DNA from: Candidatus Omnitrophota bacterium
Lineage (GTDB): Bacteria; Omnitrophota; Gorgyraeia; Zapsychrales; Fredricksoniimonadaceae
Reading direction: 5' to 3'
DNA: 64,000 nt
NCBI GenBank assembly: GCA_015233675.1
Contig: JADFXH010000002.1
Location: 142,794 to 206,793 of the forward strand
In this document: positions 1 through 64,000 of the stretch, in pieces
Position numbering within the stretch: position 1 is the stretch's first letter
Layout of the letters: each line of letters opens with the position of its first letter
Position numbers and translations under genes: made by a program
Notes under the pieces: generated by a model
The model's database searches: none
Told to the model about the DNA's origin: nothing
What the model saw: the letters and a program-made list of their open reading frames with translations, nothing else

Positions 1-2621
1 CTCAACTTCCCGATTTGGACATCTGGGGAGCCAATATTTACAGAGGGCAGAGCTTTGGCACTTTATTTAGTGATTACGCAGCCAAATCTAACAAGCCGTT
101 GTGGATTTCTGAATTTGGAGTGGATGCTTTTTCCACATCAACATCACCCGCGATCATCGCCGATGTTAATAATTGGCAGTTGCAGATGACGGATCCTGGT
201 ATCCTTATTCAGGAAGGATCTGCAGATCAAGCAACACAGTCTTCCTGGGATGGGGCGTTATGGAATGAGATAGTTAATAATTCACCTGTGACCATCGGCG
301 GATCAGTGATGGAATATTCGGATGAATGGTGGAAGCCTAATGAATGGATGTGTTCAGTTCCTAATCCTTATAATGACCCTGCTATTCAGGCCGAGAACGT
401 GCAAAGTGTTGCGTATTGTATTTCCACACATAGTAATTTTGGTATTTATCCTTATCCCCCTGCTCCCGATGATTTTTCGAACGAACAGTGGTTTGGGATG
501 ATGTCCATCAGTCAGAATCCTGTTGTGGGTGGTCCTGATATTATGACTCCCCGTACAATTTATCATGTTTTTCAAACGGATTGGCAGGCTAATCCCTGGC
601 CATATTTGACCTTAAACATTTCCGGTTCAGGCATGGGGAGCATTAAAAGTTCTATTTCTACATTTGGAGGAGGACTTAATTGTAAATTTTCTTCAGATTC
701 AAATACAGGCATTTGTCTGGCTCCTTTTACCAAAAACCAACAGATTACGTTAAGTTTTTCTTCTAGTAACAATTCTACAGTGACTAATTGGGGCGTAAGT
801 GGCTGCGCTAGCGGCAGCACCACTTGTAATATAACGCCGGACACTGATATTACCTTAAATGTTACAGTAACAGCTCCGCCTGCGCCAACGGTCAGTATAA
901 CGTCCCCCGGCAACGGCGCTTCTTATACAGCGCCGACCGGTATTACATTGACAGCAAAAGCGGCTGCTAGCGCTGTTAATACAACGATCGCCTCCGTCAC
1001 TTTTTACTATAATGGCTCAACTTTTATAAGTACGGTTATTAGTAGTCCTTATTCCTATTCTTGGAGTAATGTGCCTGCAGGAACTTACAATTTAACAGCG
1101 GTTGTGACAGACAGCAATGGATCTATGAGCGTTTCTTCGGCAGTTTTAGTGACAGTTAATCCGACACCGTTAGCGCCGATCATTACAACCCAACCGCAAA
1201 GCCAAACAGTAATAGCGCCGGCACCGGTAACGTTTACGGCGGCAGCGAACGGTGTTCCAGCTCCAACCTATCAATGGGAAGTAAGTACCAATGGCGGAAA
1301 CAGCTTTACGCCGATCAGCGGCGCGACGGGTGCGACGTATACGATAACATCAACAACAACGTCTCTTGGCGGGAATAAATATAAGGTTGTGGCAACGAAT
1401 GGAGTATCACCGGCGGCAACCAGTAGCGCGGCAACGTTAACGGTTAATCCGGCATCAGCAGCGCCGACGATTACAATTCAGCCGCTTAGCCAGACGGTGA
1501 CAGAGCCGGCTTCGGCAACGTTTAGTGTGGCTGCCAGTGGTGCTCCTGCGCCAACATATAGATGGCAGCAGATGGCCCCTGGTGCTAATATTTATACTAA
1601 TATAATAGGAGCAACAAGTTCTATTTTTACAACAACAGCAACAACAGTAGCTGATAGTGGAACAAAATATGAATGTGTGGTCGCCAATTCATTAGGCAGT
1701 GTAGCCAGCAGTGCGGCGACACTAATAGTCAATGCGCCACGTCCAACAGTAGAGATAATCAGTCCGGTCAATGGGGCCCGCATTGCAGGGGGCTTCAGGA
1801 TTACCATCAATGCCATTGCTTCAGAGGCGGGTGGAATTATTAGTAAGGTTGCTTTTTACAACGGTAAGAAATTATTAGGGACAGTGGCCAGAAGGCCATA
1901 TAATTATACTTGGTATAACGTGCCTGCTGGAGTGTACAATTTAACTGCAGTTGCGACAGACAGCGCCGCAGTGACGGCGACTTCCTCGGTGATTACGGTT
2001 GTAGTTGCGGCCATTTCCTATGTTGCGCCAACGGTCGATATAATATCCCCCAGCAACAATGCTACGTATATCCAACCAGCTAATATTACTTTGACGGCCA
2101 GTGCCAGTTCTCCAAATGGGATCCGCTATGTTAAATTTTATAATGCCTCAAAACTTATAGGGGTGGCTTTTGACAGGCCGTATACTTATACTTGGAATTC
2201 TGTAGATGAAGGCGTCTACAGTATAACGGCTGTCGCGATTGATAATACCGGGTTGCTTCAGACAACTTCTTCTGCGGTTAATGTAACAGTTTCTGCTTTG
2301 TCAACACCGGATGTTTCTATAGTAAGTCCGGTCAAGGGGGCTTATATTGGAGAATGGAACTCAAGCCTCACGATAACTGCCAACGCTTCATCATCCAAGG
2401 CGGCTATCATAAGCGTGGCTTTTTACGCAAGCAATCTGAAAGGCTCTAAAATATTGCTAGGTACAATAACCAATAGCCCATATACTTATACATGGAGGCA
2501 TGTGCCAGAGGGTATTTACTATTTAACAGCTGTTGCGACTGATAGCGCTGGAGCAAAGGCAACATCCGCGGCGGTCTTTATTATAAGCCGAGCATCTCAC
2601 GGAGCGGGAATTTTCCATTAA
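1..2621 (+). CDS. Secreted glycoside-hydrolase-like protein, 5' end cut by the window edge. It holds the tail of a clan GH-A-type catalytic domain followed by an Ig-like domain array
   Basis: The frame is open from nt 3 (QLPDLDIWG...), so the TTG at 15 is not the true start. LDIWGANIYRGQSFGTLFSDYAAKSNKPLWISEFGVDAF, GGSVMEYSDEWWKP and EQWFGMMSIS are near-identical to the full-length paralogue at 27425-29935. Downstream are four ~90-aa modules (P[TD]V.I.SP.NG...PY.Y.W..V..G.Y.LTAVATD) and two I-set-like modules (TQPQSQTV...PAPTYQW). Confidence 0.75.
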   Translation, partial: QLPDLDIWGANIYRGQSFGTLFSDYAAKSNKPLWISEFGVDAFSTSTSPAIIADVNNWQLQMTDPGILIQEGSADQATQSSWDGALWNEIVNNSPVTIGGSVMEYSDEWWKPNEWMCSVPNPYNDPAIQAENVQSVAYCISTHSNFGIYPYPPAPDDFSNEQWFGMMSISQNPVVGGPDIMTPRTIYHVFQTDWQANPWPYLTLNISGSGMGSIKSSISTFGGGLNCKFSSDSNTGICLAPFTKNQQITLSFSSSNNSTVTNWGVSGCASGSTTCNITPDTDITLNVTVTAPPAPTVSITSPGNGASYTAPTGITLTAKAAASAVNTTIASVTFYYNGSTFISTVISSPYSYSWSNVPAGTYNLTAVVTDSNGSMSVSSAVLVTVNPTPLAPIITTQPQSQTVIAPAPVTFTAAANGVPAPTYQWEVSTNGGNSFTPISGATGATYTITSTTTSLGGNKYKVVATNGVSPAATSSAATLTVNPASAAPTITIQPLSQTVTEPASATFSVAASGAPAPTYRWQQMAPGANIYTNIIGATSSIFTTTATTVADSGTKYECVVANSLGSVASSAATLIVNAPRPTVEIISPVNGARIAGGFRITINAIASEAGGIISKVAFYNGKKLLGTVARRPYNYTWYNVPAGVYNLTAVATDSAAVTATSSVITVVVAAISYVAPTVDIISPSNNATYIQPANITLTASASSPNGIRYVKFYNASKLIGVAFDRPYTYTWNSVDEGVYSITAVAIDNTGLLQTTSSAVNVTVSALSTPDVSIVSPVKGAYIGEWNSSLTITANASSSKAAIISVAFYASNLKGSKILLGTITNSPYTYTWRHVPEGIYYLTAVATDSAGAKATSAAVFIISRASHGAGIFH

Positions 2622-2738
2622 AAGTGGCGAAAATTGTTAATGGATGAGATTAATTTAATAAAAATTTAACATTTTTTTATTGCGTTCGTAAGCATATGGT
2701 ATTTATGTTGTTATGAGCTTTCTTTTTAGATAATAAAT

Positions 2739-2766
2739 TTGCCAAAGCCCAGAAATATGTTATACT
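2739..2766 (+). promoter_or_regulatory. Candidate sigma70-type promoter (TTGCCA-16 nt-TATACT with a TGn extended -10) for the fibre locus
   Basis: ttgcca aagcccagaaatatgt tatact lies in a long AT-rich intergenic region about 150 nt upstream of the 2918 start. It shares the aaatatgttata/c core with the candidate promoter at 20706. Confidence 0.3.
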
Positions 2767-2917
2767 TTTAATACAAACTCCTCGCTATTATATATACTAT
2801 TTTATTTTTAATCCTTATAAAGAAAGTCAGAAATAGGAATAATTTTCCTGTTTTTTATTTTCAATTTATTTGTTAAATTGTCTATATAGAATTAAAGTCC
2901 ATTTTTAGGAGGATTGG

Positions 2918-4285
2918 ATGTTAAGACGCCTAACTATTGTAATTTTATTTTCTTTGCTGGGCCTTACACGGGCCTGCTTTGCCTCTGTCAGCTTAAGTGT
3001 TAGTCCGGTTGACGGTAGTAACGGTTTGCGGTTTGAGAGAGTGCCTGTAGCCGGAGCGGAAAATAAAAAGGAAATCCATATCCGCGTGAGCTCAACAAAT
3101 GGGAATCGGTATCAGGTTTTTCAAAGAATTCTTGAGCCTATTGTAAATGAAAAAGGAGATGCTTTAAATTTGCAGGCCATTGTGACGCAGACTTTGCCTA
3201 ATTCTAATAGCGCGGGGAGCCTTTATTTGCAGAATTCGGACCATTTGACTATGGGGGATCAGTTGCTGTATTCTTCCAGCCAGAGCGGAGCGAGTGATTC
3301 TTTTATGATTGGGTATGCTTTAGACAATAATTTATTCAATACGAGCGGAAGTTTTAGGGGGAGGATTGTCTTTACTTTACGCGGCATAGGCAATTCTTCC
3401 AGTGACCAGGTGACCCTTGATGTTATGCTGGAAACTCCCTCAAGTTTGAAAATATCGGTTAAAGGGGCGCATAATCTAGACCGGATACATATAAAGAGTT
3501 CTGACACCAGCGATAAAACAGCGGATTTTATCAATGTGTCTTTTTCAGGGAATTCCGGTCAGGAAATACGGATATATCAGGAAACGGAAAACTTCCTTGA
3601 GAATCAAACGGATGAGGGGCTGGGAGTTGGGCTTTTGCAATTAGATGCTCAAGGTGAGGGTGAAGGATTACGTATTCAGGGATTGAGCTCATTTGGTTTC
3701 GGAAGAACGCTTATTTATTCCAGTAATAAAACGGAAGATAATTTTGTAATTTATTTTTTGGTTAACGCCGATCAAGCCCAAAATCAGGCAGCCGGCTCTT
3801 ACGACGGCAAGATCAAATATATAGTGGAAACAGCTCAGGGCCAAAAAGAATTCCCAATTAATGTGCATTGCGAAATACTGCCTGTATTTACCATGAACAT
3901 AACGGCACCTCCCGGGGGGGTGAATTTTGCGCATGTGATTGCTAACAATCCTCCTCAGAACAAAGAAGTGCTGATAACAGTATCATCCAATTTACATAAG
4001 TCTTACCAAGTCCTTCAGGGTCTTCAGACGGGTATGACTAATCAACAAGGAAAGGAGTTCAATAATAAATATTTCAATATTCAGGTTGAAATACCGTCAG
4101 GTCAAAAAGGCCGCACGGACTTTACGGAGTTTTCTCCCGTGCAAACTGGAGAATATCCTATTTTTACTTCCGACTCTTATGGAAGCGGGGCTAGCTTTAC
4201 AGTGGTATACCGCCTGCAGGGATATGCTCGCATGAGCCCGGGTGATTTTTCAGTACCGATTAGATTTTCGTTAAACCAAAAGTAA
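2918..4285 (+). CDS. Secreted three-domain protein, candidate multi-domain tip or adhesin subunit of a fibre locus
   Basis: AGGAGG RBS. Signal peptide MLRRLTIVILFSLLGLTRACFA. Three tandem ~140-aa repeats with matching motifs (IHIRVSSTNGNRYQVFQ / LITVSSNLHKSYQVLQ). Each repeat ends G-x-[FY]-x-x-x-I-x-[FY] (SGSFRGRIVFTL, AGSYDGKIKYIV, PGDFSVPIRFSL). Confidence 0.6.
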   Translation: MLRRLTIVILFSLLGLTRACFASVSLSVSPVDGSNGLRFERVPVAGAENKKEIHIRVSSTNGNRYQVFQRILEPIVNEKGDALNLQAIVTQTLPNSNSAGSLYLQNSDHLTMGDQLLYSSSQSGASDSFMIGYALDNNLFNTSGSFRGRIVFTLRGIGNSSSDQVTLDVMLETPSSLKISVKGAHNLDRIHIKSSDTSDKTADFINVSFSGNSGQEIRIYQETENFLENQTDEGLGVGLLQLDAQGEGEGLRIQGLSSFGFGRTLIYSSNKTEDNFVIYFLVNADQAQNQAAGSYDGKIKYIVETAQGQKEFPINVHCEILPVFTMNITAPPGGVNFAHVIANNPPQNKEVLITVSSNLHKSYQVLQGLQTGMTNQQGKEFNNKYFNIQVEIPSGQKGRTDFTEFSPVQTGEYPIFTSDSYGSGASFTVVYRLQGYARMSPGDFSVPIRFSLNQK

Positions 4286-4301
4286 CATTCAAAATGGAGG
4301 G

Positions 4302-4970
4302 ATGATCATGAAAACCAAATTGATTTTAATCTTAGGGGGGCTGCTCCTAGCCACCAATGCCGCAATTAGTTTAGCGGCGACGGTGACAACAACATTAACG
4401 GTGCAAGCCACTGTTCCGGCAGCAACCGGTTTGAGTTTAAGTATTACCCCTTACACGGGAAATGGCACTAAACTTACGACTTCCACAGTCACCACTACGG
4501 GTGTTTTGGATTTCGGTATTTTGACGTATAACCCAGCTACCGGCACCTATGGCGCCTCTAATACAACCCCTGGTTATTTTGCTATTGATATTGGCACAAC
4601 AGGTGGTGCAGGGACTCCAATTGTAGCGGTAACTTATGTGGAAGGGACTAATCTTAATGGTGCGTCTTCTCCTCTCGGTGGATTGGGCACTAAAACTACG
4701 GCCACGTTTTTCACAGAAACGTATACAGGCCCTACAACAAATCCCACAGAAGCGTTATCGTCTCTGGGGAAGAAAAGACTCATAGACTTAACCGGTACTG
4801 CTGGACAATTATCAACTATCCCCTCTGGTGCTTGGGAGAGGATTTATCTGGGGCTTTGGACCGGAAGCTCAACAGCATCACCTGCCGATCCGTCAAATGG
4901 TAAACCATTTACCAATGCCGATGCTGGCGGTCAGTATACTGGTACGCTGACTTTCACGTCAACGCTTTAA
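4302..4970 (+). CDS. Secreted Thr/Gly-rich protein, candidate major fibre (pilin-like) subunit
   Basis: GGAGG RBS; the ATG at 4308 has the better spacing, so the start may be 4308. Signal peptide ...LLLATNAAISLA. The mature N-terminus ATVTTTLTVQATVPAATGLSLSI is an alternating strand. The C-terminus GGQYTGTLTFTSTL is a pilin-like terminal strand. Confidence 0.55.
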   Translation: MIMKTKLILILGGLLLATNAAISLAATVTTTLTVQATVPAATGLSLSITPYTGNGTKLTTSTVTTTGVLDFGILTYNPATGTYGASNTTPGYFAIDIGTTGGAGTPIVAVTYVEGTNLNGASSPLGGLGTKTTATFFTETYTGPTTNPTEALSSLGKKRLIDLTGTAGQLSTIPSGAWERIYLGLWTGSSTASPADPSNGKPFTNADAGGQYTGTLTFTSTL

Positions 4971-5001
4971 GGGGGTTGGTAAATAGGTATTAAACAAATA
5001 C

Positions 5002-5054
5002 GTGTCATTGCGAGAAGAGGTTGCAACTTTGAAAAGCTCTTCTCGCAATGACAC
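5002..5054. repeat. Perfect 18-bp inverted repeat (gtgtcattgcgagaagag / ctcttctcgcaatgacac) with a 17-nt loop. It belongs to the GTCATTGCGAG palindromic repeat family and is a possible intra-operon hairpin
   Basis: The arms at 5002-5019 and 5037-5054 are exact reverse complements. The repeat lies between the subunit-like gene and the next gene. Confidence 0.8.
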
Positions 5055-5072
5055 AAACAGGAATTATTATTT

Positions 5073-5876
5073 ATGATTGTCAGAATAATTTTTTTATTTT
5101 TTTGTGCGTTGGGGATGCTTAACGCAACTGCTCAAGCTCAATTATTCCTTGAGCAGGCAAAAGTTTCTCTAGATGTCTCTGGCGGTGACCATCGCAATGG
5201 GTCTCTATTGATCCATAATACGTCTTCAGCTTCAGTGAATATCAGAGTCTACTGGGAGGATTTTAAGTATAAGCCGCCGTACGACGGCACCAAAGAATTT
5301 TTGCCGGCAGGGACAATGCCGGGCTCTGCAAGCCAATGGGTTGCTTTTTCTCCCCAGACGTTTTCCATACCTGCTTTCGGCCAGCAGAACATTGATTATA
5401 CGGTCAGTATCCCAAGCGAGATACAAGAGGGGCATTACGGGGTATTGTTTTTTGAATCCAGCAATCAAGCAGTCGAAGGCAAAGAGGTGGTTTCCATCGT
5501 CGAAAGGCTTGGTTGTTTGTTTTTTATTGAACCAAGCAATAAGGTAAAGAAAGCGGTTATACAAGATATTGGATTAAAGGCAAATAGCATTACTGTCAAT
5601 TTTGTCAACCATGGTAATGTTATTTTGATCCCACATACGACATACTATATTATGCAGGAAGGCGGGACGGTTAATCTTCGCGGAGAGGCTAAAAAGCTGT
5701 ATGTTCCGCCGGGCATAACGGCATCACTCGAGATACTTTTAAAAGAAAAGTTAAAGCAGGGACATTATACCTTAGTCCTAAATTCCGATTTGGAAGAGGG
5801 AGATGTGTTGGTTAAGGAAATAGGACTGGCCGTGGATGATTCCGGCCAATTGACAATAGTAAATTCGCAGGATTAA
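5073..5876 (+). CDS. Secreted two-domain beta-rich protein, candidate periplasmic Ig-like chaperone of the fibre locus
   Basis: Signal peptide MIVRIIFLFFCALGMLNATAQA. Its size (~245 aa mature), two beta-rich halves and pattern (SLLIHNTSSASVNIRVYWED ... FSPQTFSIPAFGQQNIDYTVSIP) recall PapD-type/MSP-fold chaperones. I did not see the diagnostic PapD residues. Confidence 0.4.
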   Translation: MIVRIIFLFFCALGMLNATAQAQLFLEQAKVSLDVSGGDHRNGSLLIHNTSSASVNIRVYWEDFKYKPPYDGTKEFLPAGTMPGSASQWVAFSPQTFSIPAFGQQNIDYTVSIPSEIQEGHYGVLFFESSNQAVEGKEVVSIVERLGCLFFIEPSNKVKKAVIQDIGLKANSITVNFVNHGNVILIPHTTYYIMQEGGTVNLRGEAKKLYVPPGITASLEILLKEKLKQGHYTLVLNSDLEEGDVLVKEIGLAVDDSGQLTIVNSQD

Positions 5877-5913
5877 ACCATGCGTACCCCCATAACGCAT
5901 GAGTTAATTTTAT

Positions 5914-8900
5914 ATGAGAAAAAGATATTTAATATGGGGATTTGGTTTAGTTTTTATATCAGCTTTTGCTTTTTCCGCATTGGCTGACCAATCCATTGGC
6001 TATCAGCAATATTTTAAAGAAGGCGTCAAGGCTTTTCATGAACACGATGATGCCAAAGCCCTTCGTTGCTTTAAAATAGCCCAAATTTATGATCCTTCCG
6101 ATGAACAACTTAATAAATACATTCGTATATTAGAGAAAAAAGCGGTGACTTTTGAGCCGTCCCCATCAGAATTGTCTCCTGAGGAGTCGATAGGCTTCAA
6201 ATATTATTTAAGCCAAGGTATTGAGGCCTTCCAGAAACACGATAATAAAAAGGCGGCTTATTATTTTAATATTGCCATCATTTTTGATCCTGATTCCAAG
6301 GAAGCTGACCAATATTTGGAAACTTTAGGACAATCTGTTCGGCAAGTCGTCATCCCTCAAGCTCAGCCGTTACTGCCACTCCCATCGCAACATGAAGAAG
6401 CTATATCCCAGACATTTCCGTCAGTCCAACCGCGACAGGAAGAAGTTATTCCCCAACCCGTGCCGACAGTGCCGCAGCAACAGGAAGCAGTTATGCCTTC
6501 TCAGTTATTAGCGCCGGTACAACCGCAACAGGTAAGAGCAATGCCTCAGCCGCCTTCAGTTAAATCTCAAGGCGCCATTTACATTCCGGCTTCTAGCGCG
6601 AAAATGCCTATTACTGAAATTTCACTTGCACAGATAAGTAATAACGGCCAGCTTAATCCGAAACTGCAAATTGCATACCATTCGTCAGTTATCATCCAAG
6701 GCAAGGATATACAAAGATTTTTAATAGTGGATGAGGGTTATATCGGTGTGAGAATAATTGATAATGATCACTTGGAGATTGATGCGTTAACAATTGGGAC
6801 TACCTTCCTTCATATTTGGGATTCTTTTGGGCGGCATTCTCTTTATGTGCAAGTCGTTTTCCCTAAAATTGTTTCCTCCGGATCTTCTCAAGAGATGAAT
6901 GGGGTCCAACACTCACAGCCGTTTAGAGCTACTTATACAAATGACTGGGATACTTATTATACAGGGAAAAACATTCCTCATCTTAAACGTCAAAACTATA
7001 GTTTTAACCAAACCCTGGCTGTTTATGGGGAAACCCCGTACGGGTTTTTTGATGCTTCCGGAAGTTATACTGATTATGATGCATTTTCTGAGTTTGACAC
7101 ATATACGATAGGATTGAGTCAAATACCTCTTGACGGCACAAGCAATTTTAATTTGCGCGGTTTTGACGCTTCAAGATATTTATCCCCATTGACAATGCCA
7201 ACAACACGCTTAAGAGGAGTTTTTGCGGATGTCGATCTCTTGGGGGACACTTTAGGTTTATCCGTCAGCCATGGGCAGGAGCAAACACCCCTGGGGTTTA
7301 TTACTTTGGGGAACCAAGCTCAATTCAATAATTCTTATATAGATGCTGCTAAACTAACTCTTTTTCCTAAAAGTGCAAACGATCGTTATTCTTTTAATTT
7401 TGCCACGGGACATGGTTCGGACCGCCAACCGTATTTAACTGAGCATGTTTATTCTGTTGAAGGGCAGCACAAGTTTAATGATTTCCTCACATTGAATGGT
7501 GAAGAGGGTTATGACAGCAGCCATGATGCTTCGCTGGCGTCCTTGAAGTGGCAGAAGGGAACTTTTAAGACCGGCCTTAATTTCAGGAATATAGATAAGA
7601 ATTATTCTACTGTTTCAACTTTGCCCGCCTATCAAGGCGAGACAGGGGTGGCATGGACTACTGATTCTGATTTTAAAAGATTTACGGAAAACACATTTGT
7701 CGAAGCGTACAAGGACCGTCTTTATTATAATCCGGATTCTCCCGACACCTATAATTATGATGCCAATGGGCAGCTCCGTGTGAATATAACAGATAACTTC
7801 TGGAGCGATTCAGATTTTAATTATTTAAACACTTCGGGTGAGGCGTCTCCTATAAACAGTTTGGGATTTAATGAGCGCATTTCCAGGAGTTTCGGTATTT
7901 GGAATTCTTTTAAAGGCATTGTTTTTGGCGGAGTAGGCTACCAAAACAGTCATTCTCCGGATTCGGATACTTCCGACTATTCCCGCGAGGACGTGATTAC
8001 CGGCATTCAACTGCCTTTGACCAGCCATATATCTTCTTTTGCTAATTATGAATATGACTGGCTCCATCAGCCTCATTCTAACGGTAATTCCAATCCTGGC
8101 GTCATAAACACGGGGCTTGAATATCAAAAGCAAGTTAACTCAAAAATTTCTTTTAATTCTCAAATAAGTTTTCATGATGAGTTGGCAGTAAAACCAGGGA
8201 GTAACAGTTTTCTTTCCGGGGAAGAGAGCGTGATTATTACTTCCGGTTTTAATTATAACCCCGTTCCGGACGTGAATATTTTTGCTGATGGCAACGTAAG
8301 TAAAGTTTTATCTCATACGGGTAATCCGTCCTATGATGATTTTGAGGTCCATGTGGGGATGCGTATTACTTTTGGAGGCTCGACGTATTGGGATCCTCTG
8401 GGGACCGTAACGGGTATTGTGTTTAAAGACAGGGTGGGCAACGGTAAATTTGTTTCAGGGGACGAGGGAATTGCAGGAGTTAAAGTGAAGGTTGGAGATA
8501 AAGTAACTGTTACAGGTAAAGATGGCCGTTATCGGATTCAAATACGAGCTAAAGGGGCAGATGTGGTCCCTGTATTGGATACTATTCCGGGCGGTCTCAT
8601 ATTTTCAACCCCGCAAACTTTGAATGTCAGGGTTAAACAAGGCCGTGAGGCAAAAGCTGATTTCGGTTTGATCAGTCAGACGGGCATTTATGGTTTAGTC
8701 TTTGTCAATAAGAATGGTAACGGTGTTCCGAATGAAGGTGATAGGTTCATCGGTAAGGTGAAGGTGATTTTGGACGGTAAGACCATCCAGGTAAGCGATT
8801 CTCACGGGGCATTTTATTTCAGGAAAGTATCTCCGGGACAACATACGATTTCTATTGATATCAACACCCTTGCGATTAATATGGTGCCGACCGTGAAACT

Positions 8901-8991
8901 GCAGAACAAAATAGATGTCCCTGAGGGCGTTAATTACATGTTTAATATTCCCGTACAGATCAAGCAAGCAGAAGGCGAAGAGAATCAATAA
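5914..8991 (+). CDS. Large outer-membrane protein. Order: TPR-like repeats, P/Q-rich linker, secretin-type pilus N-domain-like segment, beta-barrel-like region, two CarboxypepD_reg/Cna-B-like C-terminal domains
   Basis: Signal peptide. Two TPR-like units (YQQYFKEGVKAFHEHDDAKALRCFKIAQIYDP; FKYYLSQGIEAFQKHDNKKAAYYFNIAIIFDP). PQ-rich tract at nt ~6345-6570. RFLIVDEGYIGVRIIDNDHLEIDALTIGTTFLHIWDSFGRHSLYVQVV (nt ~6661-6866) resembles the CpaC/RcpA N-terminal pilus domain. About 500 aa are rich in aromatic-x-aromatic beta-strand signatures. GVKVKVGDKVTVTGKDGRYRIQ and GKVKVILDGKTIQVSDSHGAFYFRKVSPGQHTI are typical of CarboxypepD_reg-like folds. Confidence 0.6.
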   Translation: MRKRYLIWGFGLVFISAFAFSALADQSIGYQQYFKEGVKAFHEHDDAKALRCFKIAQIYDPSDEQLNKYIRILEKKAVTFEPSPSELSPEESIGFKYYLSQGIEAFQKHDNKKAAYYFNIAIIFDPDSKEADQYLETLGQSVRQVVIPQAQPLLPLPSQHEEAISQTFPSVQPRQEEVIPQPVPTVPQQQEAVMPSQLLAPVQPQQVRAMPQPPSVKSQGAIYIPASSAKMPITEISLAQISNNGQLNPKLQIAYHSSVIIQGKDIQRFLIVDEGYIGVRIIDNDHLEIDALTIGTTFLHIWDSFGRHSLYVQVVFPKIVSSGSSQEMNGVQHSQPFRATYTNDWDTYYTGKNIPHLKRQNYSFNQTLAVYGETPYGFFDASGSYTDYDAFSEFDTYTIGLSQIPLDGTSNFNLRGFDASRYLSPLTMPTTRLRGVFADVDLLGDTLGLSVSHGQEQTPLGFITLGNQAQFNNSYIDAAKLTLFPKSANDRYSFNFATGHGSDRQPYLTEHVYSVEGQHKFNDFLTLNGEEGYDSSHDASLASLKWQKGTFKTGLNFRNIDKNYSTVSTLPAYQGETGVAWTTDSDFKRFTENTFVEAYKDRLYYNPDSPDTYNYDANGQLRVNITDNFWSDSDFNYLNTSGEASPINSLGFNERISRSFGIWNSFKGIVFGGVGYQNSHSPDSDTSDYSREDVITGIQLPLTSHISSFANYEYDWLHQPHSNGNSNPGVINTGLEYQKQVNSKISFNSQISFHDELAVKPGSNSFLSGEESVIITSGFNYNPVPDVNIFADGNVSKVLSHTGNPSYDDFEVHVGMRITFGGSTYWDPLGTVTGIVFKDRVGNGKFVSGDEGIAGVKVKVGDKVTVTGKDGRYRIQIRAKGADVVPVLDTIPGGLIFSTPQTLNVRVKQGREAKADFGLISQTGIYGLVFVNKNGNGVPNEGDRFIGKVKVILDGKTIQVSDSHGAFYFRKVSPGQHTISIDINTLAINMVPTVKLQNKIDVPEGVNYMFNIPVQIKQAEGEENQ

Positions 8992-8999
8992 AGCTTGTA

Positions 9000-9239
9000 T
9001 CAGGGCACCACTATAGAAGTAACCCTTATGCTTTGATTATTCCTGATCACAGTGTCTGTTTGGATTGATTGATTAGGGTTGTTTGTAAATGGAGTCCCAC
9101 CGAGACTCGTGCCCATGACATGTTCCGGTATGGTGACAGAGACCCGCAATGAAACGCTTCCGGGTATTCGGCAAAATCCCGGTTCAGTTTGTATGAAGAG
9201 AAAGATTATTAGAGCGAGCAGGAAGAAAAGTTTAAGCAT
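9000..9239 (-). CDS. Small secreted beta-strand protein (79 aa), convergent with the fibre locus
   Basis: The ATG at 9239 is preceded by AAAGGAGGG, so the longer 9299 start in the ORF track is unlikely. N-terminal hydrophobic signal MLKLFFLLALIIFLFIQ. The mature part starts SVSLRVSVTIPE, like the starts of the 455-aa and 222-aa proteins. Confidence 0.4.
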   Translation of the reverse strand: MLKLFFLLALIIFLFIQTEPGFCRIPGSVSLRVSVTIPEHVMGTSLGGTPFTNNPNQSIQTDTVIRNNQSIRVTSIVVP

Positions 9240-9472
9240 TCCGCCCTCCTTTGTTGAGAGTTTGAACGTCTCGAAAAAGAGGACGAAATGCTTATTCACG
9301 AAACCACGATGAATATAAGGTCACGGCAACCAGACAGCCCTGCTTATCCCCAGATAAGGTTAGGCTCACGGCTTTGCGTCCTACTTTTTCAAGTAGTTTG
9401 CCTTTTTCGAGTTTTTAAAGAGCGTACTTCTAAAACCTAATTAAAATATAACATATATTTTCAGCCTTTGCC

Positions 9473-9514
9473 AATCATGTAAAGCAAATCATGTAAAGCA
9501 AATCATATAAAGCA
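9473..9514. repeat. Three tandem copies of a 14-bp unit (aatcatgtaaagca) ending 6 nt before the ATG at 9521
   Basis: Units at 9473-9486, 9487-9500 and 9501-9514. The third has one substitution (g to a). Confidence 0.85.
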
Positions 9515-9520
9515 AGATGT

Positions 9521-9802
9521 ATGAATGACTTAAGTCGTTATTATGAATGGATGAACATAAAGGCCGGGGAGTGGGAAGCAAAATGTGGCTGTTGTGGCTC
9601 CTGTTGCGGTGCTTTGGAAGATCCATGCGAACATCTCCATAAAAATCCTAACAGTAAGTTTTATTGCGCGGTATATGACCGGCGCTTTGGCAAATGGCAC
9701 ACCCTATCTGGTAAAGAGCTTAACTGTGTACCGATCCGCGAAAAAATTTCCCATGGTCATTCCTGGCCCGGGGATGAGCGGTGTGGTTATAAACAAAAAT
9801 AG
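9521..9802 (+). CDS. Small cysteine-cluster protein, YkgJ/UPF0153-like (CxxCxxCC zinc/iron-chelating motif)
   Basis: KCGCCGSCCG fits CxxCxxCC. Further Cys residues occur at CEHL, FYCAVYD, LNCVP and RCGY. No obvious RBS, so the start is uncertain. Confidence 0.5.
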   Translation: MNDLSRYYEWMNIKAGEWEAKCGCCGSCCGALEDPCEHLHKNPNSKFYCAVYDRRFGKWHTLSGKELNCVPIREKISHGHSWPGDERCGYKQK

Positions 9803-9944
9803 GGTGTTGAGAGAATTTATTCCCTCGCGTTTGTGGAGAGGTTTAGGGCGGGGCAACCCATAAATATTCATCATAAGAATAGAATTAGAAATTCTTTCTG
9901 TTAAAATTAATTTAAACAATAACGACTAAACTTAGTCAAATTTT

Positions 9945-10472
9945 ATGCAGAAACAGGGTTTTACGATTATTGAGCTGGTGATTGTTATTTCAGTGCTGGT
10001 GATTTTGATAGGCATTGCAATTCCCCGTATGAAGGGCATGCAGGATGCTGCATACATAGCTAAAGTCAAACACGAGTTGGCAACACTGCAGTCCGCTGTT
10101 GAGTCGTATTATGCGTTTTCTACGCCGCATACTTATCCTAATTCTAGTGCTGGCTATATGGCACAACCTGCTTTGATTAATGCATCACCACAAATAATTT
10201 CTACTTATCTCTATGACCCTTTTTGTTCTTCTTCAGTAAATTCTTGTTCAGGGCATTATCAGGAATACGGATATATAGGGCCAGACAATATTGGCGGCGC
10301 ACAATATTATGTTATTTGGTCAGTAGGGCCAGCAGCCCAACCGTCTTCTATGTGTGGCTTATATTCTGATGGTAGTGTAGCTTTATATAATGGTCCAAGC
10401 GGCCCCCCCACTTTATGCACTGCCGGTTCGCCCGGATGTCCCATTTGTGTTACTAATGGGAAAGGGTGCTAG
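9945..10472 (+). CDS. Type IV pilin / T2SS pseudopilin-like protein with a prepilin N-terminal methylation motif and a Cys-rich C-terminal domain
   Basis: MQKQGFTIIELVIVISVLVILIGIAIP is a class III signal (G|FTxxE plus a hydrophobic helix). The C-terminal half has 8 Cys. Confidence 0.85.
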   Translation: MQKQGFTIIELVIVISVLVILIGIAIPRMKGMQDAAYIAKVKHELATLQSAVESYYAFSTPHTYPNSSAGYMAQPALINASPQIISTYLYDPFCSSSVNSCSGHYQEYGYIGPDNIGGAQYYVIWSVGPAAQPSSMCGLYSDGSVALYNGPSGPPTLCTAGSPGCPICVTNGKGC

Positions 10473-10491
10473 TACAGGGTTATGGTGGAAA

Positions 10492-11958
10492 ATGAATATT
10501 AAGATACAAACACCATTGAAACTGTCTGTCCATAAAACAAAGATTGTTTGTACAATCGGACCGTCGTCGAGTTCTCCCTCCAGACTTGCGGGGATGATTG
10601 AAAGCGGGATGAGCGTGGCTCGCCTTAATTTTTCGCATGGGGATTTTAAGGAGCATGCGAAGAATATCCGTAATATTCGTATGGCCGCCTCTAAAGCCCG
10701 ACGCATGGTCAGCGTCATCATAGACCTTCCCGGTGTTAAAATACGTATAGGCCTCCTTCAAAATGAGTCTGTTATGCTTAAAAAAGGAGCAGGAGTAGTG
10801 CTTACAACAAGGGATGTTGCCGGCACACAGGCGCTTATTCCTGTTGAATATAAAAAGCTTCCTAAAAGCGTTTCAAGGGGAAATATTATTTTCCTTAATG
10901 ATGGGTTTATTCAGTTAAAAGTTGAGAAAGTTTCGGGCTGTGATATTTTTTGCAAGGTTTTAATAGGAGGGAAGCTCCGTTCTCATAAAGGGATTAATCT
11001 GCCCGGTGTGAAATTAAATATGGATCCCATCACAGACAGGGATTTGACAATAGTTGATTTTGGATTAAAGCACGGAGTTGATATTTTCGGGTTATCATTC
11101 GTTGAGAGCCCTAAGGATATTATTAAGGTGAGGGAATTTGCCAAAAAGAAAGGGCGTTCGGTTTATCTGGTGGCCAAGATCGAGCGCCGGGAAGCGATCG
11201 TGAATTTTGATGAGATCCTTAAAGTTGCGGACGCGGTCATGATCGCCCGTGGAGATCTTGGCGTGGAAATCCCCTTAGAAGAGGTGCCCGGCATTCAAAA
11301 ACGGCTTATTCAAAAAGCGAATATTATGGGACGGCCCGTTATAACCGCAACCCAAATGCTGGAGTCCATGACCCAAAATGTGCGTCCCACTCGCGCGGAA
11401 GTTAATGATGTGGCTAATGCCATTTTAGACGGGACAGATGCCGTCATGCTTTCGGAGGAAACAGCCATGGGGGATTTTCCCATCGAAACCGTGCGTATGA
11501 TGGCCAGAATTGCCCTGACCACTGAAGGTCAACGTGAAGAAGGGCAATTATCTGATAATGAAGAAATGCAGATCAATAATAAGGTGTCTTTAAGCCGTTC
11601 TCTGACGATCACTGATGTCACATCGTTAAATGCCGCTCGGGCTTCCCGGGAAATGGATGCCAGGTATATATTGACACCGACGGCCAGTGGGAATACTGCT
11701 CGTCGTGTTTCAAGATTCAAACCGCATTGTTGGGTGTTGGCTTTTAGCGCCCACTCTCAGGTTTGTGAATTCCTTAATTTTTCTTATGGGGTACAGCCAT
11801 TTATCCTAAGCAAGAAATTTACTCTTGATCCGCACAAGTTATTCAAAAATCTTTTAAATTGGCATCTCCTTAAAAAAGGCGACACCCTGATTTTGACCGA
11901 ACGCAGATTGTCTCTTCATCAGGGAGGGACGGATTCATTGGGGATAGTCACATTATAA
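10492..11958 (+). CDS. pyk: Pyruvate kinase
   Basis: KIVCTIGPSS, RLNFSHG, MIARGDLGVEIP and a C-terminal regulatory domain. I use the ATG at 10492 (MNIKIQ...) because the 10390 ORF start overlaps the pilin gene. Confidence 0.9.
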   Translation: MNIKIQTPLKLSVHKTKIVCTIGPSSSSPSRLAGMIESGMSVARLNFSHGDFKEHAKNIRNIRMAASKARRMVSVIIDLPGVKIRIGLLQNESVMLKKGAGVVLTTRDVAGTQALIPVEYKKLPKSVSRGNIIFLNDGFIQLKVEKVSGCDIFCKVLIGGKLRSHKGINLPGVKLNMDPITDRDLTIVDFGLKHGVDIFGLSFVESPKDIIKVREFAKKKGRSVYLVAKIERREAIVNFDEILKVADAVMIARGDLGVEIPLEEVPGIQKRLIQKANIMGRPVITATQMLESMTQNVRPTRAEVNDVANAILDGTDAVMLSEETAMGDFPIETVRMMARIALTTEGQREEGQLSDNEEMQINNKVSLSRSLTITDVTSLNAARASREMDARYILTPTASGNTARRVSRFKPHCWVLAFSAHSQVCEFLNFSYGVQPFILSKKFTLDPHKLFKNLLNWHLLKKGDTLILTERRLSLHQGGTDSLGIVTL

Positions 11959-13814
11959 TCAGGCTTTGCGTCCATGCGTTGATCAATCACTTGCTCGAAA
12001 TATGAAAACATGTGCTGGCGCACCTTGTCTTTAAGAGGCGAATTGTCCCATTGAAAATTCATCCGGTGCACGTTCCCGGAGAGGCTAAATTCAATTGGAA
12101 GCGTCCAAGCCCCATGGACCAGGCTTATGATTTCGCGGCCGACGAGAGATTCTTTGAGAAGCTTTTTAGAGAAGCGTACGGAAATCCGGCTTGAAACCAG
12201 GTCATCCGCATCAAGATTAAAAAACCCGTTTAAATCAAGATCATCCGAATGCAGTGTTAGTTTGTCCAGCATTTTTGATTGCCTGTCTATTTTAAAATGA
12301 CAGGATAAATTAGTATTAGGGGAATGGACCAAAGAAGGCATTTGTAATACTTTTGCCATCCATTTTTGGAAAGACGAAGTGTCAAAATTGCCGTCATGTA
12401 TTGCCATGTCACCTGTAAGCCCGGCATTTTTGAATGACTGAAACATGAAACTGCCGGATAAAAGACCGTGGCATCCCGTAAGGTAAGAAAATGTGCTGCT
12501 TAATAGGTTAATGTCTATCCCCTTGAAGCTGCCTTGACTTTTGATTTGCCACGGGAATGAAGCAGTATCCAGGAAAATCCTGCCCTGGCAATGTCCTGTG
12601 AGAATCCCGGAAGATAGAGTAATATTTTTCCGATAAGGTTTGGAATAATTAAGGCTGGCCCAAAGATCACTAAGAGAGATTTTATATTTATTGCCTTGGG
12701 CTGAAAAGATGCTTTGCATGTGTTGTATTCTTAATTTTAGAAAATCACCGTTGACGATCAGCGCTTTTAAATTTTCGAAATCTAAATGCACTTTTTGTAA
12801 AGAGGGGGGATGCCCCAAAACAGAAAGAAAATTAAGATCACTTTGCCCTGTAAGAAAAAGGCCTTGCAGGGTGTTTTGGGCATGAAAATTCAGGTTGATA
12901 CTTTCTAAAGGTTTTTGCGGATCAATATGCGGGGGGACCCTTCTATAAGTAATGTCGGCATCACATTGGAAAAGATTTTGTTTTAGACAATGCCCGGAGG
13001 CTTCAACCGCGTCCCCGTCAATTGAAAAAGATAATCCTTTAAGGATTATATCATTTCTTTCTATTTTTAAATGCCCGTCGATATCAAGGATATAGAATTT
13101 TTCATAAAAAATATACCCTTTCCAGTCGATATTACCTCCAGACAATTTGCCCCAAAGGTTTAAGGAGGAGTTGCCCTCTCTTAAAGTAAGTTTATCCAAA
13201 TCAAAACCGGAGTCACGGATGTTTCCATCGAGTTCATAATCAAACCTGTCTTTATCGGTCCAGAATCCGTGAGCGTTTAGGTGGGCCTGATCAAGACTAA
13301 AATCAGTTTTAAAGGCAATAGGATCTTCAGGGGATGGGCCTTTCAGGTAAATTTTTCCGTCAGGCACAAAAAGACGGATGTTCCATTCTGGCAGAGGTTT
13401 GATGCGTGTATATATTTTCTTGCCATGATGGGCCCAATAATTTTTCAGTACCGGATAATTGACTGACAGGTTAACCATGACGATGTAATTAACAGGAGCA
13501 GGTGATGAAAATAAAAGGGAAGGAAATTTCATAATTACCCTGGAGGCTTGCAACATAGGGGGGCTTTCTTCAGGATTAAGTATTTTAACGTTTTTAAAAA
13601 TAATGCAATTGGGGAAAAGGTAATGGGCTTCTCCAAAATATATTTTGGCCTGAAATTGCCGGGCGATCAAATTAGAGTAAGAAAGGGCATAATCAGGAAG
13701 CCAGCGGTTGATGCGGGAAGAAAAAACTGCTGCCATCGCGGAGATTATCAAAATGATAAGGATCACGTATTTCCATTTAAAAAGGCACCTCTGTAAATAG
13801 TTCGCCATTAACAT
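11919..13814 (-). CDS. Membrane-anchored large periplasmic protein, AsmA-like
   Basis: A single N-terminal TM (KYVILIILIISAMAAVFS) is followed by a long beta-rich region. The N-terminal pattern AKIYFGEAHYLFPNCIIFKNVKI resembles AsmA/DUF748-type proteins. The assignment is weak. Confidence 0.4.
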   Translation of the reverse strand: MLMANYLQRCLFKWKYVILIILIISAMAAVFSSRINRWLPDYALSYSNLIARQFQAKIYFGEAHYLFPNCIIFKNVKILNPEESPPMLQASRVIMKFPSLLFSSPAPVNYIVMVNLSVNYPVLKNYWAHHGKKIYTRIKPLPEWNIRLFVPDGKIYLKGPSPEDPIAFKTDFSLDQAHLNAHGFWTDKDRFDYELDGNIRDSGFDLDKLTLREGNSSLNLWGKLSGGNIDWKGYIFYEKFYILDIDGHLKIERNDIILKGLSFSIDGDAVEASGHCLKQNLFQCDADITYRRVPPHIDPQKPLESINLNFHAQNTLQGLFLTGQSDLNFLSVLGHPPSLQKVHLDFENLKALIVNGDFLKLRIQHMQSIFSAQGNKYKISLSDLWASLNYSKPYRKNITLSSGILTGHCQGRIFLDTASFPWQIKSQGSFKGIDINLLSSTFSYLTGCHGLLSGSFMFQSFKNAGLTGDMAIHDGNFDTSSFQKWMAKVLQMPSLVHSPNTNLSCHFKIDRQSKMLDKLTLHSDDLDLNGFFNLDADDLVSSRISVRFSKKLLKESLVGREIISLVHGAWTLPIEFSLSGNVHRMNFQWDNSPLKDKVRQHMFSYFEQVIDQRMDAKPDYNVTIPNESVPP

Positions 13815-14307
13815 AAAGTTCTACTTTGTTGATGTAAGAGACCAGTTTGTGTTTACGCTGAAAACCCGAAAGGAACTTAAAGGATTTTTTGTCATTAAAG
13901 ATAAACGTAAGCTGACGGAAAGAAGCCGCCTTGTTGTGGTATTCTTTTATGGATTCAGGCCGTTTTTGGATTTGGGCTATTTTATAGAGGTAAGCCAAAG
14001 CGATCAGGGCCTCTTGGTGGCGTGGGTAGGTGGCATAAAAACTTTTAAACTCATCAGAAGCCATTTGCAGATTGTTCTGTAAGAAATAATATTCTCCCTG
14101 TGCAAATTTTGCGGTTAGCGCATAACGGGAGTTGGGATAATCATCAAGGATGGTGCGAAAATTCATGAAGGCAAAATCATACTCTCCCTGTTTGGCGAGA
14201 CCAACAGCTTCTTTCCATTCAAGGTCCGCCTCCGAGGCTTTAACACAAGGTACACAAAAACAACCCTGCAACAACAATGAAAGAATAATAACGTACAGCT
14301 TCATCAA
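13777..14307 (-). CDS. TPR-repeat lipoprotein (BamD/YbgF-like)
   Basis: Signal peptide with lipobox-like LLQGC. Repeated ...DYPNSRYALTAKFAQGEYYF... / ...TYPRHQEALIALAYLY... motifs are typical of BamD/CpoB-type TPR proteins. Confidence 0.45.
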   Translation of the reverse strand: MMKLYVIILSLLLQGCFCVPCVKASEADLEWKEAVGLAKQGEYDFAFMNFRTILDDYPNSRYALTAKFAQGEYYFLQNNLQMASDEFKSFYATYPRHQEALIALAYLYKIAQIQKRPESIKEYHNKAASFRQLTFIFNDKKSFKFLSGFQRKHKLVSYINKVELYVNGELFTEVPF

Positions 14308-14369
14308 TTAAAGTATATCCTATATTGATAGAACTGCAAGTCGGAGCCAACTGGGGATGGCGGGGGAAT

Positions 14370-15659
14370 TTATTCTGAAAAGTTAAGTTTTTTGACCGTA
14401 AAATAGGTCAGGGTGAAAACGCCTGCTTCAATGATCGCGGTGGCTATGGCCGCTCCTACGTAAGAAAAAGAACAAATAAGAATAATAATCAGAGGCAGGC
14501 CAACGGCCGCCATGGTGATGTGTATTTTTGAGTAAGCTTCGGTTTTTCCGCAAACCAAAAGAAATTGTACCCGAAAAGCGTTCGAGCTGATAAAAAAAAC
14601 AGCAATGAGCAGGAATCTCAAGGATAGTATTGCCGCCGGATAAGCTCCGCCGCAGACAAGTTTTACAATAACCGGTGCTAGAATAAAGATAAGGGGCAGG
14701 AAGATCAAAGAGATAATGACCGTTATCAGTTGGATCTGTCCCATAATTTTAAAAGCCTTCAATTTATTTTTATGGAATATATTGCTTAAGCGCGGGAAAA
14801 TCGCCTGGGTGAAAGAATATAAAGGGAATGTCTGTACCGCGTTGGCAATTTTATCGGCAATGGAATAAAATCCTGTCAGGGTATTATTGGTCAAAAGCCC
14901 CACCGCAAAGACGCGGGTGGTTGTATAAGCGTTAATGGCAAGTACGGAAATAAAAACATTCCATCCGGCCTGCAGTTGTTGGTGCAGATCTTTTAGTTTG
15001 GGCAGTTTAAATGGTACATTAAAGCGGGTAAAAAGAACATATTGTCCCAAAATTCCGGTGGTGAGCGCTGACAGCGATGTGATGGCCGGTACCAACAAAT
15101 AGTCGTTTGGCTTATGGATCAAAATAAAAATACCGAAGGCAAAGGCAAATTCACCGATGATATTGATTTTGGCGGTGTATTTCATGCTTTCCGAACCCTG
15201 AAAAAACCATGAGGGGAAAAGGCTGTTGCCTATGACCGTGCCAAAGCTTAGCGCGTAGATCATCCAGTCACTTCTGAATTTGGGGACAAAATAAAGGATG
15301 AGGCAAAGTATCAGCATGCAGAAAAAAATCAGTATGGTCTTTATGGTCATGACGGCGGGGATCACGTTATGGACTTTCTTTTTATTCTCAAGACAGAGAG
15401 AAATTTCTTTGGTCGCCGAAACGCTAAAGCCGTAATCAGTGATGATCATAAAATATTGTACAAATGCCTGCGCGAAAGCAATCAGGCCGAATTTTTCCGG
15501 CCCGATCACTCTAAACAGATAAGGCAGGATGATGAGCGGGAAAAAATAGGTGACAACCTGCAGCCATGAAAGCGAAGTTACATTATGCAAAACTCTCGAG
15601 CCTTCAAGGGGGTCTACCATCCTATAAGTTTTTTGGATCAATCTAATAAGAGAAGGCAT
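14370..15659 (-). CDS. Polysaccharide/oligosaccharide flippase (MOP superfamily, Wzx-like)
   Basis: 429 aa with a hydrophobic profile of about 12 TM segments. The length and loop pattern are typical of Wzx flippases. Confidence 0.6.
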   Translation of the reverse strand: MPSLIRLIQKTYRMVDPLEGSRVLHNVTSLSWLQVVTYFFPLIILPYLFRVIGPEKFGLIAFAQAFVQYFMIITDYGFSVSATKEISLCLENKKKVHNVIPAVMTIKTILIFFCMLILCLILYFVPKFRSDWMIYALSFGTVIGNSLFPSWFFQGSESMKYTAKINIIGEFAFAFGIFILIHKPNDYLLVPAITSLSALTTGILGQYVLFTRFNVPFKLPKLKDLHQQLQAGWNVFISVLAINAYTTTRVFAVGLLTNNTLTGFYSIADKIANAVQTFPLYSFTQAIFPRLSNIFHKNKLKAFKIMGQIQLITVIISLIFLPLIFILAPVIVKLVCGGAYPAAILSLRFLLIAVFFISSNAFRVQFLLVCGKTEAYSKIHITMAAVGLPLIIILICSFSYVGAAIATAIIEAGVFTLTYFTVKKLNFSE

Positions 15660-15738
15660 GGGATTAATTTACTCTTTTGTTGATGTTAATTAAACATATT
15701 TTTTAAAGATTTGTATTTTGTGATGGTATAATTTTGTC

Positions 15739-16956
15739 ATGATCCAGTTTCCAAATAATTTTTATTGGGGAGCCGCGACATCCTCTTATCAGGTGGAAGG
15801 CAATAATGTCAATGCGGATTGGTGGCCATGGGAAATTCTTGCGGGAAAAGAAAAGTCCGGTCCGGCCTGCCGCCACTATGAATTTTACGAGCAGGATTTT
15901 GATCTGGCCAAAAGCTTAAATCATAATGCCCACCGCCTTTCTATCGAATGGAGCCGTATTGAACCCAAAGAAGGAGAATTCTCTGGGCAAGCAGTACAGC
16001 ACTACATTGATGTGATCAAGGCCTTGCGCTCGCGGGGCATAGAACCCATGGTGACCTTGCATCATTTTACCAATCCGATTTGGTTTAGTGACTCAGGCGG
16101 TTGGGTTGATCCCGGTAGTGTTAAGCGTTTTTTGCGTTACTGTGATGTTGTCACCCGGGCACTGGCGCCGCATGTTCACTTTTGGTTTACTATCAATGAG
16201 CCTACGATTTATTTTTCACATGCATATCTCTGGGGAATGTGGCCGCCGCAGGCCAGGTCATTTTTAAAGACCCGGTCAGTTCGTGATAATATGGTTGATG
16301 CGCATATCGGCGTTTACCGCTTGATGCATAAAATTTATAAAGAGTTGAACATCCCCTCGCCTTCTGTCAGTTTCGCCCATCATATGCAGGCCATCGTTGG
16401 CTGCGACCAAGGACTGAAAAACCGGCTGGCCGTGGCGATGAGGGTGCAATTGTATAATTTGGAGATACTGGACCATTTAACTAAGGCTAAAGCCCTTGAT
16501 TTTATTGGAGTTAATTATTATTCAAGGCATCTGGTGGATGTGCATAGCTGGTGGATCGGCGATTTGCTGATGCAAACTTGCAAAGATAATCATCATCCGC
16601 TCAAGAAGAATTTTTTAGGCTGGGATATTTATCCGGAAGGGCTAGCTCTGGTGCTTTTAAGTCTTAAAAAATATAATTTGCCGGTGATTATTGCGGAAAA
16701 CGGCATTTGCACGACGGATGATAACGAACGTTGGGAATATATCCAAAGCCATCTAAGGAATGTCCACCGGGCGATGAGCCAAGGGGTCAATGTCGCGGGA
16801 TATCTTTATTGGTCTTTGATGGACAACTTTGAGTGGGCCTATGGCTATGCCCCCAGATTCGGGCTGATAGAGATTGATTATAACACGCATCTAAGGACCG
16901 TCAGGGAAAGCGCCAAAAAATACGCCGATGTCTGCCGAACAGGTGCGGTAACTTAG
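15739..16956 (+). CDS. Glycoside hydrolase family 1 beta-glucosidase
   Basis: FPNNFYWGAATSSYQVEG, TLHHFTNP, INEP (acid/base) and IAENG (nucleophile). Confidence 0.9.
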   Translation: MIQFPNNFYWGAATSSYQVEGNNVNADWWPWEILAGKEKSGPACRHYEFYEQDFDLAKSLNHNAHRLSIEWSRIEPKEGEFSGQAVQHYIDVIKALRSRGIEPMVTLHHFTNPIWFSDSGGWVDPGSVKRFLRYCDVVTRALAPHVHFWFTINEPTIYFSHAYLWGMWPPQARSFLKTRSVRDNMVDAHIGVYRLMHKIYKELNIPSPSVSFAHHMQAIVGCDQGLKNRLAVAMRVQLYNLEILDHLTKAKALDFIGVNYYSRHLVDVHSWWIGDLLMQTCKDNHHPLKKNFLGWDIYPEGLALVLLSLKKYNLPVIIAENGICTTDDNERWEYIQSHLRNVHRAMSQGVNVAGYLYWSLMDNFEWAYGYAPRFGLIEIDYNTHLRTVRESAKKYADVCRTGAVT

Positions 16957-17044
16957 GTAAGTTGTTTAACCACCGTTATTTTAGTCCGTCGAAAAAAAAT
17001 AAAATCTCCGTTGACTGTCCTGTTAATTGTTATAAAGTTATAGT

Positions 17045-20000
17045 ATGTATTTTAAACGTTTGGAAATATTCGGGTTCAAGTCCTTTGCCCAGAAGACCGT
17101 GCTTGAGTTTCAGCCGGGCATTTCTGCCATCGTCGGCCCCAATGGCTGCGGCAAAAGCAATGTTTTTGATGCTATCCGCTGGGTTTTAGGCGAGCAAAGC
17201 GTCAAGGAATTGCGCGGTTCATCCATGGAAGATGTTATCTTCAACGGTACCGACCAAAAAGCTCCTCTGGGCTTTGCGGAAGTAAGCCTTACTTTTTCTA
17301 ATGAATCGCGTGTTCTTCCCATCGACCATGATGAAGTCATTGTTACTCGCCGGCTTTTCCGTTCAGGTGAAAGCGAATATCTGATTAATAAGAATGTCTC
17401 GCGTTTAAAAGATATTGTTGAACTTTTTTTAGGCACCGGCGTGGGGGCTGAGGCTTATTCGCTCATCCAGCAGGGCAAGGTTGACCTGGTGGTTTCCGCC
17501 AAGCCGGACGACCGCCGTCAGATATTCGATGAAGCGGCCGGTATTACCAAATACAAGAGTAAAAAGAAAGAAGCTTTAAGCCGCCTTGAAGACACCCAAG
17601 ATAATTTGTTGCGTGTCAATGATATTGTCGTTGAAGTCAAACGCCAGATTGCTACCATTGAACGCCAGGCCAAAAAGGCACAGCGTTACAAGCAGGAATT
17701 TGAGGTCCTTAAGAATTATGAGTTGATTTTTGCCCGTCATCAGATGACCATTTTTGATCAGGAGAATGAGAATATCTCGTCAGTTGTAAGGCTACTGCAG
17801 ACTCAAGAACTTGAATTGACCGCACAATTAGAAGAATTGAACAACCGTATCGACAATGAAACTCTCCAATTGGAAGAAATTGATGAGCGCATCAATGAGT
17901 TTAAAGCTCAGGATATTCATTTAGAAAATGAAGCAGCTATGAATACGCGCCAGATTTCTTTTAACGAAGAGCGACAGCTGAATATGGATGAGACCTGCCA
18001 GCGCCTGCAAGAGGACAAGGCCGTGGCTTTGGGCCGCTGCGGTGTTCATCAGGCCAAGATCGAAGAGATCAAAGGCTCTCTGTCACACTTGGCTGAAAAT
18101 TTATCAGAGTTACAGGCCTGTGTGCAGCAGAAGCGCAATGATTTAAGCGTATTGATGCATGGTATAGAGCAAGCTCGTGCTTCTATCGGACAAGTTGAAA
18201 AAGAAATTTTGGGTCTCAACGGCCAGCAGGTGCGCTTCAAAAATCAATTGACTGAAAATATGAAACGCACGATGGAAGCCTTAGCTCGAAAGACACGTCT
18301 GGAACTTGAGAATTCCAAAGTCAATGATGAAAAGGTACAGGCTTATCAGCGATGTGAAGCGATCAACGGCTCCATGTCCCAAGTTCAGGCCCAATTGCAG
18401 GAACTTTCAGCCCATCGCGATACCCGACGGCAGGCTTTAGAAGAAAACAAATCCCGTTTTGCCCTTCAAGAGGCTTTGATCGATGATCTTGAGAAAAATC
18501 ATGTGTTTCTTATATCCCAGAAAGAATTTATTCAGAAAATGCACCTTCAGTATCAGGACATCCCTGATCCCGTTGTGGAAGGCCGCTTTATCGCTACCGT
18601 GCGTCCCAGTGAAAAACAAACAGGTATTATCGGTAAGATCAAGGATGTCAAGATTATTGCAGCCACAGACCAGTCTCCGGAATTATATGAAATTACCTAC
18701 GAGACCAAATACGTGGAATTAGACCTTCAGTATTTGGATGATCGGATCGCTGTTATCAACGTAAAATTAACTAAGGCTCTTGAAGTTAAATCCCAATTGG
18801 ATCAGTTGATTCAAGAGCAAGGCAATGTTGTTGAGGAAGTCCTTAAGAATATTCAAGAACAGGAAAAGAAATTTTCGGTTCTGGAAGCCCAAAAAAATGA
18901 TATTGAACTCGCTTCCGGGAAATTAGTGGGAGAACTGGATGTTATTACTTCTGAATTTGCCGAAGTTGAGTCTTTATTGTCTTCATTGAAAGGTCAGGAA
19001 ACCGAACTGTTGGGGAACTTGCAAGGCATCGGCAGTCAAATCACGCGTTGTCAGGAGGATATTGAATCTAAAGTTCAGGCCATTGCTGACAAGGATCAAG
19101 AACGTCAGGAGTTGAATATCTCTATTGCTCAATTGGATACCGAGCTGATTTCTTTATCTGATAAACGTCGTGGTTTTGAGGATAATTTGGCCTTGCACAC
19201 TCAAAATCTTGATCGTGACTTAATGGATATTAACCGTTTTGAATCAGAGACTCATGAATTAGAAGCTAAAAAAGTTAGAATTAGCGAGGAGATAATTCTT
19301 TTGCAGCAGTCAATCGAAGAGTTGCGCTGCAAAAGAGAGTCTTTGAGTGTTGTTTTAAATGAAGAGTCAGCCAAAAAAGAAGAAATGTCCCGACGGTTAA
19401 ATTCGTTGCGTAACGGGATCCGCGGCATTGAAGATGAGATTATCCGGATGAAGACGGATATGCACAATCAGCAGATGCGCCAGCAGGAAGTGCAATTCAA
19501 TCAGAGATCCCTTAAAGACCGTTTATTGCAGGCATATAAAATAGATTGGGACCAAATTCAAAATGAAACTTCAGCGCAATTATTAACGCAGACCAGGGGA
19601 CAAGTTCAAGTCATAATTACAGAGAATGTGTCCTCAAGTACATTGCCCGGTGAGCTAGTATTTGATGTGGAAGCATCTGAGGGAACAAGCCCATTGCCAA
19701 GCGAGATACCATCGAATGTGGAAGCAGCCCAGGGAACCCAACCAAACGCCGAGCAAGTTCCTTCTCCCCAAGTTAATTACGAAGAATTGATAGTAGAAAT
19801 TGAGAGGCTCAAAAAGCGTTGTGAATCCTATGGGGCAGTTAATTTGGTGGCTATCGAAGAATTTGAGGAACTTAAAGGCCGTTATGAATTTTTAACCAAG
19901 CAGCAAAGCGATCTATTAACGGCCCGTGAACAGCTTATGTCAACCATCCAGAAGATCAATCGCACGACCCGGCAGATGTTTACAGATACCTTTGTTAAGG

Positions 20001-20545
20001 TAAACGAAGAATTTAAGATTTATTTCCGAATGCTGTTCGGAGGAGGCGAAGCTCAATTGGTTCTGCTTGACCCTGACAATGCCCTGGAGTGCGGCATTGA
20101 TATCGTGGCAAGGCCTCCGGGGAAGAAATTGCAGAACATCAGCCTGCTTTCCGGCGGAGAAAAAACGTTGACCGCTATTGCCCTGATTTTTGGGGTGTTT
20201 AAAGTCAATCCCAGTCCTTTCTGCGTCTTAGACGAAATTGATGCTGCTCTGGATGAGTCAAATGTGGATCGTTTTGCGCAATTGCTCAAGGAGTTTGCCA
20301 AAATTGCTCAGTTTATCGTTATCACTCACAACAAAAACACCATGTCTGCCGCTGATATCATGTATGGGGTCACCATGCAGGAGAGGGGGGTGTCGCGCAT
20401 AGTGTCCGTCAAATTTAATGAGTATAAACCTCGACTATCTCAACCGCATCAAGCTCCTCCTTCAACGAATACTGCGTACGAAGAGAATCAGCCCTCTACG
20501 AAGTCGAAGCAATTGGGCCTTTTGGCCATCCCGGCCGCAGTTTAA
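17045..20545 (+). CDS. smc: Chromosome partition protein SMC
   Basis: FKSF...GPNGCGKSN Walker A, long coiled coils with a central hinge, LSGGEKTLTAIALIF signature and VLDEIDAALD Walker B. Confidence 0.95.
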   Translation: MYFKRLEIFGFKSFAQKTVLEFQPGISAIVGPNGCGKSNVFDAIRWVLGEQSVKELRGSSMEDVIFNGTDQKAPLGFAEVSLTFSNESRVLPIDHDEVIVTRRLFRSGESEYLINKNVSRLKDIVELFLGTGVGAEAYSLIQQGKVDLVVSAKPDDRRQIFDEAAGITKYKSKKKEALSRLEDTQDNLLRVNDIVVEVKRQIATIERQAKKAQRYKQEFEVLKNYELIFARHQMTIFDQENENISSVVRLLQTQELELTAQLEELNNRIDNETLQLEEIDERINEFKAQDIHLENEAAMNTRQISFNEERQLNMDETCQRLQEDKAVALGRCGVHQAKIEEIKGSLSHLAENLSELQACVQQKRNDLSVLMHGIEQARASIGQVEKEILGLNGQQVRFKNQLTENMKRTMEALARKTRLELENSKVNDEKVQAYQRCEAINGSMSQVQAQLQELSAHRDTRRQALEENKSRFALQEALIDDLEKNHVFLISQKEFIQKMHLQYQDIPDPVVEGRFIATVRPSEKQTGIIGKIKDVKIIAATDQSPELYEITYETKYVELDLQYLDDRIAVINVKLTKALEVKSQLDQLIQEQGNVVEEVLKNIQEQEKKFSVLEAQKNDIELASGKLVGELDVITSEFAEVESLLSSLKGQETELLGNLQGIGSQITRCQEDIESKVQAIADKDQERQELNISIAQLDTELISLSDKRRGFEDNLALHTQNLDRDLMDINRFESETHELEAKKVRISEEIILLQQSIEELRCKRESLSVVLNEESAKKEEMSRRLNSLRNGIRGIEDEIIRMKTDMHNQQMRQQEVQFNQRSLKDRLLQAYKIDWDQIQNETSAQLLTQTRGQVQVIITENVSSSTLPGELVFDVEASEGTSPLPSEIPSNVEAAQGTQPNAEQVPSPQVNYEELIVEIERLKKRCESYGAVNLVAIEEFEELKGRYEFLTKQQSDLLTAREQLMSTIQKINRTTRQMFTDTFVKVNEEFKIYFRMLFGGGEAQLVLLDPDNALECGIDIVARPPGKKLQNISLLSGGEKTLTAIALIFGVFKVNPSPFCVLDEIDAALDESNVDRFAQLLKEFAKIAQFIVITHNKNTMSAADIMYGVTMQERGVSRIVSVKFNEYKPRLSQPHQAPPSTNTAYEENQPSTKSKQLGLLAIPAAV

Positions 20546-20564
20546 AATATCTTTTGAAGGCCAA

Positions 20565-20602
20565 GTGTCATTGCGAGCCCTGTTTTTTAGGGCGTGGTAA
20601 TC
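20565..20602. repeat. Degenerate copy of the GTCATTGCGAG palindromic repeat just after the smc stop
   Basis: gtgtcattgcgag-ccctgttttttaggg-cgtggtaatc. The left terminus is identical to the copies at 5002 and 49428. The right arm is decayed. Confidence 0.6.
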
Positions 20603-20705
20603 TTTAACCAGAGAGATTAAATTAAGAAAAAATTAAATATTTTCTGGCACGTTATAACCATATGTATTTCAATATGTTATATATTTCTAATTTTGCCTGC
20701 TCAAT

Positions 20706-20733
20706 TTGACAACTTTCAAATATATGTTATCCT
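20706..20733 (+). promoter_or_regulatory. Candidate sigma70-type promoter (TTGACA-16 nt-TATCCT with TGn) for the giant ORF
   Basis: ttgaca actttcaaatatatgt tatcct. If used, the 50-bp repeat array lies in the 5' UTR. Confidence 0.3.
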
Positions 20734-20885
20734 TTCCAAGATACCGCTTTCCTGAAAAATAGAAAGCATATCGAGTCCTTATTCCTTGTCTAAATTTATT
20801 TACATTGAAGTTTTAATTGATATATTCCCCTCTTTATTACAAAGAGGGGTAAGGGGAGTTCAAATATAAAATTTTTATTAATTAA

Positions 20886-21135
20886 GGGCGTTGGCCCGAC
20901 CTAATCAATGGAAGTGTCAGTGGAATTATAGAGAAGGGCGTTGGCCCGACCTAGTCAATGGAAATGTCAGTGGAATTATAGAGAAGGGCGTTGGCCCGAC
21001 CTAATCAATGGAAGTGTCAGTGGAATTACAGAGAAGGGCGTTGGCCCGACCTAATCAATGGAAGTGTCAGTGGAATTACAGAGAAGGGCGTTGGCCCGAC
21101 CTAATCAATGGAAGTGTCAGTGGAATTATAGAGAA
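20886..21135. repeat. Five head-to-tail copies of a 50-bp unit (gggcgttggcccgacctaatcaatggaagtgtcagtggaattatagagaa) running into the RBS of the giant ORF
   Basis: Copies at 20886, 20936, 20986, 21036 and 21086. Copy 2 has 2 substitutions. Copies 3 and 4 share 1 (attaca). Copies 1 and 5 are identical. There are no spacers. Copy 5 is followed by ggagatttagcATG. Confidence 0.95.
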
Positions 21136-21146
21136 GGAGATTTAGC

Positions 21147-24100
21147 ATGTTTAAAAAGACTTTGAGTTTAATTGTTATTATTTGCTTTTTTTTAACTTCT
21201 TTAACACCTTTATCCAAGGCCCAAGCCGATTCTGTTTTAGGCTTACCGACACCCTGGACCATGGTTAATTTAAGCCCTGCGTATATGCCTGTCATGATTA
21301 AGGGCGTCAAGGTCCATACGGACAATCCACTTCTTTTTGATTTCATATTAGATACAGGCAAGTCAGGCCTCAAGATCGATTCTGCCGAATTTAAGACTGA
21401 ATCCCAAAAATTGATCAAATATTTTTTAGCCGCATTGACGATCAAGGAAGATGATCTTTGGGTCAACTTAAGTCCTTACGAGAAAGACCGCATGATCCCG
21501 CAAGAGCTAGGCCAAACAGAGATGGGCAGGGACATGCTGGCGCAGGATTACATCCTTAAACAATTGACCGCTTCTCTTATTTATCCTGAAAAAGAATTAG
21601 GAAAGAAATTTTGGGACAATGTATACACCAAAGCCCGGCAGATGTACGGGGCAACAAACATTCCGGTCAATACGTTTAATAAGGTATGGATTGTGGCTGA
21701 CAAAGCTAAAGTTTTGGAACGTAACAACACCGCTTATGTAGTAGGTTCTCATTTAAAAGTCATGCTGGAAGAAGATTATCTGGCATTGGAGAAATACCAG
21801 GGCCAATTAACCCAATTGCCAAGCGAGGCAGCTTTGAATGTGAAAGCATCCCAAGGAACAAACCGTTCGCCAAGCAACACATTAGCCAGCCAAATTGTCA
21901 AAGAAATCATCCTCCCTGAGCTGGAAAAAGAAGTCAACCAAGGCCAAAACTTTGCGACGTTGCGCCAGATGTTCTACTCCATGATTTTAGCTTCATGGTA
22001 CAAACTGGAGCTTAAAGAGTCGCTTCTCAACCAGGTGTATAGTAATAAAGGGAAGACCAGCGGTGTGTTATCTGATGATCCAGCTGTTAAGGAGAAGATC
22101 TATCAGCAATATTTGCAGGCCTACAAGAAGGGTGTGTTTAACTATATAAAGGAAGACCTGGACACGGTAAGCCAGCAACCTATGCCGCGCAAATATTTCT
22201 CAGGTGGGTTGGCAAAGAATTTAGGGATTAAAGATGCCATGGAAGTTGAGAGGGGGAGGCCAACTGCTGGTGATGACTTTTCGGTTGGCGGCGACATGGC
22301 CATGGCCACTGTACAGGTGGCGAAGTCCAAGGTGGAGAAGACGGCAGAAAGGTTCCTGAGCCCTACACTCAGCTTCCTCGAGGCGCGAAATATCATATCT
22401 AAATCTTTAGAGAAGATTGTTTCTGCTGGTAAAATGCCCGCTCAATTAGAAAATGAATTGCTCCAGTTTATTGCCCTGAAACCTGAATCACCGGAATTAA
22501 AGCAGTTTGTATTGGAAGTATTTGTTGATGCTTTCCATCAATATTATGGGTTTGAGCATAAGGGAAAAAATTTCCCAGAAGCGCAATTTGTCTATGGATT
22601 TGTTCACTCTTTAAATTCAGCGATTATTGGAATTGAGACCTTAGGGATGGCTCAGAGTGCTTGGGTTAGGTTAAAGAATAGTAAAAACAGGCGGACTAAT
22701 TACTATGTTCCATGGACAAGTGTATCTTCTGAGTTAGTTAGGACTACCATTAAAAGTTGTAAAAGGTTTCAAGTTCTTAAAGAACAATTTCGTCAATTCG
22801 CTGGCGAGTTACCAAAAGGAACACAAACATTTAGTTTTCGAAATTTTAGAATACCTAGAATGATAGAAGGTCATACGGATCCATTATTTCTTAGGGAAGC
22901 AGGTGAAGAATGGATAAAGCATTGGTTTATGCTTAATAAGCAGATGGGGGATAAAGAAGCAGAAGAGATGACTATGATCCTTCTTAATGGGGGGTCTATA
23001 GAGATTGTTGAAGAGGAGGGCAGTAGAAATACCGCTGCTGGTTTTAAATTAAACTTCAAAATTAAGATAGCCGACGCGGCGATGATGGTGAATGCAACAG
23101 ACGATACACAAAATATAACGATTAGGGGTGAAGGTGACCGGACATTAGGAACCTTTAAAGTAGCTGATTATAAAACAGCTTTGGCAACAGTTGAATCAAA
23201 TCTTGGGTCAACAAAAATAGTATCTATTTCGAAAACAGTAAAGATGGAGTTTTATCCGATAATGTTAGTTCTAGCCGATGATATTTCAGAGCCGATAAAA
23301 GAAATTATTAAAGTTTTATTCGGTGGGAAGGGGATGTCATTAACAACGGTTGATAAATATTTTGGCATTTATCATACAAATATACTTAACAGTCCATCAA
23401 ATTTAACCAAATTGGCTTTGGATATTCGGCGGCAGCTCGAAGAATATAAGGCAGATATTCCTAGCGCGGCGATGAAGGCAAGTGAAGCGGCGGCGGGGCA
23501 ATCTTCAGAGGAGGTATTAGTTTCGAAAAATTTCTTTATTGAATCGTGGAAGGGGGTAGAAACAAATAGATATCGCAGGGCCTATGATCTTATTTGGAGA
23601 GATACGGATTCTCCAAGAACGAGCCCGTTTGCAGGGAGAGTGTATATTGACAGATCCGGTGAGAATGCGTCAAAAATAAGCCTGGACTTAAATGGAGAAA
23701 ATTATGCAGCAGAGGTTTCCCGTAATATGCAGTTGATAAGCGGAGAAGATGCGTTGTATTTTTTACGGGATGCTGCGGTGGCGAAGAGAAGTCAGGTATT
23801 ATTAAATCCGAATGGACGACGTTTGGCTGAATTCATGAGAGATAAAATGGTTTACGGCAAGGCTCCTATCGTTTCTTTTTCGGCTCCTTTATCTATTGGC
23901 TCTGCGAGCTGGGGTATATTTAATGCAGGAGTAGGAATAGGATTTGATTGGATTGATATGGGTCGAGGCGCAAAAGAGCAGGTTTTTAATATGAAGGGAC
24001 AGGGGATAGGGGGGTATGAGAACCTCTGGACTCCGTCGGAAAGTGTGCAAGCAATCTCTTATGATCCGGTTGCGCAAACAGTGAAAGTCACGTTAAAAGG

Positions 24101-27100
24101 ATCTTACAGAGATAAATTTGTGATTGGCTCATTTAAAGAACGCGTTCCGAGGGCGGTGGAGTATGACGCGAAAAATCCTAAAGAAGGAAGGTTGGAAAGT
24201 TTTCTTGCTGAAATTTCAGAAATAACCAGTGGACATATCAAAATCGAAATCGCCGGAAACGATACGGTTTCTAAAATCGACGCGGCGATGAAGTCTGAAA
24301 ACGGTGCGGCGATTAATTTTCAAACACCTGAGGCTAAACAGCAGTATGAAGCGCGACAAAAGGTTTTAACTCAGATGGCGAAAAACCGTGAGTTTATGCC
24401 GATTTTGGGGTTTGCGGGCATCAAACTTTACAACGATGCGACAGGGTATAATGTCACCGTTGAAGAGGCCGCAACAAATTCTGACATCCAGTCGGATATC
24501 CAGGCATGGGCGCAAAAGGAATATGGCGCCAGAACCATTCCCATGATGATGGATTTGACGTATGAATTTGAAGCCGCTATCCTGTCCAACCTTTCCCTAG
24601 AGCAGAAAGATATTTTAAGGAAGTCCGGGAAGCTTCAGGTTATCAATGGTAAAGAGACGATAATTCCATTCCATGAGTTAACGAGGCCGCAGCTTGATTT
24701 GAAACTCGCTGAAGCCGGCATTGATTGGCATAATCTCAAGCCTTTTGATCCCAAGGCAGGACGGCTGAGTGTTCCCGCACAGACGATTGCAAATTTTAAA
24801 CAGAAAATGGAACTTGGCGCACCCAAGGTTGCTTTGGTTATTTCTCCTTTCACGTTGACAGGGTTTTTGATGGGAGATGAGAATGCTTCTTTGGGGGCTA
24901 TGGGGGATGAGGAATATCAGGAGCAGTTTAATACGGTCTTTGAATATTCAAAGAAATTTATTAAGGACTACATTCATTTTTTGATCAGAGAAGGAACTGC
25001 AGATGCGATTGTTTTCTTGGACCCGCGTCCGACCGTCATGCTCTCGCCTGAACAATTCGGAGAATATTCTGTCAAGGCGATCAATGAGCTTTCGGCGTAT
25101 GCTCATTCTCTGGGGGTTTTGACAGGCGCTCACCCTTGCCGCCCTATGAATAAGGAAGTTGCTCAAAGATATTTACCGCAAATGGCGAAATATAACGTGG
25201 ATATTCTGAGTGTAGACAATATATTTTCGCTACCGGATGTTTACGATTATATTCAACAGAATTCTCCTTATCAAACAAAGCCTGTTATTTTTGGCAATAT
25301 GGATTCTATTCAAACCTTGCCTCAAGGTACGCCACAGGAAGTGCAGAAAGAGGCCCGGGAGATCTTTCAGAATATGGGGCATCGTCCTTTTGTATTTTGT
25401 TCCAGCTGTGATATTGAAAGAATCACAGGGGAGAACATGAAATTCTTAGGGATTGCCGCCCATGAGGGAGCCAATACGAAGCCGCCTAGAATTATGACAG
25501 AGGAAGAAACCGAGGCTAGTGTAGATCATTTGGATCGCTTGATCGATGATCATATTAATAGGTTAATTAATCCGCATATTCCAAGCTCTAGTCCTCAGGT
25601 TTCTGTCGCGATCTGGGTAGACCGCCGTATTACGGACGCTGATGGTTTTTCCCTTGCCGAGACTTTTGGCAGGTCACCTACCTATTTAATCAATCCTGAG
25701 AGGCTTAATCGTGATAAATTCATGGACGATATCGCCCGGGCTATTCAATTAAACGATCCTGAAACCAACAAAGACTGGCAGGATTTGCGCGATCAGGTCT
25801 GGCTGGATGGAAAGCTTGAACTTGCCGTGCGTGATGTGCCGTGGATACAGGAAACGAATATTCATGTGACGGACATTTATAATTCTAATTCCCGTTTTGT
25901 GGTGGGACTGGGCAATGTCCGCGGTTCATTGTCTTATCAGGGTTTTTATGTTAACGGGTATTCTAATCCTGAATTGAAGAGCGCGCAGGCAATTTTAAAT
26001 AAACATGGTGTCAACATGTTCCCCATCCCTGTTCAGATGGGTGAAGATAATGTCCAAGATATCCCGCGGATGTTGAAAGCCATTTTGAAAGACGAGCAGA
26101 TTGTGCGCATTGCCCTGACACAGCCAGTCAAGGTAGCGGCTGTAGACACTGGGCTTTTTAAGGATTGGGACCCTGACACCCTTCCTACAGGCGCTGTTAA
26201 TACAGCGGCCATTGAAGGCAAAGGCTCTAAAAGGCATTTTGTGGGCCGCAGTACGGACGGTGAAGGGACTGTTGCTATGATCCAGGACGAGCTTGTCAAA
26301 CTTGACAAGCAGCTTGGAGGCTCCACGGTTGCGGTGTTGGGATTGGGAGGATTTGGCCGTGCGGCTGTCGGTAAAATGTTGACTGCCCCCAACCCTCCGG
26401 CCAAGATCCTTATTGCCGATATATGGGAAGTTAACGATACACAAAAATCGGTGGAGGCTATCATTGCTGCTTATCGTCAGAAGTACGGCAAAGACCCTCA
26501 GACAACATTTGAAGTCTTTAAAATTTCAGACGTTGATTCACAAGCAAGTGCGGCTGATCATCCTTTTAAAAATGCTGACGTGTTGATTGATGCAACAGGG
26601 GTGGGGATGAAGGATGAAAAGATGGCCTTGCAAAATTTGCAGTTCATACATCCGGGTATGCTTGTAACTCACGCGGCTTATCGTGATGGGGTCGGCAATT
26701 ATCGTGTTGCCCCGATATTGGAAGAAACCAAAAAAAGGGGCGCGGTTATCCGCACCGGAATAGCGGATTGGGTTGGGCATCAATGGCTTCAAGTGCTTGA
26801 GGACCTCAAGCGTCTGGAAGGGCTGACGCCCCAATCTCCTGACTGGAATGCTCCCCGATGGGAAGCTGTTGGCCGGGAACTTCGCGAGGCTGCCGAATCC
26901 TGGGCAAAAGAGAAAGGCTTCTCCGACGCGGCGATTGACCAAGCCATGAAGCATCAGAGCAGTATGGAAATTCTAGAGCAACGGGCTTTGGGTGGTATTG
27001 ATCTAAACGCTAAGAATATGGGGCTTGACGTAAGCAGGGATGGCAAAGGGATTGAAATGAAGTTTGATCCGGCCATGGTCGCGGAATTCCGGAAGGGGAA

Positions 27101-27209
27101 TTTTACGGGTGTTGAGGGGATTATCCTTAGGATCGTCCCCATTGAAAGCCCCTTGCCGCTTTTGGGGCTGGCAATATCACCTGCGGAGAATAAATTGGCA
27201 AAGGTATAA
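21147..27209 (+). CDS. Giant (2020 aa) signal-peptide protein with a conserved N-terminal domain, a URO-D-like domain, an AroE-like domain and a GGIDLN C-terminal tail
   Basis: AAGGAG RBS. Signal MFKKTLSLIVIICFFLTSLTPLSKAQA. nt ~24550-25470 reads like uroporphyrinogen decarboxylase/MtaA-type (ADAIVFLDPRPTVMLSPEQFGEYS...GAHPC...FGNMDSIQTLPQGTPQEVQKEA). nt ~25890-26810 reads like shikimate dehydrogenase (LTQPVKVAAVD, TGAVNTAAI, VGRSTDGEG, VLGLGGFGRAAV, LIDATGVGM). Confidence 0.8.
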   Translation: MFKKTLSLIVIICFFLTSLTPLSKAQADSVLGLPTPWTMVNLSPAYMPVMIKGVKVHTDNPLLFDFILDTGKSGLKIDSAEFKTESQKLIKYFLAALTIKEDDLWVNLSPYEKDRMIPQELGQTEMGRDMLAQDYILKQLTASLIYPEKELGKKFWDNVYTKARQMYGATNIPVNTFNKVWIVADKAKVLERNNTAYVVGSHLKVMLEEDYLALEKYQGQLTQLPSEAALNVKASQGTNRSPSNTLASQIVKEIILPELEKEVNQGQNFATLRQMFYSMILASWYKLELKESLLNQVYSNKGKTSGVLSDDPAVKEKIYQQYLQAYKKGVFNYIKEDLDTVSQQPMPRKYFSGGLAKNLGIKDAMEVERGRPTAGDDFSVGGDMAMATVQVAKSKVEKTAERFLSPTLSFLEARNIISKSLEKIVSAGKMPAQLENELLQFIALKPESPELKQFVLEVFVDAFHQYYGFEHKGKNFPEAQFVYGFVHSLNSAIIGIETLGMAQSAWVRLKNSKNRRTNYYVPWTSVSSELVRTTIKSCKRFQVLKEQFRQFAGELPKGTQTFSFRNFRIPRMIEGHTDPLFLREAGEEWIKHWFMLNKQMGDKEAEEMTMILLNGGSIEIVEEEGSRNTAAGFKLNFKIKIADAAMMVNATDDTQNITIRGEGDRTLGTFKVADYKTALATVESNLGSTKIVSISKTVKMEFYPIMLVLADDISEPIKEIIKVLFGGKGMSLTTVDKYFGIYHTNILNSPSNLTKLALDIRRQLEEYKADIPSAAMKASEAAAGQSSEEVLVSKNFFIESWKGVETNRYRRAYDLIWRDTDSPRTSPFAGRVYIDRSGENASKISLDLNGENYAAEVSRNMQLISGEDALYFLRDAAVAKRSQVLLNPNGRRLAEFMRDKMVYGKAPIVSFSAPLSIGSASWGIFNAGVGIGFDWIDMGRGAKEQVFNMKGQGIGGYENLWTPSESVQAISYDPVAQTVKVTLKGSYRDKFVIGSFKERVPRAVEYDAKNPKEGRLESFLAEISEITSGHIKIEIAGNDTVSKIDAAMKSENGAAINFQTPEAKQQYEARQKVLTQMAKNREFMPILGFAGIKLYNDATGYNVTVEEAATNSDIQSDIQAWAQKEYGARTIPMMMDLTYEFEAAILSNLSLEQKDILRKSGKLQVINGKETIIPFHELTRPQLDLKLAEAGIDWHNLKPFDPKAGRLSVPAQTIANFKQKMELGAPKVALVISPFTLTGFLMGDENASLGAMGDEEYQEQFNTVFEYSKKFIKDYIHFLIREGTADAIVFLDPRPTVMLSPEQFGEYSVKAINELSAYAHSLGVLTGAHPCRPMNKEVAQRYLPQMAKYNVDILSVDNIFSLPDVYDYIQQNSPYQTKPVIFGNMDSIQTLPQGTPQEVQKEAREIFQNMGHRPFVFCSSCDIERITGENMKFLGIAAHEGANTKPPRIMTEEETEASVDHLDRLIDDHINRLINPHIPSSSPQVSVAIWVDRRITDADGFSLAETFGRSPTYLINPERLNRDKFMDDIARAIQLNDPETNKDWQDLRDQVWLDGKLELAVRDVPWIQETNIHVTDIYNSNSRFVVGLGNVRGSLSYQGFYVNGYSNPELKSAQAILNKHGVNMFPIPVQMGEDNVQDIPRMLKAILKDEQIVRIALTQPVKVAAVDTGLFKDWDPDTLPTGAVNTAAIEGKGSKRHFVGRSTDGEGTVAMIQDELVKLDKQLGGSTVAVLGLGGFGRAAVGKMLTAPNPPAKILIADIWEVNDTQKSVEAIIAAYRQKYGKDPQTTFEVFKISDVDSQASAADHPFKNADVLIDATGVGMKDEKMALQNLQFIHPGMLVTHAAYRDGVGNYRVAPILEETKKRGAVIRTGIADWVGHQWLQVLEDLKRLEGLTPQSPDWNAPRWEAVGRELREAAESWAKEKGFSDAAIDQAMKHQSSMEILEQRALGGIDLNAKNMGLDVSRDGKGIEMKFDPAMVAEFRKGNFTGVEGIILRIVPIESPLPLLGLAISPAENKLAKV

Positions 27210-27247
27210 GAGACTATATAGATTTAAGGTCCGTTATAAAAATAGGA

Positions 27248-27289
27248 CCTCCGCTTGCACCGAACCTTGGCCAGGCGGAGGTTTTGTAT
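27248..27289 (+). terminator. Rho-independent terminator after the giant ORF
   Basis: A 10-bp stem (cctccgcttg / caggcggagg, one G-U pair) with a 14-nt loop, followed by ttttgtatt. Confidence 0.55.
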
Positions 27290-27305
27290 TGACAAATACC
27301 TAAAT

Positions 27306-27334
27306 TTGATTTTTTCAATAAAACCGTATACAAT
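27306..27334 (+). promoter_or_regulatory. Candidate sigma70-type promoter (TTGATT-17 nt-TACAAT)
   Basis: ttgatt ttttcaataaaaccgta tacaat, about 90 nt upstream of the 27425 start. Confidence 0.35.
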
Positions 27335-27424
27335 TTAATAAGAAGCGGCAAAAAAGACAAATTTGTGGAAGCTCGGTGACTCATGGACGCAAAGGATTGA
27401 ACATAATTAGAGTAAGGGGGATTT

Positions 27425-29935
27425 ATGACAGTCGATTTGCATAGGGCAAATAGAAAAAATGTATTTCACTATTGTTTTCGTTCTTTGTTTTTTCTTTTAA
27501 TTCTTTCAAATTCTCCTGTCTTTGCCCAGAGCACAAACAATAACCCATGGGTTAAAATTGCAAATGGCCATTTATGGGTGTTATCTTCCGATAATGTGAC
27601 GTATACGCCTTATTTCATTAAAGCAGTAGGTTATCAGCCTACACCAATAGGCCGCTATCCCAGTGATTGGGGATACGCCACAACAGATCTTCATAAATAC
27701 ACAGGTATGAATAACAACATTTATGATGATCCTGTCATTTTAAACCGTGACTTTAAGTTATTGCAAACAATGAATGCCAATACCATCCGTATTTGGAGCG
27801 GGGCTAAATCAATTGTAAGCTGTCAGTGTACCAATAATGGACGTGACACAGGCTATATAACCAACGCCGCCACTACCGCTAATACAGACAAAACCCAAAA
27901 TACCCTGGATCTCGCCGCTAAATATGGATTGAAAGTCATTGCCGGTTTTTGGGTCAACCCTTTGACTTTTGATGCTAGTAACAATATAGGGAGCATAGAC
28001 GATAATGGCAATCCTCTAACCGGGCAGGATATTATTAAAAATTTCGTCAATTATGTTAATACTTACAAAGGGAACAGCGCCATATTGTTCTGGGCAATTG
28101 GCAATGAAAATAACTATCAGCTGATTGGTCAGGGGCCTGTTTTATTAACGACATTTGAAAGTATTAGTTCGCATGGTGCTGCCATTTATGCTTGGTTACA
28201 GCAAAATAATTATTTGGACTTTGATGGGAATGTACTTGCTGATGTAAATTCAACGGCTTTTCAAGGTGCTTTAAATGCAGAATTAATTTCTATTAATGAC
28301 TCAACAGACTACAGCACTATTTTGAATATTTTAATTACAGCCCATGGTACAAATTTGACCCCGCAGCAACTATCTGCGTGGTATGCCCTGGTTAATGCTA
28401 TGGCAAAAGCCGCGCATCTCGCGGAAGATCCTGCATACAATACAGGGGGAAAGAATTATCATCCGGTAGCCATAATCAACGGTGAGATTGCAGAAATAGG
28501 TAATTCTACCGATGGAGCTGCGGATTTTCAATTGCCGGATTTGGATATCTGGGGAGTCAATGCGTACCGGGGACAAAGTTTTGGTACTTTTTTCAGTGAT
28601 TATGCAATCAAATCCCAAAAACCACTGTGGATTTCTGAGTTTGGAGTGGATGCTTTTGTCACATCGAATATACCTGCAAACATTGCTGGCATTAATGATT
28701 GGACGGTGACTAATCCTGCTATAATTGCCGGGCAGGGCCAAGAAGACCAAACTGTCCAGTCCAGTTGGGATACGGCTTTATGGAATGAAATTTTTGCTAA
28801 TTCCAATGTGACCATTGGCGGATCATTGATGGAATATTCTGATGAATGGTGGAAGCCTTATGAATTTTATTGCGGGAACAATTCCTCCTCGTGCGATAGT
28901 ACACAAAATCATTTTGGTTCTCCCTATTCCGTTTTTCCTGATCATTATATGAACCAGGAATGGTTTGGGATCATGGCGATTAGTTCAAATCAGACCTCCA
29001 GTAGTCCTCTTCAATGGGGGCCTGATACCATGACCCCTCGTTTGGTTTATACAAATCTTCAGGCGCTATGGGCCCTGCCATCGACACCGACAGGTCTAAC
29101 GGCAACGCCTCTTAATGCCCAGGTGGAATTGGTGTGGAATGCCAGTCCAGGAGCTGCATCATACAATGTCAAAAGAGCCAGTGTCAGCGGTGGGCCGTAT
29201 ACAACTATTATTAATTGGATATATCCGACCTTTGCTGATCTTCCGTTGAATAATGGCACCACGTATTATTATGTTATTTCAGCGGTCAATGCCAATGGTG
29301 AAAGCAGTAATTCCGCGCAAGTCAGCGCAACGCCTGTGCTTCCATTGTCACCCTCAATACCTACAGGTCTTAACGCAACAGCGGGTAGCGGCAAGGTGGT
29401 GTTATCGTGGAGTGCCAGTACCGGAGGAGCTACAGGGTATTATGTAAAAAGGGCAACAACTAATGGCGGGCCGTATACACCGATCGTTGGTTTAGGCCTT
29501 ACAACCCTTACTGATAATAAGGTGACCAATGGCATAACTTATTATTATGTTGTATCAGCGGTCAATAGTAGCGGGAATGGAAGCGTTGAGAGCAACAATT
29601 CCGCACAGGTCAGTGCAACACCCATAGCGCCCCATTCCGCGCCGGTGCAAGCAACGCCTATAGATCTGCCGGCCACCCCGGTTGGACTCAAAGCAATAGG
29701 GGGTATTGCCCGGGTGACATTGTTCTGGAAACCGGTCTTTAGGGCGGCATCATATAAGGTTATGAGATTAGAAAAAGGAAGCCTATTCTATACTTTCTGT
29801 CAAATTGTACCGGGTCCTTATTTATTGGACACTTCTGTTGTGAATGGTACTACGTATTTTTATAAAGTTGAAGCGGTAAACGCTTCTGGACAGAGCGCAT
29901 ATTCTGAACCGGTGTCGGCAAAGCCTACGCCTTAA
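27425..29935 (+). CDS. Secreted clan GH-A-type glycoside hydrolase with three C-terminal fibronectin type III domains
   Basis: Signal peptide. FWAIGNENNY (acid/base-like NE) and PLWISEFGVDAF (nucleophile-like E). Paralogous to 1-2621. Three FN3-like modules (P.GL.A......V.L.W....GA..Y.VKRA...GGPYT......NG.TYYYV.SAVN..GES). Confidence 0.8.
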   Translation: MTVDLHRANRKNVFHYCFRSLFFLLILSNSPVFAQSTNNNPWVKIANGHLWVLSSDNVTYTPYFIKAVGYQPTPIGRYPSDWGYATTDLHKYTGMNNNIYDDPVILNRDFKLLQTMNANTIRIWSGAKSIVSCQCTNNGRDTGYITNAATTANTDKTQNTLDLAAKYGLKVIAGFWVNPLTFDASNNIGSIDDNGNPLTGQDIIKNFVNYVNTYKGNSAILFWAIGNENNYQLIGQGPVLLTTFESISSHGAAIYAWLQQNNYLDFDGNVLADVNSTAFQGALNAELISINDSTDYSTILNILITAHGTNLTPQQLSAWYALVNAMAKAAHLAEDPAYNTGGKNYHPVAIINGEIAEIGNSTDGAADFQLPDLDIWGVNAYRGQSFGTFFSDYAIKSQKPLWISEFGVDAFVTSNIPANIAGINDWTVTNPAIIAGQGQEDQTVQSSWDTALWNEIFANSNVTIGGSLMEYSDEWWKPYEFYCGNNSSSCDSTQNHFGSPYSVFPDHYMNQEWFGIMAISSNQTSSSPLQWGPDTMTPRLVYTNLQALWALPSTPTGLTATPLNAQVELVWNASPGAASYNVKRASVSGGPYTTIINWIYPTFADLPLNNGTTYYYVISAVNANGESSNSAQVSATPVLPLSPSIPTGLNATAGSGKVVLSWSASTGGATGYYVKRATTNGGPYTPIVGLGLTTLTDNKVTNGITYYYVVSAVNSSGNGSVESNNSAQVSATPIAPHSAPVQATPIDLPATPVGLKAIGGIARVTLFWKPVFRAASYKVMRLEKGSLFYTFCQIVPGPYLLDTSVVNGTTYFYKVEAVNASGQSAYSEPVSAKPTP

Positions 29936-30216
29936 GCATTAACGTTCCCTTTAATTAATACCATTACGTTTAGGAAGATTTTTTGGTATTTCACTACAGT
30001 TTTGGGTTAATTTCCAGTGCAATATGGTTTGGCTGTTGAAGAAAAGCGCTTTGGGACAAAGCTAGATCGTCAGGCATGCGTCTTTGTGATATTCTAAAAA
30101 ATAAGCCTAATTTAATGCCGGAGATTAATAATATAATAGCCATGAGATTATTTTCCTTAGGTTGTAACCCTTTTATTCTTAGATGGTTGAGTTATGTTCA
30201 GAAGGCAAGCGCTTCC

Positions 30217-30245
30217 TTGACAGCCGTATAGCTGCATGGTATACT
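30217..30245 (+). promoter_or_regulatory. Near-consensus sigma70 promoter (TTGACA-17 nt-TATACT) for the cvpA-dnaG-rpoD block
   Basis: ttgaca gccgtatagctgcatgg tatact ends 25 nt before the ATG at 30271. Confidence 0.55.
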
Positions 30246-30270
30246 TCCCGTTACATCGTAAAATTAAATT

Positions 30271-30840
30271 ATGATAACACATTTAATCAAAAGCATTAAT
30301 TGGATTGATGTCGTCCTGGCCTTTTTGTTTGTTCGGATGATTTTTGTTGGTGTTAAAAACGGGTTTATTTCCGAGTTCTTCAAGTTATTAGGGGCCATAG
30401 CTTCACTTTTTTTAAGTCTTCATTATTATAGTTTCCTGGCCGCATGGGCAGCAGGGAAAACAAATATTTCTTGGCCTTATTGGGGCTTGTTGACCTTCGC
30501 CCTCCTTTGGGCTGCCGTGTCATTGTTTTTTAAGTTTTTTAAAGACGGGATGCTGGTTCTTTTTAAAGTAGAGACCACTCATCAGGGATTTGATAAATAT
30601 GCGGCTGGTATTGTGGCGGTTGGCCGGGGGATTTTAGTTTGCAGTATGGCCATTTTTTTGGTCTTATTGACGGATAACAGCCGTTTGATGCGCATGACCG
30701 TGCACTCTTATAGTTTTAAAATAGCCGGACATGCATCGGTGAATACTTATAGTTTTTTGTATAATCATCTGGTGGGTAAGCTGTTCGCGGGAGAGCATTA
30801 TAATACCGCCGCGGCTCAGGTTTTGCGTCTTGTGCGGTAG
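30271..30840 (+). CDS. cvpA: CvpA-family integral membrane protein
   Basis: The N-terminus INWIDVVLAFLFVRMIFVGVKNGFISEFFKLLG is typical of CvpA. Four or five TM segments. Confidence 0.6.
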   Translation: MITHLIKSINWIDVVLAFLFVRMIFVGVKNGFISEFFKLLGAIASLFLSLHYYSFLAAWAAGKTNISWPYWGLLTFALLWAAVSLFFKFFKDGMLVLFKVETTHQGFDKYAAGIVAVGRGILVCSMAIFLVLLTDNSRLMRMTVHSYSFKIAGHASVNTYSFLYNHLVGKLFAGEHYNTAAAQVLRLVR

Positions 30841-30861
30841 AAAAATTTTTTATAAAGAAGT

Positions 30862-32643
30862 TTGATTATGGGATTAATCCCTAATGATGTCATCAATCGG
30901 GTCATTGAACAGAGCGATATTGTTGAGATAATCGGCAATTACACGGCCTTAAAAAAAGCCGGCCGTAATTTTAAAGCTCTTTGTCCGTTTCATAATGAAA
31001 AAACACCGTCCTTTGTGGTTAATCCGGACAAACAGATCTTTCATTGTTTCGGATGCGGGGTTGGCGGCAACGCGGTTGGCTTTCTCATGCGTCAGGAGCA
31101 TATGGAATTCCCTGAAGCAGTGAAGTTTTTAGCCAATAAAGCCGGAGTGGTTGTCCCTGAGGACGAAACAGTCTCCCTCAGTCCTTCGCGCCAATTGCGT
31201 GAGGAGATTTTTAAGATCAATGGCCTGGCGGCAGCCTTTTTCCATGAGACACTTTTGACGAGCCATGAGGCTGATGTTAAATCTGCCCGCGATTATCTAA
31301 AAGGCCGGGGGGTGCTTTTAGAAACGGTTAAAAATTTCCAATTGGGTTTCGCACTCAATGAATGGGATGCTCTTTTAAAATTTTTGAAATCTAAAGGAAT
31401 CAGCGAAGAGTTGATTTCTAAGGCAGGATTGATCGTTGCCCGCGAGGGTAAAAGCGGATTTTATGACCGTTTTCGCAACCGTACTGTGTTTCCGATCGGG
31501 GATATTCAAAACCGTTTCGTGGCCTTTGGTGCCCGCGCCATCCAGGATTCCGACGGCGCAAAATACATCAATTCTCCCGAGACCGCGGTTTATACAAAAG
31601 GCCAGCATATGTTTGGTTTAGGCCTGACCAGGGCGGCGGTTGGAAAAATGGACCAGATCATCGTGGTGGAAGGTTACATGGATATGATCATGCCTTTTAT
31701 CCACGGGGTGGGAAATATAGCGGCGTCTTTAGGGACGGCGTTGACCGTCGAGCAAATCAGACTGATCCGCCGTTATACGTCTAATGTGGTCATGCTCTTT
31801 GATACAGATGTCGCAGGACAATCAGCGATTGTTCGCAGTCTTGATTTGCTGATTGATGAAGGCATGAACGTGCGGGTGGCAACTTTAGCTAAGGATGAGG
31901 ATCCGGATTCATTTATCCGTCGACAAGGTGCTGAAGCTTTCAGGGTACGTGTTGAAAATGCTTCGTCGCTTCTAGATTTTAAATTCAATTGGCTTGCTGC
32001 CCAATACGACCCTGTGACGGTCGAGGGAAAATCTAAGATCAGCCAGGAGTTGCTTGCGACGATCGCGCGGTTTAAAAGTGAAGTGGCTAAATATGAATTG
32101 ACAAAGAGTTTAGCCCTGAAGTTGAACATCCCTGAAGGGGTATTGCTCAAACAAGCCGGTCAGGCAAAAGATCCACAGGCCGCATTCAAGATGCCCGTTG
32201 TAAAAATAAAAGCATCTGCCTGGGCTTCTGCCGGCGAGGAATTATTACTGGCCCTATTCTTAAAAGATCCGGCATGGGTCAAAGCAGCACGGGAGAAAAT
32301 TTCTCCGGAAGATTTTCCTGATGGAGAAGTCCGTCAGGTGGTGGATGTGATGTGGTCATTGGCTGATGGGGCAAGTGAGTGGTCGGTAAATGATATTTTG
32401 GTGCTTTTAAAGGACGAGTCAGCTCAGAGTCTCGTCACCAGGCTGATTAGTGTTGAGGAGGGGAAATTGGGTGACGCGGCCCAGGTTTTCCTGGATTGCA
32501 TCGGAAAAATTCAGAAAGAAAAACAAAAGAAGGCCAGAGGCCGGTTAATGCAAGCAATACGTGAGGCCGAAGCTTTGCAGGATACTGAGAAATTAGACCA
32601 GCTTAAAGAACAATTTAATCAGTTGCTCAAAACCAGCTGTTAA
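30862..32643 (+). CDS. dnaG: DNA primase
   Basis: Zinc ribbon CPFHNEKTPSFVVNPDKQIFHCFGCGVGGN, a TOPRIM region (VVEGYMD...LFDTDVAGQ) and a C-terminal helicase-interaction region. The start may be the ATG at 30868 rather than the TTG at 30862. Confidence 0.95.
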   Translation: MIMGLIPNDVINRVIEQSDIVEIIGNYTALKKAGRNFKALCPFHNEKTPSFVVNPDKQIFHCFGCGVGGNAVGFLMRQEHMEFPEAVKFLANKAGVVVPEDETVSLSPSRQLREEIFKINGLAAAFFHETLLTSHEADVKSARDYLKGRGVLLETVKNFQLGFALNEWDALLKFLKSKGISEELISKAGLIVAREGKSGFYDRFRNRTVFPIGDIQNRFVAFGARAIQDSDGAKYINSPETAVYTKGQHMFGLGLTRAAVGKMDQIIVVEGYMDMIMPFIHGVGNIAASLGTALTVEQIRLIRRYTSNVVMLFDTDVAGQSAIVRSLDLLIDEGMNVRVATLAKDEDPDSFIRRQGAEAFRVRVENASSLLDFKFNWLAAQYDPVTVEGKSKISQELLATIARFKSEVAKYELTKSLALKLNIPEGVLLKQAGQAKDPQAAFKMPVVKIKASAWASAGEELLLALFLKDPAWVKAAREKISPEDFPDGEVRQVVDVMWSLADGASEWSVNDILVLLKDESAQSLVTRLISVEEGKLGDAAQVFLDCIGKIQKEKQKKARGRLMQAIREAEALQDTEKLDQLKEQFNQLLKTSC

Positions 32644-32655
32644 GATGAGGTTATT

Positions 32656-34248
32656 ATGAAAGAACCGGTCAAAGAAAAAGATTTACAGGGCGATTTGGAC
32701 AAATTGGTGACATTGGGTAAAAAGAAAGGTTTTTTGACCTATGAAGATGTCAACGAAACTTTGTCCGATGCCATCGATTCTTCAGAGGACATCGATCAGG
32801 TTTTTGATGTTCTCGACGGACAGGATATCAAGGTCGTTGATTCCGGTGAAGAAACGCCTGTCATAGAAGAGGCCGCGGAAGAAAGCCGTGAGCAGCAAGT
32901 GCGCCGTCTGCGTGAAGAGAACAAGGAAGATGATGTATATTCCGATAAGTTCATCCCTTTGGATGACCCGGTGAAGATGTACTTAAAGCAGATGGGCTCT
33001 ATCCCGCTTTTGACTCGCGAGGAAGAGATCTCTTTGGCAAAACGCATCGAAGAGGCGGAGTTACGTTTCGCGGAGGCTTTGTTTAAAACTTATTATGCGC
33101 GTAAAGAAGCATTGGATATCGTCAATCAAGTCTTGCGTGATGAGATCAACGCGGAAGACGTCATTAAAGATGAATTGGAACGCCGCGGCCGCTTAATGAA
33201 AGATTTGGCCAAGATCCTCGAGCATGTGCGTCACACGAGGGTGGGTTCTGATATTTCGGCTAAATCCATCGCGGAATTCAAATTGACCTCAACCATCAAT
33301 GAGGAGATCGTTATCAAGATCTCTGATCTGATCGGCAACATTGAGCGCGTGGAAAGACACTTGAAGGTCAAGAAATTACCGGCAAATGCCCCTGAGTTTA
33401 AGAGACAATTTATAGCCTTGCAGAAAGAATTAGGCGAGCCGGTGGAAAGAGTCAAAGAGCAGCTGCGTGAGATCAAAACCCGTCAATCGCGTTTCAACAA
33501 GGCTAAAAAATTATTAGTTGAGGCCAACTTGCGCTTGGTCGTTTCCATTGCTAAAAAGTATATCAACCGCGGTTTGTCTTTTTTGGACCTGATCCAGGAA
33601 GGCAATATGGGTTTGATCCGCGCCGTCGAGAAGTTTGAGTATCAGCGCGGTTATAAATTTTCAACTTATGCTACTTGGTGGATCAGGCAGGCCATCACGC
33701 GTTCCATCGCGGATCAGGCGCGTACCATCCGTATCCCGGTGCATATGACTGAGACTATCAACAAGATCATCCGAGTTTCGCGCGTGTTTGTGCAAGAATA
33801 CGGCCGTGAACCCTCAGCCCAGGAAATCGCCAAAGAAATGCGCCTACCGGTGACCAAGGTCAAAGAAATCCTGAAGATCTCTCAAGTTCCTATTTCATTA
33901 CAGACACCTATCGGTGATGAGGGAGACACCCATTTTGGGGATTTTATTGAGGATAAAAAAGCTGTTTCTCCGGCAAATGCGACCCTGCATTCAATGCTCA
34001 AGGAAGAGATTACCTCGGTGCTTTCGACTTTAGATGACCGCGAACGTAAGATTTTGGAATTACGTTTCGGGATCATGGACGGGACCAGCCGTACCCTGGA
34101 AGAGGTTGGAGCGGAGTTTAACGTCACCCGTGAGCGTGTGCGCCAAATTGAATCCAAGGCTTTACGCAAACTGCGCCATCCAACACGTTCCCGTCGCATC
34201 AAGTCTTTTTTGGACATGGCGTCCAAAGAAGCGGAAGCGGTTATTTAA
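32656..34248 (+). CDS. rpoD: RNA polymerase primary sigma factor
   Basis: Acidic region 1, [27 protein letters not shown] (region 2.4/3) and the region 4 HTH ([28 protein letters not shown]). Confidence 0.95.
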
Positions 34249-34258
34249 GAATCTTCGT

Positions 34259-34933
34259 ATGTCAAAAATCGATTCGTGCATTGCACTTGTAATTACTGAT
34301 CAGGAAACCAACGCCCAAATTAAGAATTTGGGCGTTGGTTTACTTGAATTGCGTGCGGATCTCTTCAAAAAACTGGATCCTGCCTATACCGTTGATCAGA
34401 TTAATCGCCGAAAGTCCTTAAAAATTCCTTTGTTGTTGACCCTGCGCAATCAGAAAGATGAGGGAGCCCAAAAAATATTTTCTGATGAAAAGAAGTGGCG
34501 GATCATTACAGATGCTTTGCCTTTGGTAGATATGGTCGATATTGAATTAAGTTCGCCTTTATTAAAAAAAGTCGTAGCCAAAGCCTGTCAATTAGGGGTG
34601 AAGGTCATTGTTTCCAGCCATTACCTGCAGGGCATGCCGCGGGATTTGGAATCTATTCTTAAAAAATCATTAAGCGCCGGCGCAGACATTGTAAAGATTG
34701 CAGCTAAGGCTTGCTCTTTCGACGATGTGATGACGATGTTGGCATTTACCCAGCGCCATCGTAAGCATAATCTTATCACCATTTCTTTGGGACCTTTGGG
34801 TGCTATATCCCGTTTAATTCTTCCGGCTGCTGGAAGTCAGTACACCTATACCTTCCTCAATAAAGCTACGGCTTCGGGACAAGTGGGCATTTTGGCCCTT
34901 AAGTCCCACATGAAGGTTTATTATCCTGCCTAA
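34259..34933 (+). CDS. aroD: 3-dehydroquinate dehydratase, type I
   Basis: [38 protein letters not shown] (Schiff-base Lys context) and [12 protein letters not shown] use the ATG at 34259 because the 34034 ORF start overlaps the end of rpoD. Confidence 0.8.
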
Positions 34934-34935
34934 AA

Positions 34936-36537
34936 ATGAATAAAATTACTGACCCGAAGTATTCTAAAGAAGAAATACAAAGATGCGTCAGCCTGCTGGA
35001 AGATTTAGTCAAGAATAGTGTTGAATTAGCGCACCTGTCGGATGAACAGAGGATCGCGATCCTTAAAGTCGCTGGAGAAATCTCACGACCTGACCGGGAT
35101 GAAATTCGAAAAAGAAAAAAGGACAGGATCCGGCTTAAGAAACAGCGGATCGACGATCATGAGCGCAAAATTCGAAGGACAACGGGGATTCGTTCTGCCC
35201 GTGAGTCGGCTGTATTTACGGCACCAAAAGCTATTTTACATGAGAACAAACACGATGCCTTTAAGGAACTTGAATTAATAAATCCGCGTGCCTGCTACAT
35301 CTGCAAGAGTGAGTTTACCAGGGTCCATTTTTTTTACGATGCCATGTGTCCGTCTTGCGCCGAGTTTAATTACGCTAAACGTTTTCAAACAGCTTCTCTT
35401 GACGGGAGCCTCGCCCTGATTACCGGAGCTCGTTTAAAGATCGGCTATCAGGCGTCCCTGATGATGCTGCGTGCAGGTGCCCATGTTATCGCCACCACAC
35501 GTTTTCCCGTTGATGCGGCTTTGCGTTATAGCCGTGAAGCTGATTTTCAAAAATGGAATCAGCGGCTGGATATTTATGGGCTGGATCTGAGACATACGCC
35601 AAGTGTTGAGCTTTTCTGTAACTATGTCGAAAAGAAATATGCCCGTTTGGATTTGCTTATCAACAATGCCGCTCAAACGGTCAGGCGTCCGCCGGGTTTT
35701 TACGCGCATTTAATGCCCAATGAAATGACAGAATTTGCACAACTTCCTTCGAGCGTTCAGTCGCTGCTACGGCCTTATGAGGAGTGTAAATCCAAACTGT
35801 CATTCTCGAATACAAATTCAACATTGTCATTCCCGCGAAAGCGGGAATCCCTCAACATGAATCCCAAATTAAAACATTTGGGGGTAACCGAAATTGAGTT
35901 GGCCTGGAACGGAACAATACCCGGCATTGGATTGAGCTCATCTGCTAAACTTTCGCAGGTTCCTTATACGCATGATCATGCCTTGCAGGTTCAAAAGGCT
36001 TTTCCAAAGGGCAAGTTAGATGTTGATTTGCAGCAGGTGGATTTGAGGGCAACCAATAGTTGGCGTTTAGGGCTTGGGGATATCCCTACCGCCGAGATGA
36101 TCGAGCTGCAGTTAGTCAATGCTATCGCCCCGTTTGTTTTGTGCAATAAACTCGTCCACCTGATGAAAAAAGAAAACACCGGGCAAAAGCATATTGTGAA
36201 CGTCTCTGCGATGGAAGGGAAATTTCACCGGTATACTAAAACCGACCGCCATCCGCATACTAATATGGCTAAGGCCGCCTTGAACATGCTGACCCATACG
36301 TCAGCCAGTGATCTGGTTAAATATGGTATTTATATGAATGCCGTAGACACCGGATGGGTTACCGACGAAGATCCCGCTGCTTTATCCCTGCGTAAACAGG
36401 AAAACCATGACTTTCAGCCGCCTTTGGACATTGTGGATGGCGCTGCCCGGGTTTGCGATCCTTTTTTTCATGGTATCAATACAGGAACCCATTGGTGCGG
36501 CAAATTTCTTAAGGATTATTATCCGGTTGATTGGTAG
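34936..36537 (+). CDS. SDR-family oxidoreductase with an N-terminal basic/zinc-ribbon extension
   Basis: [15 protein letters not shown] (TGxxxxxG-like), LINNAAQT and MAKAAL. The N-terminal extension has CYICKS...CPSC. It contains an in-frame palindromic repeat insertion (see 35799-35850). Confidence 0.7.
35799..35850. repeat. Palindromic repeat-element sequence embedded in-frame in the SDR gene (gtcattcccgcgaaagcgggaat)
   Basis: An 8-bp stem (attcccgc / gcgggaat, GAAA loop) lies at 35829-35848. It is preceded by a half-copy ctgtcattctcgaa at 35799-35812. It translates as [18 protein letters not shown]. The head gtcattcccgcga is shared with the copy at 47521-47574 (minus orientation). Confidence 0.7.
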
Positions 36538-36636
36538 TTAACGTGAATTTGATCGCTTGTAAGCATGAAAAATTGCGGATTTAGGGTTTATCGGGTATAC
36601 TTAAGCAGTGTGTTTTTATAAATTAAGGCCAGAATT

Positions 36637-37251
36637 ATGAAAATGATAGACGTTATTGTTAGGGTTATCATTTTAATCATCGGTGTTGGTGCTATAGCCT
36701 TTTGTGCGCTGCTTTATAATTTTTATGAGAAACAAAAATCGGAAACGGATCTAATTAGTAAACAACAGCAATTAGCCCAACAGGCCAATAGTGATCAATT
36801 TAAACGCCAGCAGGATCAAATTGAACGTTTAAGCAAAGATTTAGAGATCTCCCAGCATCAAATCAATGACCAGAAAGATGCTTTGGCAGACCAAAAAAGT
36901 GCGCTGCTTCAGGAGGCAGAAAAAAGACAGCAAATAGAAAATGAGAGCAAGAGTATCCAAACGGCACTGGTGGATATTAAGGCAGAAGCAGATGCCATCA
37001 AACAGGATGTGAAAGGATGGCAGAAAGATTATGTGGCTGTTTTGGTCCAGCTTGAGAAAAAAATGGATACGTCCCGGGCAGAAACTAAGAATCTTGAGGA
37101 TAGCTTGGCTTCTTTAAATATTCCCGAGCTTAAGCAAAATATAAATTTTTTAAGAATTGAGATTGAAAAGATTGCCCATTCGCTGGACAATACCTTTTCT
37201 AGCACTCCTCCTGTTTTTGACAAGCAAACAGATCGTTCCCAAATGAAGTAG
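36637..37251 (+). CDS. Membrane-anchored coiled-coil protein, function unknown
   Basis: An N-terminal TM (VIVRVIILIIGVGAIAFCALL) followed by a Q/E/K-rich heptad-like sequence. Confidence 0.5.
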   Translation: MKMIDVIVRVIILIIGVGAIAFCALLYNFYEKQKSETDLISKQQQLAQQANSDQFKRQQDQIERLSKDLEISQHQINDQKDALADQKSALLQEAEKRQQIENESKSIQTALVDIKAEADAIKQDVKGWQKDYVAVLVQLEKKMDTSRAETKNLEDSLASLNIPELKQNINFLRIEIEKIAHSLDNTFSSTPPVFDKQTDRSQMK

Positions 37252-37260
37252 AGGAAAAAG

Positions 37261-38136
37261 ATGAAGATTAATGTGAAAGATTTTCAGGTTATTGAAGGAC
37301 GAAACATTGATCTTAAAAAACGTCCGACCCTTATTAAGCCATTTTACAAGTCTAAGGACCACTATAAAGAGATGTTGGAGCAACACATTGCAGAATTAAG
37401 CGGCATACAAAATGTCCTTTATGCTGATAACCGTTATGCTTTATTATTAATTTTTCAAGCAATGGATGCCGCAGGGAAAGACGGCGCTATCAAGCATGTG
37501 ATGTCAGGCGTCAATCCCCAAGGCTGTCAGGTTTTTAGTTTCAAACACCCCAGTCCCGAGGAACTAGACCATGATTTCTTATGGCGGACCACCCGTGATT
37601 TGCCCCAACGGGGAATGATAGGCATATTCAACCGTTCTTACTATGAAGAAGTGTTGGTTGTCCGTGTTCATCCTCAGATTCTTCAGGGAGAAAAGATACC
37701 GAATCCTCTTTTAAGCTTAAAAACTATTTGGGAGGAGCGTTTTCGTTCCATCAGAGACCTGGAAAAACATCTTTATTATAATGGAACTAGAATCATTAAA
37801 TTCTTTCTACATCTTTCTAAAGAAGAACAGCGCCGGCGGTTTCTTAAACGGCTTGATGATCCATCAAAGAATTGGAAAATCAGTCTTGCTGATATGCAAG
37901 AAAGGAAATTCTGGAAAGATTATATGAAGGCCTATGAGGCTTGCCTGAGTGCCACAAGTTTAGCCCTTGCTCCATGGTTTATTGTTCCTGCCGATGATAA
38001 AGAAAACGCGCGGTTGATTATCTCCCAGACCATTATGGATACGCTTAAAAGTCTGAAAATGTCATATCCCCAACCGGATTCCCTGCATCGCAAAGAACTG
38101 CTTGCAATGCGTAAAGAATTATTGCGAACCAAATGA
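37261..38136 (+). CDS. ppk2: Polyphosphate kinase 2 family protein
   Basis: [20 protein letters not shown] (Walker A-like), [24 protein letters not shown] and a lid region. Confidence 0.85.
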
Positions 38137-38308
38137 GCGCGCGAAGTTTAATTTCAATGACAGTTCCTTTATTTGTGTTATAATGCCCTGCTCATGTCTT
38201 AAAGTTGTTTTCAATGCTATATTCCCTCCTTAATTTTAATATTTCTATAGGGAATGGGCACGGCTTAAGAATTATTTTAGAAGCAATATTATATGGAAGG
38301 GGTAAGTA

Positions 38309-39715
38309 ATGGGGAAGATATCACATCCTGGTGAAGATATATTGTCTTCCAAAGAAGAGATGCTCTTAGCCAAAGAAGCAGAATATTGTTCCTGGGGCGA
38401 TACAGTGCATTACGCCAAGGAGTTGAAGATTTTCAGCCGTTCTGAGGGAATTTATGTTTATGATACCCAGGGAACCCAGTATCTTGATCTGCAAATGTGG
38501 CATTCGGTCGCCAATTTTGGGTATAAGAATGATTTTATAAACAATATTGTTAAAGACCAGATTGACATGCTTCCCCAACTGTCATGTCAGTATTTACATG
38601 AAGAAAAAATACTGCTCGCTGAAAAAATAGCTAAAAATATTGAAAAAACATTTGGTGAAAAAGGCAGGGTGCACTTTAATATAGGCGGTGCATCTGCCAT
38701 CGAGGACGCGATTAAAATCGTCCGCAACCATACCAAGAAAAATGCTGTTTTCGCCTTCATGGGTGGATATCACGGCCGTACGCTTGGGGCCTCAGCGATA
38801 ACATCCAGCTATCGTTACCGCGAACATTTCGGACATTTCTCGGACCGGGCCCATTTTGTCCAATTCCCTTATAAGTTCCGTTGTCCTTCCGACCGTGGCG
38901 AAAACTGTTGCGATATGACATGTTTTAAGGAATTCGAGAAATTATTCGAATCAGAGTATTATTCTTTGGTTAATCCTAAAACCAAGAACTGTGAATACGG
39001 GGCATTTTTTGTCGAGCCGGTGCAGGCTACCGGCGGTTATATCGTCCCCCCCAAGGATTATTTTAAGGCGCTAAAAAAATTGCTCGACCGATATCAGGTT
39101 TTATTCGTGGATGATGAAGTGCATATGGGCTTTTACCGCACAGGGAAAATGTGGGCGATTGAACATTTTGATGTCGTTCCTGATATAATTGTTTTTGGTA
39201 AGGCCTGCACCAATGGTTTAAACCCCCTTTCAGGTATATGGGCCAAGGAGCATTTGATCTCTCCGGAAGTTTTTCCTCCGGGATCAACACATTCCACCTA
39301 TTCCTCTAATTCTATAGGCACTGCGGCGGCTTTGGGGGTCATGAATTTAATCGAAGCTTCTGATTTTTCCACCAGTGTTCCTGAAAAGGGCAGGTATTTT
39401 TTGGATCGGCTTAAAGAATTAAAGAAAAAACACCCTCAGATCGGTGATGTTGATGGGCTGGGGTTAGCGCTGCGTATTGAAATTTGCCAGAAAGACGGGC
39501 GTACGCCAGACCGTGAATTGGCAGATAAGGTTATGAACATTGGTTTGAAAGGGAAATTGACTGCCGCGGGCCGCGAACGGGGTTTGCTTTTGAGCATCGG
39601 AGGATATTTTAAAAATGTTTTTACTTTAGCGCCATCTTTGTATATAACACATAAAGAAATTGATTTAGCGATAGATCTGTTTGAAGAGGCTTTTTGCGAA
39701 GGGCTGAAGGCTTAA
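38309..39715 (+). CDS. Class-III (omega) PLP-dependent aminotransferase
   Basis: GGASAIEDAIK, GGYHGRT, FVDDEVHMGFYRTGKMWA and IVFGKACTNG (PLP Lys). Confidence 0.8.
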   Translation: MGKISHPGEDILSSKEEMLLAKEAEYCSWGDTVHYAKELKIFSRSEGIYVYDTQGTQYLDLQMWHSVANFGYKNDFINNIVKDQIDMLPQLSCQYLHEEKILLAEKIAKNIEKTFGEKGRVHFNIGGASAIEDAIKIVRNHTKKNAVFAFMGGYHGRTLGASAITSSYRYREHFGHFSDRAHFVQFPYKFRCPSDRGENCCDMTCFKEFEKLFESEYYSLVNPKTKNCEYGAFFVEPVQATGGYIVPPKDYFKALKKLLDRYQVLFVDDEVHMGFYRTGKMWAIEHFDVVPDIIVFGKACTNGLNPLSGIWAKEHLISPEVFPPGSTHSTYSSNSIGTAAALGVMNLIEASDFSTSVPEKGRYFLDRLKELKKKHPQIGDVDGLGLALRIEICQKDGRTPDRELADKVMNIGLKGKLTAAGRERGLLLSIGGYFKNVFTLAPSLYITHKEIDLAIDLFEEAFCEGLKA

Positions 39716-40053
39716 TGATAAATAAATTAATGAATGTGAGGAATTTTTTAATCATTGGTTTATGCTTTAGTCTTACTGGTTGCGCGCATACCTCCAACAA
39801 AGCTGTGAAACCTTTTGTTGATCCCCAGTATGGAATGACCAGGCAGCAAATGGTTGAATTGTTCGGCAGGCCAGACACTATAGAAATTTATAGAAAATCT
39901 GATCAGACCAAAGAAGAATTCTATATTTATGTCAAGAAATACCAATCTTCCCAAATAAATGTCCCGGTTTGTTTGGTCGATAATAAAGTCATTGGCTGGG
40001 GAAAGACTTTTTATGAAGATCATGTCAGTTCGGACGAAATCAGAATAAAATGA
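39715..40053 (+). CDS. Small lipoprotein (BamE/SmpA-like)
   Basis: The ATG overlaps the upstream stop (TAATG). Lipobox FSLTGC. GMTRQQMVELFGRPDTIE resembles the SmpA/OmlA motif. Confidence 0.45.
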   Translation: MINKLMNVRNFLIIGLCFSLTGCAHTSNKAVKPFVDPQYGMTRQQMVELFGRPDTIEIYRKSDQTKEEFYIYVKKYQSSQINVPVCLVDNKVIGWGKTFYEDHVSSDEIRIK

Positions 40054-40065
40054 ATTTACAAAAAA

Positions 40066-41448
40066 ATGGCTATTACCAAAAAATTAATTCATTTTAATGA
40101 TAGTTTTGGAGCTTTTTGTGACCGGGGTATTGTATTTTCATTATGCGTTTTAATTTTTGTTTTGCCGGCTTCTATTGCTTTACTTGATTCTTTTGCGGCT
40201 TTGGCAGTTTCTTTTTATTTTGTGAAGAAAATACACCGCATTGCCATTGATTGGCCCTCAAGAAGCGTTAATTCAAATTTTTTAAGAAAAATTAAATTCA
40301 TCTGGGAAGGGCTTGCCCCTCCTGCCAATTGTCTTAGCCTTCCTCTGCAATTATTAGCTTTCGCTTTTTTTATTTCTGTTTTATTCAGCCAGTATCCGAC
40401 ACTTAGTTTATTTGCTTTTTTTGGTAAATTTATCAAATGTGTTTTTTTGTATTTTAGTTTCATAGAAGCGTTTAGTAATGAAAAGCGTATTTGGATTTTC
40501 TTAAACTTTTTTTTGTTATCTGCTTTAATAACGGTTTTAAGCGGAGTGTTTCAACATTATACAGGGAAAGATTTCTTAAAAGGGCATCTAATTGGGGCTG
40601 AGAATTTTGTTTCGACTCAAAGGATAAATGCATCATTTTTTAGTCCCAATGGTTTTGGCGCTTATTTGTTGCTTGTCATTGGGCTTGTTTTGCATCTTCT
40701 GTTTACAGCGATTGTTAATAATAAATCACCGATTTTGAAAGGATCGCTTGGTTTTTTCTTGTTCCTGTTGCTGTTTTGTTTGTGCTGGACTTATTCTAGA
40801 AGTTCCTGGGCCGGATTCTTGATCATGTTGTTTGTGATGTCTTTGATAGATCGACGAAAGATTTTATTTTTAGGAGCTTTATTAATAGTCTTTGTTTTTA
40901 TTTTTCTGCCTTTTTTGAATAACATCAGACACATGCGCTTGAGAGACGGCGTTAGTGCAGGGAGTGTTGCAAAAGAAGGCTTTTCGTATCAATTAAAAAC
41001 TTTTATAGTGCAAAACGGGTCAGGACGTTTTAATTTTTGGAAGAAAGCGATTTCAATCATTCGTTCATCTCCGGTCTATGGAACAGGCCTTAACACCTAT
41101 GCCAGGATCCTTAAGCGAGATCCTCCTAAAAATAGATGGTATGCTCATAATTGTTATTTACAGATGGCGGCAGAGACCGGATTGTTAGGACTGGCTTGTT
41201 TTTTATGGATGTTATATGTTTTGTTGCTGCATGGTTTAAGTAATTGCAGGCACATAAAGGACTTGTGGGCACTGAGCTTGCTTCAGGGGGTTCTGTCGGG
41301 CCTATTTGGATTCCTGGGGCAGAGTTTTTTCGATAATACTTTTTACACGGTTCAATTAGGAGTGCTCATGTGGGTGTTTTTTGGGTTGATGGTAGCTTTG
41401 ACCAGGTTAAATCCAATGACAGAGTTCCAAGAGAGGAGCGATGGTTGA
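40066..41448 (+). CDS. O-antigen ligase family (Wzy_C) membrane protein
   Basis: About 10-12 TM segments. TYSRSSWAGFL, GTGLNTY and HNCYLQMAAETGLLGL are typical of WaaL/O-antigen polymerase-type proteins. Confidence 0.8.
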   Translation: MAITKKLIHFNDSFGAFCDRGIVFSLCVLIFVLPASIALLDSFAALAVSFYFVKKIHRIAIDWPSRSVNSNFLRKIKFIWEGLAPPANCLSLPLQLLAFAFFISVLFSQYPTLSLFAFFGKFIKCVFLYFSFIEAFSNEKRIWIFLNFFLLSALITVLSGVFQHYTGKDFLKGHLIGAENFVSTQRINASFFSPNGFGAYLLLVIGLVLHLLFTAIVNNKSPILKGSLGFFLFLLLFCLCWTYSRSSWAGFLIMLFVMSLIDRRKILFLGALLIVFVFIFLPFLNNIRHMRLRDGVSAGSVAKEGFSYQLKTFIVQNGSGRFNFWKKAISIIRSSPVYGTGLNTYARILKRDPPKNRWYAHNCYLQMAAETGLLGLACFLWMLYVLLLHGLSNCRHIKDLWALSLLQGVLSGLFGFLGQSFFDNTFYTVQLGVLMWVFFGLMVALTRLNPMTEFQERSDG

Positions 41449-42548
41449 TTAAAAAGAGAACACGCAGGATAGGGATTTTAACTAGCGGCGGGGATTGCCC
41501 GGGGTTGAATGCTGTTATCCGGGCCGTTACTAAAAAAGCGATTCATGAATATGGTTATGAAGTCATCGGGATCAAGGATGGTTTTGAAGGGTTGCTTTTT
41601 AACAGGCACCTTAAATTGAGTGAAAAAGATGTCTCCGGTATTTTGACCTTGGGAGGGACAATTTTAGGGACAACGAATAGAGCTAATCCCTATAAGTATC
41701 CTGTCGAAAGTAAAGACACCGTTGTCTACAAAGATTTTTCAGGTCAAGTCATTGAGAATTTGCGTAAATTAAAAATTGATCGTTTGGTATGCATCGGAGG
41801 TGATGGCACCCTAGATACTGCCCATCGTTTGTCTCTCCAGGGAGTGGCAGTGGTGGGGGTGCCTAAAACTATAGATAATGATGTCAAAGGGACTGACATC
41901 ACCTTTGGTTTTGATACGGCTGTTCATATAGCCACTGAAGGCGTTGACAGGCTTCATACCACGGCGGAATCTCATCACAGGATCATGATCCTCGAAGTGA
42001 TGGGAAGATCGGCCGGTTGGATCGCGCTTTATGCCGGTTTGGCCGGTGGCGGTGATGGGATTCTTATTCCTGAAATTCCTTATGATCTAAACCATATAGC
42101 ACAACATATTAAAGACCGTAGAAAAAAAGGGAAAAACTTTACGATTTTAGTGGTATCTGAAGGAGCCAAACCTTTGGGGGGCGGCGTGACTGTGCAAAGG
42201 ATAGTCAAAGATGGATCAGAGCCTGTTCGCTTGGGCGGAGTCAGTTTTGTGATCGGTCGTGAGCTAGAGAAACTGACGGGCATTGAAACCCGTAATGTGG
42301 TATTGGGGCACCTCCAGCGCGGAGGGTCACCTTCTCCTTTTGACAGGATATTAGGGACACAATTAGGATCAAAGGCGGTTGATCTTATTGCGCAAGGGGA
42401 GTTGGGTTGCATGGCTGGGGTCAAAAATGGATGCCTGGTTAAAGTCCCTTTATCAAAAGTTGCACATGGTTCAAGGCGTGTGCCAGTTGATCATTCTCTG
42501 ATTAAAGATGCGCGTGCTATAGGGACCTGTTTTGGAGATGGCAGATGA
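41445..42548 (+). CDS. pfkA: ATP-dependent 6-phosphofructokinase
   Basis: IGILTSGGDCPGLNAVIRA, IGGDGT, PKTIDND, MGRSAGW and LGHLQRGG. The TTG at 41445 follows GAGAGGAG by 6 nt. The longer 41370 ORF overlaps the ligase gene. Confidence 0.9.
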   Translation: MIKKRTRRIGILTSGGDCPGLNAVIRAVTKKAIHEYGYEVIGIKDGFEGLLFNRHLKLSEKDVSGILTLGGTILGTTNRANPYKYPVESKDTVVYKDFSGQVIENLRKLKIDRLVCIGGDGTLDTAHRLSLQGVAVVGVPKTIDNDVKGTDITFGFDTAVHIATEGVDRLHTTAESHHRIMILEVMGRSAGWIALYAGLAGGGDGILIPEIPYDLNHIAQHIKDRRKKGKNFTILVVSEGAKPLGGGVTVQRIVKDGSEPVRLGGVSFVIGRELEKLTGIETRNVVLGHLQRGGSPSPFDRILGTQLGSKAVDLIAQGELGCMAGVKNGCLVKVPLSKVAHGSRRVPVDHSLIKDARAIGTCFGDGR

Positions 42549-45064
42549 ATAATAAACAAAAATCACAAATTCTTGATTTTGATTATAAAGGATGCGCAAA
42601 AGAGATTCTTTTTGAAAAATTTCAAACTTCCCCAAGCGGGCTATCCGAGCCAGAAGCCCAAAAACGCCTCGACGAATATGGCTTCAATGAAGCTGCCAAA
42701 AAACAGAAAAGAGCGCTTGTTTTTCAATTTATACTCAAATTTTTTCACCCCTTAGTGGTTTTGCTTGTTGTGATAGCGGCCGTTACCTTTTGGACCGGGG
42801 ATCCGGTCAGCGGCTCTATCATTGGCGTCATGGCGGTCATGAGTGTTGTTTTGGGTTTTTTTCAAGAATATCGCGCCGATCGAGAAGCGGAAAAATTGAG
42901 CGAGATGGTCCGTGCCACGGCGACGGTGCATCGTAACGGCAAGTCTAAAGAAATTCCCATTAAACAGATTGTCCCCGGTGATATTGTGGATTTATTCGCA
43001 GGAGACATGATCCCGGCAGATTTGAGAATCATCCAAGCCAAAGATTTATTTATTAACCAAGCGGCTTTAACCGGTGAATCCATGCCGGTGGAGAAAACCC
43101 CTACAGTTGATAGTATCGCTTTTATGGGATCGAGTGTTGTCAGCGGTACAGCTTTAGGGGTTGTTTTAAGGACTGGTTTGGCCACCGAGTTTGGGGCCAT
43201 TTCCAAGCGATTGGCCTCCATCAATCAGCCAACCAGTTTTGATAAGGGTATTAACAAATTTGTATGGCTTATGATCCGTGCCATGATCGTGTTGGTTGTG
43301 GCTATTTGCGCCATCAATTACTTTACCAAAGGTAATTTTATGGAAGCGCTTTTGTTTTCCCTGGCCGTGGCCATCGGTTTGACTCCGGAAATGCTTCCCA
43401 TGCTGGTGACGATCAACTTGTCCAAAGGGGCCATCGCGATGTCCAAAAAGGATGTCATCGTTAAACGTTTGAATTCCATCCAGAATTTTGGCGCGATGGA
43501 TGTGCTTTGCACTGACAAAACGGGAACGTTAACATTAGATAAAATCGTTTTGGAGAAATATTGTGATGTCGTCAGGAACGAGGACCAGGGAGTTTTAAAA
43601 TTGGCGTATATCAACAGTTTTTATCAAACAGGACTTAAAAATATATTGGACAAAGCGGTTTTAAAATATGAAAAATTGGTCGTCAAGCAATATAAAAAGA
43701 TCGATGAGATGCCCTTCGACTTCTCCCGCAGGATCATGTCGGTCGTTGTGGACATGGAGGGTAAGCATAAGATTATTTCCAAAGGCGCTCCTGAGGAAAT
43801 ATTAAAAAGATGCAAGAGATATGAATTGGAAGGGGAGATAGAAGAGTTAGACCAAATGGTCCTGACGGATTTAAAAGAAGAATATGATTCCTTAAGTGCT
43901 GACGGATTCAGGGTTCTGGCGATAGCTTATAAAGACATGGATGTTAACAAAGAAATTTATTCCAAAGATGATGAGCAAGACCTGGTTTTAAAAGGCTATA
44001 TTGCGTTTCTTGACCCCCCAAAACCCACAGCTCGTAAGACCATCGAAGCCTTAAAGAAATTAGGCATAGAACTTAAAGTGCTCACCGGTGATAATGATTT
44101 AGTTACTAAAAAAATTTGTGGTGAGGTGGGGCTTGATGTCAAAGGGCTGGCGACAGGAGAACAGTTAGAAAAAATTACGGAGGACCAACTTAAGGAATTA
44201 GTTAAGACCACCACGGTTTTTGCCAGACTCTCGCCTTTGCAAAAAGAACGAGTCATACGCGCATTGCACAGGAACAATCATACGGTGGGTTATTTGGGAG
44301 ATGGGATCAACGATGCGCCGGCCCTAAAAGCGGCGGACGTTGGGATTTCAGTTAATAATGCGGTTGACATCGCTAAAGAATCTGCGGATTTGATCCTTTT
44401 ACAGAAAAATTTGATGGTTCTTTGTGACGGTGTATTAGAAGGAAGAAGGGTTTTTGGCAATATTTCTAAATATGTCAAAATGGGGGCGAGTTCTAACTTC
44501 GGCAATATGTTCAGTATGACGGGGGCCAGTTTCCTTTTGCCGTTCTTACCCATGCTGCCGATACAGATCATTTTAAATAATTTTCTCTACGATGCCTCCC
44601 AGATAGCCATTCCCTCGGATGGAATCGATGAAGAGTATCTTTTAAAGTCAAGGCCGTGGAATATTGAATATATCAAAAGATTCATGATTTATTTTGGGCC
44701 TTTAAGTTCTGTTTTTGATTATATAACTTTTGGGGTCCTGCTGTTTATCTTCCATGCCTCTCAGCCGTTATTTTGCACGGGTTGGTTTTTAGAATCCATG
44801 TGTACGCAAACCTTGGTCATTCATATTATTCGTACCGGTAAAATACCATTTATAGAAAGTACGCCCAGCCCCTTTTTATTGTTTACCTCTATTTATATTG
44901 TATCAATTGCGCTGGTTCTTCCCTTTACTCCATTGGGAAATTATTTTAAATTTGTTATGCCGCCCGCGACATTCTTTTTGGCTCTCATTATTATTGTGGG
45001 GTCTTATTTGTACTTTGTTCAGGCGTTGAAAGTATGGTTTATTAAAAAATATGGTTACGAATAA
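42545..45064 (+). CDS. mgtA: P-type ATPase, Mg2+-importing (MgtA-like)
   Basis: GLSEPEAQKRLDEYGFNE, TGES, CTDKTGTLT, TGDN and GDGINDAPALK, with 10 TM and an MgtA-type length. Substrate assignment is less certain than the family. Confidence 0.75.
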   Translation: MNNKQKSQILDFDYKGCAKEILFEKFQTSPSGLSEPEAQKRLDEYGFNEAAKKQKRALVFQFILKFFHPLVVLLVVIAAVTFWTGDPVSGSIIGVMAVMSVVLGFFQEYRADREAEKLSEMVRATATVHRNGKSKEIPIKQIVPGDIVDLFAGDMIPADLRIIQAKDLFINQAALTGESMPVEKTPTVDSIAFMGSSVVSGTALGVVLRTGLATEFGAISKRLASINQPTSFDKGINKFVWLMIRAMIVLVVAICAINYFTKGNFMEALLFSLAVAIGLTPEMLPMLVTINLSKGAIAMSKKDVIVKRLNSIQNFGAMDVLCTDKTGTLTLDKIVLEKYCDVVRNEDQGVLKLAYINSFYQTGLKNILDKAVLKYEKLVVKQYKKIDEMPFDFSRRIMSVVVDMEGKHKIISKGAPEEILKRCKRYELEGEIEELDQMVLTDLKEEYDSLSADGFRVLAIAYKDMDVNKEIYSKDDEQDLVLKGYIAFLDPPKPTARKTIEALKKLGIELKVLTGDNDLVTKKICGEVGLDVKGLATGEQLEKITEDQLKELVKTTTVFARLSPLQKERVIRALHRNNHTVGYLGDGINDAPALKAADVGISVNNAVDIAKESADLILLQKNLMVLCDGVLEGRRVFGNISKYVKMGASSNFGNMFSMTGASFLLPFLPMLPIQIILNNFLYDASQIAIPSDGIDEEYLLKSRPWNIEYIKRFMIYFGPLSSVFDYITFGVLLFIFHASQPLFCTGWFLESMCTQTLVIHIIRTGKIPFIESTPSPFLLFTSIYIVSIALVLPFTPLGNYFKFVMPPATFFLALIIIVGSYLYFVQALKVWFIKKYGYE

Positions 45065-45116
45065 ATTTTGTCTGCTTTTTTTTCAGTAATTTTCTTCAAT
45101 TTCCCTGGAGGCCCGT

Positions 45117-46820
45117 ATGAACGGAACTGAAAAACAGTTCCGCAATAAGCGTTTCCCCCTATTCCAGGGAATACTTCCCATCAAAAAGTCTGATATATCG
45201 ACTGAAGTGATGGCTGGAATCACCCTGGCCGCCCTTGCAATTCCCGAAGTGATGGGTTATACAAAGATTGCAGGTACTCCTGTAGTCACCGGTCTTTATA
45301 CCTTGCTTATTCCCATGTTTTTGTATGCTATCTTCGGATCGTCTAGACATTTAGTCGTCGCAGCCGACTCGGCCACGGCTGCCATTCTTGCGGCAGGTTT
45401 GGTATCAGTAGCCAAGGGGTCTCACGAGTACGTTGCGCTCGCCGGAGTTCTGGCATTAATGTCCGCCGGATTATTGATTTTCGCGCGTGTGGTGGGGCTG
45501 GGTTTTATGGCTGATTTCCTGTCAAGGACAGTGTTGATAGGATTCTTGACCGGTGTAGGATTCAGTGTCGCGCTTGGTGAGGTTCCCGGCATGCTTGGCA
45601 TTACAGGTGGCGGGGTTGATTTGGTCCATAAGATAACCAACGATCTTCAGCAGATCAGTCAGATAAATTTTTATGATCTGGCAATATCAATGATTGTTAT
45701 CGGCGTCATTTTGGGATCGCAGAAGTTTTCAAAAAAAATTCCCGGTGCCTTTATGGCAGTGGTAGGGGCTGTTGTAGTTAGTTGGCTTTTTGATTTTAAA
45801 AAACATGGAGTCCACACACTAGGTGATGTCCCGCAAGGATTGCCTGTGATTGGTTTACCGAATGTTCATTGGTCTTTCGCTCTAGTCCTGCAGATGCTCC
45901 CCACGGCTTTTTCAATGTTTGTGGTTATTTTGGCACAAAGCGCTGCGACGTCAAGGGCCTATGCCGCGCGATACAATGAATCTTTTAACGAGAACATCGA
46001 TTTGCTCGGTTTGGGCTTGGCTAATGTAGGTGCCGCACTATCATCAACATTTGTTGTCAATGGAAGTCCGACCAAGACTGAGATGGTTGACAGTGCCGGT
46101 GGCCGCAGTCAGTTGTCCTCAATTGTCACGAGTCTTGTTGTTCTTTTGGTATTGCTGTTTTTTACTGACCTGCTGACCAACATGCCCAGCGCCGTTCTTT
46201 CTGCGGTGGTCTTTCTTATAGGATTGCAATTGGTTGATATTCAAGGGATGCGCAAAGTCTGGCGACAACGTCAGCCGGAGTTCTGGGTGGCGCTGGTCAC
46301 GGCTGTCGTGGTCGTCCTGGTCGGTGTCGAGCAGGGGATAGTCATTGCCATGGTGCTCTCCTTAATGGAGCACGTGCGGCGCAGTTACCGCTCGCAGAAT
46401 GTTGTGCTGGCGATTGACAAGTCAACGGGCACTTGGCGGATTTTTCCGGTGACTGAGCCTCAGCAGGTCAAGCCAGGGCTTTTATTGTATCGGTTCGCAC
46501 ACACGATTTACTATGCAAATGCCCAGCAGCTTTTTGATCAGGTTATTGGCTTTGTCGAAGGGGCCGAGCCTCCCTTGTCTTGCCTTTGCATAGATGCTTC
46601 AGCGGTCGCTGATGTGGATTTCTCAGCGGCTGAGACCTTGCGCGAAATTTTTTGTATCTTGAGGGCCCGGGGGGTCAGGCTTGTCTGGGCGAATGTGATT
46701 GACTCCGTTAAGGCCGAGCTCGATAAATATGAGATTCCCAAGCTCATGGGGGAAGACGCATTTTTCCAGAATATCAGTGATGTGGTGGATTTCTACCTTA
46801 AGGATAAGAAACCAAAGTAG
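45117..46820 (+). CDS. SulP-family anion transporter with a C-terminal STAS domain
   Basis: A multi-TM core with the typical SulP N-terminal motif (AGITLAALAIPEVMGYTKIAG) and a STAS-like tail (LYRFAHTIYYANA...DASAVADVDFSAAETL). Confidence 0.85.
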   Translation: MNGTEKQFRNKRFPLFQGILPIKKSDISTEVMAGITLAALAIPEVMGYTKIAGTPVVTGLYTLLIPMFLYAIFGSSRHLVVAADSATAAILAAGLVSVAKGSHEYVALAGVLALMSAGLLIFARVVGLGFMADFLSRTVLIGFLTGVGFSVALGEVPGMLGITGGGVDLVHKITNDLQQISQINFYDLAISMIVIGVILGSQKFSKKIPGAFMAVVGAVVVSWLFDFKKHGVHTLGDVPQGLPVIGLPNVHWSFALVLQMLPTAFSMFVVILAQSAATSRAYAARYNESFNENIDLLGLGLANVGAALSSTFVVNGSPTKTEMVDSAGGRSQLSSIVTSLVVLLVLLFFTDLLTNMPSAVLSAVVFLIGLQLVDIQGMRKVWRQRQPEFWVALVTAVVVVLVGVEQGIVIAMVLSLMEHVRRSYRSQNVVLAIDKSTGTWRIFPVTEPQQVKPGLLLYRFAHTIYYANAQQLFDQVIGFVEGAEPPLSCLCIDASAVADVDFSAAETLREIFCILRARGVRLVWANVIDSVKAELDKYEIPKLMGEDAFFQNISDVVDFYLKDKKPK

Positions 46821-46855
46821 CGGGACAACCGCTTTACGTTAAAAGGGGAATAAAA

Positions 46856-47227
46856 ATGGTACAGAAAACTAGAATAACATGGTTGAGTCATTCAGAAGAA
46901 CACGATTATCCGGCGGCGATGTCTTATTTATGCTTATTGTATGATGAAAAGACTGCCGCCATGTATGTCAATAAGTTAAGACGAGGCCGTGTCTTAGAGT
47001 TTAAGGCCAAGGATATTTTTAGGGCATCAGGTTTATCTTTATTAGGTGTAAGCAATTTACACGTAGAGAAGGACCGTAAGAAGGTGGTATCAGGGAAAGA
47101 ATTATCCCCCCTTTTGCTGCTTAGAGATGCAAAAAACGGGAAAGTTGTTATTGCGGACGGTTATCATCGCTTGTGCGCGGTTTATTCTTATGATGAGGAT
47201 GCTGCGATCCCCTGTAAGATTGTATAA
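46856..47227 (+). CDS. Small ParB/sulfiredoxin-fold-like protein
   Basis: LSPLLLLRDAKNGKVVIADGYHRLCAVY matches the ParB N-terminal DGxHR motif context. No HTH or partner gene is evident. Confidence 0.4.
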   Translation: MVQKTRITWLSHSEEHDYPAAMSYLCLLYDEKTAAMYVNKLRRGRVLEFKAKDIFRASGLSLLGVSNLHVEKDRKKVVSGKELSPLLLLRDAKNGKVVIADGYHRLCAVYSYDEDAAIPCKIV

Positions 47228-47436
47228 TTAGAAATTGCATTCGTTAACACCCAAAGCTTTTTGCGTAAGCCGTTTTAACACTTTTTTAATACCTTAAGGC
47301 ATTTTTTTAATTAGATAAATTTATGGTCAATGATAAACTTAATCCTGTGAGGCAGGGACTGACCTTTGACCTTCGGGCCGACACAAGGTAGGCCCCTACA
47401 AAAAAGGAACATAGAAAGATTAAGGAGAATACTTTT

Positions 47437-47520
47437 ATGATAGATATTATATTTATCGGCTTAATAGTTTTATTTGCACTCATGGCATGGGGCTTTATTG
47501 GTTTGTGTTCAAAAGTGTAA
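47437..47520 (+). CDS. Tiny hydrophobic ORF (27 aa, MIDIIFIGLIVLFALMAWGFIGLCSKV) upstream of kdpF
   Basis: A TAAGGAGA RBS lies 9 nt upstream. The ORF has a single TM-like segment. It is below the ORF-track length cutoff. Confidence 0.35.
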   Translation: MIDIIFIGLIVLFALMAWGFIGLCSKV

Positions 47521-47574
47521 GAATCCCGCTTCCGGTCGTATTGACTGACACTCACAGTTGCTCGCGGGAATGAC
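47521..47574. repeat. Palindromic repeat copy (minus orientation: gtcattcccgcgag...gcgggattc) between the tiny ORF and kdpF
   Basis: The termini gaatcccgc (47521-47529) and ctcgcgggaatgac (47561-47574) share a 13-nt head with the in-gene copy at 35826-35838. Confidence 0.65.
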
Positions 47575-47589
47575 AAGGAGGAGGCAGTT

Positions 47590-47679
47590 ATGTTGGCCAT
47601 CTATTGGATCGGCGGTGTTATTTCATTAGTTTTGTTCGTTTACCTTTTAATAGCTTTGCTTAAACCGGAGATATTTTAA
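47590..47679 (+). CDS. kdpF: K+-transporting ATPase subunit F
   Basis: MLAIYWIGGVISLVLFVYLLIALLKPEIF (29 aa) has the KdpF hallmark YL..ALL.PE.F. AGGAGG RBS. The stop overlaps the kdpA ATG (TAATG). Confidence 0.8.
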   Translation: MLAIYWIGGVISLVLFVYLLIALLKPEIF

Positions 47680-49424
47680 TGGGCCTCAATGATTTTATCC
47701 AAACCATCTTTTTCCTTATAGTAGTGCTTCTGATGGTCAAGCCGTTTGGCAGTTACATGGCGTGTATATATATGGGAAGACCTGCGGGCCTTAACGTGTG
47801 GCTGGTTTGTGTAGAAAAATGGATTTACCGGATTTGCGCTGTGAAAGAGGAAGAAGGTATGACTTGGAAAACTTATGCTGTGGCCATGATTTTGTTTAAT
47901 ATTTTAGGTGTTTTAGTGGTCTATGCCATCCAGCGGTTACAAGCTGTGCTGCCTTTAAATCCAATGGCCATGCCAGCGGTTTCCCCGGATTCGTCGTTTA
48001 ATACGGCGGTGAGTTTTACAACTAATACCAACTGGCAAAGTTATGGCGGGGAAAACACCATGAGTTATTTTACTCAAATGCTGGCCTTGAGCGTCCAGAA
48101 TTTTGTTTCTGCGGCAACAGGGATGGCAATTTTGGTCGCCTTAATTAGAGGATTTATTCAAAAGCAGATGAACACTATTGGAAATTTTTGGGTGGATATG
48201 GTGAGGACTGTTCTGTATATCTTGCTGCCTTTGTCAATTGTGTTTGCCGTTGTTTTTGTTTCCCAAGGGATACCGCAGACTTTTAACAAAAGTGCCGTGG
48301 CAACACTCCTGCAAGCCACTAAAGATAGTAATGGAAAATTAGTTAATCAACAAGAGCTTGCTCTAGGGCCGGTGGCGTCCCAGATAGCTATTAAACAAAT
48401 AGGCAGTAACGGTGGAGGATTTTATAATGCTAATTCTGCTCATCCCTACGAAAATCCAACCCCTTTGTCCAATTTTCTAGAATTATTAGCCATTATGTTG
48501 ATTCCCGTGTCATTGTGCTACACCTTTGGGTGCATGGTCAAAGATCGTCGGCAAGGATGGGCCTTGTTAGCCGCGATGTCTATAATTTTTCTTCCTTGCC
48601 TGTGGTTTTGTATACAGATTGAGCAGCAAGGCAATCCTCTGTTTGATAAATTAGGCGTCGACCAAACAACAACAGCTTTCCAATCCGGCGGGAATATGGA
48701 GGGTAAAGAGTCTCGATTTGGGACTGCTAATTCAGCTATTTGGGCGGTTAGTACAACAGCCGTAGCTAATGGATCGGTCAATTGTATGCACGATTCTTTC
48801 ATGCCTTTGTCCGGCATGATCCCTTTGTGGCTTATACAGTTGGGAGAAGTTATTTTTGGCGGAGTGGGCTGCGGGTTGTATGGCATGATCGCTTTTGTGA
48901 TCGTGGCTGTTTTTATTGCAGGTCTTATGATCGGCCGCACACCTGAGTACCTAGGTAAGAAGATCGAGGTTTTTGAAATGAAGATGGCCTCATTAGTCGC
49001 CTTAATACCGCATATGTTTATTTTGATACCAACGGCCATTGCTGTCCTAACAGTTGTGGGAAAAGCCGGAATCTCTAATCCCGGGCCGCATGGATTTAGT
49101 GAGGTGCTTTATGCTTTTAGTTCAGCTGCGGGGAATAATGGGAGTGCTTTTGGCGGGATTAATGCGAACACAGTTTTTTATAATGTCATGACGGCGGTTT
49201 CAATGTTTTTTGGCCGTTATTGGCTGGCGATCCCGATGCTAGCTATTGCCGGATCTTTGTCAGCCAAGAAAATTGTGCCCAGCACCCAAGGGACATTGCC
49301 GACGCACACACCGTTATTTATTGTCTTTTTGGCCATGGTCGTTTTGGTTGTTGGGGCGTTGGTGTTTTTTCCTGCTCTGGCTTTAGGCCCCATTGTTGAA
49401 CATTTGATGTTAAGAGGTGCGTGA
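47679..49424 (+). CDS. kdpA: K+-transporting ATPase subunit A
   Basis: 581 aa, polytopic, with selectivity-filter-like NTNWQSYGGE, GSNGGGF and a TNGS-type repeat, in the kdpFABC context. Confidence 0.95.
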   Translation: MGLNDFIQTIFFLIVVLLMVKPFGSYMACIYMGRPAGLNVWLVCVEKWIYRICAVKEEEGMTWKTYAVAMILFNILGVLVVYAIQRLQAVLPLNPMAMPAVSPDSSFNTAVSFTTNTNWQSYGGENTMSYFTQMLALSVQNFVSAATGMAILVALIRGFIQKQMNTIGNFWVDMVRTVLYILLPLSIVFAVVFVSQGIPQTFNKSAVATLLQATKDSNGKLVNQQELALGPVASQIAIKQIGSNGGGFYNANSAHPYENPTPLSNFLELLAIMLIPVSLCYTFGCMVKDRRQGWALLAAMSIIFLPCLWFCIQIEQQGNPLFDKLGVDQTTTAFQSGGNMEGKESRFGTANSAIWAVSTTAVANGSVNCMHDSFMPLSGMIPLWLIQLGEVIFGGVGCGLYGMIAFVIVAVFIAGLMIGRTPEYLGKKIEVFEMKMASLVALIPHMFILIPTAIAVLTVVGKAGISNPGPHGFSEVLYAFSSAAGNNGSAFGGINANTVFYNVMTAVSMFFGRYWLAIPMLAIAGSLSAKKIVPSTQGTLPTHTPLFIVFLAMVVLVVGALVFFPALALGPIVEHLMLRGA

Positions 49425-49427
49425 CAA

Positions 49428-49505
49428 TGTGTCATTGCGAGCAAAGCGAAGCAATCTTTTAAAAGAGACTGCTTCGTCGCTGAAAAATGTTCCTCGCAAT
49501 GACAC
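49428..49505. repeat. 78-bp imperfect palindromic repeat (tgtgtcattgcgag...ctcgcaatgacac) between kdpA and kdpB
   Basis: The termini are exact reverse complements. The inner arms (agcgaagcaatctttt / aaaagagactgcttcgtcgct) pair with indels. Confidence 0.8.
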
Positions 49506-49523
49506 GAAACTAATGAGGATATT

Positions 49524-51602
49524 ATGAAAAAGACACACAGTAGCATGACATCATTATTCGAGCCGACGATTTTAGTGCCGGCTATGGTGGAATCATTTAA
49601 GAAATTAGACCCCCGGCATCAGTTCAAGAATCCTGTGATGTTTGTGGTATTAGTTGGTAGCTTGCTGACTACGGGCTTATATGTACAGGCATTAGGGTGG
49701 CACGGGGAGGCCGGTGCCAGTTTTATTCTAGCTATCTCTTTATGGCTGTGGTTTACCATCGTTTTTGCCAATTTTGCGGAAAGCATGGCCGAAGGCCGGG
49801 GCAAAGCCCAAGCAGAGAGTTTGCGCCGTGCCCGTAAAGATACGCCGGCTAAAAAAATGTCTAAACCCACACAGGGTGCAAGTTTTGAAACTGTTTCAGC
49901 CACTACTTTGATCAAAGGGGATGTTGTCTTGGTTGAACGCGGGGATTATATCCCCATGGATGGCGAAGTTGTTGAAGGAGTGGCTTCCGTCGATGAAAGT
50001 GCCATTACCGGGGAAAGCGCTCCGGTTATCCGTGAAAGCGGTGGGGACCGTTCGGCCGTGACCGGAGGGACTCGCGTTCTTTCCGATTGGCTGATTGTCC
50101 GTATTACCGCCAATCAGGGAGAAACTTTTTTGGACCATATGATCGCGATGGTTGAGGGTGCCCGTCGTCAAAAGACTCCCAATGAAATCGCTCTGAGTAT
50201 TTTGCTGGTAGTTTTTACGATTATTTTTCTTCTAGTCACAGTGACCATTTTGCCATTTTCGATTTTTAGCGTTGCTACTGCTGGAAAAGGAGCGGTCATT
50301 ACTGTGACGGCTTTAGTTGCATTGCTGGTTTGTTTGATTCCAACCACGATCGGTGGATTATTACCGGCCATTGGCATTGCCGGCATGGATCGCATGATCC
50401 AGGCTAACGTTATCGCAACCTCCGGACGTGCTGTTGAGGCCGCGGGAGACGTAGATGTATTGTTACTGGATAAAACAGGGACTATTACACTCGGCAACAG
50501 GCAAGCGGTGGCTTTTATTCCGACTCAGGGAGTAACTACCGAGAGATTGGCCGATGCCGCTCAATTGTCTTCTTTGTCCGATGAAACGCCTGAAGGCCGC
50601 AGCATCGTCATTTTAGCGAAAGAGAAATACGGTATTAGAGAACGGCAAACCCAGGAACTGGGGGCAAGGTTCATTCCTTTTACTGCTCAAACCCGTATGA
50701 GCGGGGTCGATTTAGGTGCTAACCGCCAAATTAGAAAGGGTGCGGTTGAAGCTATTGAGGGCTATGTGAGAAAGGCCGGCGGGATTTTTCCGGATGATTT
50801 GAAATCATCCATAGAGACCATTTCTAAAAGTGGGGGAACTCCTTTGGTTGTGGCGGAAGATAAAAATGTTCTGGGGGTCATCCAATTAAAGGACATTGTT
50901 AAGGGCGGCATTAAAGAACGTTTCGCGGAACTTCGCCGCATGGGCATTAAGACTATTATGATCACCGGAGACAACCCTTTAACAGCCGCGGCCATTGCTG
51001 TGGAAGCAGGCATGGATGATTTTCTGGCCCAAGCCACACCTGAAACTAAATTAAAATTGATCCGTGATATGCAAACCGGCGGCCGTTTGGTGGCCATGAC
51101 CGGCGACGGGACCAATGATGCGCCGGCTTTGGCCCAAGCGGATGTGGCATTGGCCATGAATACGGGAACACAAGCTGCCAAAGAAGCGGGGAACATGGTG
51201 GATTTGGATTCCAATCCCACTAAGCTGATTGAAGTGGTTAAAATCGGTAAACAACTCTTGATTACGCGAGGGTCTCTGACGACCTTTAGCATTGCTAATG
51301 ATGTTTCTAAATATTTCGCGATTATACCGGCGGCATTTGTAGGGACTTATCCGGCATTGGGGGCACTCAATGTTATGCATTTAGCTACACCGCAAAGTGC
51401 GATATTGTCCGCGGTTATTTTTAACGCGCTGATTATAATATTTCTTATCCCTTTATCTTTGTTTGGGGTGCCTTACAGGCCGGTTGCTGCCAGTCGTCTT
51501 TTACGGGATAATTTGCTGATTTATGGGGCTGGAGGAATCATCACTCCGTTTGTAGGGATTAAATTGATCGACATGATTTTAGTAGCATTGCATTTAGTTT
51601 AA
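49524..51602 (+). CDS. kdpB: K+-transporting ATPase subunit B (P-type ATPase)
   Basis: [17 protein letters not shown] and [15 protein letters not shown], with KdpB length and context. Confidence 0.95.
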
Positions 51603-51605
51603 TAT

Positions 51606-51671
51606 GTCGTCCTGAGCGAAGCGAAGGATCTTAAGGAGCCTTTAGATTCTTCGGCTTCGCCTAAGAATGAC
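51606..51671. repeat. 66-bp imperfect palindromic repeat (gtcgtcctgagcgaagcgaaggatct ... agattcttcggcttcgcctaagaatgac) between kdpB and kdpC
   Basis: By eye, most positions of the two arms are complementary. Confidence 0.7.
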
Positions 51672-51698
51672 AGCAATATCTGATGTGGAGGATCTACC

Positions 51699-52277
51699 AT
51701 GTTACGTACACAAATTAGACCGGCTATAGTTTCTTTTATTGTGTTAACGGTGATCACCGGGATACTTTATCCGCTTTTAGTGACCGCCATCGCGCAAACC
51801 GTATTCCATCATCAGGCCGAAGGTAGTTTGATAGTCTCCGGGGATGGTAAAATTTTAGGATCATCTTTGATCGGGCAGAATTTTGATGACCCTAAGTATT
51901 TCTGGGGCAGGATTTCAGCGACGAGTCCTGCTTATAATGCTTCTTCTTCCTCTGGATCCAATTTAGGCCCTTCAAATCCTGCATTACTAGATGAAATTAA
52001 AGCGAGGGTATCAGCTCTAAAAGCAGCAGATCCTGACAACAATGTTCTCATTCCTGTGGATTTAGTGACATCTTCAGGAAGCGGATTAGACCCTCACATC
52101 AGTCAAGCCGCTGCGGAATATCAACTGGCGCGTGTGGCCCGCGTGAGGGGTTTAACACAAGAAACGGTTAATCAAATTGTCGATCAAAACACCCAAGGCC
52201 GCTTCTTAGGATTTCTCGGTGAACCGGTGGTGAATGTATTGCAAGTTAACCTGGCGCTTGATGAACATAAAAACTAA
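51699..52277 (+). CDS. kdpC: K+-transporting ATPase subunit C
   Basis: An N-terminal TM, then [27 protein letters not shown] and [10 protein letters not shown], both typical of KdpC. Confidence 0.95.
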
Positions 52278-52357
52278 ATATTCCCTGTTTCTTGCTTGGC
52301 TGACCGGGAGTTCAAAAAATGCTCGCAATGACCCTCGTAGCGAGTATGATATAATGC

Positions 52358-55000
52358 ATGGAACGACCTGATCCGGATGCAGTTCTAGCTAGAGTAAAAG
52401 CTGAAGAAAGCCATCGTGGCAAACTGAAGATTTTCTTCGGCATGTGTCCTGGTGTCGGTAAGACCTATGCCATGCTTCAAGAGGCGCGCCAGCGCCAGAC
52501 TGAAGGGTTTCGGGTGTTGGTTGGTGTCGTCTGCACGCATGGCCGTTCTGAAACCCAAGCCCTGCTTGAAGGATTGGAACAGGTCCCTCCCAAAATTGTC
52601 AATTACCGCGGTATTACCTTAGAGGAAATGGATATCGATGAAATCCTTAAGCGCCGCCCTCAATTAGTTTTAGTCGACGAGCTTGCTCATACCAATGCCC
52701 CGGGAAGCCGTCATCCTAAACGTTATCAGGATGTCCTGGAAATACTTTCAGCTGACATCGATGTTTTTACCACCCTTAATGTGCAGCATGTTGACAGCCG
52801 CCGGGAAGATATTCTGGCCGTTACCCGTGTTGTGGTTGGAGAAACTGTCCCTGATACCATCCTTGATGAGGCCTCTGAAATTACTTTAGTGGATTTATCT
52901 CCGCAAGCCCTGCATCAACGATTGGCTGAAGGCAAGGTGTATGTCCCCTCCCAAGCCCAAGCTGCCGCCGCTAATTTTTTTAAAACCGAAAATTTGACAG
53001 CCTTGCGGGAAATGGCTTTACGATTAACCACAGCCCATGTTAACCGGAATCTGCGTTCGTTGATGTTAGCAAAAGGGCTTTCAGGCCCCACTAAAAGCGG
53101 TGAACGCATTCTGGTTGCGGTTGGGGTCACTCCATTTTCCGAGTCCTTGATTCGTATGACCCGCCGCTGGGCAGGGATGCTGGATGCTTCATGGATTGCC
53201 TTGCATGTGGAAGGCTCCGCGCCACTCTCTGAAGAGCATAAAGAGCTTTTGATGAAGAATTTGGCCTTGGCCCGTCAGTTAGGAGCCGAGACCATCCATC
53301 AAGTGGGAGATGACCTTGCTCAAGTGATCATTGATGTGGCAAATAAAGAAAATGTCACACAAATTATTATAGGGAAGTCTGTCGAGAAGAAATGGGAAAG
53401 ATTGTTGAGAATTCCCACCATGGTGGATCGGCTAGTTAATTTAAGCGGACAGATTGACGTGCACATGGTGCGCATGTCATCGGGTGAGAAGAGTTTCCCT
53501 CTAAGACCAAGATATTTTTTATCCAGAATAAAACCCCGTGAATATGGTCTTAGTTTTTTCATGTTTGCAATTGCCACCATCGTGAACATGCTCCTGGAGC
53601 CCCTGGCGGGTTATCAGATGCTTGGGCTAATGTATTTACTGACCGTTGTTTTAAGCGGTGCTTTTTTAGGCAGGTCTGCCGCCTTCATGCTGGCGGCTTT
53701 AAGCGCCTTGGCCTGGGATTTCTTGTTTATCCCTCCGAAATATACTTTTAGTTTTAGAAGCGGTTACGACTTGGGTCTGCTGGTGATGTTTTTTATTACA
53801 GCTTTGATGATGGGGTTCATTACTTCCAAGCTGCGGCGTCAGAAAGAAATCGAACAGAAACAGCGTTTGCGTTCAGAATCTTTGTATGAATTAACGCGGG
53901 CCTTGGCTGTAAGTACGGATATAGCTCAAGCAATGCGGGTGGCTTGCGCCCAGATTAATTTACTTTTGCATTCTAAAAGCTGTGTGCTGATGATCGATGA
54001 AAATGATCAACCCCTTTTTATGAATCCCATAGGGGATACTATAGAGATGACGGATAACCAGAAAGGTTTGGTCCAATGGGTGGTAGCTAATAAAAAAGCC
54101 GCGGGCCGTTTTAGTGATACATTGCCTCAACAGCCATTGATGTATTTGCCATTAAGGGCTTCGGGGCAGGTGAGGGCTGTCTTGACCATTAAACTTTTAA
54201 TCGATAAGCCTTTGGATTTGGCCCAAAGGACACTATTAGAATCTTTTACGGCCCTTATGACGGTGATGTTGGAAAAGGATCAATTATTGAAAATATCACG
54301 CGAAGCCAAAATGAAAGAAGATACGCAAAATTTGCAAAGTGCGTTGCTTGATAATCTATCGCATGAATTAAAGACCCCGCTTACGATCATTTCCGGTTAT
54401 CTGGATGCATTGGTTTTATTTCACCAGTGGCCTAAAGATGCTATGGATCTTTTGGAAGAATGCCGTTTAGCCTGCCTGCGTCTGACCAGCGGGGTTGATG
54501 CGGTTTTGGATTTGACTAAATTGGATACCGGTAATTTAAGGCCCAATTTTGCCTGGTGTGAAGTCAAAGATATCATCGCTCAGGCCCTCAAACAAGTCGT
54601 GTCTCAGCCGGTTGAAGAGCGCATTCATCTGGACTGTCCTTCCGGACCTTTGTATGTAAATGCGGATTTTTATATGGTCACACAGTCTTTGAAAAACATT
54701 GTTCATAATGCCTTGGTGCATGGCCCTGAGGGCGAGGAGATCGATATTCATGTGCGCATTATGGATCAAAAGATCAGGATCAGTGTTATTGATCAGGGAG
54801 AAGGAATCCCCAAAGAGACCCTGGCCAAAATTTTTGATAAGTTTTATAGAGGAGCAAAAACCAAAAAAGGGGGGTTAGGCTTAGGTTTATCTATCGCCCG
54901 TCGTTTTGTGCAATTGAATGAAGGTGATGTAGAAGCAGAAAATTTGTCTCCTAAGGGGTTTATGGTTACTATAACCTTACCAATGGCAGAAAAAGAATAA
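52358..55000 (+). CDS. kdpD: Sensor histidine kinase KdpD
   Basis: N-terminal KdpD domain (GMCPGVGKTYAML, VDELAHTN), a Usp-like domain, 4 TM, a GAF-like region, an H-box (LSHELKTPL) and an HATPase domain (DQGEGIP...GGLGLGLSIA). Confidence 0.95.
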   Translation: MERPDPDAVLARVKAEESHRGKLKIFFGMCPGVGKTYAMLQEARQRQTEGFRVLVGVVCTHGRSETQALLEGLEQVPPKIVNYRGITLEEMDIDEILKRRPQLVLVDELAHTNAPGSRHPKRYQDVLEILSADIDVFTTLNVQHVDSRREDILAVTRVVVGETVPDTILDEASEITLVDLSPQALHQRLAEGKVYVPSQAQAAAANFFKTENLTALREMALRLTTAHVNRNLRSLMLAKGLSGPTKSGERILVAVGVTPFSESLIRMTRRWAGMLDASWIALHVEGSAPLSEEHKELLMKNLALARQLGAETIHQVGDDLAQVIIDVANKENVTQIIIGKSVEKKWERLLRIPTMVDRLVNLSGQIDVHMVRMSSGEKSFPLRPRYFLSRIKPREYGLSFFMFAIATIVNMLLEPLAGYQMLGLMYLLTVVLSGAFLGRSAAFMLAALSALAWDFLFIPPKYTFSFRSGYDLGLLVMFFITALMMGFITSKLRRQKEIEQKQRLRSESLYELTRALAVSTDIAQAMRVACAQINLLLHSKSCVLMIDENDQPLFMNPIGDTIEMTDNQKGLVQWVVANKKAAGRFSDTLPQQPLMYLPLRASGQVRAVLTIKLLIDKPLDLAQRTLLESFTALMTVMLEKDQLLKISREAKMKEDTQNLQSALLDNLSHELKTPLTIISGYLDALVLFHQWPKDAMDLLEECRLACLRLTSGVDAVLDLTKLDTGNLRPNFAWCEVKDIIAQALKQVVSQPVEERIHLDCPSGPLYVNADFYMVTQSLKNIVHNALVHGPEGEEIDIHVRIMDQKIRISVIDQGEGIPKETLAKIFDKFYRGAKTKKGGLGLGLSIARRFVQLNEGDVEAENLSPKGFMVTITLPMAEKE

Positions 55001-55001
55001 G

Positions 55002-55688
55002 ATGTCCAAGGGGATTGTTCTTGTCATAGACGATGAGCCTCAGATCCAAAAGATGCTGGGGGTTATTCTCACGCATGCTGGTTATGAAGTGATCAGTGCT
55101 GACAGCGGTGAAAAAGGCTTGGCAGCGCTTGTTTATAAAAAACCTCAAGCCGTGCTTCTGGATATGGGCCTGCCGGACATGGAAGGCTTTGATGTGCTTT
55201 TGCGTATCAGGGAGTTTAGCGACGTTTCCGTCATTATGGTCTCAGTCCGGGGGCAGGAAGAAATAAAGGTCCAATGCCTAGAAAGTGGGGCAGATGATTA
55301 TATTACCAAGCCGTTTTCCGCTTCCGAACTGACAGCAAGACTTTCAGCGGTGTTAAGGCGAAAGACGACGCCCGGAATTGTTAATGAAACTTTTGAAAAT
55401 GCCAGGCTGCGCGTTGAGTTTAATAATCGTCAAGTGACACTGGATGGACAACTTCTTAAGTTGACATCTATTGAATACGGGTTATTATCGTCGCTGATTA
55501 AAAACGCAGGGCGGGTTTTAACGATACGCCAAATTCTAAGGGAAGTCTGGGGAACAGAGAACGAAGAGAAAGCTAACTCAGTGCGGGTTTATTTAAATCA
55601 TCTGCGCCAAAAGATCGAGGACAACCCCTCAACCCCGAAGCGGATTATCAATGAACCCGGAATAGGCTACAGGTTTAATTTGCTTTAA
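55002..55688 (+). CDS. kdpE: OmpR-family response regulator KdpE
   Basis: Receiver domain (VIDDEP...LDMGLPDMEG...KPF) plus a winged-helix output domain (LTSIEYGLLSSL...GIGYRF). Confidence 0.9.
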   Translation: MSKGIVLVIDDEPQIQKMLGVILTHAGYEVISADSGEKGLAALVYKKPQAVLLDMGLPDMEGFDVLLRIREFSDVSVIMVSVRGQEEIKVQCLESGADDYITKPFSASELTARLSAVLRRKTTPGIVNETFENARLRVEFNNRQVTLDGQLLKLTSIEYGLLSSLIKNAGRVLTIRQILREVWGTENEEKANSVRVYLNHLRQKIEDNPSTPKRIINEPGIGYRFNLL

Positions 55689-55711
55689 TATTCACATTCA
55701 TTGAGTTGCAC

Positions 55712-55928
55712 AACTATTTGGATTCAATTTATTTTTTTGTACTCACGGTCATTTTCTTAACGGCAAAAATCTTATATTGTCGCGGTGTCTGAACAACTCA
55801 CCTTGAAGTTCTCTGGAACTTCAAGATTCAAACAAGTTCAGCCATAAACCTCAGGATTCCCTTACAACACAAGATTTTTGCCTAAAAATGACCGTGAGTA
55901 CAAAAAAATAAATTGAATCCAAATAGTT
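55712..55928. repeat. 217-bp foldback element with perfect 44-bp terminal inverted repeats (MITE-like)
   Basis: 55712-55755 (aactatttggattcaatttatttttttgtactcacggtcatttt) is the exact reverse complement of 55885-55928. The interior is also partly self-complementary (ggcaaaaatcttat / aagatttttgcc). A central hairpin pairs cttgaagttc with gaacttcaag at 55802-55825. Confidence 0.85.
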
Positions 55929-56010
55929 CGCACGCATTTCAATCAGGAATACCTTAACAGCAAGTCTGAGACAGAACCTGCATCATTACGACAATAAGGG
56001 AGGTTAGACA

Positions 56011-57021
56011 ATGATATTTTTCTTAATCTTGATGCTCGTGGGGATTATTAATCCTGTATTTGCTCAACCTTCGGATTCTTCCTTGAAAGCCACCACCGTT
56101 GCCATACCTGGTGGTGAGGGAGGGATTGGTTTTGATGATATGACTTTTTCTTCCAGTCTGCATAAAGTTTTGGTGCCTGCAGGACATACGGGCAAATTAT
56201 ATTTAATTGACCCTGTCACTTACGCCATGACATCTATAGGAGGATTTAGCTCAAGCGCTGCCAACCAAAAAGGGCATGATATTGGAATTACGTCTGCGGA
56301 TGAGGGGGAAGGTTATTTATTCGTTTTAGACCATGGCAGGCATGAGTTGGCTGTGGTTGACCCTAAGTCGTCGAATCAGGTTGGCGCTGCACCTCTCGCG
56401 GGTGATTCAGATTATGTGCGTTACGTCGGAGTCAATCATGAGCTTTGGGTCACGGAACCGCATAATAAACAGCTTGAGATCTTCAGGTTCTCCGCCGGAG
56501 CACATCCGGCGCTGAAACCTGTAGCGCTCATTTCTGTGTCTGGTGGGCCGGAGTCCTTGGTGGTCGATCATATTTTAGGACGCGCCTATACGAATTTGGG
56601 GCCCCAGGCCGCGGCCATCGACCTGCGGTCGCATGTTATTGTCAGCGTATGGGCTAATGAATGCGAAAAATCACGCGGGAATGCCATAGATGAGCAAAAA
56701 GGTTTTTTATTTGTCAGTTGCGCTGAAGGCAAGGCTTTGGTTTTTGATTTAAAACAGAATAATAAAAAAATAAGTGAATTAATGACCGATCCTGGCGCTG
56801 ATATGATAAGTTATAATCCAAAACTTTCTCATTTATATTTCACCAGCGGAAAAAATGCCACCCTTTCAGTTTTAGGGGTATCAGCTCAGGGCAAGATTTC
56901 ATTATTGGGCAAAGCTCAAGCAGATAAAAGGGCTCATTGTGTAGTGGGCGATGATCAAAATAATATTTGGGTCTGTGACCCGCCGGGAGGCCGGTTATTA
57001 CGGTATAAAGATGCATTTTAA
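56011..57021 (+). CDS. Secreted beta-propeller repeat protein (YncE/YVTN-like)
   Basis: GGAGG RBS and a signal peptide. Recurrent blade-like motifs (LYLIDP, LFVLDHGRHELAVVDP, LWVTEPHNKQLEIF, LFVSCAEGKALVFD, LYFTSGKNATLSVL, IWVCDPPGGRLLRY). Confidence 0.5.
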   Translation: MIFFLILMLVGIINPVFAQPSDSSLKATTVAIPGGEGGIGFDDMTFSSSLHKVLVPAGHTGKLYLIDPVTYAMTSIGGFSSSAANQKGHDIGITSADEGEGYLFVLDHGRHELAVVDPKSSNQVGAAPLAGDSDYVRYVGVNHELWVTEPHNKQLEIFRFSAGAHPALKPVALISVSGGPESLVVDHILGRAYTNLGPQAAAIDLRSHVIVSVWANECEKSRGNAIDEQKGFLFVSCAEGKALVFDLKQNNKKISELMTDPGADMISYNPKLSHLYFTSGKNATLSVLGVSAQGKISLLGKAQADKRAHCVVGDDQNNIWVCDPPGGRLLRYKDAF

Positions 57022-57949
57022 ACCCTATAAATCTAATCGACCATCGCGTGATAGTTTTCGTTTGGCGCCTGCACGCCGGGTGGATGAAGCTGAAAGAAAA
57101 TTTATCGCCGGTACGCCAGTGGACCCTTCCCCGCGCATTCTTTTGGAAGACGGCAGCCGGGAATTGACGATGCGGGCCATGGACATGATTTGTCCCATAG
57201 GCATGGGGCAGCGGGGACTCATTGTCGCCCCTCCTGGATCTGGCAAAACTACTTTCTTGAAGCATATTTGTCAGGCCGTTGCTAAAGGAACTCCTCAAAT
57301 AAAACTATATTGCCTGCTTATTGATGAGCGGCCTGAAGAGGTGACAGAATTCAAGAGGACTATTCCCGGTGAGGTTCACTATTCTTCTACAGATCAAAGC
57401 TATGAGCATCATATCGAAATTGCAGATAAATTAATGCGTCAGGCCTTTGTGGAAGTAGCGGCAGGAGCGAACGTGATGATCGTTATCGATTCGTTGACCC
57501 GGCTTGCGCGTGTGCATAATGCGCAGACGCGCTCCAGCGGCCGTACGATTTCCGGCGGGGTCGATGCCCGCGCTCTTGAGGTTCCTCGCCGCATTTTTGG
57601 CGCTGCGCGCAAGATTGAGAATGGCGGGTCGCTCTCTATTTTAGCCACGATTTTGATTGAAACAGGAAGCCGTATGGATGAAGTCATTTTTGAGGAATTT
57701 AAGGGCACAGGTAATATGGAGGTTGTCCTCTCAAGAGAGATTGCCAATCACCGCATTTTCCCGGCCATTGATATTTCAAAAAGCGCCACCCGCAAGCAAG
57801 AATTGTTGCTGGGTGCTAATGAGCTTCAACAAATAAACAAGTTGAGGCGTGCTTTGGCCGCATTTGGCCCTGTTGAGGCTGCTGAGACATTGGTCAAAAA
57901 ACTCCAGCAATTCCCCACCAATAAAGAACTACTCGCCCAATTTAGCTAA
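57011..57949 (+). CDS. Rho-type ATPase lacking the N-terminal RNA-binding domain (Rho C-terminal domain only, ~312 aa)
   Basis: PIGMGQRGLIVAPPGSGKTT (Walker A), LLIDERPEEV (Walker B), SLTRLARVHN (Q-loop region), GGVDARALEVPRRIFGAAR (R-loop region), EEFKGTGNME and FPAIDISKSATRKQELL. Only about 60 residues precede the PIGMGQRG segment (about 45 before PRILLEDG), even from the earliest in-frame ATG (56951 gives 332 aa). The start overlaps the upstream gene by 11 nt. Confidence 0.8.
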   Translation: MHFKPYKSNRPSRDSFRLAPARRVDEAERKFIAGTPVDPSPRILLEDGSRELTMRAMDMICPIGMGQRGLIVAPPGSGKTTFLKHICQAVAKGTPQIKLYCLLIDERPEEVTEFKRTIPGEVHYSSTDQSYEHHIEIADKLMRQAFVEVAAGANVMIVIDSLTRLARVHNAQTRSSGRTISGGVDARALEVPRRIFGAARKIENGGSLSILATILIETGSRMDEVIFEEFKGTGNMEVVLSREIANHRIFPAIDISKSATRKQELLLGANELQQINKLRRALAAFGPVEAAETLVKKLQQFPTNKELLAQFS

Positions 57950-58040
57950 TCCTCTATTTAAAGAAATAAATTAAAAAAATAAGGGCGTTATAAATACATT
58001 GATAGCAAAATCACAGCGTCTGTAGTAGACTATTCGGCTT

Positions 58041-59945
58041 ATGGCCTTTATCAGTTTGCAGGAAATATCCGTGGCCTTCGGCGGCCCGCTTTTGTTTGAC
58101 AAATTAAGCCTTCAGGTGGAACCAGGTGAGCGCATTGCTTTACTTGGCCGCAACGGGGTCGGTAAAACTACCTTGATGAAGGTAATGGCGGGTCAGGTTT
58201 CTATCGACGAGGGTGAGATTGTTTATCAAAAGGGGGTTCAGGTGACTCATCTGCCCCAGGAAGTCCCTAATGACATCAAAGGCAATGTTTTTGATATCGT
58301 GTTCGTGGGGCTAGGGCCCCGCGCTAAACTTTTGAGCGATTATCATCATGTGGCCCAGCGTCTGCATACCGAACACACCCCTGAATTGATGCGCCAGCTG
58401 GATATTTTACAAACGGAGTTAGACCATAGCGGGGGATGGGATATCAATGCCGAAGTTGAATTTGTGCTTTCGCAGATGAAACTCGATGGTGAAGCGGATT
58501 TTGAACAGTTATCCGGCGGTCAAAAACGCCGTGTGCTTTTAGCCCGTGCCCTGGTCCTCAAGCCTGAAGTCTTACTTTTGGATGAGCCTACCAATCATTT
58601 GGATATTGACTCGATTAACTGGTTGGAAGAATTTTTAAAGGATTATCCCTGCACTTTGTTTTTTGTCACACATGACCGCATGTTTATGCAGCATTTAGCG
58701 ACAAGGATCGTAGAGCTTGACCGCGGTAAAATTTTTAGCTGGTCTTGTGATTACCCGACTTTTTTAGAGCGCAAAAGTATGGCCCTGGAAAACGAGGCCG
58801 CCCAGCGTAAAGATTTTGATAATAAATTAGCTGAAGAAGAAATTTGGATTCGCAAAGGTGTCAAGGCCCGACGGACACGTAATGAAGGTAGGGTCAAGGC
58901 GTTGGAGCGTTTGCGCATAGAAAAGCAGGCCCAGCGTGAGCAAATCGGTCAGGTACGAATGAAAGCCCATGAGTCCGAGGCATCCGGGCATTTAGTTATC
59001 AAAGCCGCGCATTTGGGGTTTAGCTATGGAGATAAGTGTTTGATCAAAGATTTTTCTACTCAAATTATGCGTGGTGACAAGATCGGAGTCATCGGTCCCA
59101 ATGGTTGCGGCAAGACCACCTTATTGCGAATTTTGTTGGGTCAACTTGGAGTCCAGAAAGGCAAAGTGCGTTTTGGCACCAACCTGGAAATCGCCTATTA
59201 TGACCAATTGCGTCAGCAATTGGATGAAGAAAAAACTGTTATAGAAAATGTTTGTCCGGGTGGGGATACGGTGACGATCAATGGCAAGCCCCGGCATATC
59301 ATCGGTTATTTGCAGGATTTTTTGTTTACCCCGGACCGGTCGCGCACGCCGGTCAAAGTCCTCTCGGGGGGGGAACGCAACCGTTTATTTTTAGCCCGTC
59401 TTTTTACCAAACCATCTAATTTTTTGGTGATGGATGAGCCAACAAATGATCTGGATATTGAGACCCAGGAACTATTGGAAGAGTTATTGATGGAGTATTC
59501 CGGAACTTTACTTTTAGTCAGCCATGACCGTTCATTTTTAAATAATGTGGTGACTTCAACAATGATCATGGAAGGACAAGGAGAGATCAGCGAATTCGCT
59601 GGCGGATATGATGATTGGGTCAATCAGCGTCAGCCTAAGGCGCTTGTACCCCGCAAGCCGCAGATCACATCTATTAAGGAGACGCCAAAACCTTTGAAGC
59701 CGTTGATTTTAAGAAAACTTTCTTTTAAGGAAGAGCGTGAGCTCGAAGGCCTTCCGGTAAAGATTGAAAAGCTTGAGGTAGAACAAGAGGATATTTTTAC
59801 TTTGCTTGCGGATATTAATTTTTATCAAAGAGCTCCCGAGGAGATCCAGCGCGTGAACTCCCGTTTGGAGGCGTTAGCGGAAGAACTTCTAAAAGCTTAT
59901 CAACGCTGGGAATATCTGGAAGCTTCGAAAAAAGAAAACGATTAA
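58041..59945 (+). CDS. uup: ABC-F family ATPase (Uup-like)
   Basis: Two ABC cassettes (GRNGVGKTT...LSGGQKRRVLLARAL...LLLDEPTNHLD; GPNGCGKTT...LSGGERNRLFLARLF...LVMDEPTNDLD), no TM domain and a C-terminal coiled coil. Confidence 0.85.
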   Translation: MAFISLQEISVAFGGPLLFDKLSLQVEPGERIALLGRNGVGKTTLMKVMAGQVSIDEGEIVYQKGVQVTHLPQEVPNDIKGNVFDIVFVGLGPRAKLLSDYHHVAQRLHTEHTPELMRQLDILQTELDHSGGWDINAEVEFVLSQMKLDGEADFEQLSGGQKRRVLLARALVLKPEVLLLDEPTNHLDIDSINWLEEFLKDYPCTLFFVTHDRMFMQHLATRIVELDRGKIFSWSCDYPTFLERKSMALENEAAQRKDFDNKLAEEEIWIRKGVKARRTRNEGRVKALERLRIEKQAQREQIGQVRMKAHESEASGHLVIKAAHLGFSYGDKCLIKDFSTQIMRGDKIGVIGPNGCGKTTLLRILLGQLGVQKGKVRFGTNLEIAYYDQLRQQLDEEKTVIENVCPGGDTVTINGKPRHIIGYLQDFLFTPDRSRTPVKVLSGGERNRLFLARLFTKPSNFLVMDEPTNDLDIETQELLEELLMEYSGTLLLVSHDRSFLNNVVTSTMIMEGQGEISEFAGGYDDWVNQRQPKALVPRKPQITSIKETPKPLKPLILRKLSFKEERELEGLPVKIEKLEVEQEDIFTLLADINFYQRAPEEIQRVNSRLEALAEELLKAYQRWEYLEASKKEND

Positions 59946-59951
59946 ATTAAG

Positions 59952-59980
59952 TTGACAAATGCCCTAAAGTAGGGCATACT
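59952..59980 (+). promoter_or_regulatory. Candidate sigma70 promoter (TTGACA-17 nt-CATACT) for cspA, giving a 5' UTR of about 115 nt
   Basis: ttgaca aatgccctaaagtaggg catact. The spacer contains the palindrome gccctaaagtagggc. Confidence 0.45.
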
Positions 59981-60014
59981 ATCATCGAGTTCGATTCAAG
60001 GATTGTGATCTTAG

Positions 60015-60050
60015 ACCGCACGGTGTAGGTTCAAGCCTGGCGGTTTTTTT
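60015..60050 (+). promoter_or_regulatory. Terminator-like hairpin plus U-run inside the cspA leader (possible attenuator)
   Basis: accgc...gcggt flanks a 20-nt loop and is followed by ttttttt, 53 nt upstream of the cspA ATG. Confidence 0.3.
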
Positions 60051-60102
60051 ATGGTCACGTTTAAGGGACTCAAGTTTCGATCAAAAGGAGGTTTCAAAGA
60101 TT

Positions 60103-60303
60103 ATGGTTAAAGGTAAAGTAAAATGGTTCAACGACCAAAAAGGTTTTGGATTTATTACTCCTGAAAACGGCAAAGACGTGTTTGTGCATCACTCTGCAAT
60201 TCAAGGTGAAGGCTACAGATCATTAGGCGAAGGACAAGATGTTGAGTTCGAAATCGTCAACGGCCCTAAGGGTGAACAAGCTCAAAACGTTGTAAAAATA
60301 TAA
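60103..60303 (+). CDS. cspA: Cold-shock protein (CspA family)
   Basis: [15 protein letters not shown] (RNP1) and VFVHHSAI (RNP2), 66 aa, AAGGAGG RBS. Confidence 0.95.
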
Positions 60304-60333
60304 GAATAAGAATTAGTTTCTTGTATTTAGGAA

Positions 60334-60368
60334 GCCCTCTGTGACCGAAAGGTCGCAGAGGGCTTTTT
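60334..60368 (+). terminator. Rho-independent terminator of cspA
   Basis: A 13-bp stem (gccctctgtgacc / ggtcgcagagggc, one G-U pair) with a GAAA loop, followed by ttttt. Confidence 0.85.
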
Positions 60369-60424
60369 AATTCCCCTAGCCCTTATAATGCATTCGTGTA
60401 CAAGAGATAAGTTGCTTTTCATCC

Positions 60425-62134
60425 TTGGGAGGATCGGTGGCTACACTTCTTGTTTTTTCTTTTTTGGCCGGATTCATTACGATCTTAGCCCCTTGCATAT
60501 GGCCGCTTTTGCCTATTGTGTTTTCTGCTTCTTCAGGTGGCGGGAAAAGAAGATCGCTCGGTATAACGCTTGGCGTTATGACGAGTTTTACGATATTCAC
60601 TCTTTTTATTTCCTTCATCGTTAAAATAATTCCTTTCAACCCCAATAGTTTGCGCCTGATAGCTACGGTCATTATCAGCTTGTTGGGCTTGTCATTATTG
60701 CTCCCATCTTTAGGTGCTAGATTGGAAGTTTTTATCAATAATCTGTTGGCTCCGCTGCAATCACGTTTTAAAAAGGAAGGCAGCGGAATGTCGGCAGGTC
60801 TGGTGACCGGCTTTTCTTTAGGGCTAGTCTGGGCGCCCTGCGCGGGGCCTATTTTAGCGACGATCGCGGCCTTGTCCGCAACACAGTCTGTTAACATCAA
60901 GGTCGTGGCTATAACTCTGGCTTATGTTTTTGGTTTGGGAATCCCATTATATGTTTTTTCTTCGTTTAGCGCAGGACTGTTTAAGAAAATGCGCCAGGTA
61001 AATAAGTACACAGGCAGAATCCAGCAAGGCTTTGGCCTTATCATGATCGTCACAGCTATTTTGATTTATACCAATTATGATAAAGCGGTCCAAGTCAAAG
61101 TTTTAAATCTTTTCCCCGCATATAGCCGTTTTTTAGGTCAGTTCGAAAATAGCAGCAGCTTGCAGAAAGAATTAGATAATTTGGCCGGTCGGAAGGCTAA
61201 AGTCATTGCACAGGAGGATAAAGAATTATTATTTGAGGGAAGGCTAGCGCCGGAGTTTGCTGGTATTTCCAAATGGCTTAATGTGTCAACACCGTTGTCC
61301 TTACAGGCTTTACACGGGAAAGTGGTTTTGGTTGATTTTTGGACGTATAGCTGTATTAATTGTGTGCGTACCCTGCCGCATTTAATTGCCTGGTATGAAC
61401 GTTATAAGAATGAGGGGTTGGTGATCGTAGGCGTTCACACGCCGGAATTTTCTTTTGAGCGGGAAACTCAAAATGTCCAGAATGCCATCAAGCAATTCAA
61501 TATCACTTATCCGGTGGCCCAGGATAATGATTATCAAACTTGGCAGAACTACCAAAATCATTACTGGCCCGCAGAGTATTTGATAGATGCCAGGGGACAT
61601 ATTCGACACATCCATTTCGGCGAAAGCAGTTATGACCGTATGGAAGAAGCGATCCGTGCTCTTTTAAAAGAAAATGGCCATGTCTTCAAAGGAGACTTAA
61701 GTGCCGTTAAAGACCAGGCTCCTAAATATGAGCTTACTCCTGAAACATATCTGGGGACTCGGCGTGTGCAGCGTTTTACGTCACCTGAGAATATTTTGAC
61801 GGGTGATCAGGAGTTTACTTTACCCCCGCAAATCCCTTTGGATCATTTTGCCTATCAAGGCAAATGGAATGTGCAGGCCCAATTCGCCCAGTCAGGCCAG
61901 GGCGCTGCATTAGAGTTTAAATTTCATGCTGATAAGGTTTTTTTGGTTATAGGCCCGGCGCATGCGGATGATAAGATAAAAGTATGGCTAGACGACAAGC
62001 CGATGGAGGATATTATTTTAGATAGCCAGCGTCTTTATGATGTCATTGATCTTAAGGGTAAAGCGGGGACACACATTCTTCGTCTGGAATTTCCGGATCA
62101 AGGCACATTGGTTTATGCTTTCACTTTTGGGTAG
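60425..62134 (+). CDS. DipZ-like thiol-disulfide oxidoreductase with a CcdA/DsbD-type membrane domain, a thioredoxin-like domain and a C-terminal beta domain
   Basis: FLAGFITILAPCIWPLLP and GLVWAPCAGPIL (CcdA Cys motifs). DFWTYSCINCVRTLP (CxxC thioredoxin fold) and HYWPAEYLID. The start (TTG 60425 or GTG 60437) is uncertain. Confidence 0.8.
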   Translation: MGGSVATLLVFSFLAGFITILAPCIWPLLPIVFSASSGGGKRRSLGITLGVMTSFTIFTLFISFIVKIIPFNPNSLRLIATVIISLLGLSLLLPSLGARLEVFINNLLAPLQSRFKKEGSGMSAGLVTGFSLGLVWAPCAGPILATIAALSATQSVNIKVVAITLAYVFGLGIPLYVFSSFSAGLFKKMRQVNKYTGRIQQGFGLIMIVTAILIYTNYDKAVQVKVLNLFPAYSRFLGQFENSSSLQKELDNLAGRKAKVIAQEDKELLFEGRLAPEFAGISKWLNVSTPLSLQALHGKVVLVDFWTYSCINCVRTLPHLIAWYERYKNEGLVIVGVHTPEFSFERETQNVQNAIKQFNITYPVAQDNDYQTWQNYQNHYWPAEYLIDARGHIRHIHFGESSYDRMEEAIRALLKENGHVFKGDLSAVKDQAPKYELTPETYLGTRRVQRFTSPENILTGDQEFTLPPQIPLDHFAYQGKWNVQAQFAQSGQGAALEFKFHADKVFLVIGPAHADDKIKVWLDDKPMEDIILDSQRLYDVIDLKGKAGTHILRLEFPDQGTLVYAFTFG

Positions 62135-62153
62135 GGGATTCCTTTATTGAATT

Positions 62154-63257
62154 CTATAAAAAGTTGGGATATTTAGCGTGGCTTTGCGCGGTTTCTTTTG
62201 AGATAATTCCTTGTTGTACCAGATTACTGAGAGTTTTCTCAAGGGTATACATATCGTCGCGGCCGGCTTCCATCTGACTTCGAATTTCTGACAGGGAATT
62301 ACGGCGGATCAAATTGCGGATGGCCAGGTTGGGGATGCACATTTCCGTAGCCAAAACCCGTCCGACTCCATCTTTACGGGGCAAAAGCTGTTGACCGATA
62401 ATCGCGACCAAATTTTCCGCGAGTTGAACCCTGATTTGGTTTTGCCTGTCTCCGGGGTAAACGTCGATGATGCGGTTAATTGCTTCAATCGCATCAGGAG
62501 CGTGTACAGTAGTTATAACCAGATGGCCGGTATCGGCGGTTGTTAGTGCCATAGATATTGATTCCAGGTCTCTCATTTCTCCGATGACCACAACATCAGG
62601 ATCCTGCCTGAGGGCATGTTTGAGTCCTGAGGCGAAGGATGCTGTGTCAGTTCCCACTTCGCGTTGGACAATTAGGCTTAATTTTGATTTATAGATAAAC
62701 TCGATCGGATCCTCGATAGTGATGATCCTTACCGCTCTCTCCTGGTTGATCTGGTCAACCATGTGGGTCATGGTCGTTGTTTTTCCATGACCTGCCCGTC
62801 CGACGATCAGGATGAGACCGGAATGCCGCCGTGTCAGTTGGGCCACGATCGCAGGGATGCCAAGCTCGGAAAGAGAACGAATAACGCACGGGATAATGCG
62901 GATAGAAACTGAGAGATGCCCTCTTTGACGGTAAAGGTTTGCCCTAAAAGAGTGATTTTCATCGAACTGAAAGGCCAGATCTATTTCTGAGTGAGACTGA
63001 AATTTTGTCAATTGTTTTGTCGACAAAAGAGGGAAAACGATTCTTTCTAACTGTTCGGGGCTAAGGGTTGGCATTTGCTGGGGAACCAGTTTACCATCAA
63101 CACGGTAAACAGGCGAGTGCCAGGCGACCAGATGAATATCGGAAGCTTTATATTTAATGGCCAGGTCTAAATAATATTTAATCCCTGTTGATTTTATTAC
63201 GTTTTGGGTTCCCATCATGCCTTTTGGCCCAAACAGGTCTAAAGTTGTAGTAGTCAT
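62154..63257 (-). CDS. pilT: Type IV pilus retraction ATPase PilT family
   Basis: ASDIHL, GRAGHGKTTT (Walker A), IITIEDPIE, ALRQDPDVVVIGEMRD (Asp box/Walker B) and TGHLVITTVH (His box). Confidence 0.9.
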   Translation of the reverse strand: MTTTTLDLFGPKGMMGTQNVIKSTGIKYYLDLAIKYKASDIHLVAWHSPVYRVDGKLVPQQMPTLSPEQLERIVFPLLSTKQLTKFQSHSEIDLAFQFDENHSFRANLYRQRGHLSVSIRIIPCVIRSLSELGIPAIVAQLTRRHSGLILIVGRAGHGKTTTMTHMVDQINQERAVRIITIEDPIEFIYKSKLSLIVQREVGTDTASFASGLKHALRQDPDVVVIGEMRDLESISMALTTADTGHLVITTVHAPDAIEAINRIIDVYPGDRQNQIRVQLAENLVAIIGQQLLPRKDGVGRVLATEMCIPNLAIRNLIRRNSLSEIRSQMEAGRDDMYTLEKTLSNLVQQGIISKETAQSHAKYPNFL

Positions 63258-63378
63258 ATATTTAGGAAGTATGCCAGATGAATGTCAAGGAATTATTAAC
63301 TTGGCGTAAAATTCTTGTTAAGAGCTTTGTCAGTAGGCTTTGCCGCGTGAGTTGCTTAGTCCATCCGTGCTTCAAGTG

Positions 63379-63407
63379 TTGAATTAGATCGTTATTTGTG
63401 GTAAAAA
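63379..63407 (+). promoter_or_regulatory. Candidate promoter (TTGAAT-17 nt-TAAAAA with TGn)
   Basis: ttgaat tagatcgttatttgtgg taaaaa ends 7 nt before the ATG at 63415, which would leave almost no leader. Weak call. Confidence 0.25.
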
Positions 63408-63414
63408 TAAATTC

Positions 63415-63786
63415 ATGAAGAGATATTTATGGTTAATGGGTATATTGATCGGTTTTCCTTTGAGCTATAAAGCTATTGCCACAGAAGACCCTCTAAAGCC
63501 CATCAATAGTTCTTTTATCGGGGATGATTCTAAAAGTGTGGACACTAATTCATTTGTGGGGGAAGACGTTAAAAAGAAGACTGATAGCAGTTTTGTCGGG
63601 CAGAACACTATAACACCGGAAAATTCTTATTTTGCCGGTGATAGTTATAGACAGCAGGTTGGAGGCGCAACGGATGCTCCTTTCGCTCAAGACAATTCTA
63701 AAACAGCGAAAGACGGTGTTTTTATCGGGGAAGACGTTCAAAAGAAAACAGACAGTTCATTTGTGGGTGATGACTACGGGAAATAA
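63415..63786 (+). CDS. Small secreted protein with seven [SYPV]F[IVA][GQ][DEQ][DNS] repeats
   Basis: Signal peptide MKRYLWLMGILIGFPLSYKAIA. Repeats SFIGDD, SFVGED, SFVGQN, YFAGDS, PFAQDN, VFIGED and SFVGDD. An internal duplication covers GEDV(K/Q)KKTDSSFVG. Confidence 0.45.
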   Translation: MKRYLWLMGILIGFPLSYKAIATEDPLKPINSSFIGDDSKSVDTNSFVGEDVKKKTDSSFVGQNTITPENSYFAGDSYRQQVGGATDAPFAQDNSKTAKDGVFIGEDVQKKTDSSFVGDDYGK

Positions 63787-64000
63787 AGCCGTTGCAATGT
63801 ATTCGGATCAAAGCGCAGCTTGCGCAATTGAGGTGCGATATATGCTGTCAGGCCCGCTACAGCTAAGGTGATGACACCACCGACGGTGACACAGGGGATT
63901 GCTCCGATTGCTGCTGCAACCATACCGCTTTCAAAAGCTCCTAATTCATTAGAGGAACAAATAAATATCCAGCTTACCGCTGAGATCCTCCCTCGCATGT
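63774..64000 (-). CDS. 3' end of a membrane transporter gene (possibly MFS); the gene continues beyond the window
   Basis: The frame is open to the window edge. TM-like AFESGMVAAAIGAIPCVTVGGVITLAVAGLTAYI preceded by an (M)RGRISAV motif, as seen in some MFS families. The assignment is weak. Confidence 0.3.
   Translation of the reverse strand, partial: MRGRISAVSWIFICSSNELGAFESGMVAAAIGAIPCVTVGGVITLAVAGLTAYIAPQLRKLRFDPNTLQRLYFP

Follow-up and report, generated by a model that had tools for sequence, protein, structure and literature searches.

A predicted usher-like outer-membrane protein encoded in a conserved four-gene cassette of the Omnitrophota

A 1025-aa protein encoded in a 64,000-nt stretch of a Candidatus Omnitrophota contig (the window) is probably the outer-membrane assembly and export platform, that is, the usher analogue, of an Omnitrophota-specific chaperone-usher-like surface-fibre system, judging from its modelled fold, its domain order, and its gene neighbors. 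It is possibly also a very distant homologue of ushers. Its gene is the last in a cassette of four (nt 2918–8991; Table 1), in the order three-module subunit, small subunit, chaperone-like protein, barrel protein, and appears to be a relative, hitherto undescribed and specific to the phylum, of the chaperone-usher pilus pathway. The composition of the cassette is strictly kept in ~40 Omnitrophota loci, down to 26–30% identity and with unrelated flanks; gene order varies slightly, and some genomes have two cassettes. The barrel protein falls into 64 clusters at 30–100% identity, and an exhaustive profile search extended the family to 366 representative clusters, with the same architecture in all those checked and every named cluster assigned to Omnitrophota. 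The chaperone-usher systems known so far are from Proteobacteria, Cyanobacteria, and Deinococcus-Thermus, a reported range outside which Omnitrophota fall (PMC4654587).

Table 1. Features of the cassette and its surroundings, in window coordinates; residues are those of the 1025-aa protein.
Feature	Position (nt)	Strand	Remarks
Sigma-70-like promoter match	2739..2766	+	In 297-bp gap ahead of first cassette gene
455-aa secreted protein, three tandem homologous beta-rich modules	2918..4285	+	First cassette gene
222-aa secreted small subunit (proposed)	4302..4970	+	Alignment of 45 copies
Periplasmic chaperone-like protein, 267 aa, two beta-sandwich domains	5073..5876	+	Just upstream of barrel gene
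Usher-like barrel protein ORF	5914..8991	+	1025 aa + stop
Signal peptide	5914..5985	+	Residues 1–24
Two TPR-like three-helix units	5986..6342	+	Residues 25–143
Disordered Pro/Gln-rich tether	6343..6570	+	Residues 144–219
PF13629-type beta-sandwich N-domain	6661..6858	+	Residues 250–315; place of usher N-terminal domain
26-strand outer-membrane beta-barrel without inserted plug (predicted)	6925..8376	+	Residues 338–821
C-terminal beta-sandwich 1, SdrD_B/CarboxypepD_reg-type	8398..8676	+	Residues 829–921; place of usher CTD1
C-terminal beta-sandwich 2	8683..8961	+	Residues 924–1016; place of usher CTD2
Small secreted protein, ~55 aa mature	9000..9236	-	Convergent, directly after usher-like gene

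The initial annotation, made from the sequence alone, had recognized a signal peptide, two TPR-like units, and a Pro/Gln-rich linker at the N-terminus of this protein, and all three are borne out by sequence, composition, and an AlphaFold2 model. The signal peptide, read by eye from the translated sequence as MRKRYLIWGFGLVFISAFAFSALA with DQ following the putative cleavage site, contains no Cys, and the protein is therefore not a lipoprotein. A duplicated unit of ~50 aa, SIG(Y/F)..Y...G..AF..HD..KA...F.IA.I(Y/F)DP, is visible in the sequence and is modelled as two sets of three helices (residues 26–75 and 93–137, pLDDT ~80–90). The Pfam TPR_2 match is weak here (E 0.019), with matches in 24 of the 41 family members scanned (best 6.8e-6; all family scans were taken to E 10). 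The TPR module is optional, being found in 128 of 182 near-complete members. The tract that follows is 22% Q and 21% P, as against 6 and 5% across the whole protein; it has pLDDT <50, and its length in relatives is anywhere between 19 and 179 aa.

A segment beyond this linker had been likened to the PF13629 domain, and Pfam domain mapping narrowly agrees: PF13629 (T2SS-T3SS_pil_N) matches residues 250–313 with E 3.9e-5, scoring 23.7 bits where the cut-off is 23, and the domain (nt 6661–6858) lies where the initial annotation had placed it. The assignment gains from the family: 40 of the 41 members carry the domain (best 6.6e-11), remote ones keep it, and its length is constant at 66–67 aa. It is modelled as an all-beta, seven-stranded sandwich, and in a PDB profile search it weakly matches (E 0.32) the N-terminal part of 8jvb, a secretin of the Tad type.

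The ~500-aa barrel expected from composition is confidently modelled as a single chain of 26 regular beta-strands (DSSP on the AlphaFold2 model), with most 10-residue blocks at pLDDT >90, although no Pfam model matches the region. On the side of the N-domain the predicted turns are short, averaging 3.7 aa; the loops opposite are longer, averaging 8.5 aa. A plug, which the initial annotation had proposed to look for, is absent from the model: the longest segment between modelled strands is 15 residues. Barrel size is 480–488 aa in the 41 aligned members and 436–493 aa (median 482) in the 182, a steadiness that leaves no space for an usher-type plug in any of them. Gating must therefore differ from that of ushers, and an usher-like platform with two extra strands and no plug would pose a concrete question as to how a large monomeric pore is gated.

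The two C-terminal modules are likewise where they had been placed. SdrD_B is the top Pfam label (E 3e-8, in two stretches); CarboxypepD_reg and CarbopepD_reg_2 are sub-threshold in this protein but match 39 and 26 of the 41 members, respectively. By majority-residue frequency these length-invariant sandwiches are better conserved than the barrel (0.69–0.71 vs. 0.65), and the second is the best-conserved region of the protein (0.71). The arrangement of all these domains relative to one another is uncertain in the model (pTM 0.57).

At first reading this combination had been judged unlike that of classical ushers, and here the initial annotation does not hold. Once the optional TPR pair and linker are set aside, the predicted order, periplasmic N-domain, barrel, sandwich, sandwich, is that of ushers: both classical (FimD/PapC) and archaic (CsuD) ushers have a large single-chain barrel preceded by a periplasmic beta-rich domain and followed by two beta-sandwiches. 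In a Foldseek search of the PDB, ranks 1–13 are all FimD/PapC (E 2e-19 to 2e-9), the top 11 being full-length proteins aligned over 770–915 columns; TonB-dependent receptors and porins come next (3e-9 to ~5e-7). These values should be read with TM-scores to ushers that are modest (0.33–0.49, target-normalized), and with the tendency of beta-barrels to inflate significance. As with usher genes, the barrel gene lies directly 3' of a gene for a two-domain protein of PapD/CfaA-type fold, and near genes for small secreted subunits whose pilin nature is suggested by sequence.

The differences from ushers are nonetheless considerable. With 26 strands the modelled barrel exceeds the usher count of 24, and the plug that ushers carry between strands 6 and 7 is missing from it. 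The N-terminal domain belongs to the PF13629 type, the C-terminal ones are SdrD_B/transthyretin-like, and a TPR pair is added on a Pro/Gln tether. The Usher (PF00577), PapC_N (PF13954), and PapC_C (PF13953) models match none of the 41 members, this one included, at E up to 10, and hhalign of the family alignment against FimD found nothing (probability 0.9%). An end-to-end match to a known family, which the initial annotation had named as grounds for abandoning its view, thus exists in architecture and fold, but not in sequence family.

The 267-aa product of the upstream gene is modelled at pLDDT 90.6. Its best Foldseek E-values are to the WxLIP structures 9i1y and 9i25 (2e-11, TM 0.43–0.47), one of which is bound to a “long WxL”; CfaA follows (E 1e-9, TM 0.62–0.65, rmsd 5.4–5.7 Å), and then FimC, Caf1M, PapD, CsuC, and EcpB. 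All the chaperone matches have probability 1.00. WxLIP and chaperones of all three chaperone-usher classes are represented. Several homologues have been independently annotated by JGI as “P pilus assembly chaperone PapD.” Sequence comparison gives less: PapD_N (PF00345) and PapD_C (PF02753) match none of 28 family members at E up to 10; hhalign of the family against FimC is negative; and the best hit of a PDB profile search, EcpB, is non-significant (E 0.28). Weak, sub-threshold matches to WxLIP_PGBD and WxLIP_HBD occur in 8 and 5 of the 28 members, respectively.

Like PapD-like chaperones, this protein is predicted to have two Ig-like domains in a boomerang arrangement (CfaA giving the top TM), though it is ~40–50 residues longer than is typical of them. 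It also appears to share with them a basic residue at mature position 8 (the invariant Lys K30, in the first strand), and a basic residue plus alternating hydrophobics at the end of domain 1 (invariant Arg145, then L146, C148, F150, and I152 in the last strand, followed by Pro154). In domain 2, Arg203 is invariant and Tyr232 nearly so; a further near-invariant residue, Pro78, closes the fourth strand. K30, R145, the L146/C148/F150/I152 series, R203, Y232, and P78 are candidates for residues that anchor the subunit carboxylate or belong to a donor G1 strand, seemingly resembling those of PapD/FimC, CsuC, EcpB, and CfaA, for all of which subunit-anchoring residues have been described (PMC4654587).

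Neither of the first two cassette genes encodes a recognizable pilin: the 455-aa protein has no Pfam, NCBIfam, or PDB sequence match, the 222-aa protein no Pfam or PDB match, and no match was found between the subunits and pilin families or solved structures. The three modules of the 455-aa protein are homologous to one another (hhalign probability 97.5–99.3%, E 5e-12 to 2e-20), and each ends in the motif G-x-[FY]-x-G-x-[IL]-x-[FY]. The gene is present in all complete cassettes except a variant (L054), which has the same chaperone-like and barrel proteins but two single-module subunits of ~175 aa. The small subunit, whose relatives are found in Omnitrophota only, occurs in 1–3 copies per cassette. 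In the alignment a conserved N-terminal F-x-V-S-A-x-V-P is followed by a G-x-S-I strand and L-x-F-G, and the C-terminus has an invariant G-x-Y-T-G-T-L-T-x-T; a C-terminal strand of the G-x-Y-x-G-x-L-x-F type is common to all subunit modules. The conserved, alternating-hydrophobic N-terminal stretch of ~14 aa has no counterpart in the 455-aa protein, whose very N-terminus aligns instead with the strand that comes after it (hhalign probability 61%, 20 columns). From these motifs the 222-aa protein is proposed to be a polymerizing subunit, and the 455-aa protein, which has no N-terminal extension, a subunit of the tip or adhesin type.

The fold of the 267-aa protein leaves room for another reading of the cassette, as a diderm counterpart of the WxL clusters of Firmicutes, although on balance an unlikely one. 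The barrel would then be the export or anchoring pore of a non-polymeric surface complex, with a WxLIP-like escort bringing a small and a large partner to the surface as a fixed adhesive complex. The modelled fold is as close to that of Gram-positive WxLIP (DUF916 plus DUF3324), a protein not known to form polymers, which counts against the fibre reading. WxLIP structures give the best E-value, and the weak Pfam matches are to WxLIP rather than PapD models; the gene logic is also the same, since the commonest WxL cluster pairs one WxLIP with two WxL proteins, a small and a large (PMC10599100). By TM-score, however, the protein is closer to CfaA (0.64) than to WxLIP (0.43–0.47); its sequence has no C-terminal membrane helix of the kind that anchors WxLIP; neither the 222-aa nor the 455-aa protein has a WxL-domain Pfam match; and the cassette adds an outer-membrane barrel in a diderm host. 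Polymerizing subunits fit better, because the small subunit is multiplied, in up to three copies, and its N-terminal stretch is strongly conserved.

A specialized uptake channel, with the secreted beta-rich neighbors as surface-binding proteins, might conceivably be suggested by the presence of substrate-specific porins and TonB-dependent receptors among the fold matches, and by the C-terminal domains: SusC-like receptors also carry CarboxypepD_reg-type domains. This is very improbable. TonB-dependent receptors have an N-terminal plug, a TonB box, and a 22-strand barrel; the protein described here is modelled with 26 strands and no plug, and neither it nor the 41 members match the receptor plug (PF07715) or barrel (PF00593) models. 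The CarboxypepD_reg-like domains lie at the C-terminus rather than the N-terminus, usher matches are better by about ten orders of magnitude, and the conserved partner has a chaperone fold and is not SusD-like. We give just as little credit to a self-exporting adhesin of the inverse-autotransporter type, its SdrD_B-like domains threaded through the barrel for display. SdrD B-repeats are indeed stalk domains of surface adhesins, and intimin and invasin have a barrel followed by Ig-like domains; but 26 strands are far above the 12 of type Ve barrels, the C-terminal domains are length-invariant and the best conserved of the protein, which would not be expected of displayed adhesin domains, and no role is left for the conserved chaperone-like and subunit genes.

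The initial annotation was right that a secretin-associated N-domain occurs here without a secretin C-domain, and that the combination is neither that of a secretin nor that of a TonB-dependent receptor: PF00263 is found in none of the 41 members, this one included. The term “secretin N-domain” usually refers to the alpha/beta N0/N1 module, but the PF13629 domain is modelled as a beta-sandwich. It is this sandwich that is held in common with the N-termini of Tad/Cpa secretins (RcpA/CpaC), from which the 1025-aa protein differs in having neither N0/N1 nor the C-domain, and a predicted monomeric barrel rather than a multimeric channel. PF13629 being otherwise known from CpaC/RcpA-type secretins, with a type IV pilin-like gene nearby (nt 9945–10472) and T4a and Tad pili commonly encoded in Omnitrophota (PMC10066038), the protein might be taken for an outer-membrane accessory of type IV or Tad pilus machinery, but this is hardly credible given that the pilin-like gene lies beside the cassette in no other locus compared, that no secretin, ATPase, or platform genes adjoin it in the loci examined, and that the secretin C-domain is absent.

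If the cassette does encode a chaperone-usher-like system, assembly might proceed as follows. All four proteins would be exported by Sec, in keeping with the signal peptides seen in their sequences, and the 267-aa protein, given its modelled fold, could capture subunits by beta-strand complementation. Chaperone-subunit complexes would dock on the PF13629-type N-domain and the two SdrD_B-type domains, since these match the usher NTD, CTD1, and CTD2 in position, and no parts of the protein are better conserved or more constant in length. The conserved N-terminal strand of the small subunit may be exchanged to link subunits, and the three-module protein, having no such extension, would come first, at the tip; both steps are suggested by motifs. 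The fibre would exit through the 26-strand barrel. The TPR pair, on its variable tether, would be an optional accessory, and might, speculatively, attach to the cell wall or to a partner in the periplasm.

A broader interpretation is possible, though we lean against it: the cassette would represent a fourth, unrecognized branch of fibre assembly by strand complementation, found in Omnitrophota (PVC group) and nowhere else. Its platform would have been put together separately from that of ushers, by combining the N-domain of Tad secretins with a 26-strand barrel lacking a plug and with SdrD_B-type domains, and its chaperone would be an evolutionary bridge between Gram-positive WxLIP and the PapD-like proteins of Proteobacteria. 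If so, the usher solution would have had more than one origin, or else would be far older and more adaptable than its three known classes (classical, alternate, and archaic) imply. These ultra-small, possibly host-dependent bacteria would then also have an unreported adhesive organelle.

Omnitrophota are suspected to be host-dependent or predatory. The attachment factors discussed in the main genomic survey of the phylum are limited to giant ORFs and to pili of the type IVa and Tad kinds (PMC10066038); a conserved cassette with usher-like and chaperone-like folds would add a third candidate attachment organelle. Resembling PapD-type chaperones as well as WxLIP, the 267-aa protein suggests a connection between surface assembly in monoderms and in diderms that can be tested, and a working hypothesis would become available for four families of proteins annotated so far as “hypothetical.”

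Two further elements border the cassette. The putative promoter ahead of it (TTGCCA-16-TATACT) is a consensus match, at 10 of 12 positions with an extended TG. The short convergent gene that follows it encodes a protein with no family match; from its position it is possibly an accessory component of the system, and homologues are found at the same position in 19 loci.

The 1025-residue barrel protein is encoded by a single ORF at exactly the position given in the initial annotation, and is identical to HQL12_02300, recorded as a hypothetical protein in a metagenome-assembled genome of Candidatus Omnitrophica. The parts earlier read from its sequence are all present. The signal peptide is plain from the sequence. 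Residues 25–143, the proposed pair of TPR-like units, are a ~50-residue unit in tandem duplicate, modeled by AlphaFold2 as two sets of three helices; the Pfam model TPR_2 is marginal here and matches 24 of 41 relatives. The Pro/Gln tract (residues 144–219, 43% Pro+Gln) is disordered in the model, and in relatives its length is anywhere between 19 and 179 residues. The secretin-type N-domain corresponds to a match of residues 250–313 to PF13629 (T2SS-T3SS_pil_N), barely over the Pfam threshold; the match recurs in 40 of the 41 relatives (best E 6.6e-11) and in remote family members, and the domain is modeled as an all-beta sandwich. Residues 338–821 form a high-confidence barrel of 26 antiparallel strands, with short turns on the N-domain side and longer loops opposite. 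The two C-terminal modules are beta-sandwiches (residues 829–921 and 924–1016) for which SdrD_B is the top Pfam label, with CarboxypepD_reg-type models close behind. Searches with the family against Pfam (this protein and 41 members), NCBIfam, and PDB profiles matched the terminal domains only.

In ushers, the barrel stands between an N-domain in the periplasm and a C-terminal pair of beta-sandwich domains. This combination of parts had been thought unlike that of classical ushers, a view that is not supported: the core layout is exactly the usher layout, and the best fold matches are ushers. When the full model was compared to the PDB with Foldseek, ranks 1–13 were all fimbrial ushers, including isolated translocation domains and full-length FimD and PapC complexes (E 2e-19 to 2.5e-14, 770–915 aligned columns; such E-values are generous for barrels, and TM-scores to ushers are modest). 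TonB-dependent receptors and porins rank after these, at E 3e-9 or worse. At the profile level, Usher, PapC_N, and PapC_C have zero Pfam matches among the 41 members, and hhalign profile comparisons to the real Escherichia coli FimD and FimC (MG1655) were negative, the latter for the neighboring 267-residue protein. The modeled barrel has 26 strands to the 24 of ushers, and the plug domain, an usher hallmark, is absent, the longest inter-strand segment being 15 residues. Among 182 family members the barrel region is near-constant in length (436–493 residues, median 482). The protein would work like an usher, yet its profile, the missing plug, and the number of its strands place it outside the usher family. 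Nor is it a secretin or a TonB-dependent receptor: the C-domain of the former and the plug of the latter are absent. A TPR-porin of the PgaA/BcsC/Slam type is rejected as well: such proteins have many more TPRs or a 14–18-strand barrel, and are not prominent among its fold matches.

Features of the cassette encoding the barrel protein and of its surroundings
Feature	Coordinates	Strand	Remarks
868-aa protein	15–2621	+	many Big_7 and Ig domains; immediately precedes cassette
455-residue subunit	2918–4285	+	built of three modules in tandem, homologous by hhalign (E 2e-20 to 5e-12)
222-residue small subunit	4302–4970	+	N-terminal F-x-V-S-A-x-V-P, L-x-F-G, invariant C-terminal G-x-Y-T-G-T-L-T strand
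267-residue secreted protein	5073–5876	+	upstream of barrel protein; two beta-sandwich domains, pLDDT 90.6
1025-residue barrel protein	5914–8991	+	
Small secreted protein, ~55 aa mature	9000–9236 (listed ORF 9000–9299)	-	convergent, directly after usher-like gene
Type IV pilin-like gene	9945–10472	+	downstream of cassette; N_methyl motif, weak T2SSG
631-aa ORF	11919–13814	-	no family
176-aa TPR protein	13777–14307	-	weak YfiO (BamD-like) and Slam-TPR matches
2020-aa ORF	21147–27209	+	sole Pfam match URO-D, residues 1176–1424

The three upstream genes of the cassette all encode secreted proteins, none of which has a Pfam or NCBIfam family. For the 267-residue protein, a PDB fold search returned WxLIP of Enterococcus faecium first (E 2e-11), followed by CfaA (top TM-score, 0.64), FimC, Caf1M, PapD, SafB, FaeE, DraB, EcpB, and CsuC, so that classical, alternate, and archaic chaperone classes are all represented. 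Several of its homologues were independently named “P pilus assembly chaperone PapD” by the JGI pipeline. The Pfam PapD models do not match the family; WxLIP_PGBD and WxLIP_HBD recur as weak matches. Among the conserved residues are a first-strand lysine (mature position 8), Arg145 with the alternating hydrophobics and proline that follow it in the final strand of domain 1, and, from domain 2, Arg203 and Tyr232. These are candidate equivalents of the positions with which chaperone-usher chaperones hold their substrates (compared with PMC4654587).

For the two putative subunits, Pfam (34 members) and PDB profile searches gave no family or structure, and a homology search returned as source names only “hypothetical protein” from Omnitrophota. 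Every module of the 455-residue protein closes with a similar G-x-[FY]-x-G strand. Its mature N-terminus aligns, weakly (probability 61%, 20 columns), to the strand after the conserved N-terminal stretch of the small subunit; unlike the large one, the small subunit thus appears to be extended at its N-terminus. In chaperone-usher systems, tip adhesins and polymerizing subunits differ by such an extension (FimA/FimH, PapA/PapG), and by analogy the 222- and 455-residue proteins may differ as polymerizing subunit and tip adhesin. The small subunit may also resemble spore-coat-protein-U/Csu pilins in its motifs (N-terminal V-S-A-T-V, L-x-F-G, and C-terminal G-x-Y-x-x-T-L-x-V-T), a likeness that no search supported.

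The four-gene set is found in essentially every locus long enough to show it, in 49 species-level genomes and further contigs, with identities down to 26–30% and unrelated flanks. There are between one and three copies of the small subunit per cassette, and two genomes have two cassettes apiece: one MAG (loci L007 and L015), and MFD01476.bin.2.120, where all cassette genes of one copy (L014, 7013–10010) are fragmented, by frameshifts or assembly errors, and the second (L023) is intact. In a variant cassette (L054, 4218–9667), the subunits are replaced by two single-module proteins of ~175 residues, one with an extra N-terminal GLSISVGV stretch; its chaperone-like protein has 340 aa, and its usher-like protein (888 aa) has three SdrD_B stretches and neither TPR nor linker. 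A profile of the N-domain plus barrel, searched exhaustively, gave 366 representative clusters at E ≤ 1e-3, 197 of them at ≤ 1e-30. Complete proteins are ~750–1230 residues long among the 150 of these clusters listed, and all ten remote clusters scanned have the same domains. Named sources are Omnitrophota or Omnitrophica in every case. Some cassette loci are in bins labeled “uncultured Planctomycetales.” One complete cassette (L018, DYOU01000007.1) is on a contig labeled Candidatus Elulimicrobium sp., placed by NCBI taxonomy in the Patescibacteria group; an outer-membrane barrel system under this label hints at a wrong taxonomic assignment or wrong binning of the contig.

Taken together, architecture, fold similarities, cassette conservation, and subunit motifs point to the barrel protein as, rather probably, the outer-membrane platform of a chaperone-usher-like fiber system. 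In this scheme, the 267-residue protein would act on the subunits as a chaperone, through strand complementation, and the resulting complexes would be received by the periplasmic domains of the barrel protein; strand exchange would then polymerize the subunits, and the product would exit through the barrel. In the main competing explanation, the barrel exports a surface complex that does not polymerize and is akin to WxL clusters. The first-ranked WxLIP fold match and the weak, recurring matches to WxLIP domains speak for it; with a higher TM-score to pilus chaperones (CfaA), and a small subunit in up to three copies with a conserved N-terminal stretch, we consider it rather doubtful. An uptake channel is unlikely, receptors and porins being matched only after ushers, as is a type IV or Tad accessory, for which the PF13629 domain could be cited and against which the absent secretin C-domain speaks. 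An inverse autotransporter, a reading open to a barrel with C-terminal domains, is likewise unlikely: the N-domain, barrel, and C-domains (mostly two, three in some members) are invariant in length and the C-domains the most conserved, which fits conserved contacts between proteins in the periplasm better than display at the surface. Of the 182 members, 128 have the TPR module.

Chaperone-usher systems have been reported only in Proteobacteria, Cyanobacteria, and Deinococcus-Thermus (PMC4654587), and a genomic survey of Omnitrophota (PMC10066038) mentions neither usher nor fimbriae. Among the papers searched, none joins chaperone-usher with Omnitrophota or Omnitrophica in a relevant way, and PF13629 occurs in just two, both unrelated. 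The chaperone-usher-like system stands a fair chance of being its own branch of strand-complementation assembly, whether independent or very deep, and would then also link PapD-like chaperones to Gram-positive WxLIP.

The small convergent gene directly after the cassette has no family match, and its product is kept at the matching position in 19 loci. The N-terminal TVTFQLSVTIPEHV of this product is similar to the motif that small subunits have at their N-terminus, and its C-terminus reads RNNxSIxLTSIVVP; it may serve as a cap, as a terminator, or in gating. The 868-aa protein has a relative (44% identity, 1146 aa) preceding one other cassette (L034); at another (L055), the preceding protein has 835 aa and no Pfam matches. 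The 868-aa protein is possibly an associated adhesin, outside the conserved core. The pilin-like gene is beside the cassette in no other locus, and is therefore probably unrelated. Elsewhere, the window carries ordinary chromosomal genes (SMC, DnaG, RpoD, Kdp system, pyruvate kinase, P-type ATPase). There, the gene for the 176-aa TPR protein overlaps the end of the 631-aa ORF, and the 2020-aa ORF is an unusual context for a uroporphyrinogen decarboxylase fold, which lies mid-protein.

Follow-up and report, generated by a model that had tools for sequence, protein, structure and literature searches.

The 64-kb stretch of DNA analysed here, which we refer to as the window, carries an array of 50-bp direct repeats that runs up to the ribosome-binding site of a gene encoding a 2020-aa protein (Table 1). 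A Candidatus Omnitrophica MAG encodes an identical protein, HQL12_02340. The N-terminus resembles a signal peptide, and two enzyme-like domains follow, one URO-D/MtaA-like (residues 1176–1424) and one AroE-like (about residues 1615–1873). Over the first ~400 residues, identity is 50–72% to a set of more than 3,000 proteins, most of which come from Omnitrophota MAGs and metagenomes. The cargo domains of the listed homologues vary, with PGK, enolase, malate synthase, hexokinase and CheY among them. The C-terminal ~75 residues (GGIDLN...) were also kept in the three distinct family members that we fetched. The initial annotation had called the gene giant, a label that we drop: a protein of 2 kaa is not giant by Omnitrophota standards (preprint 10.64898/2026.06.07.730766).

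The window is otherwise ordinary chromosome, with genes for SMC, DnaG, RpoD, PFK and PK and a Kdp operon, and no transposase, integrase or other mobilising enzyme was identified in its 64 kb. At some distance from the array, a c-di-GMP-I-GGC riboswitch was detected on the minus strand (window 9321–9411; 63.5 bits against a gathering score of 59). It is followed by a 99-aa ORF with a hydrophobic N-terminus (window 9000–9299, minus strand), and just 5' of it lies a short tandem repeat of a 14-bp unit, AATCATGTAAAGCA, in 3.1 copies (window 9473–9515). Two further members of the protein family lie on L003, a contig from another metagenome. In the surroundings of these genes (L003 1–2187 and 8259–8744), one member is immediately preceded by an amine-oxidase/NAD-binding gene and a URO-D gene that stands alone, and the second member begins about 2 kb 3' of the first.

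Table 1. Features of the leader and gene at the repeat array, in window coordinates.
Feature	Position	Strand	Description and basis
Promoter-like site P1	20706–20733	+	TTGACA-16-TATCCT with TG-extended −10; promoter scan; predicted leader ~410 nt
Promoter-like site P2	20799–20826	+	TTTACA-16-TATATT with TG; 57 nt 5' of the array
Stem-loop, 9 bp	20828–20850	+	CCCCTCTTT-ATTAC-AAAGAGGGG; directly 3' of P2; no U-tract after it
Linker, A/T-rich	20851–20883	+	TTAATT at its 3' end, abutting the array; sequence reading
Array	20884–21137	+	Consensus unit AAGGGCGTTGGCCCGACCTAATCAATGGAAGTGTCAGTGGAATTATAGAG; TRF and unit search
uORF, 45 codons	21008–21145	+	ATG in copy 3; stop TAG at 21143–21145, 1 nt before the main ATG
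Shine-Dalgarno AAGGAG	21134–21139	+	First 4 nt double as the terminal partial unit; GGAGATT context judged native to the gene
Gene, 2020 aa	21147–27209	+	Signal peptide, N-terminal ~400-aa module, URO-D/MtaA-like, AroE-like, C-terminal ~75-aa module

Across the window, TRF reported a single such array, with a period of 50, 5.1 copies, 97% matches, a score of 480 and no indels. A search with the first unit, allowing up to three mismatches, placed five head-to-tail copies at 20886, 20936, 20986, 21036 and 21086, with 0, 2, 1, 1 and 0 mismatches, respectively, and located the unit at this one locus of the 64 kb; none of 100 shuffles gave any unit match in the control for the exact-unit search. 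Copy 1 equals copy 5 and copy 3 equals copy 4, as the initial annotation had described; the five-copy figure is that of the MAG assembly. In the TRF phase the array consists of 5 × 50 + 4 bp, beginning with AAGGGCG and closing with the partial unit AAGG. The near-identity of the copies indicates recent internal duplication, as had been proposed.

Each unit contains a GGGC-GTTG-GCCC hairpin and two TGGAA motifs, which form a TGGAA-N7-TGGAA direct repeat; both elements had been read correctly before. The units are contiguous and have none of the spacers that a CRISPR array would require. The array is non-coding, in agreement with the initial annotation: stop-free paths across it reach at most 46 codons, and TAA or TAG occurs within three units in every frame. 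At its 3' end it meets the AAGGAG Shine-Dalgarno (SD) sequence, 7 nt 5' of the ATG at 21147, exactly as first described. Calculated with a generic 16S tail, this SD forms the strongest anti-SD duplex of the leader (−9.7 kcal/mol).

The first of the two promoter-like sites in Table 1, P1, had already been named as a candidate promoter. It was present in our scan, and the block TTGACA..TG.TATCCT is also found 5' of both family genes on L003. In a longer form, AATTTGACAA..N..TATATGTTATCCTTTC, the block occurs at window 20703–20740, L003 2283–2318 and L003 8162–8198, in front of three family members from two assemblies. A promoter-like block common to three genes suggests that this family of proteins with shared N- and C-terminal modules may be under shared transcriptional control. 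The A/T-rich leader region as a whole contains seven promoter-like sites, all consensus matches alone, where 2.7 would be expected. Because the array is located 3' of these predicted sites, it probably sits within the 5' leader, in line with the earlier placement in the 5' UTR. The scan called no terminator-like site at the stem-loop that follows P2. The segment at 20770–20826 was considered as a degenerate duplicate of the SD–ATG region and was rejected, with 72 of 500 shuffles scoring as well.

When a 28-mer of the unit was sought among 241 million metagenome records, a single match was returned, in contig Ga0137420_1344497 (L010). Here, 3.08 copies of a 50-bp unit, AAGGGCGTTGGCCCGACCTAATCAATAGAAAAACTTGTGGAATTATATGG, form an array that is co-oriented with a downstream 126-aa gene of the VOC/glyoxalase family, unrelated to the 2020-aa gene. 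The L010 unit is 82% identical to the window unit, and its phase is equal to the nucleotide. At the 5' junction, AAGGGCG comes after TTTAATTT, the window counterpart of which is TTAATT. At the 3' junction, AAGG is followed by AGAATAATATG at the start of the VOC gene, giving AAGG and then AG as in the window; the distance from there to the ATG is 7 nt in the window and 6 nt in L010. The array is the sole similarity between the two sequences by blastn or tblastx. Their likeness begins about 6 nt 5' of the array and stops at the SD, no flanking modules common to the two arrays were found, and the contigs with VOC genes gave no match to the domains of the protein family. L010 also has a promoter-like site 31 nt 5' of its array (4683–4710, TTGTTA-16-TAAAAT with TG) and, in the place equivalent to the window stem-loop, a terminator-like stem-loop, ACCGGC..GCCGGT, 5' of the array.

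The two unit variants differ at nine positions, while positions 1–26 and 37–47 are identical, which gives an identical run of 26–27 nt. The clustering of the nine differences has P of about 0.006 if they are independent and about 0.21 if a 6-nt block is counted as one event.

L010 (L010 1–5331) is a near-perfect palindrome: positions 75–5305 match their own reverse complement at 96% identity. Homopolymer indels distinguish the two arms, and the genes are frameshifted. The contig is probably a chimera formed in amplification or assembly, so its two arms represent one locus. In the plus arm, a small ORF at ~4267–4680, with the start MKIEYLKEESQDGPLIRLFDFDEREVRELK..., lies between an RRM gene and the array. 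Its length, roughly 135 aa, comes from a hand reading of the frameshifted sequence, and it is missing from the syntenic contig L012.

Relatives of both genes were then compared at the corresponding sites. Six other loci of the 2020-aa protein's family (L001/L002, the two L003 genes, L024 and L025), which are the closest available relatives by N-terminal module at up to 72% identity, have short leaders without the array, and no tandem repeat or unit-profile match was found in any of them. The leaders of the L003 genes measure about 55 and 70 nt. Between window and L003, alignment covers the promoter block, breaks off and resumes exactly at GGAGAT..ATG, and the ~380 window-specific nt between these blocks contain P2 and the stem-loop and end with the 254 nt of the array. 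No array was found at the VOC orthologue loci either (L011, L012, L013–L022 and L023; 82–90% protein identity). L012, with a VOC protein 87% identical to that of L010, shares its START-RRM-VOC gene order; the two align to the end of the RRM gene and then again from AGGAGAA(A/T)AATATG, with about 45 nt in L012 replacing about 730 nt in L010. This L010-specific segment comprises the small ORF, the promoter-like site, the stem-loop and, at its 3' end, the array. Since the array-free relatives keep the SD and start region, these alignments identify the SD as the gene's own at both loci; and since relatives of both genes lack the array, it is, on the same comparison, a lineage-specific addition placed exactly against a native SD.

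These comparisons bear directly on the initial annotation, which had suggested that the array could be a protein- or RNA-binding platform controlling the large gene or, in its other half, a copy-number-variable switch. A dedicated platform is not supported: six loci of the same family do without the array, and a related array stands before an unrelated VOC gene. The same annotation had held that occurrence of the unit at many unrelated loci would count against this role; an unrelated locus was indeed found, but there are two loci and not many. The better half of the earlier interpretation is a repeat of variable copy number and recent origin, and with five copies at one locus and three at the other this idea stays plausible.

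Further copies were sought widely. A profile built from eight units (nhmmer) found nothing beyond the two arrays in the window and 25 fetched loci. An 18-mer core gave six isolated chance matches, in unrelated phyla, among 185,579 reference genomes, a set that does not include the window's own MAG. Viral contigs yielded no match to three patterns, including a periodic pattern of the hairpin only, and blastn against phages and plasmids yielded no match to the unit. When stop-free peptides derived from the array were compared with 5.8 billion proteins, the sole match was a mis-called 56-aa ORF of L010 itself, and a HMMER scan of 1.84 billion representative proteins returned just weak multi-stretch matches to long proteins (31–42% identity), which we judged spurious. 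None of the papers that we found on Omnitrophota deals with repeat elements of an intergenic or non-coding kind.

[quoted passage not shown] MIRUs are direct tandem repeats of 40–100 bp, intergenic and in one orientation to the adjacent gene, and are seemingly mobile, with insertion at start codons (PMC5056196, PMC12548453); 41 MIRU-VNTR loci are known in M. tuberculosis H37Rv (Supply et al. 1997, through the summaries in PMC5056196 and PMC12548453). Like them, the array is a direct tandem repeat in this size range (here 50 bp), intergenic, free of long palindromes and fixed in orientation; it is found at two unrelated loci, in two different assemblies, placed to the nucleotide at a translation-initiation region, and its copy number varies by locus. 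MIRUs, however, lie between the genes of operons and contain small ORFs that overlap the stop codon on one side and the start codon on the other (coupling at −4 nt), whereas the 50-bp array is closed by stops in all frames, is apposed to the SD instead of the start codon, follows promoter-like sites instead of lying inside an operon, and occurs at two loci as against 41.

Pneumococcal BOX elements are likewise intergenic, near gene starts, and contain a tandem module of ~45–50 bp in variable number; their boxB arrays change copy number by slippage or unequal crossover, and they reportedly modulate the expression of neighbouring genes (PMC3049150). The BOX layout, boxA-boxB(n)-boxC, has conserved boxA and boxC brackets with terminal inverted repeats, and stable stem-loops (PMC3049150). 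By contrast, nothing outside the array is common to the window and L010, and the RNA is no stabler than shuffles; terminal inverted repeats, which a MITE or similar small non-autonomous transposon would have, are not visible by eye in the array. With neither a coupled internal ORF, as in MIRUs, nor conserved flanks, as in BOX, the array by analogy resembles both kinds of element in behaviour and is a member of neither family.

Phase-variable contingency loci, which are simple sequence repeats, offer a third comparison. Their repeats are units of 1–9 nt in a promoter spacer or ORF, and each step switches expression. The array shares with them the tandem repeats near a gene start and a copy number that slippage could change. 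It differs in having a 50-bp unit, located in the leader 3' of both promoter-like sites, which would alter neither promoter geometry nor reading frame.

Taken with slightly better than even confidence, our preferred reading is that of a bacterial minisatellite: the array would belong to a family of interspersed 50-bp tandem repeats that is rare and restricted to a lineage. Co-orientation, fixed register, absence from orthologous and paralogous sites and differing copy number are best fitted by such a family, of which there are n = 2 loci, from two different assemblies. With AAGG at both ends of each array (n × 50 + 4 bp), the structure is compatible with either a 4-bp duplication or microhomology and suggests insertion or template switching at an existing SD. 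The AAGG/AGG of an SD already in place would have received the element, by insertion or by microhomology-based copying; either event would regenerate the SD, and amplification between the short duplicates could have come afterwards. Slipped-strand mispairing or unequal recombination would then add and remove units, which would account both for five against three copies and for the homogeneity within the array. The array may be transcribed within a long 5' leader from P1, P2 or both. Any effect on expression would probably be modest, acting through leader length and possibly mRNA stability and not as a dedicated switch, because the native SD is left intact and no stable structure is added. Three observations pull the other way: the identical run of 26–27 nt could reflect functional constraint and not neutral hitch-hiking, the precise register at the two loci is just as compatible with an array that works together with the SD, and the L010 contig is error-prone and palindromic.

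The first two of these observations lead to the reading that we regard as unlikely but worth weighing, an iterated cis-regulatory RNA platform whose units recruit ribosomes at standby sites or an RNA-binding protein, such as an RRM protein or a GGA binder like CsrA, and so tune the adjacent SD. In its favour, the junction with the SD is the same to the nucleotide at two unrelated genes, unit blocks 1–26 and 37–47 are identical in both variants, and each window unit offers two GGA motifs and an AAGGG junction. The junctions between L010 units are moderately complementary to the anti-SD (−6.5 to −7.3 kcal/mol), although those of the window are weaker than the top anti-SD sites, calculated with a generic anti-SD. 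The block conservation loses significance once the 6-nt change is counted as one event. L010 does not keep the first TGGAA, the GGA of which reads AGA in two of the three units there. Relatives of both genes manage without the array.

Beyond the 4-bp hairpin, nothing stable or conserved was found in the RNA. Rfam gave no match in the array, either at the gathering score or at E ≤ 10; fold z-scores against shuffles were +1.10 for the plus strand and +0.55 for the minus strand, so that neither strand is stabler than its shuffles; and the consensus structure of the alignment amounts to four invariant pairs with no compensatory changes. The initial annotation had proposed a structured-RNA check of the leader; in the array, it was negative for an Rfam match, a stable fold and covariation. 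A structured RNA or riboswitch was rejected on the Rfam null, the shuffle-level folding and the lone invariant 4-bp hairpin. Standby SD sites were also rejected, as the complementarity of the junctions to a generic anti-SD is weak and those of the window rank below other sites.

Known leaders and sponges that bind protein iteratively, such as CsrA/RsmE targets, CsrB-type RNAs and the TRAP-bound trp leader, carry their motifs every 5–30 nt, usually in hairpin loops, and these motifs are kept among orthologues. The array is like them in having repeated purine GGA motifs in untranslated RNA beside an SD, which itself contains GGA. It is unlike them in its 50-nt period, in motifs that lie outside the predicted loops, in one motif that is not kept, and in orthologues and paralogs that are array-free. 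No gene for CsrA, Hfq or ProQ was found by tblastn in the window, 64 kb being too little for a genome-wide exclusion.

We hold it to be decidedly unlikely that the unit is a previously undescribed small mobile element which integrates specifically at SDs, duplicates AAGG to regenerate the host SD and then amplifies. Such an element could spread through unrelated leaders, possibly between lineages, without silencing genes. The conserved blocks of the unit, namely the hairpin with GACCTAATCAAT, and GTGGAATTATA, might be recognised by a trans-acting recombinase or an RNA-binding protein.

A role at the level of DNA, in which the units would be bound by a nucleoid protein or transcription factor, or would act as tandem promoters, and so control transcription of the downstream gene, strikes us as quite improbable. 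The TGGAA-N7-TGGAA repeat of the window unit would suit a protein-binding site, but the first TGGAA is not kept in L010, and a 50-bp spacing is a non-integral number of helical turns. GTGGAATTATA, kept in both unit variants, has by eye a weak likeness to an extended −10 (TGn-AATTAT), and most units read TATAAT on the minus strand; yet the promoter scan found no plus-strand promoter-like site inside the array, and the sole minus-strand site takes its −35 from outside it. The L010 array follows a terminator-like hairpin and would need a nearby promoter; separate promoter-like sites lie just 5' of both arrays. Tandem promoters were rejected on the scan, which showed no plus-strand site within the array.

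That a short ORF in the array hands ribosomes to the main start codon, as MIRUs are reported to do (PMC12548453), is highly improbable: the window uORF does stop 1 nt before the main ATG, but no SD-like sequence precedes its own ATG at 21008, it depends on a T>C change in copies 3 and 4 that deletes a TAG, and in L010 the corresponding frame stays open into the gene, with the ATG missing from units 1 and 3, so that the uORF is probably non-functional and incidental. Equally hard to credit is an assembly artefact, or a one-off local duplication without wider meaning, since, although the sequence is from a MAG, 250 bp of near-identical repeats exceed typical read length and searches of reference genomes, phages, plasmids, viral contigs and predicted proteins did not recover the unit, an independent assembly of another sample has a related array of equal period and phase in both arms of its contig, and the path through five copies can be resolved by the variants that mark copy 2 and copies 3 and 4.

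The interspersed minisatellite is thus the reading that we carry forward, and at n = 2 loci it is a modest curiosity and not a new mechanism. It carries a caution for the interpretation of MAGs, in which long, repeat-bearing leaders need not be gene-specific regulators. The single-nucleotide SD register at two unrelated genes hints at insertion that targets or tolerates ribosome-binding sites, in parallel to the MIRUs at start codons. If confirmed, the repeat could be of practical use as a VNTR-type strain marker for these organisms, and its confirmation at more loci would make it the first interspersed minisatellite family described for the Omnitrophota, an uncultivated phylum.

Follow-up and report, generated by a model that had tools for sequence, protein, structure and literature searches.

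A conserved relative of Rho cut down to its connector and ATPase domain in Candidatus Omnitrophota

The short rho locus

The stretch of DNA analyzed here (the window, 64 kb of a 274-kb contig) contains, at positions 57011 to 57949 of the forward (+) strand, an open reading frame of 312 codons that is followed by a TAA stop (57947 to 57949). The product, which we call short Rho, is a 100% match to MBF0570713.1 from a Candidatus Omnitrophica MAG, and the NCBI annotation has the same 312 aa. The gene is assigned to Rho by the model PRK09376 (384 bits), although only positions 130-412 of the model are aligned. The frame is open from either of two ATG codons, at 56951 or at 57011. The start at 57011 is favored by a family comparison, in which relatives open with MRPYNS or MHPYNSNRP, and by the equal length of the NCBI product. 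An in-frame stop precedes 56951 with no other start in between, so that no earlier start is available and at most 20 residues could be added, just as the first-pass annotation had stated. The motifs it had quoted (APPGSGKTT, LLIDERPEEV, RLARVHN, GGVDARAL, EEFKGTGNME, and FPAIDISKSATRKQELL) are all found in the translation; its placement of the onset of Rho homology at about residue 45 has been corrected to about residue 28 of 312, where RKFIAGTP aligns with NKILFENLTP of E. coli Rho. In a scan of GTDB species representatives, the best match among the matches listed is 88% identical to short Rho.

The gene immediately upstream (56011 to 57021, +) encodes a 336-aa protein that has a signal peptide and is all-beta and weakly NHL-like. 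Its reading frame ends 11 nt past the rho ATG, and the resulting overlap (57011 to 57021, from the ORF coordinates), which had been reported before, suggests translational coupling. In relatives, the junction is mostly a 2-nt spacer, or else an overlap of 1-8 nt with whichever gene lies upstream, and that gene is co-stranded in 57 of 60 loci. The upstream gene had been described as a secreted beta-propeller gene. The signal peptide is consistent with the N-terminus (MIFFLILMLVGIINPVFA/QP); the propeller is weakly supported (NHL Pfam E of 0.03; E of 0.007 to the NHL region of PDB 6d69), and a single-sequence AF2 model is all-beta but of too low a quality (pLDDT 45.6) to support a fold search. 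A conserved pairing of such a gene with short rho does exist as the local synteny of one sublineage, in that the secreted all-beta gene is the immediate upstream neighbor in 24 of 60 related loci. However, it is absent from the closest GTDB relative (L007), which argues against a functional pair, and also from L002, L004, and L008. Scans for promoters, terminators, and Rfam families near the short rho gene gave no signal over background.

Domain architecture and active-site residues

When short Rho is searched against Pfam, PF00006 is the sole domain found. Neither the Rho_N helix bundle (PF07498), which is matched in the canonical controls P0127 and L193, nor the Rho_RNA_bind OB-fold domain (PF07497) gives a match in short Rho. 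The NCBIfam Rho models align to it only from model position 130 on, and PDB Rho chains only from residue 136-142 on. The AF2 model (pLDDT 91.4), in which the N-terminal tail is disordered, superimposes on the Rho C-terminal domain with a TM of 0.88 and an rmsd of 1.2-1.5 Å at 49% sequence identity. The model and chain alignments, Pfam, and AF2 all agree with the initial claim that the N-terminal domain is missing: short Rho is a Rho relative cut down to the connector and the ATPase domain, and consists, in order, of a basic disordered tail, the connector, and the entire C-terminal ATPase domain of Rho, which is of the RecA type. The accompanying claim that this protein does not bind RNA in the canonical way is borne out in that the primary RNA-binding site is absent by Pfam, by the model alignments, and by the AF2 superposition.

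Relative to canonical Rho (E. coli, Type 1; TIGR00767), short Rho has kept the connector and the C-terminal RecA-type ATPase domain with its Walker A and B motifs, catalytic Glu, Arg valve and finger, and Q- and R-loops, but the short family lacks the Rho_N bundle and the OB fold (~125 residues) and has instead a basic tail of 0-45 residues. This difference is reflected in the scores of the existing models. Short Rho falls below the TIGR00767 cut-off (360.5 bits vs 509.45) and passes that of the laxer PRK09376 (315), and consequently PGAP names the protein Rho. It also falls short of NF041509, "Rho, short form" (321.9 bits against a cut-off of 628, with relatives at 289-334 bits); positions 1-76 of that model have no match in short Rho, whereas canonical Rho aligns from model positions 3-4, that is, through its OB fold. 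The proteins described by NF041509 and as Type 4 or "Group B" Rho resemble short Rho in that they are shortened, are often second copies, and have conserved catalytic residues (the essential Rho of Fusobacterium nucleatum is an example of Type 4 / "Group B"; PMC11347177). However, they lack only Rho_N and retain the OB fold, which is also missing from the short family. The type III secretion ATPases FliI/SctN and F1 alpha/beta are homologous RecA-type ring ATPases (PF00006). Short Rho scores 49-86 bits with the models of these ATPases, below cut-offs of 380-750 (at most 86 bits with the FliI/SctN NCBIfam models, whose cut-offs are at least 379), and its Rho-specific Q and R loops mark it as a Rho; identity as a secretion ATPase was rejected on both counts.

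The tail (residues 1-24, MHFKPYKSNRPSRDSFRLAPARRV; 57011 to 57082, +) is predicted to be disordered from AF2 and the family comparison, with a block-mean pLDDT of 52-60 over residues 1-20 and values below 50 at residues 15-18, and it stands where the ~125-residue N-terminal domain of Rho would be. Across the family the tails vary in length (0-45 residues), are rich in R, P, S, N, K, and H, and have a median net charge of +3. Basic tails are found in every subfamily, and the gammaproteobacterial members keep a K-rich one. Certain Omnitrophota members have a tail of only ~9 residues (MRPYNSQNKF...), which argues that the tail is not the sole device for RNA capture. Basic, disordered, low-complexity segments at the RNA-entry face of the ring are also seen in Type 2 Rho (M. 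luteus, M. tuberculosis), whose arginine-rich regions increased RNA affinity in experiments (cited in PMC11347177). In Type 2 Rho, though, the N-terminal domain is intact and the basic region comes in addition to it; in short Rho the basic tail replaces the domain. The connector (residues 25-46, DEAERKFIAGTPVDPSPRILLE; 57083 to 57148, +) is homologous, from the alignments, to the linker of E. coli Rho (about residues 125-147). It is conserved family-wide, with an AF2 helix at residues 26-33. The NTD-less short Rho family is defined here as proteins of ~290-330 aa with a basic tail, the connector motif [KR][KRQ]F..G....P....[LI].LE, and the full Rho C-terminal domain, and all of these elements are found in short Rho.

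The residues of the motor have been conserved across the 121 short members that were compared. The Walker A/P-loop APPGSGKTT (57227 to 57253, +), which contains K79 and T80 (E. coli K184 and T185), is invariant in 121/121 members. LLIDERPEEV (57314 to 57343, +), in which E106 is the catalytic Glu (E. coli E211) and R107 the Arg valve (E. coli R212), is family-invariant, and so is Walker B, VMIVIDS (57476 to 57493, +), with D160 (E. coli D265), which is followed shortly by R164 (E. coli R269). The Arg finger R261 (57791 to 57793, +; E. coli R366) is R in 120 of the 121. The equivalents of all of these E. coli residues are therefore invariant or nearly so. Within the secondary RNA-binding site, the Q-loop (residues 173-185, TRSSGRTISGGVD; 57527 to 57565, +) carries R178 and S181 in place of E. 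coli K283 and T286. This R and S are invariant in the 121 short members; canonical Omnitrophota Rho has K/S/T there. In the R-loop ETGSR (residues 217-221; 57659 to 57673, +), R221 corresponds to E. coli K326 and is invariant in the short members; it is R in canonical Omnitrophota Rho, too. The exchange of K283/T286/K326 for R/S/R is thus a set of conservative swaps. Judged by these residues, short Rho has an intact ATPase site and, in its Q and R loops, an intact RNA site in the central channel. The positions that match E. coli V203 and V228, which we take to be residues of the NusG-KOW pocket, are K and H/R in the short family.

Conservation, phylogeny, and distribution of the short family

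The first-pass annotation had considered that short rho might be a decaying paralogue, or that a corrected frameshift, an adjacent ORF, or an upstream frame encoding an OB fold might reveal the N-terminal domain. Two observations, that the domain is missing and that the ORF overlaps the upstream gene, would fit a pseudogene or an artefact of assembly or of a frameshift. However, the dN/dS of the short family (0.05-0.12) shows strong purifying selection on the gene, whose motor residues are invariant across 121 relatives. In addition, more than 120 Omnitrophota sequence clusters (75-100% identity) share the short architecture, all at 276-358 aa, and the identical architecture recurs across several phyla, in hundreds of independent assemblies that include closed genomes. 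An HMM search for Rho's N-terminal domain found none in any frame of the window and none in the 765 kb of sequence that surrounds 80 related genes, with a positive control at 2e-45; the lone weak match was to the cold-shock-domain (CSD) gene at 60103 to 60303. The upstream genes vary among the ~80 independent loci. Taken together, selection, residue invariance, repeated architecture, and the lack of a hidden N-terminal domain in the frames searched refute the reading as a pseudogene or artefact, which is left with a negligible probability.

The term "paralogue" itself was right at the level of the family. The short forms are ~50% identical to every canonical Rho, while canonical Rhos are 65-68% identical among themselves across phyla. 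In neighbor-joining trees (a distance method only, in which long-branch attraction may affect monophyly) 86-87.5% of bootstraps recover all short forms as one clade. Omnitrophota have their own, separate clade of canonical full-length Rho, and the short clade groups with it in 0 of 200 bootstraps. On sequence grounds, these results place the short forms in a family separate from canonical Rho. In the survey of Moreira et al. (2024; PMC11347177), "Rho-like" single-domain proteins from 421 species were set aside as non-functional Rho. Short Rho agrees with the description of that class, since only one of the three Rho domains (here the ATPase domain alone) is detectable, but as presented in the text of the survey it is a bookkeeping class without a family definition, phylogeny, or function, and with Omnitrophota outside the data set. 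The ATPase-only proteins found here are one conserved clade with a basic tail.

At 64-66% identity, the same family is also common among marine Gammaproteobacteria. One gammaproteobacterial contig (L193/L195) carries trxA, canonical rho, ubiD, acs, and short rho; the canonical gene encodes 433 aa (TIGR00767, 703 bits) and the short one 314 aa, with 3.8 kb between them. Short rho and canonical rho therefore coexist on one contig, and this, together with the separate short clade and the Omnitrophota canonical clade, is what supports the paralogy. No contig occurs in both the short and the canonical match lists. Within Omnitrophota, a canonical rho was found neither in the 64-kb window nor in the 765 kb that flank related loci, and the 8 short and 20 canonical Rho accessions sampled have no MAG in common. 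These observations on Omnitrophota would fit the loss of canonical rho from the lineage of the window, with short Rho responsible for general termination without a primary site. Nevertheless, ~0.4 canonical rho is expected in the flank sample, so absence there says little; the short clade is not a branch of the canonical Omnitrophota one, and the family is shared with Gammaproteobacteria, in which canonical Rho is kept. We consider it improbable that short Rho is the sole Rho. The nearest full-length match (P0271) has a Bacillus-like synteny (pyrG, fbaA, tal, rho), which indicates a generic Rho. A search of the literature on Rho in Omnitrophota found nothing, and KO tables give presence only.

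The spread of the short family across phyla suggests horizontal transfer. One copy, in Spartinivicinus, is a lone gene on a phage-plasmid, where it adjoins lysis genes and is placed as accessory "moron" genes typically are, and certain gammaproteobacterial copies adjoin toxin-antitoxin genes, IS elements, and integrases. Such contexts and distribution would be expected of a mobile accessory ATPase with a role in phage-host conflict, acting in defense or counter-defense, for example by the shutdown of foreign or host transcripts. However, PADLOC and PHROG gave no family match beyond P-loop noise, and among 2.9 million viral contigs in IMG/VR a single one has a member, which is the same Spartinivicinus element. 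Furthermore, other gammaproteobacterial contexts are ordinary, and those of Omnitrophota consist of housekeeping and stress genes (Kdp, ABC-F, Csp, FeoB). A conflict gene is consequently a very improbable identity for short Rho.

Proposed function and candidate partners

A YC-specific primary binding site loads canonical Rho on rut sites, and to our knowledge, loading through this site in the N-terminal domain is central in every current model of factor-dependent termination. The explanation that best fits the data, and that we regard as likely, is that short Rho is a second ring RNA translocase that acts without a primary RNA-binding site. From the conservation of its residues, short Rho is expected to assemble as a Rho-like hexameric ring that would bind RNA in the channel and translocate 5' to 3' with ATP. 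It would not use the YC-specific site; rather, the first capture of RNA may be made on the entry face of the ring by its six basic tails, in the manner of the arginine-rich insertions of M. luteus and M. tuberculosis, or alternatively by a partner protein. Beside the housekeeping Rho, such a differently targeted second translocase could serve in termination, R-loop removal, or RNP remodeling. In the window, short rho would then be expressed from a small operon as its distal gene, with translational coupling, and the upstream secreted all-beta partner is probably incidental. It should be noted that removal of the first 27 residues costs E. coli Rho its RNA binding (cited in PMC11347177), so function without a primary site is not trivially expected.

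A different use of the same ring is suggested by the coexistence of short and canonical Rho on the gammaproteobacterial contig, by the lone phage-plasmid copy next to lysis genes, and by the conservation of the nucleotide-site residues that lie at the subunit interface (E. coli R212 and R366). Here, short Rho would be a modulator subunit that forms hetero-hexamers with canonical Rho, as has been proposed for two-Rho species (PMC11347177); with fewer primary sites per ring, it would tune or inhibit Rho-dependent termination, and could be a built-in or phage-borne antiterminator that is functionally like Psu or Rof. Yet the catalytic Glu, the Walker motifs, and the Q/R loops are invariant across ~240 sequences, which a pure poison subunit would not require. 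Moreover, its C-terminal domain is 45-51% identical to that of the co-resident canonical Rho, compared with 65-78% among canonical Rhos, which makes interface compatibility uncertain. A modulator subunit thus appears unlikely, and an independent ring translocase is the reading we prefer.

The short family is an uncharacterized, conserved family in several phyla. Its invariant motor, which lacks the primary site and can coexist with a normal Rho, constitutes a natural experiment that asks what the ring can do on its own, how it is recruited, and whether there is crosstalk with canonical Rho. Because Endozoicomonas and Spartinivicinus are cultured hosts, the question is directly testable. A practical consequence follows from the PGAP label "transcription termination factor Rho" on the short proteins, through which surveys can miscount the presence, copy number, and "functional" status of Rho.

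Finally, a more speculative proposal, which we judge quite unlikely, is that short Rho is a mobile RNA motor that either is targeted in trans by nearby single-domain RNA or RNAP binders that replace the OB fold, or enters the host Rho ring and reprograms termination; within the latter version, entry into the host ring would be the reason for its carriage on a phage-plasmid. If true, either version would amount to a naturally occurring "split" or re-targeted system built on Rho. For Omnitrophota the candidate for targeting in trans is CspA; for Gammaproteobacteria the candidates are an RRM protein, a SutA-like RNAP binder, and DUF2986. In the window, the CspA-type cold-shock-domain protein (+ strand), whose coordinates are given above, is a recurrent neighbor of short rho: the CSD gene is 0.3-8 kb away and co-stranded in 19 of 67 loci, with at least 5 upstream-gene contexts, and one may speculate that its product is an RNA-binding partner of short Rho in trans. 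Between the two genes lies an ABC-F (Uup-like) ATPase gene (58041 to 59945, +), which is also a recurrent neighbor (18 of 67 loci) and may simply be syntenic.

The Rho-like gene and its missing domain

The short rho ORF runs on the forward strand from an ATG at 57011 to a TAA at 57947-57949 and encodes 312 residues. Its product has the same sequence as MBF0570713.1, an NCBI protein named 'MAG: transcription termination factor Rho [Candidatus Omnitrophica bacterium]', whose gene lies on a 274-kb contig. All of the Rho C-terminal motifs quoted for 57011-57949 in the first-pass annotation are found in the translation, the 11-nt overlap with the upstream ORF (56011 to 57021, +) is real, and inspection of the ORF agrees that the earliest in-frame ATG, at 56951, the first start codon to follow a stop, gains only 20 residues. 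The start at 57011 is supported by the relatives, which open with MRPYNS or MHPYNSNRP.

The sole Pfam match of short Rho is to the generic ATPase domain PF00006; neither Rho_N nor Rho_RNA_bind is matched within the 312 residues. The NCBIfam model PRK09376 (Rho) scores 384 bits (cut-off 315), with the match confined to model positions 130-412 of 413, while the strict Rho model TIGR00767 gives 360 bits, below its cut-off of 509, and the T3SS/FliI ATPases reach at most 86 bits against cut-offs of at least 379. Rho chains of known structure match only from residue 136-142 on. Alignment to the Rho families thus bears out the claim that the N-terminal domain is missing, since matches begin only at 130-142; the loss is limited to this domain, the bearer of the primary RNA-binding site. 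An AlphaFold2 model built from a 55-sequence alignment has a mean pLDDT of 91.4, with block means of 52-60 over the N-terminal tail (residues 1-20), values below 50 at residues 15-18, and a short helix (residues 26-33) preceding the domain. Foldseek superposes the model on the C-terminal domain of Rho from E. coli, M. tuberculosis, and T. maritima (query-normalised TM 0.85-0.88; rmsd 1.2-1.5 Å over ~283 columns; identity 49%).

Residues K184, T185, D210, E211, R212, D265, S266, R269, G287, G288, T323, S325, and G337 (E. coli numbering, here and below) are kept in 121 of 121 close short members, and R366 in 120; the RNA-contacting positions K283, T286, and K326 are R, S, and R in the short family. 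Both the motor and the RNA site of the central channel are therefore intact. This invariance of the catalytic residues across the family argues against short Rho being merely a structural 'poison' subunit and, together with a dN/dS of 0.05-0.12 between the window gene and five relatives, speaks against the earlier suggestion of a decaying paralogue. At 83-85%, protein identity to relatives is comparable to that of the adjoining KdpD, KdpE, and ABC-F genes. Decay, artefact, and identity as a secretion ATPase were all rejected. At the V203 position all 121 members carry K, and at V228 either H or R, where canonical Omnitrophota Rho has I/V; these two E. coli residues are probably part of the NusG-KOW pocket.

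An N-terminal domain could in principle have been hidden by a frameshift, a mis-assembly, or an adjoining exon-like ORF. An N-terminal-domain HMM, which scored 2e-45 at a control locus, found no such domain in six-frame translations of the window or of four compared loci (L001-L004), nor in 765 kb of sequence surrounding another 80 short-rho loci of JGI metagenomes. The sole exceptions were weak matches (E about 0.004-0.065) to CspA-type genes; the OB fold of Rho is CSD-like. In addition, the gene upstream of short rho varies between loci (a secreted all-beta protein, DUF347, FeoB, KdpE at locus L007, and many one-off genes). Given the blank HMM search and these differing upstream genes, a hidden domain is excluded.

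The short family and its canonical relatives

The 120 best homologues of the window protein are 75-100% identical to it, every one of 276-358 aa, and their named sources are Candidatus Omnitrophica. Their N-termini are basic, low-complexity tails of variable length (median 27 residues, median net charge +3), rich in R, P, S, N, K, and H and typically of the form MRPYNSYRPPHQHARPAPSRRxDESEKKF, followed by a well-conserved connector, LAGTPIDPSPRIRLE.GS.ELTMRAMDLICPIGMGQRG; in some members the tail is only ~9 residues. The window gene is ordinary within this family. Database protein P0122 (295 aa) has a garbled, frameshift-like C-terminus, and P0123 (400 aa), whose start falls within the C-terminal domain of Rho, aligns to the query as two separate stretches, a pattern suggestive of partial duplication or of a chimeric call. 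In GTDB the closest relative is L007 (CAYNGE010000208.1), whose short Rho is 88% identical and which shares the KdpD-KdpE synteny. Its label reads 'uncultured Planctomycetales bacterium', whereas the window protein and the other named relatives carry Omnitrophica labels; the mismatch is probably a problem of the taxonomic label.

When plasmids were searched by tblastn, a 319-aa short Rho (62% identical, with a K-rich tail) was found on plasmid pB of the cultured gammaproteobacterium Spartinivicinus ruber, encoded by a lone gene on the opposite strand adjoining holin/lysis genes (L167, NZ_CP048880.1, 11971-12930). pB is a phage-plasmid: it has the complete structural module of a tailed phage (capsid, tail, and terminase) besides holins, Cro/CI, and replication protein P, and its DNA is also present in IMG/VR as viral genome UViG_2909979649_000009. 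The pB protein as query yields more than 120 clusters, 84-100% identical and mostly of 314-327 aa, whose named sources include Spartinivicinus poritis, Endozoicomonas elysicola (with the gene on a 5.57-Mb chromosome contig), Endozoicomonas sp. SM1973, Halioglobus, Colwellia, and Alteromonadaceae, together with one Lentisphaeria MAG. These proteins share the tail MTKKxLSLKVKRNKDSKQ...DDPQKRFLNGVAINP and are 64-66% identical to the window protein and 45-49% to gammaproteobacterial canonical Rho; as a yardstick, the canonical Rhos of E. coli and Methylophaga are 78% identical.

Two marine gammaproteobacterial loci, L193 and L195, carry thioredoxin (trxA), canonical rho, ubiD, acs, and short rho on one strand, the two rho genes being separated by 3.8 kb that hold ubiD and the acetyl-CoA synthetase gene. 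At L193 the canonical gene (894-2195) encodes 433 aa with Rho_N, Rho_RNA_bind, and the ATPase domain (TIGR00767, 703 bits), and the short gene (6001-6945, same strand) encodes 314 aa. The short protein is therefore a true paralogue living beside a normal Rho, a result that fits the survey of PMC11347177, which found no Pseudomonadota species without a functional Rho.

Omnitrophota have a canonical Rho as well. Two MAGs from the GTDB scan (L032 and L062) encode Rho at full length, including an N-terminal domain of textbook form, and the L062 protein as query gives at least 120 clusters (78-100% identical, 387-477 aa). Nearly all of these have the three domains (Rho_N, Rho_RNA_bind, ATPase), and many bear the label Candidatus Omnitrophica or Omnitrophota; this phylum thus owns an ordinary, very conserved Rho. 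Some gene calls give the canonical Omnitrophota Rho an extra, basic, low-complexity putative leader of ~50 residues, MKPQKTERPERPERPKPTRADSNSRYPTHNSRPKQ (L062, 5437-5590), similar in composition to the short Rho tail; the NCBI start of the protein lies after this leader (417 aa).

Within the C-terminal domain, the short family is 50.5% identical to canonical Omnitrophota Rho and 49.9% to the canonical Rho of other phyla, whereas canonical Omnitrophota Rho is 68% identical to that of other phyla, and the latter are 65% identical among themselves. In neighbour-joining trees, a distance method in which long-branch attraction is possible, the short forms, including the distant P0124, P0125, and P0210, are monophyletic in 86-87.5% of bootstraps, and in no bootstrap do they group with the canonical Rhos of Omnitrophota. 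Among 1.84 billion cluster representatives scanned, only a handful of short clusters came up, and after them canonical or insertion-bearing Rhos at 46-54% identity; none of the full-length proteins scanned is specially close to the short family. Taken together, the separate clade and the coexistence at L193 and L195 uphold the term paralogue at the level of the family; for the window's own genome, coexistence with a canonical Rho is what we infer.

Possible action and place among Rho types

Short Rho would form a Rho-like hexameric ring, which would hydrolyse ATP when RNA fills the Q and R loops and translocate 5' to 3', presumably with no YC-specific recognition of rut sites. Six basic tails would emerge at the usual place of the N-terminal domain and would be the obvious device for unspecific RNA capture, a parallel to the arginine-rich insertions that increase the RNA affinity of M. 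luteus and M. tuberculosis Rho (PMC11347177). Because some members have tails of ~9 residues, the tail cannot be the whole answer; a partner protein may supply RNA capture. Short Rho may also mix with canonical Rho; PMC11347177 raises hetero-hexamers for species with two Rhos.

Short Rho resembles the C-terminal half of canonical Rho, but it falls outside that class: two defining domains are missing, and its score is below the cut-off of the strict model. It differs also from the NF041509 'short form' (Type 4 or Group B), in which the OB fold is retained. It does fit the description of the 'Rho-like, single domain' bin of PMC11347177; there, single-domain proteins were set aside and treated only in supplementary material, and Omnitrophota lay outside the data set. 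Pfam, NCBIfam, PADLOC, and PHROG hold no model specific to the family, and a literature search found no publication on it. What had been observed in the window stands, and the interpretation attached to it holds in part. The family offers nature's own clean test of what Rho does when the primary binding site is missing, and some of its hosts are in culture.

Gene neighbourhoods

In 57 of 60 Omnitrophota loci, short rho and the gene before it have the same orientation. Roughly a third of the junctions are 2-nt spacers, and several others are overlaps of 1-8 nt; short rho is therefore in most cases a distal operon gene, probably translationally coupled, and the window's 11-nt overlap is one form of this tight junction. 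The first-pass annotation had paired it with a secreted beta-propeller gene. The overlap is confirmed, but the pairing is lineage-local: the gene for the secreted all-beta protein lies directly upstream in 24 of 60 loci, within a block of one lineage (Kdp operon, KdpD/E, secreted all-beta protein gene, short rho, ABC-F, csp), and is absent at L007, L002, L004, and L008. Its product diverges faster than its neighbours (67-73% identity), and its fold is weakly indicated to be NHL-like. We read the pairing as synteny, not function. In 19 of 67 loci, representing at least five upstream contexts, short rho has a CspA-type cold-shock gene in the same orientation at a distance of 0.3-8 kb. These loci include the window (60103-60303, +), L001, L002, L090, L098, L137, and L140, and the cold-shock protein is 100% identical in the window, L001, and L002.

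In Gammaproteobacteria the copies stand alone, and none of their neighbours is constant. Small nucleic-acid- or RNAP-related genes beside them are leads only: a SutA RNAP-binding-domain peptide 147 bp downstream (L190, 9098-9292), an 82-aa RRM protein 160 bp upstream (L191, 7591-7839), and adjoining Lys-rich DUF2986 peptides in two genomes, L186 (9219-9380) and L192, the latter also having an RNase H 416 bp upstream (L192 peptide and RNase H, 3900-4121 and 5049-5585). Toxin-antitoxin, IS, and integrase genes are near short rho in two gammaproteobacterial genomes.

Elsewhere in the window, a complete Kdp potassium-uptake block (KdpA, KdpB, KdpC, KdpD, KdpE; 47679-55688, +), situated directly upstream, is syntenic with L001, L002, and L007. 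Omnitrophota are known for very long proteins, and a 2020-aa ORF of odd architecture (21147-27209, +) has a central URO-D-like (uroporphyrinogen-decarboxylase) domain at residues 1176-1424 as its sole Pfam match. Large proteins with Ig-like, fibronectin-type-III, or SdrD-B domains, probably surface proteins, are encoded at 15-2621, 5914-8991, and 27425-29935 (+), and an SMC gene lies at 17045-20545.
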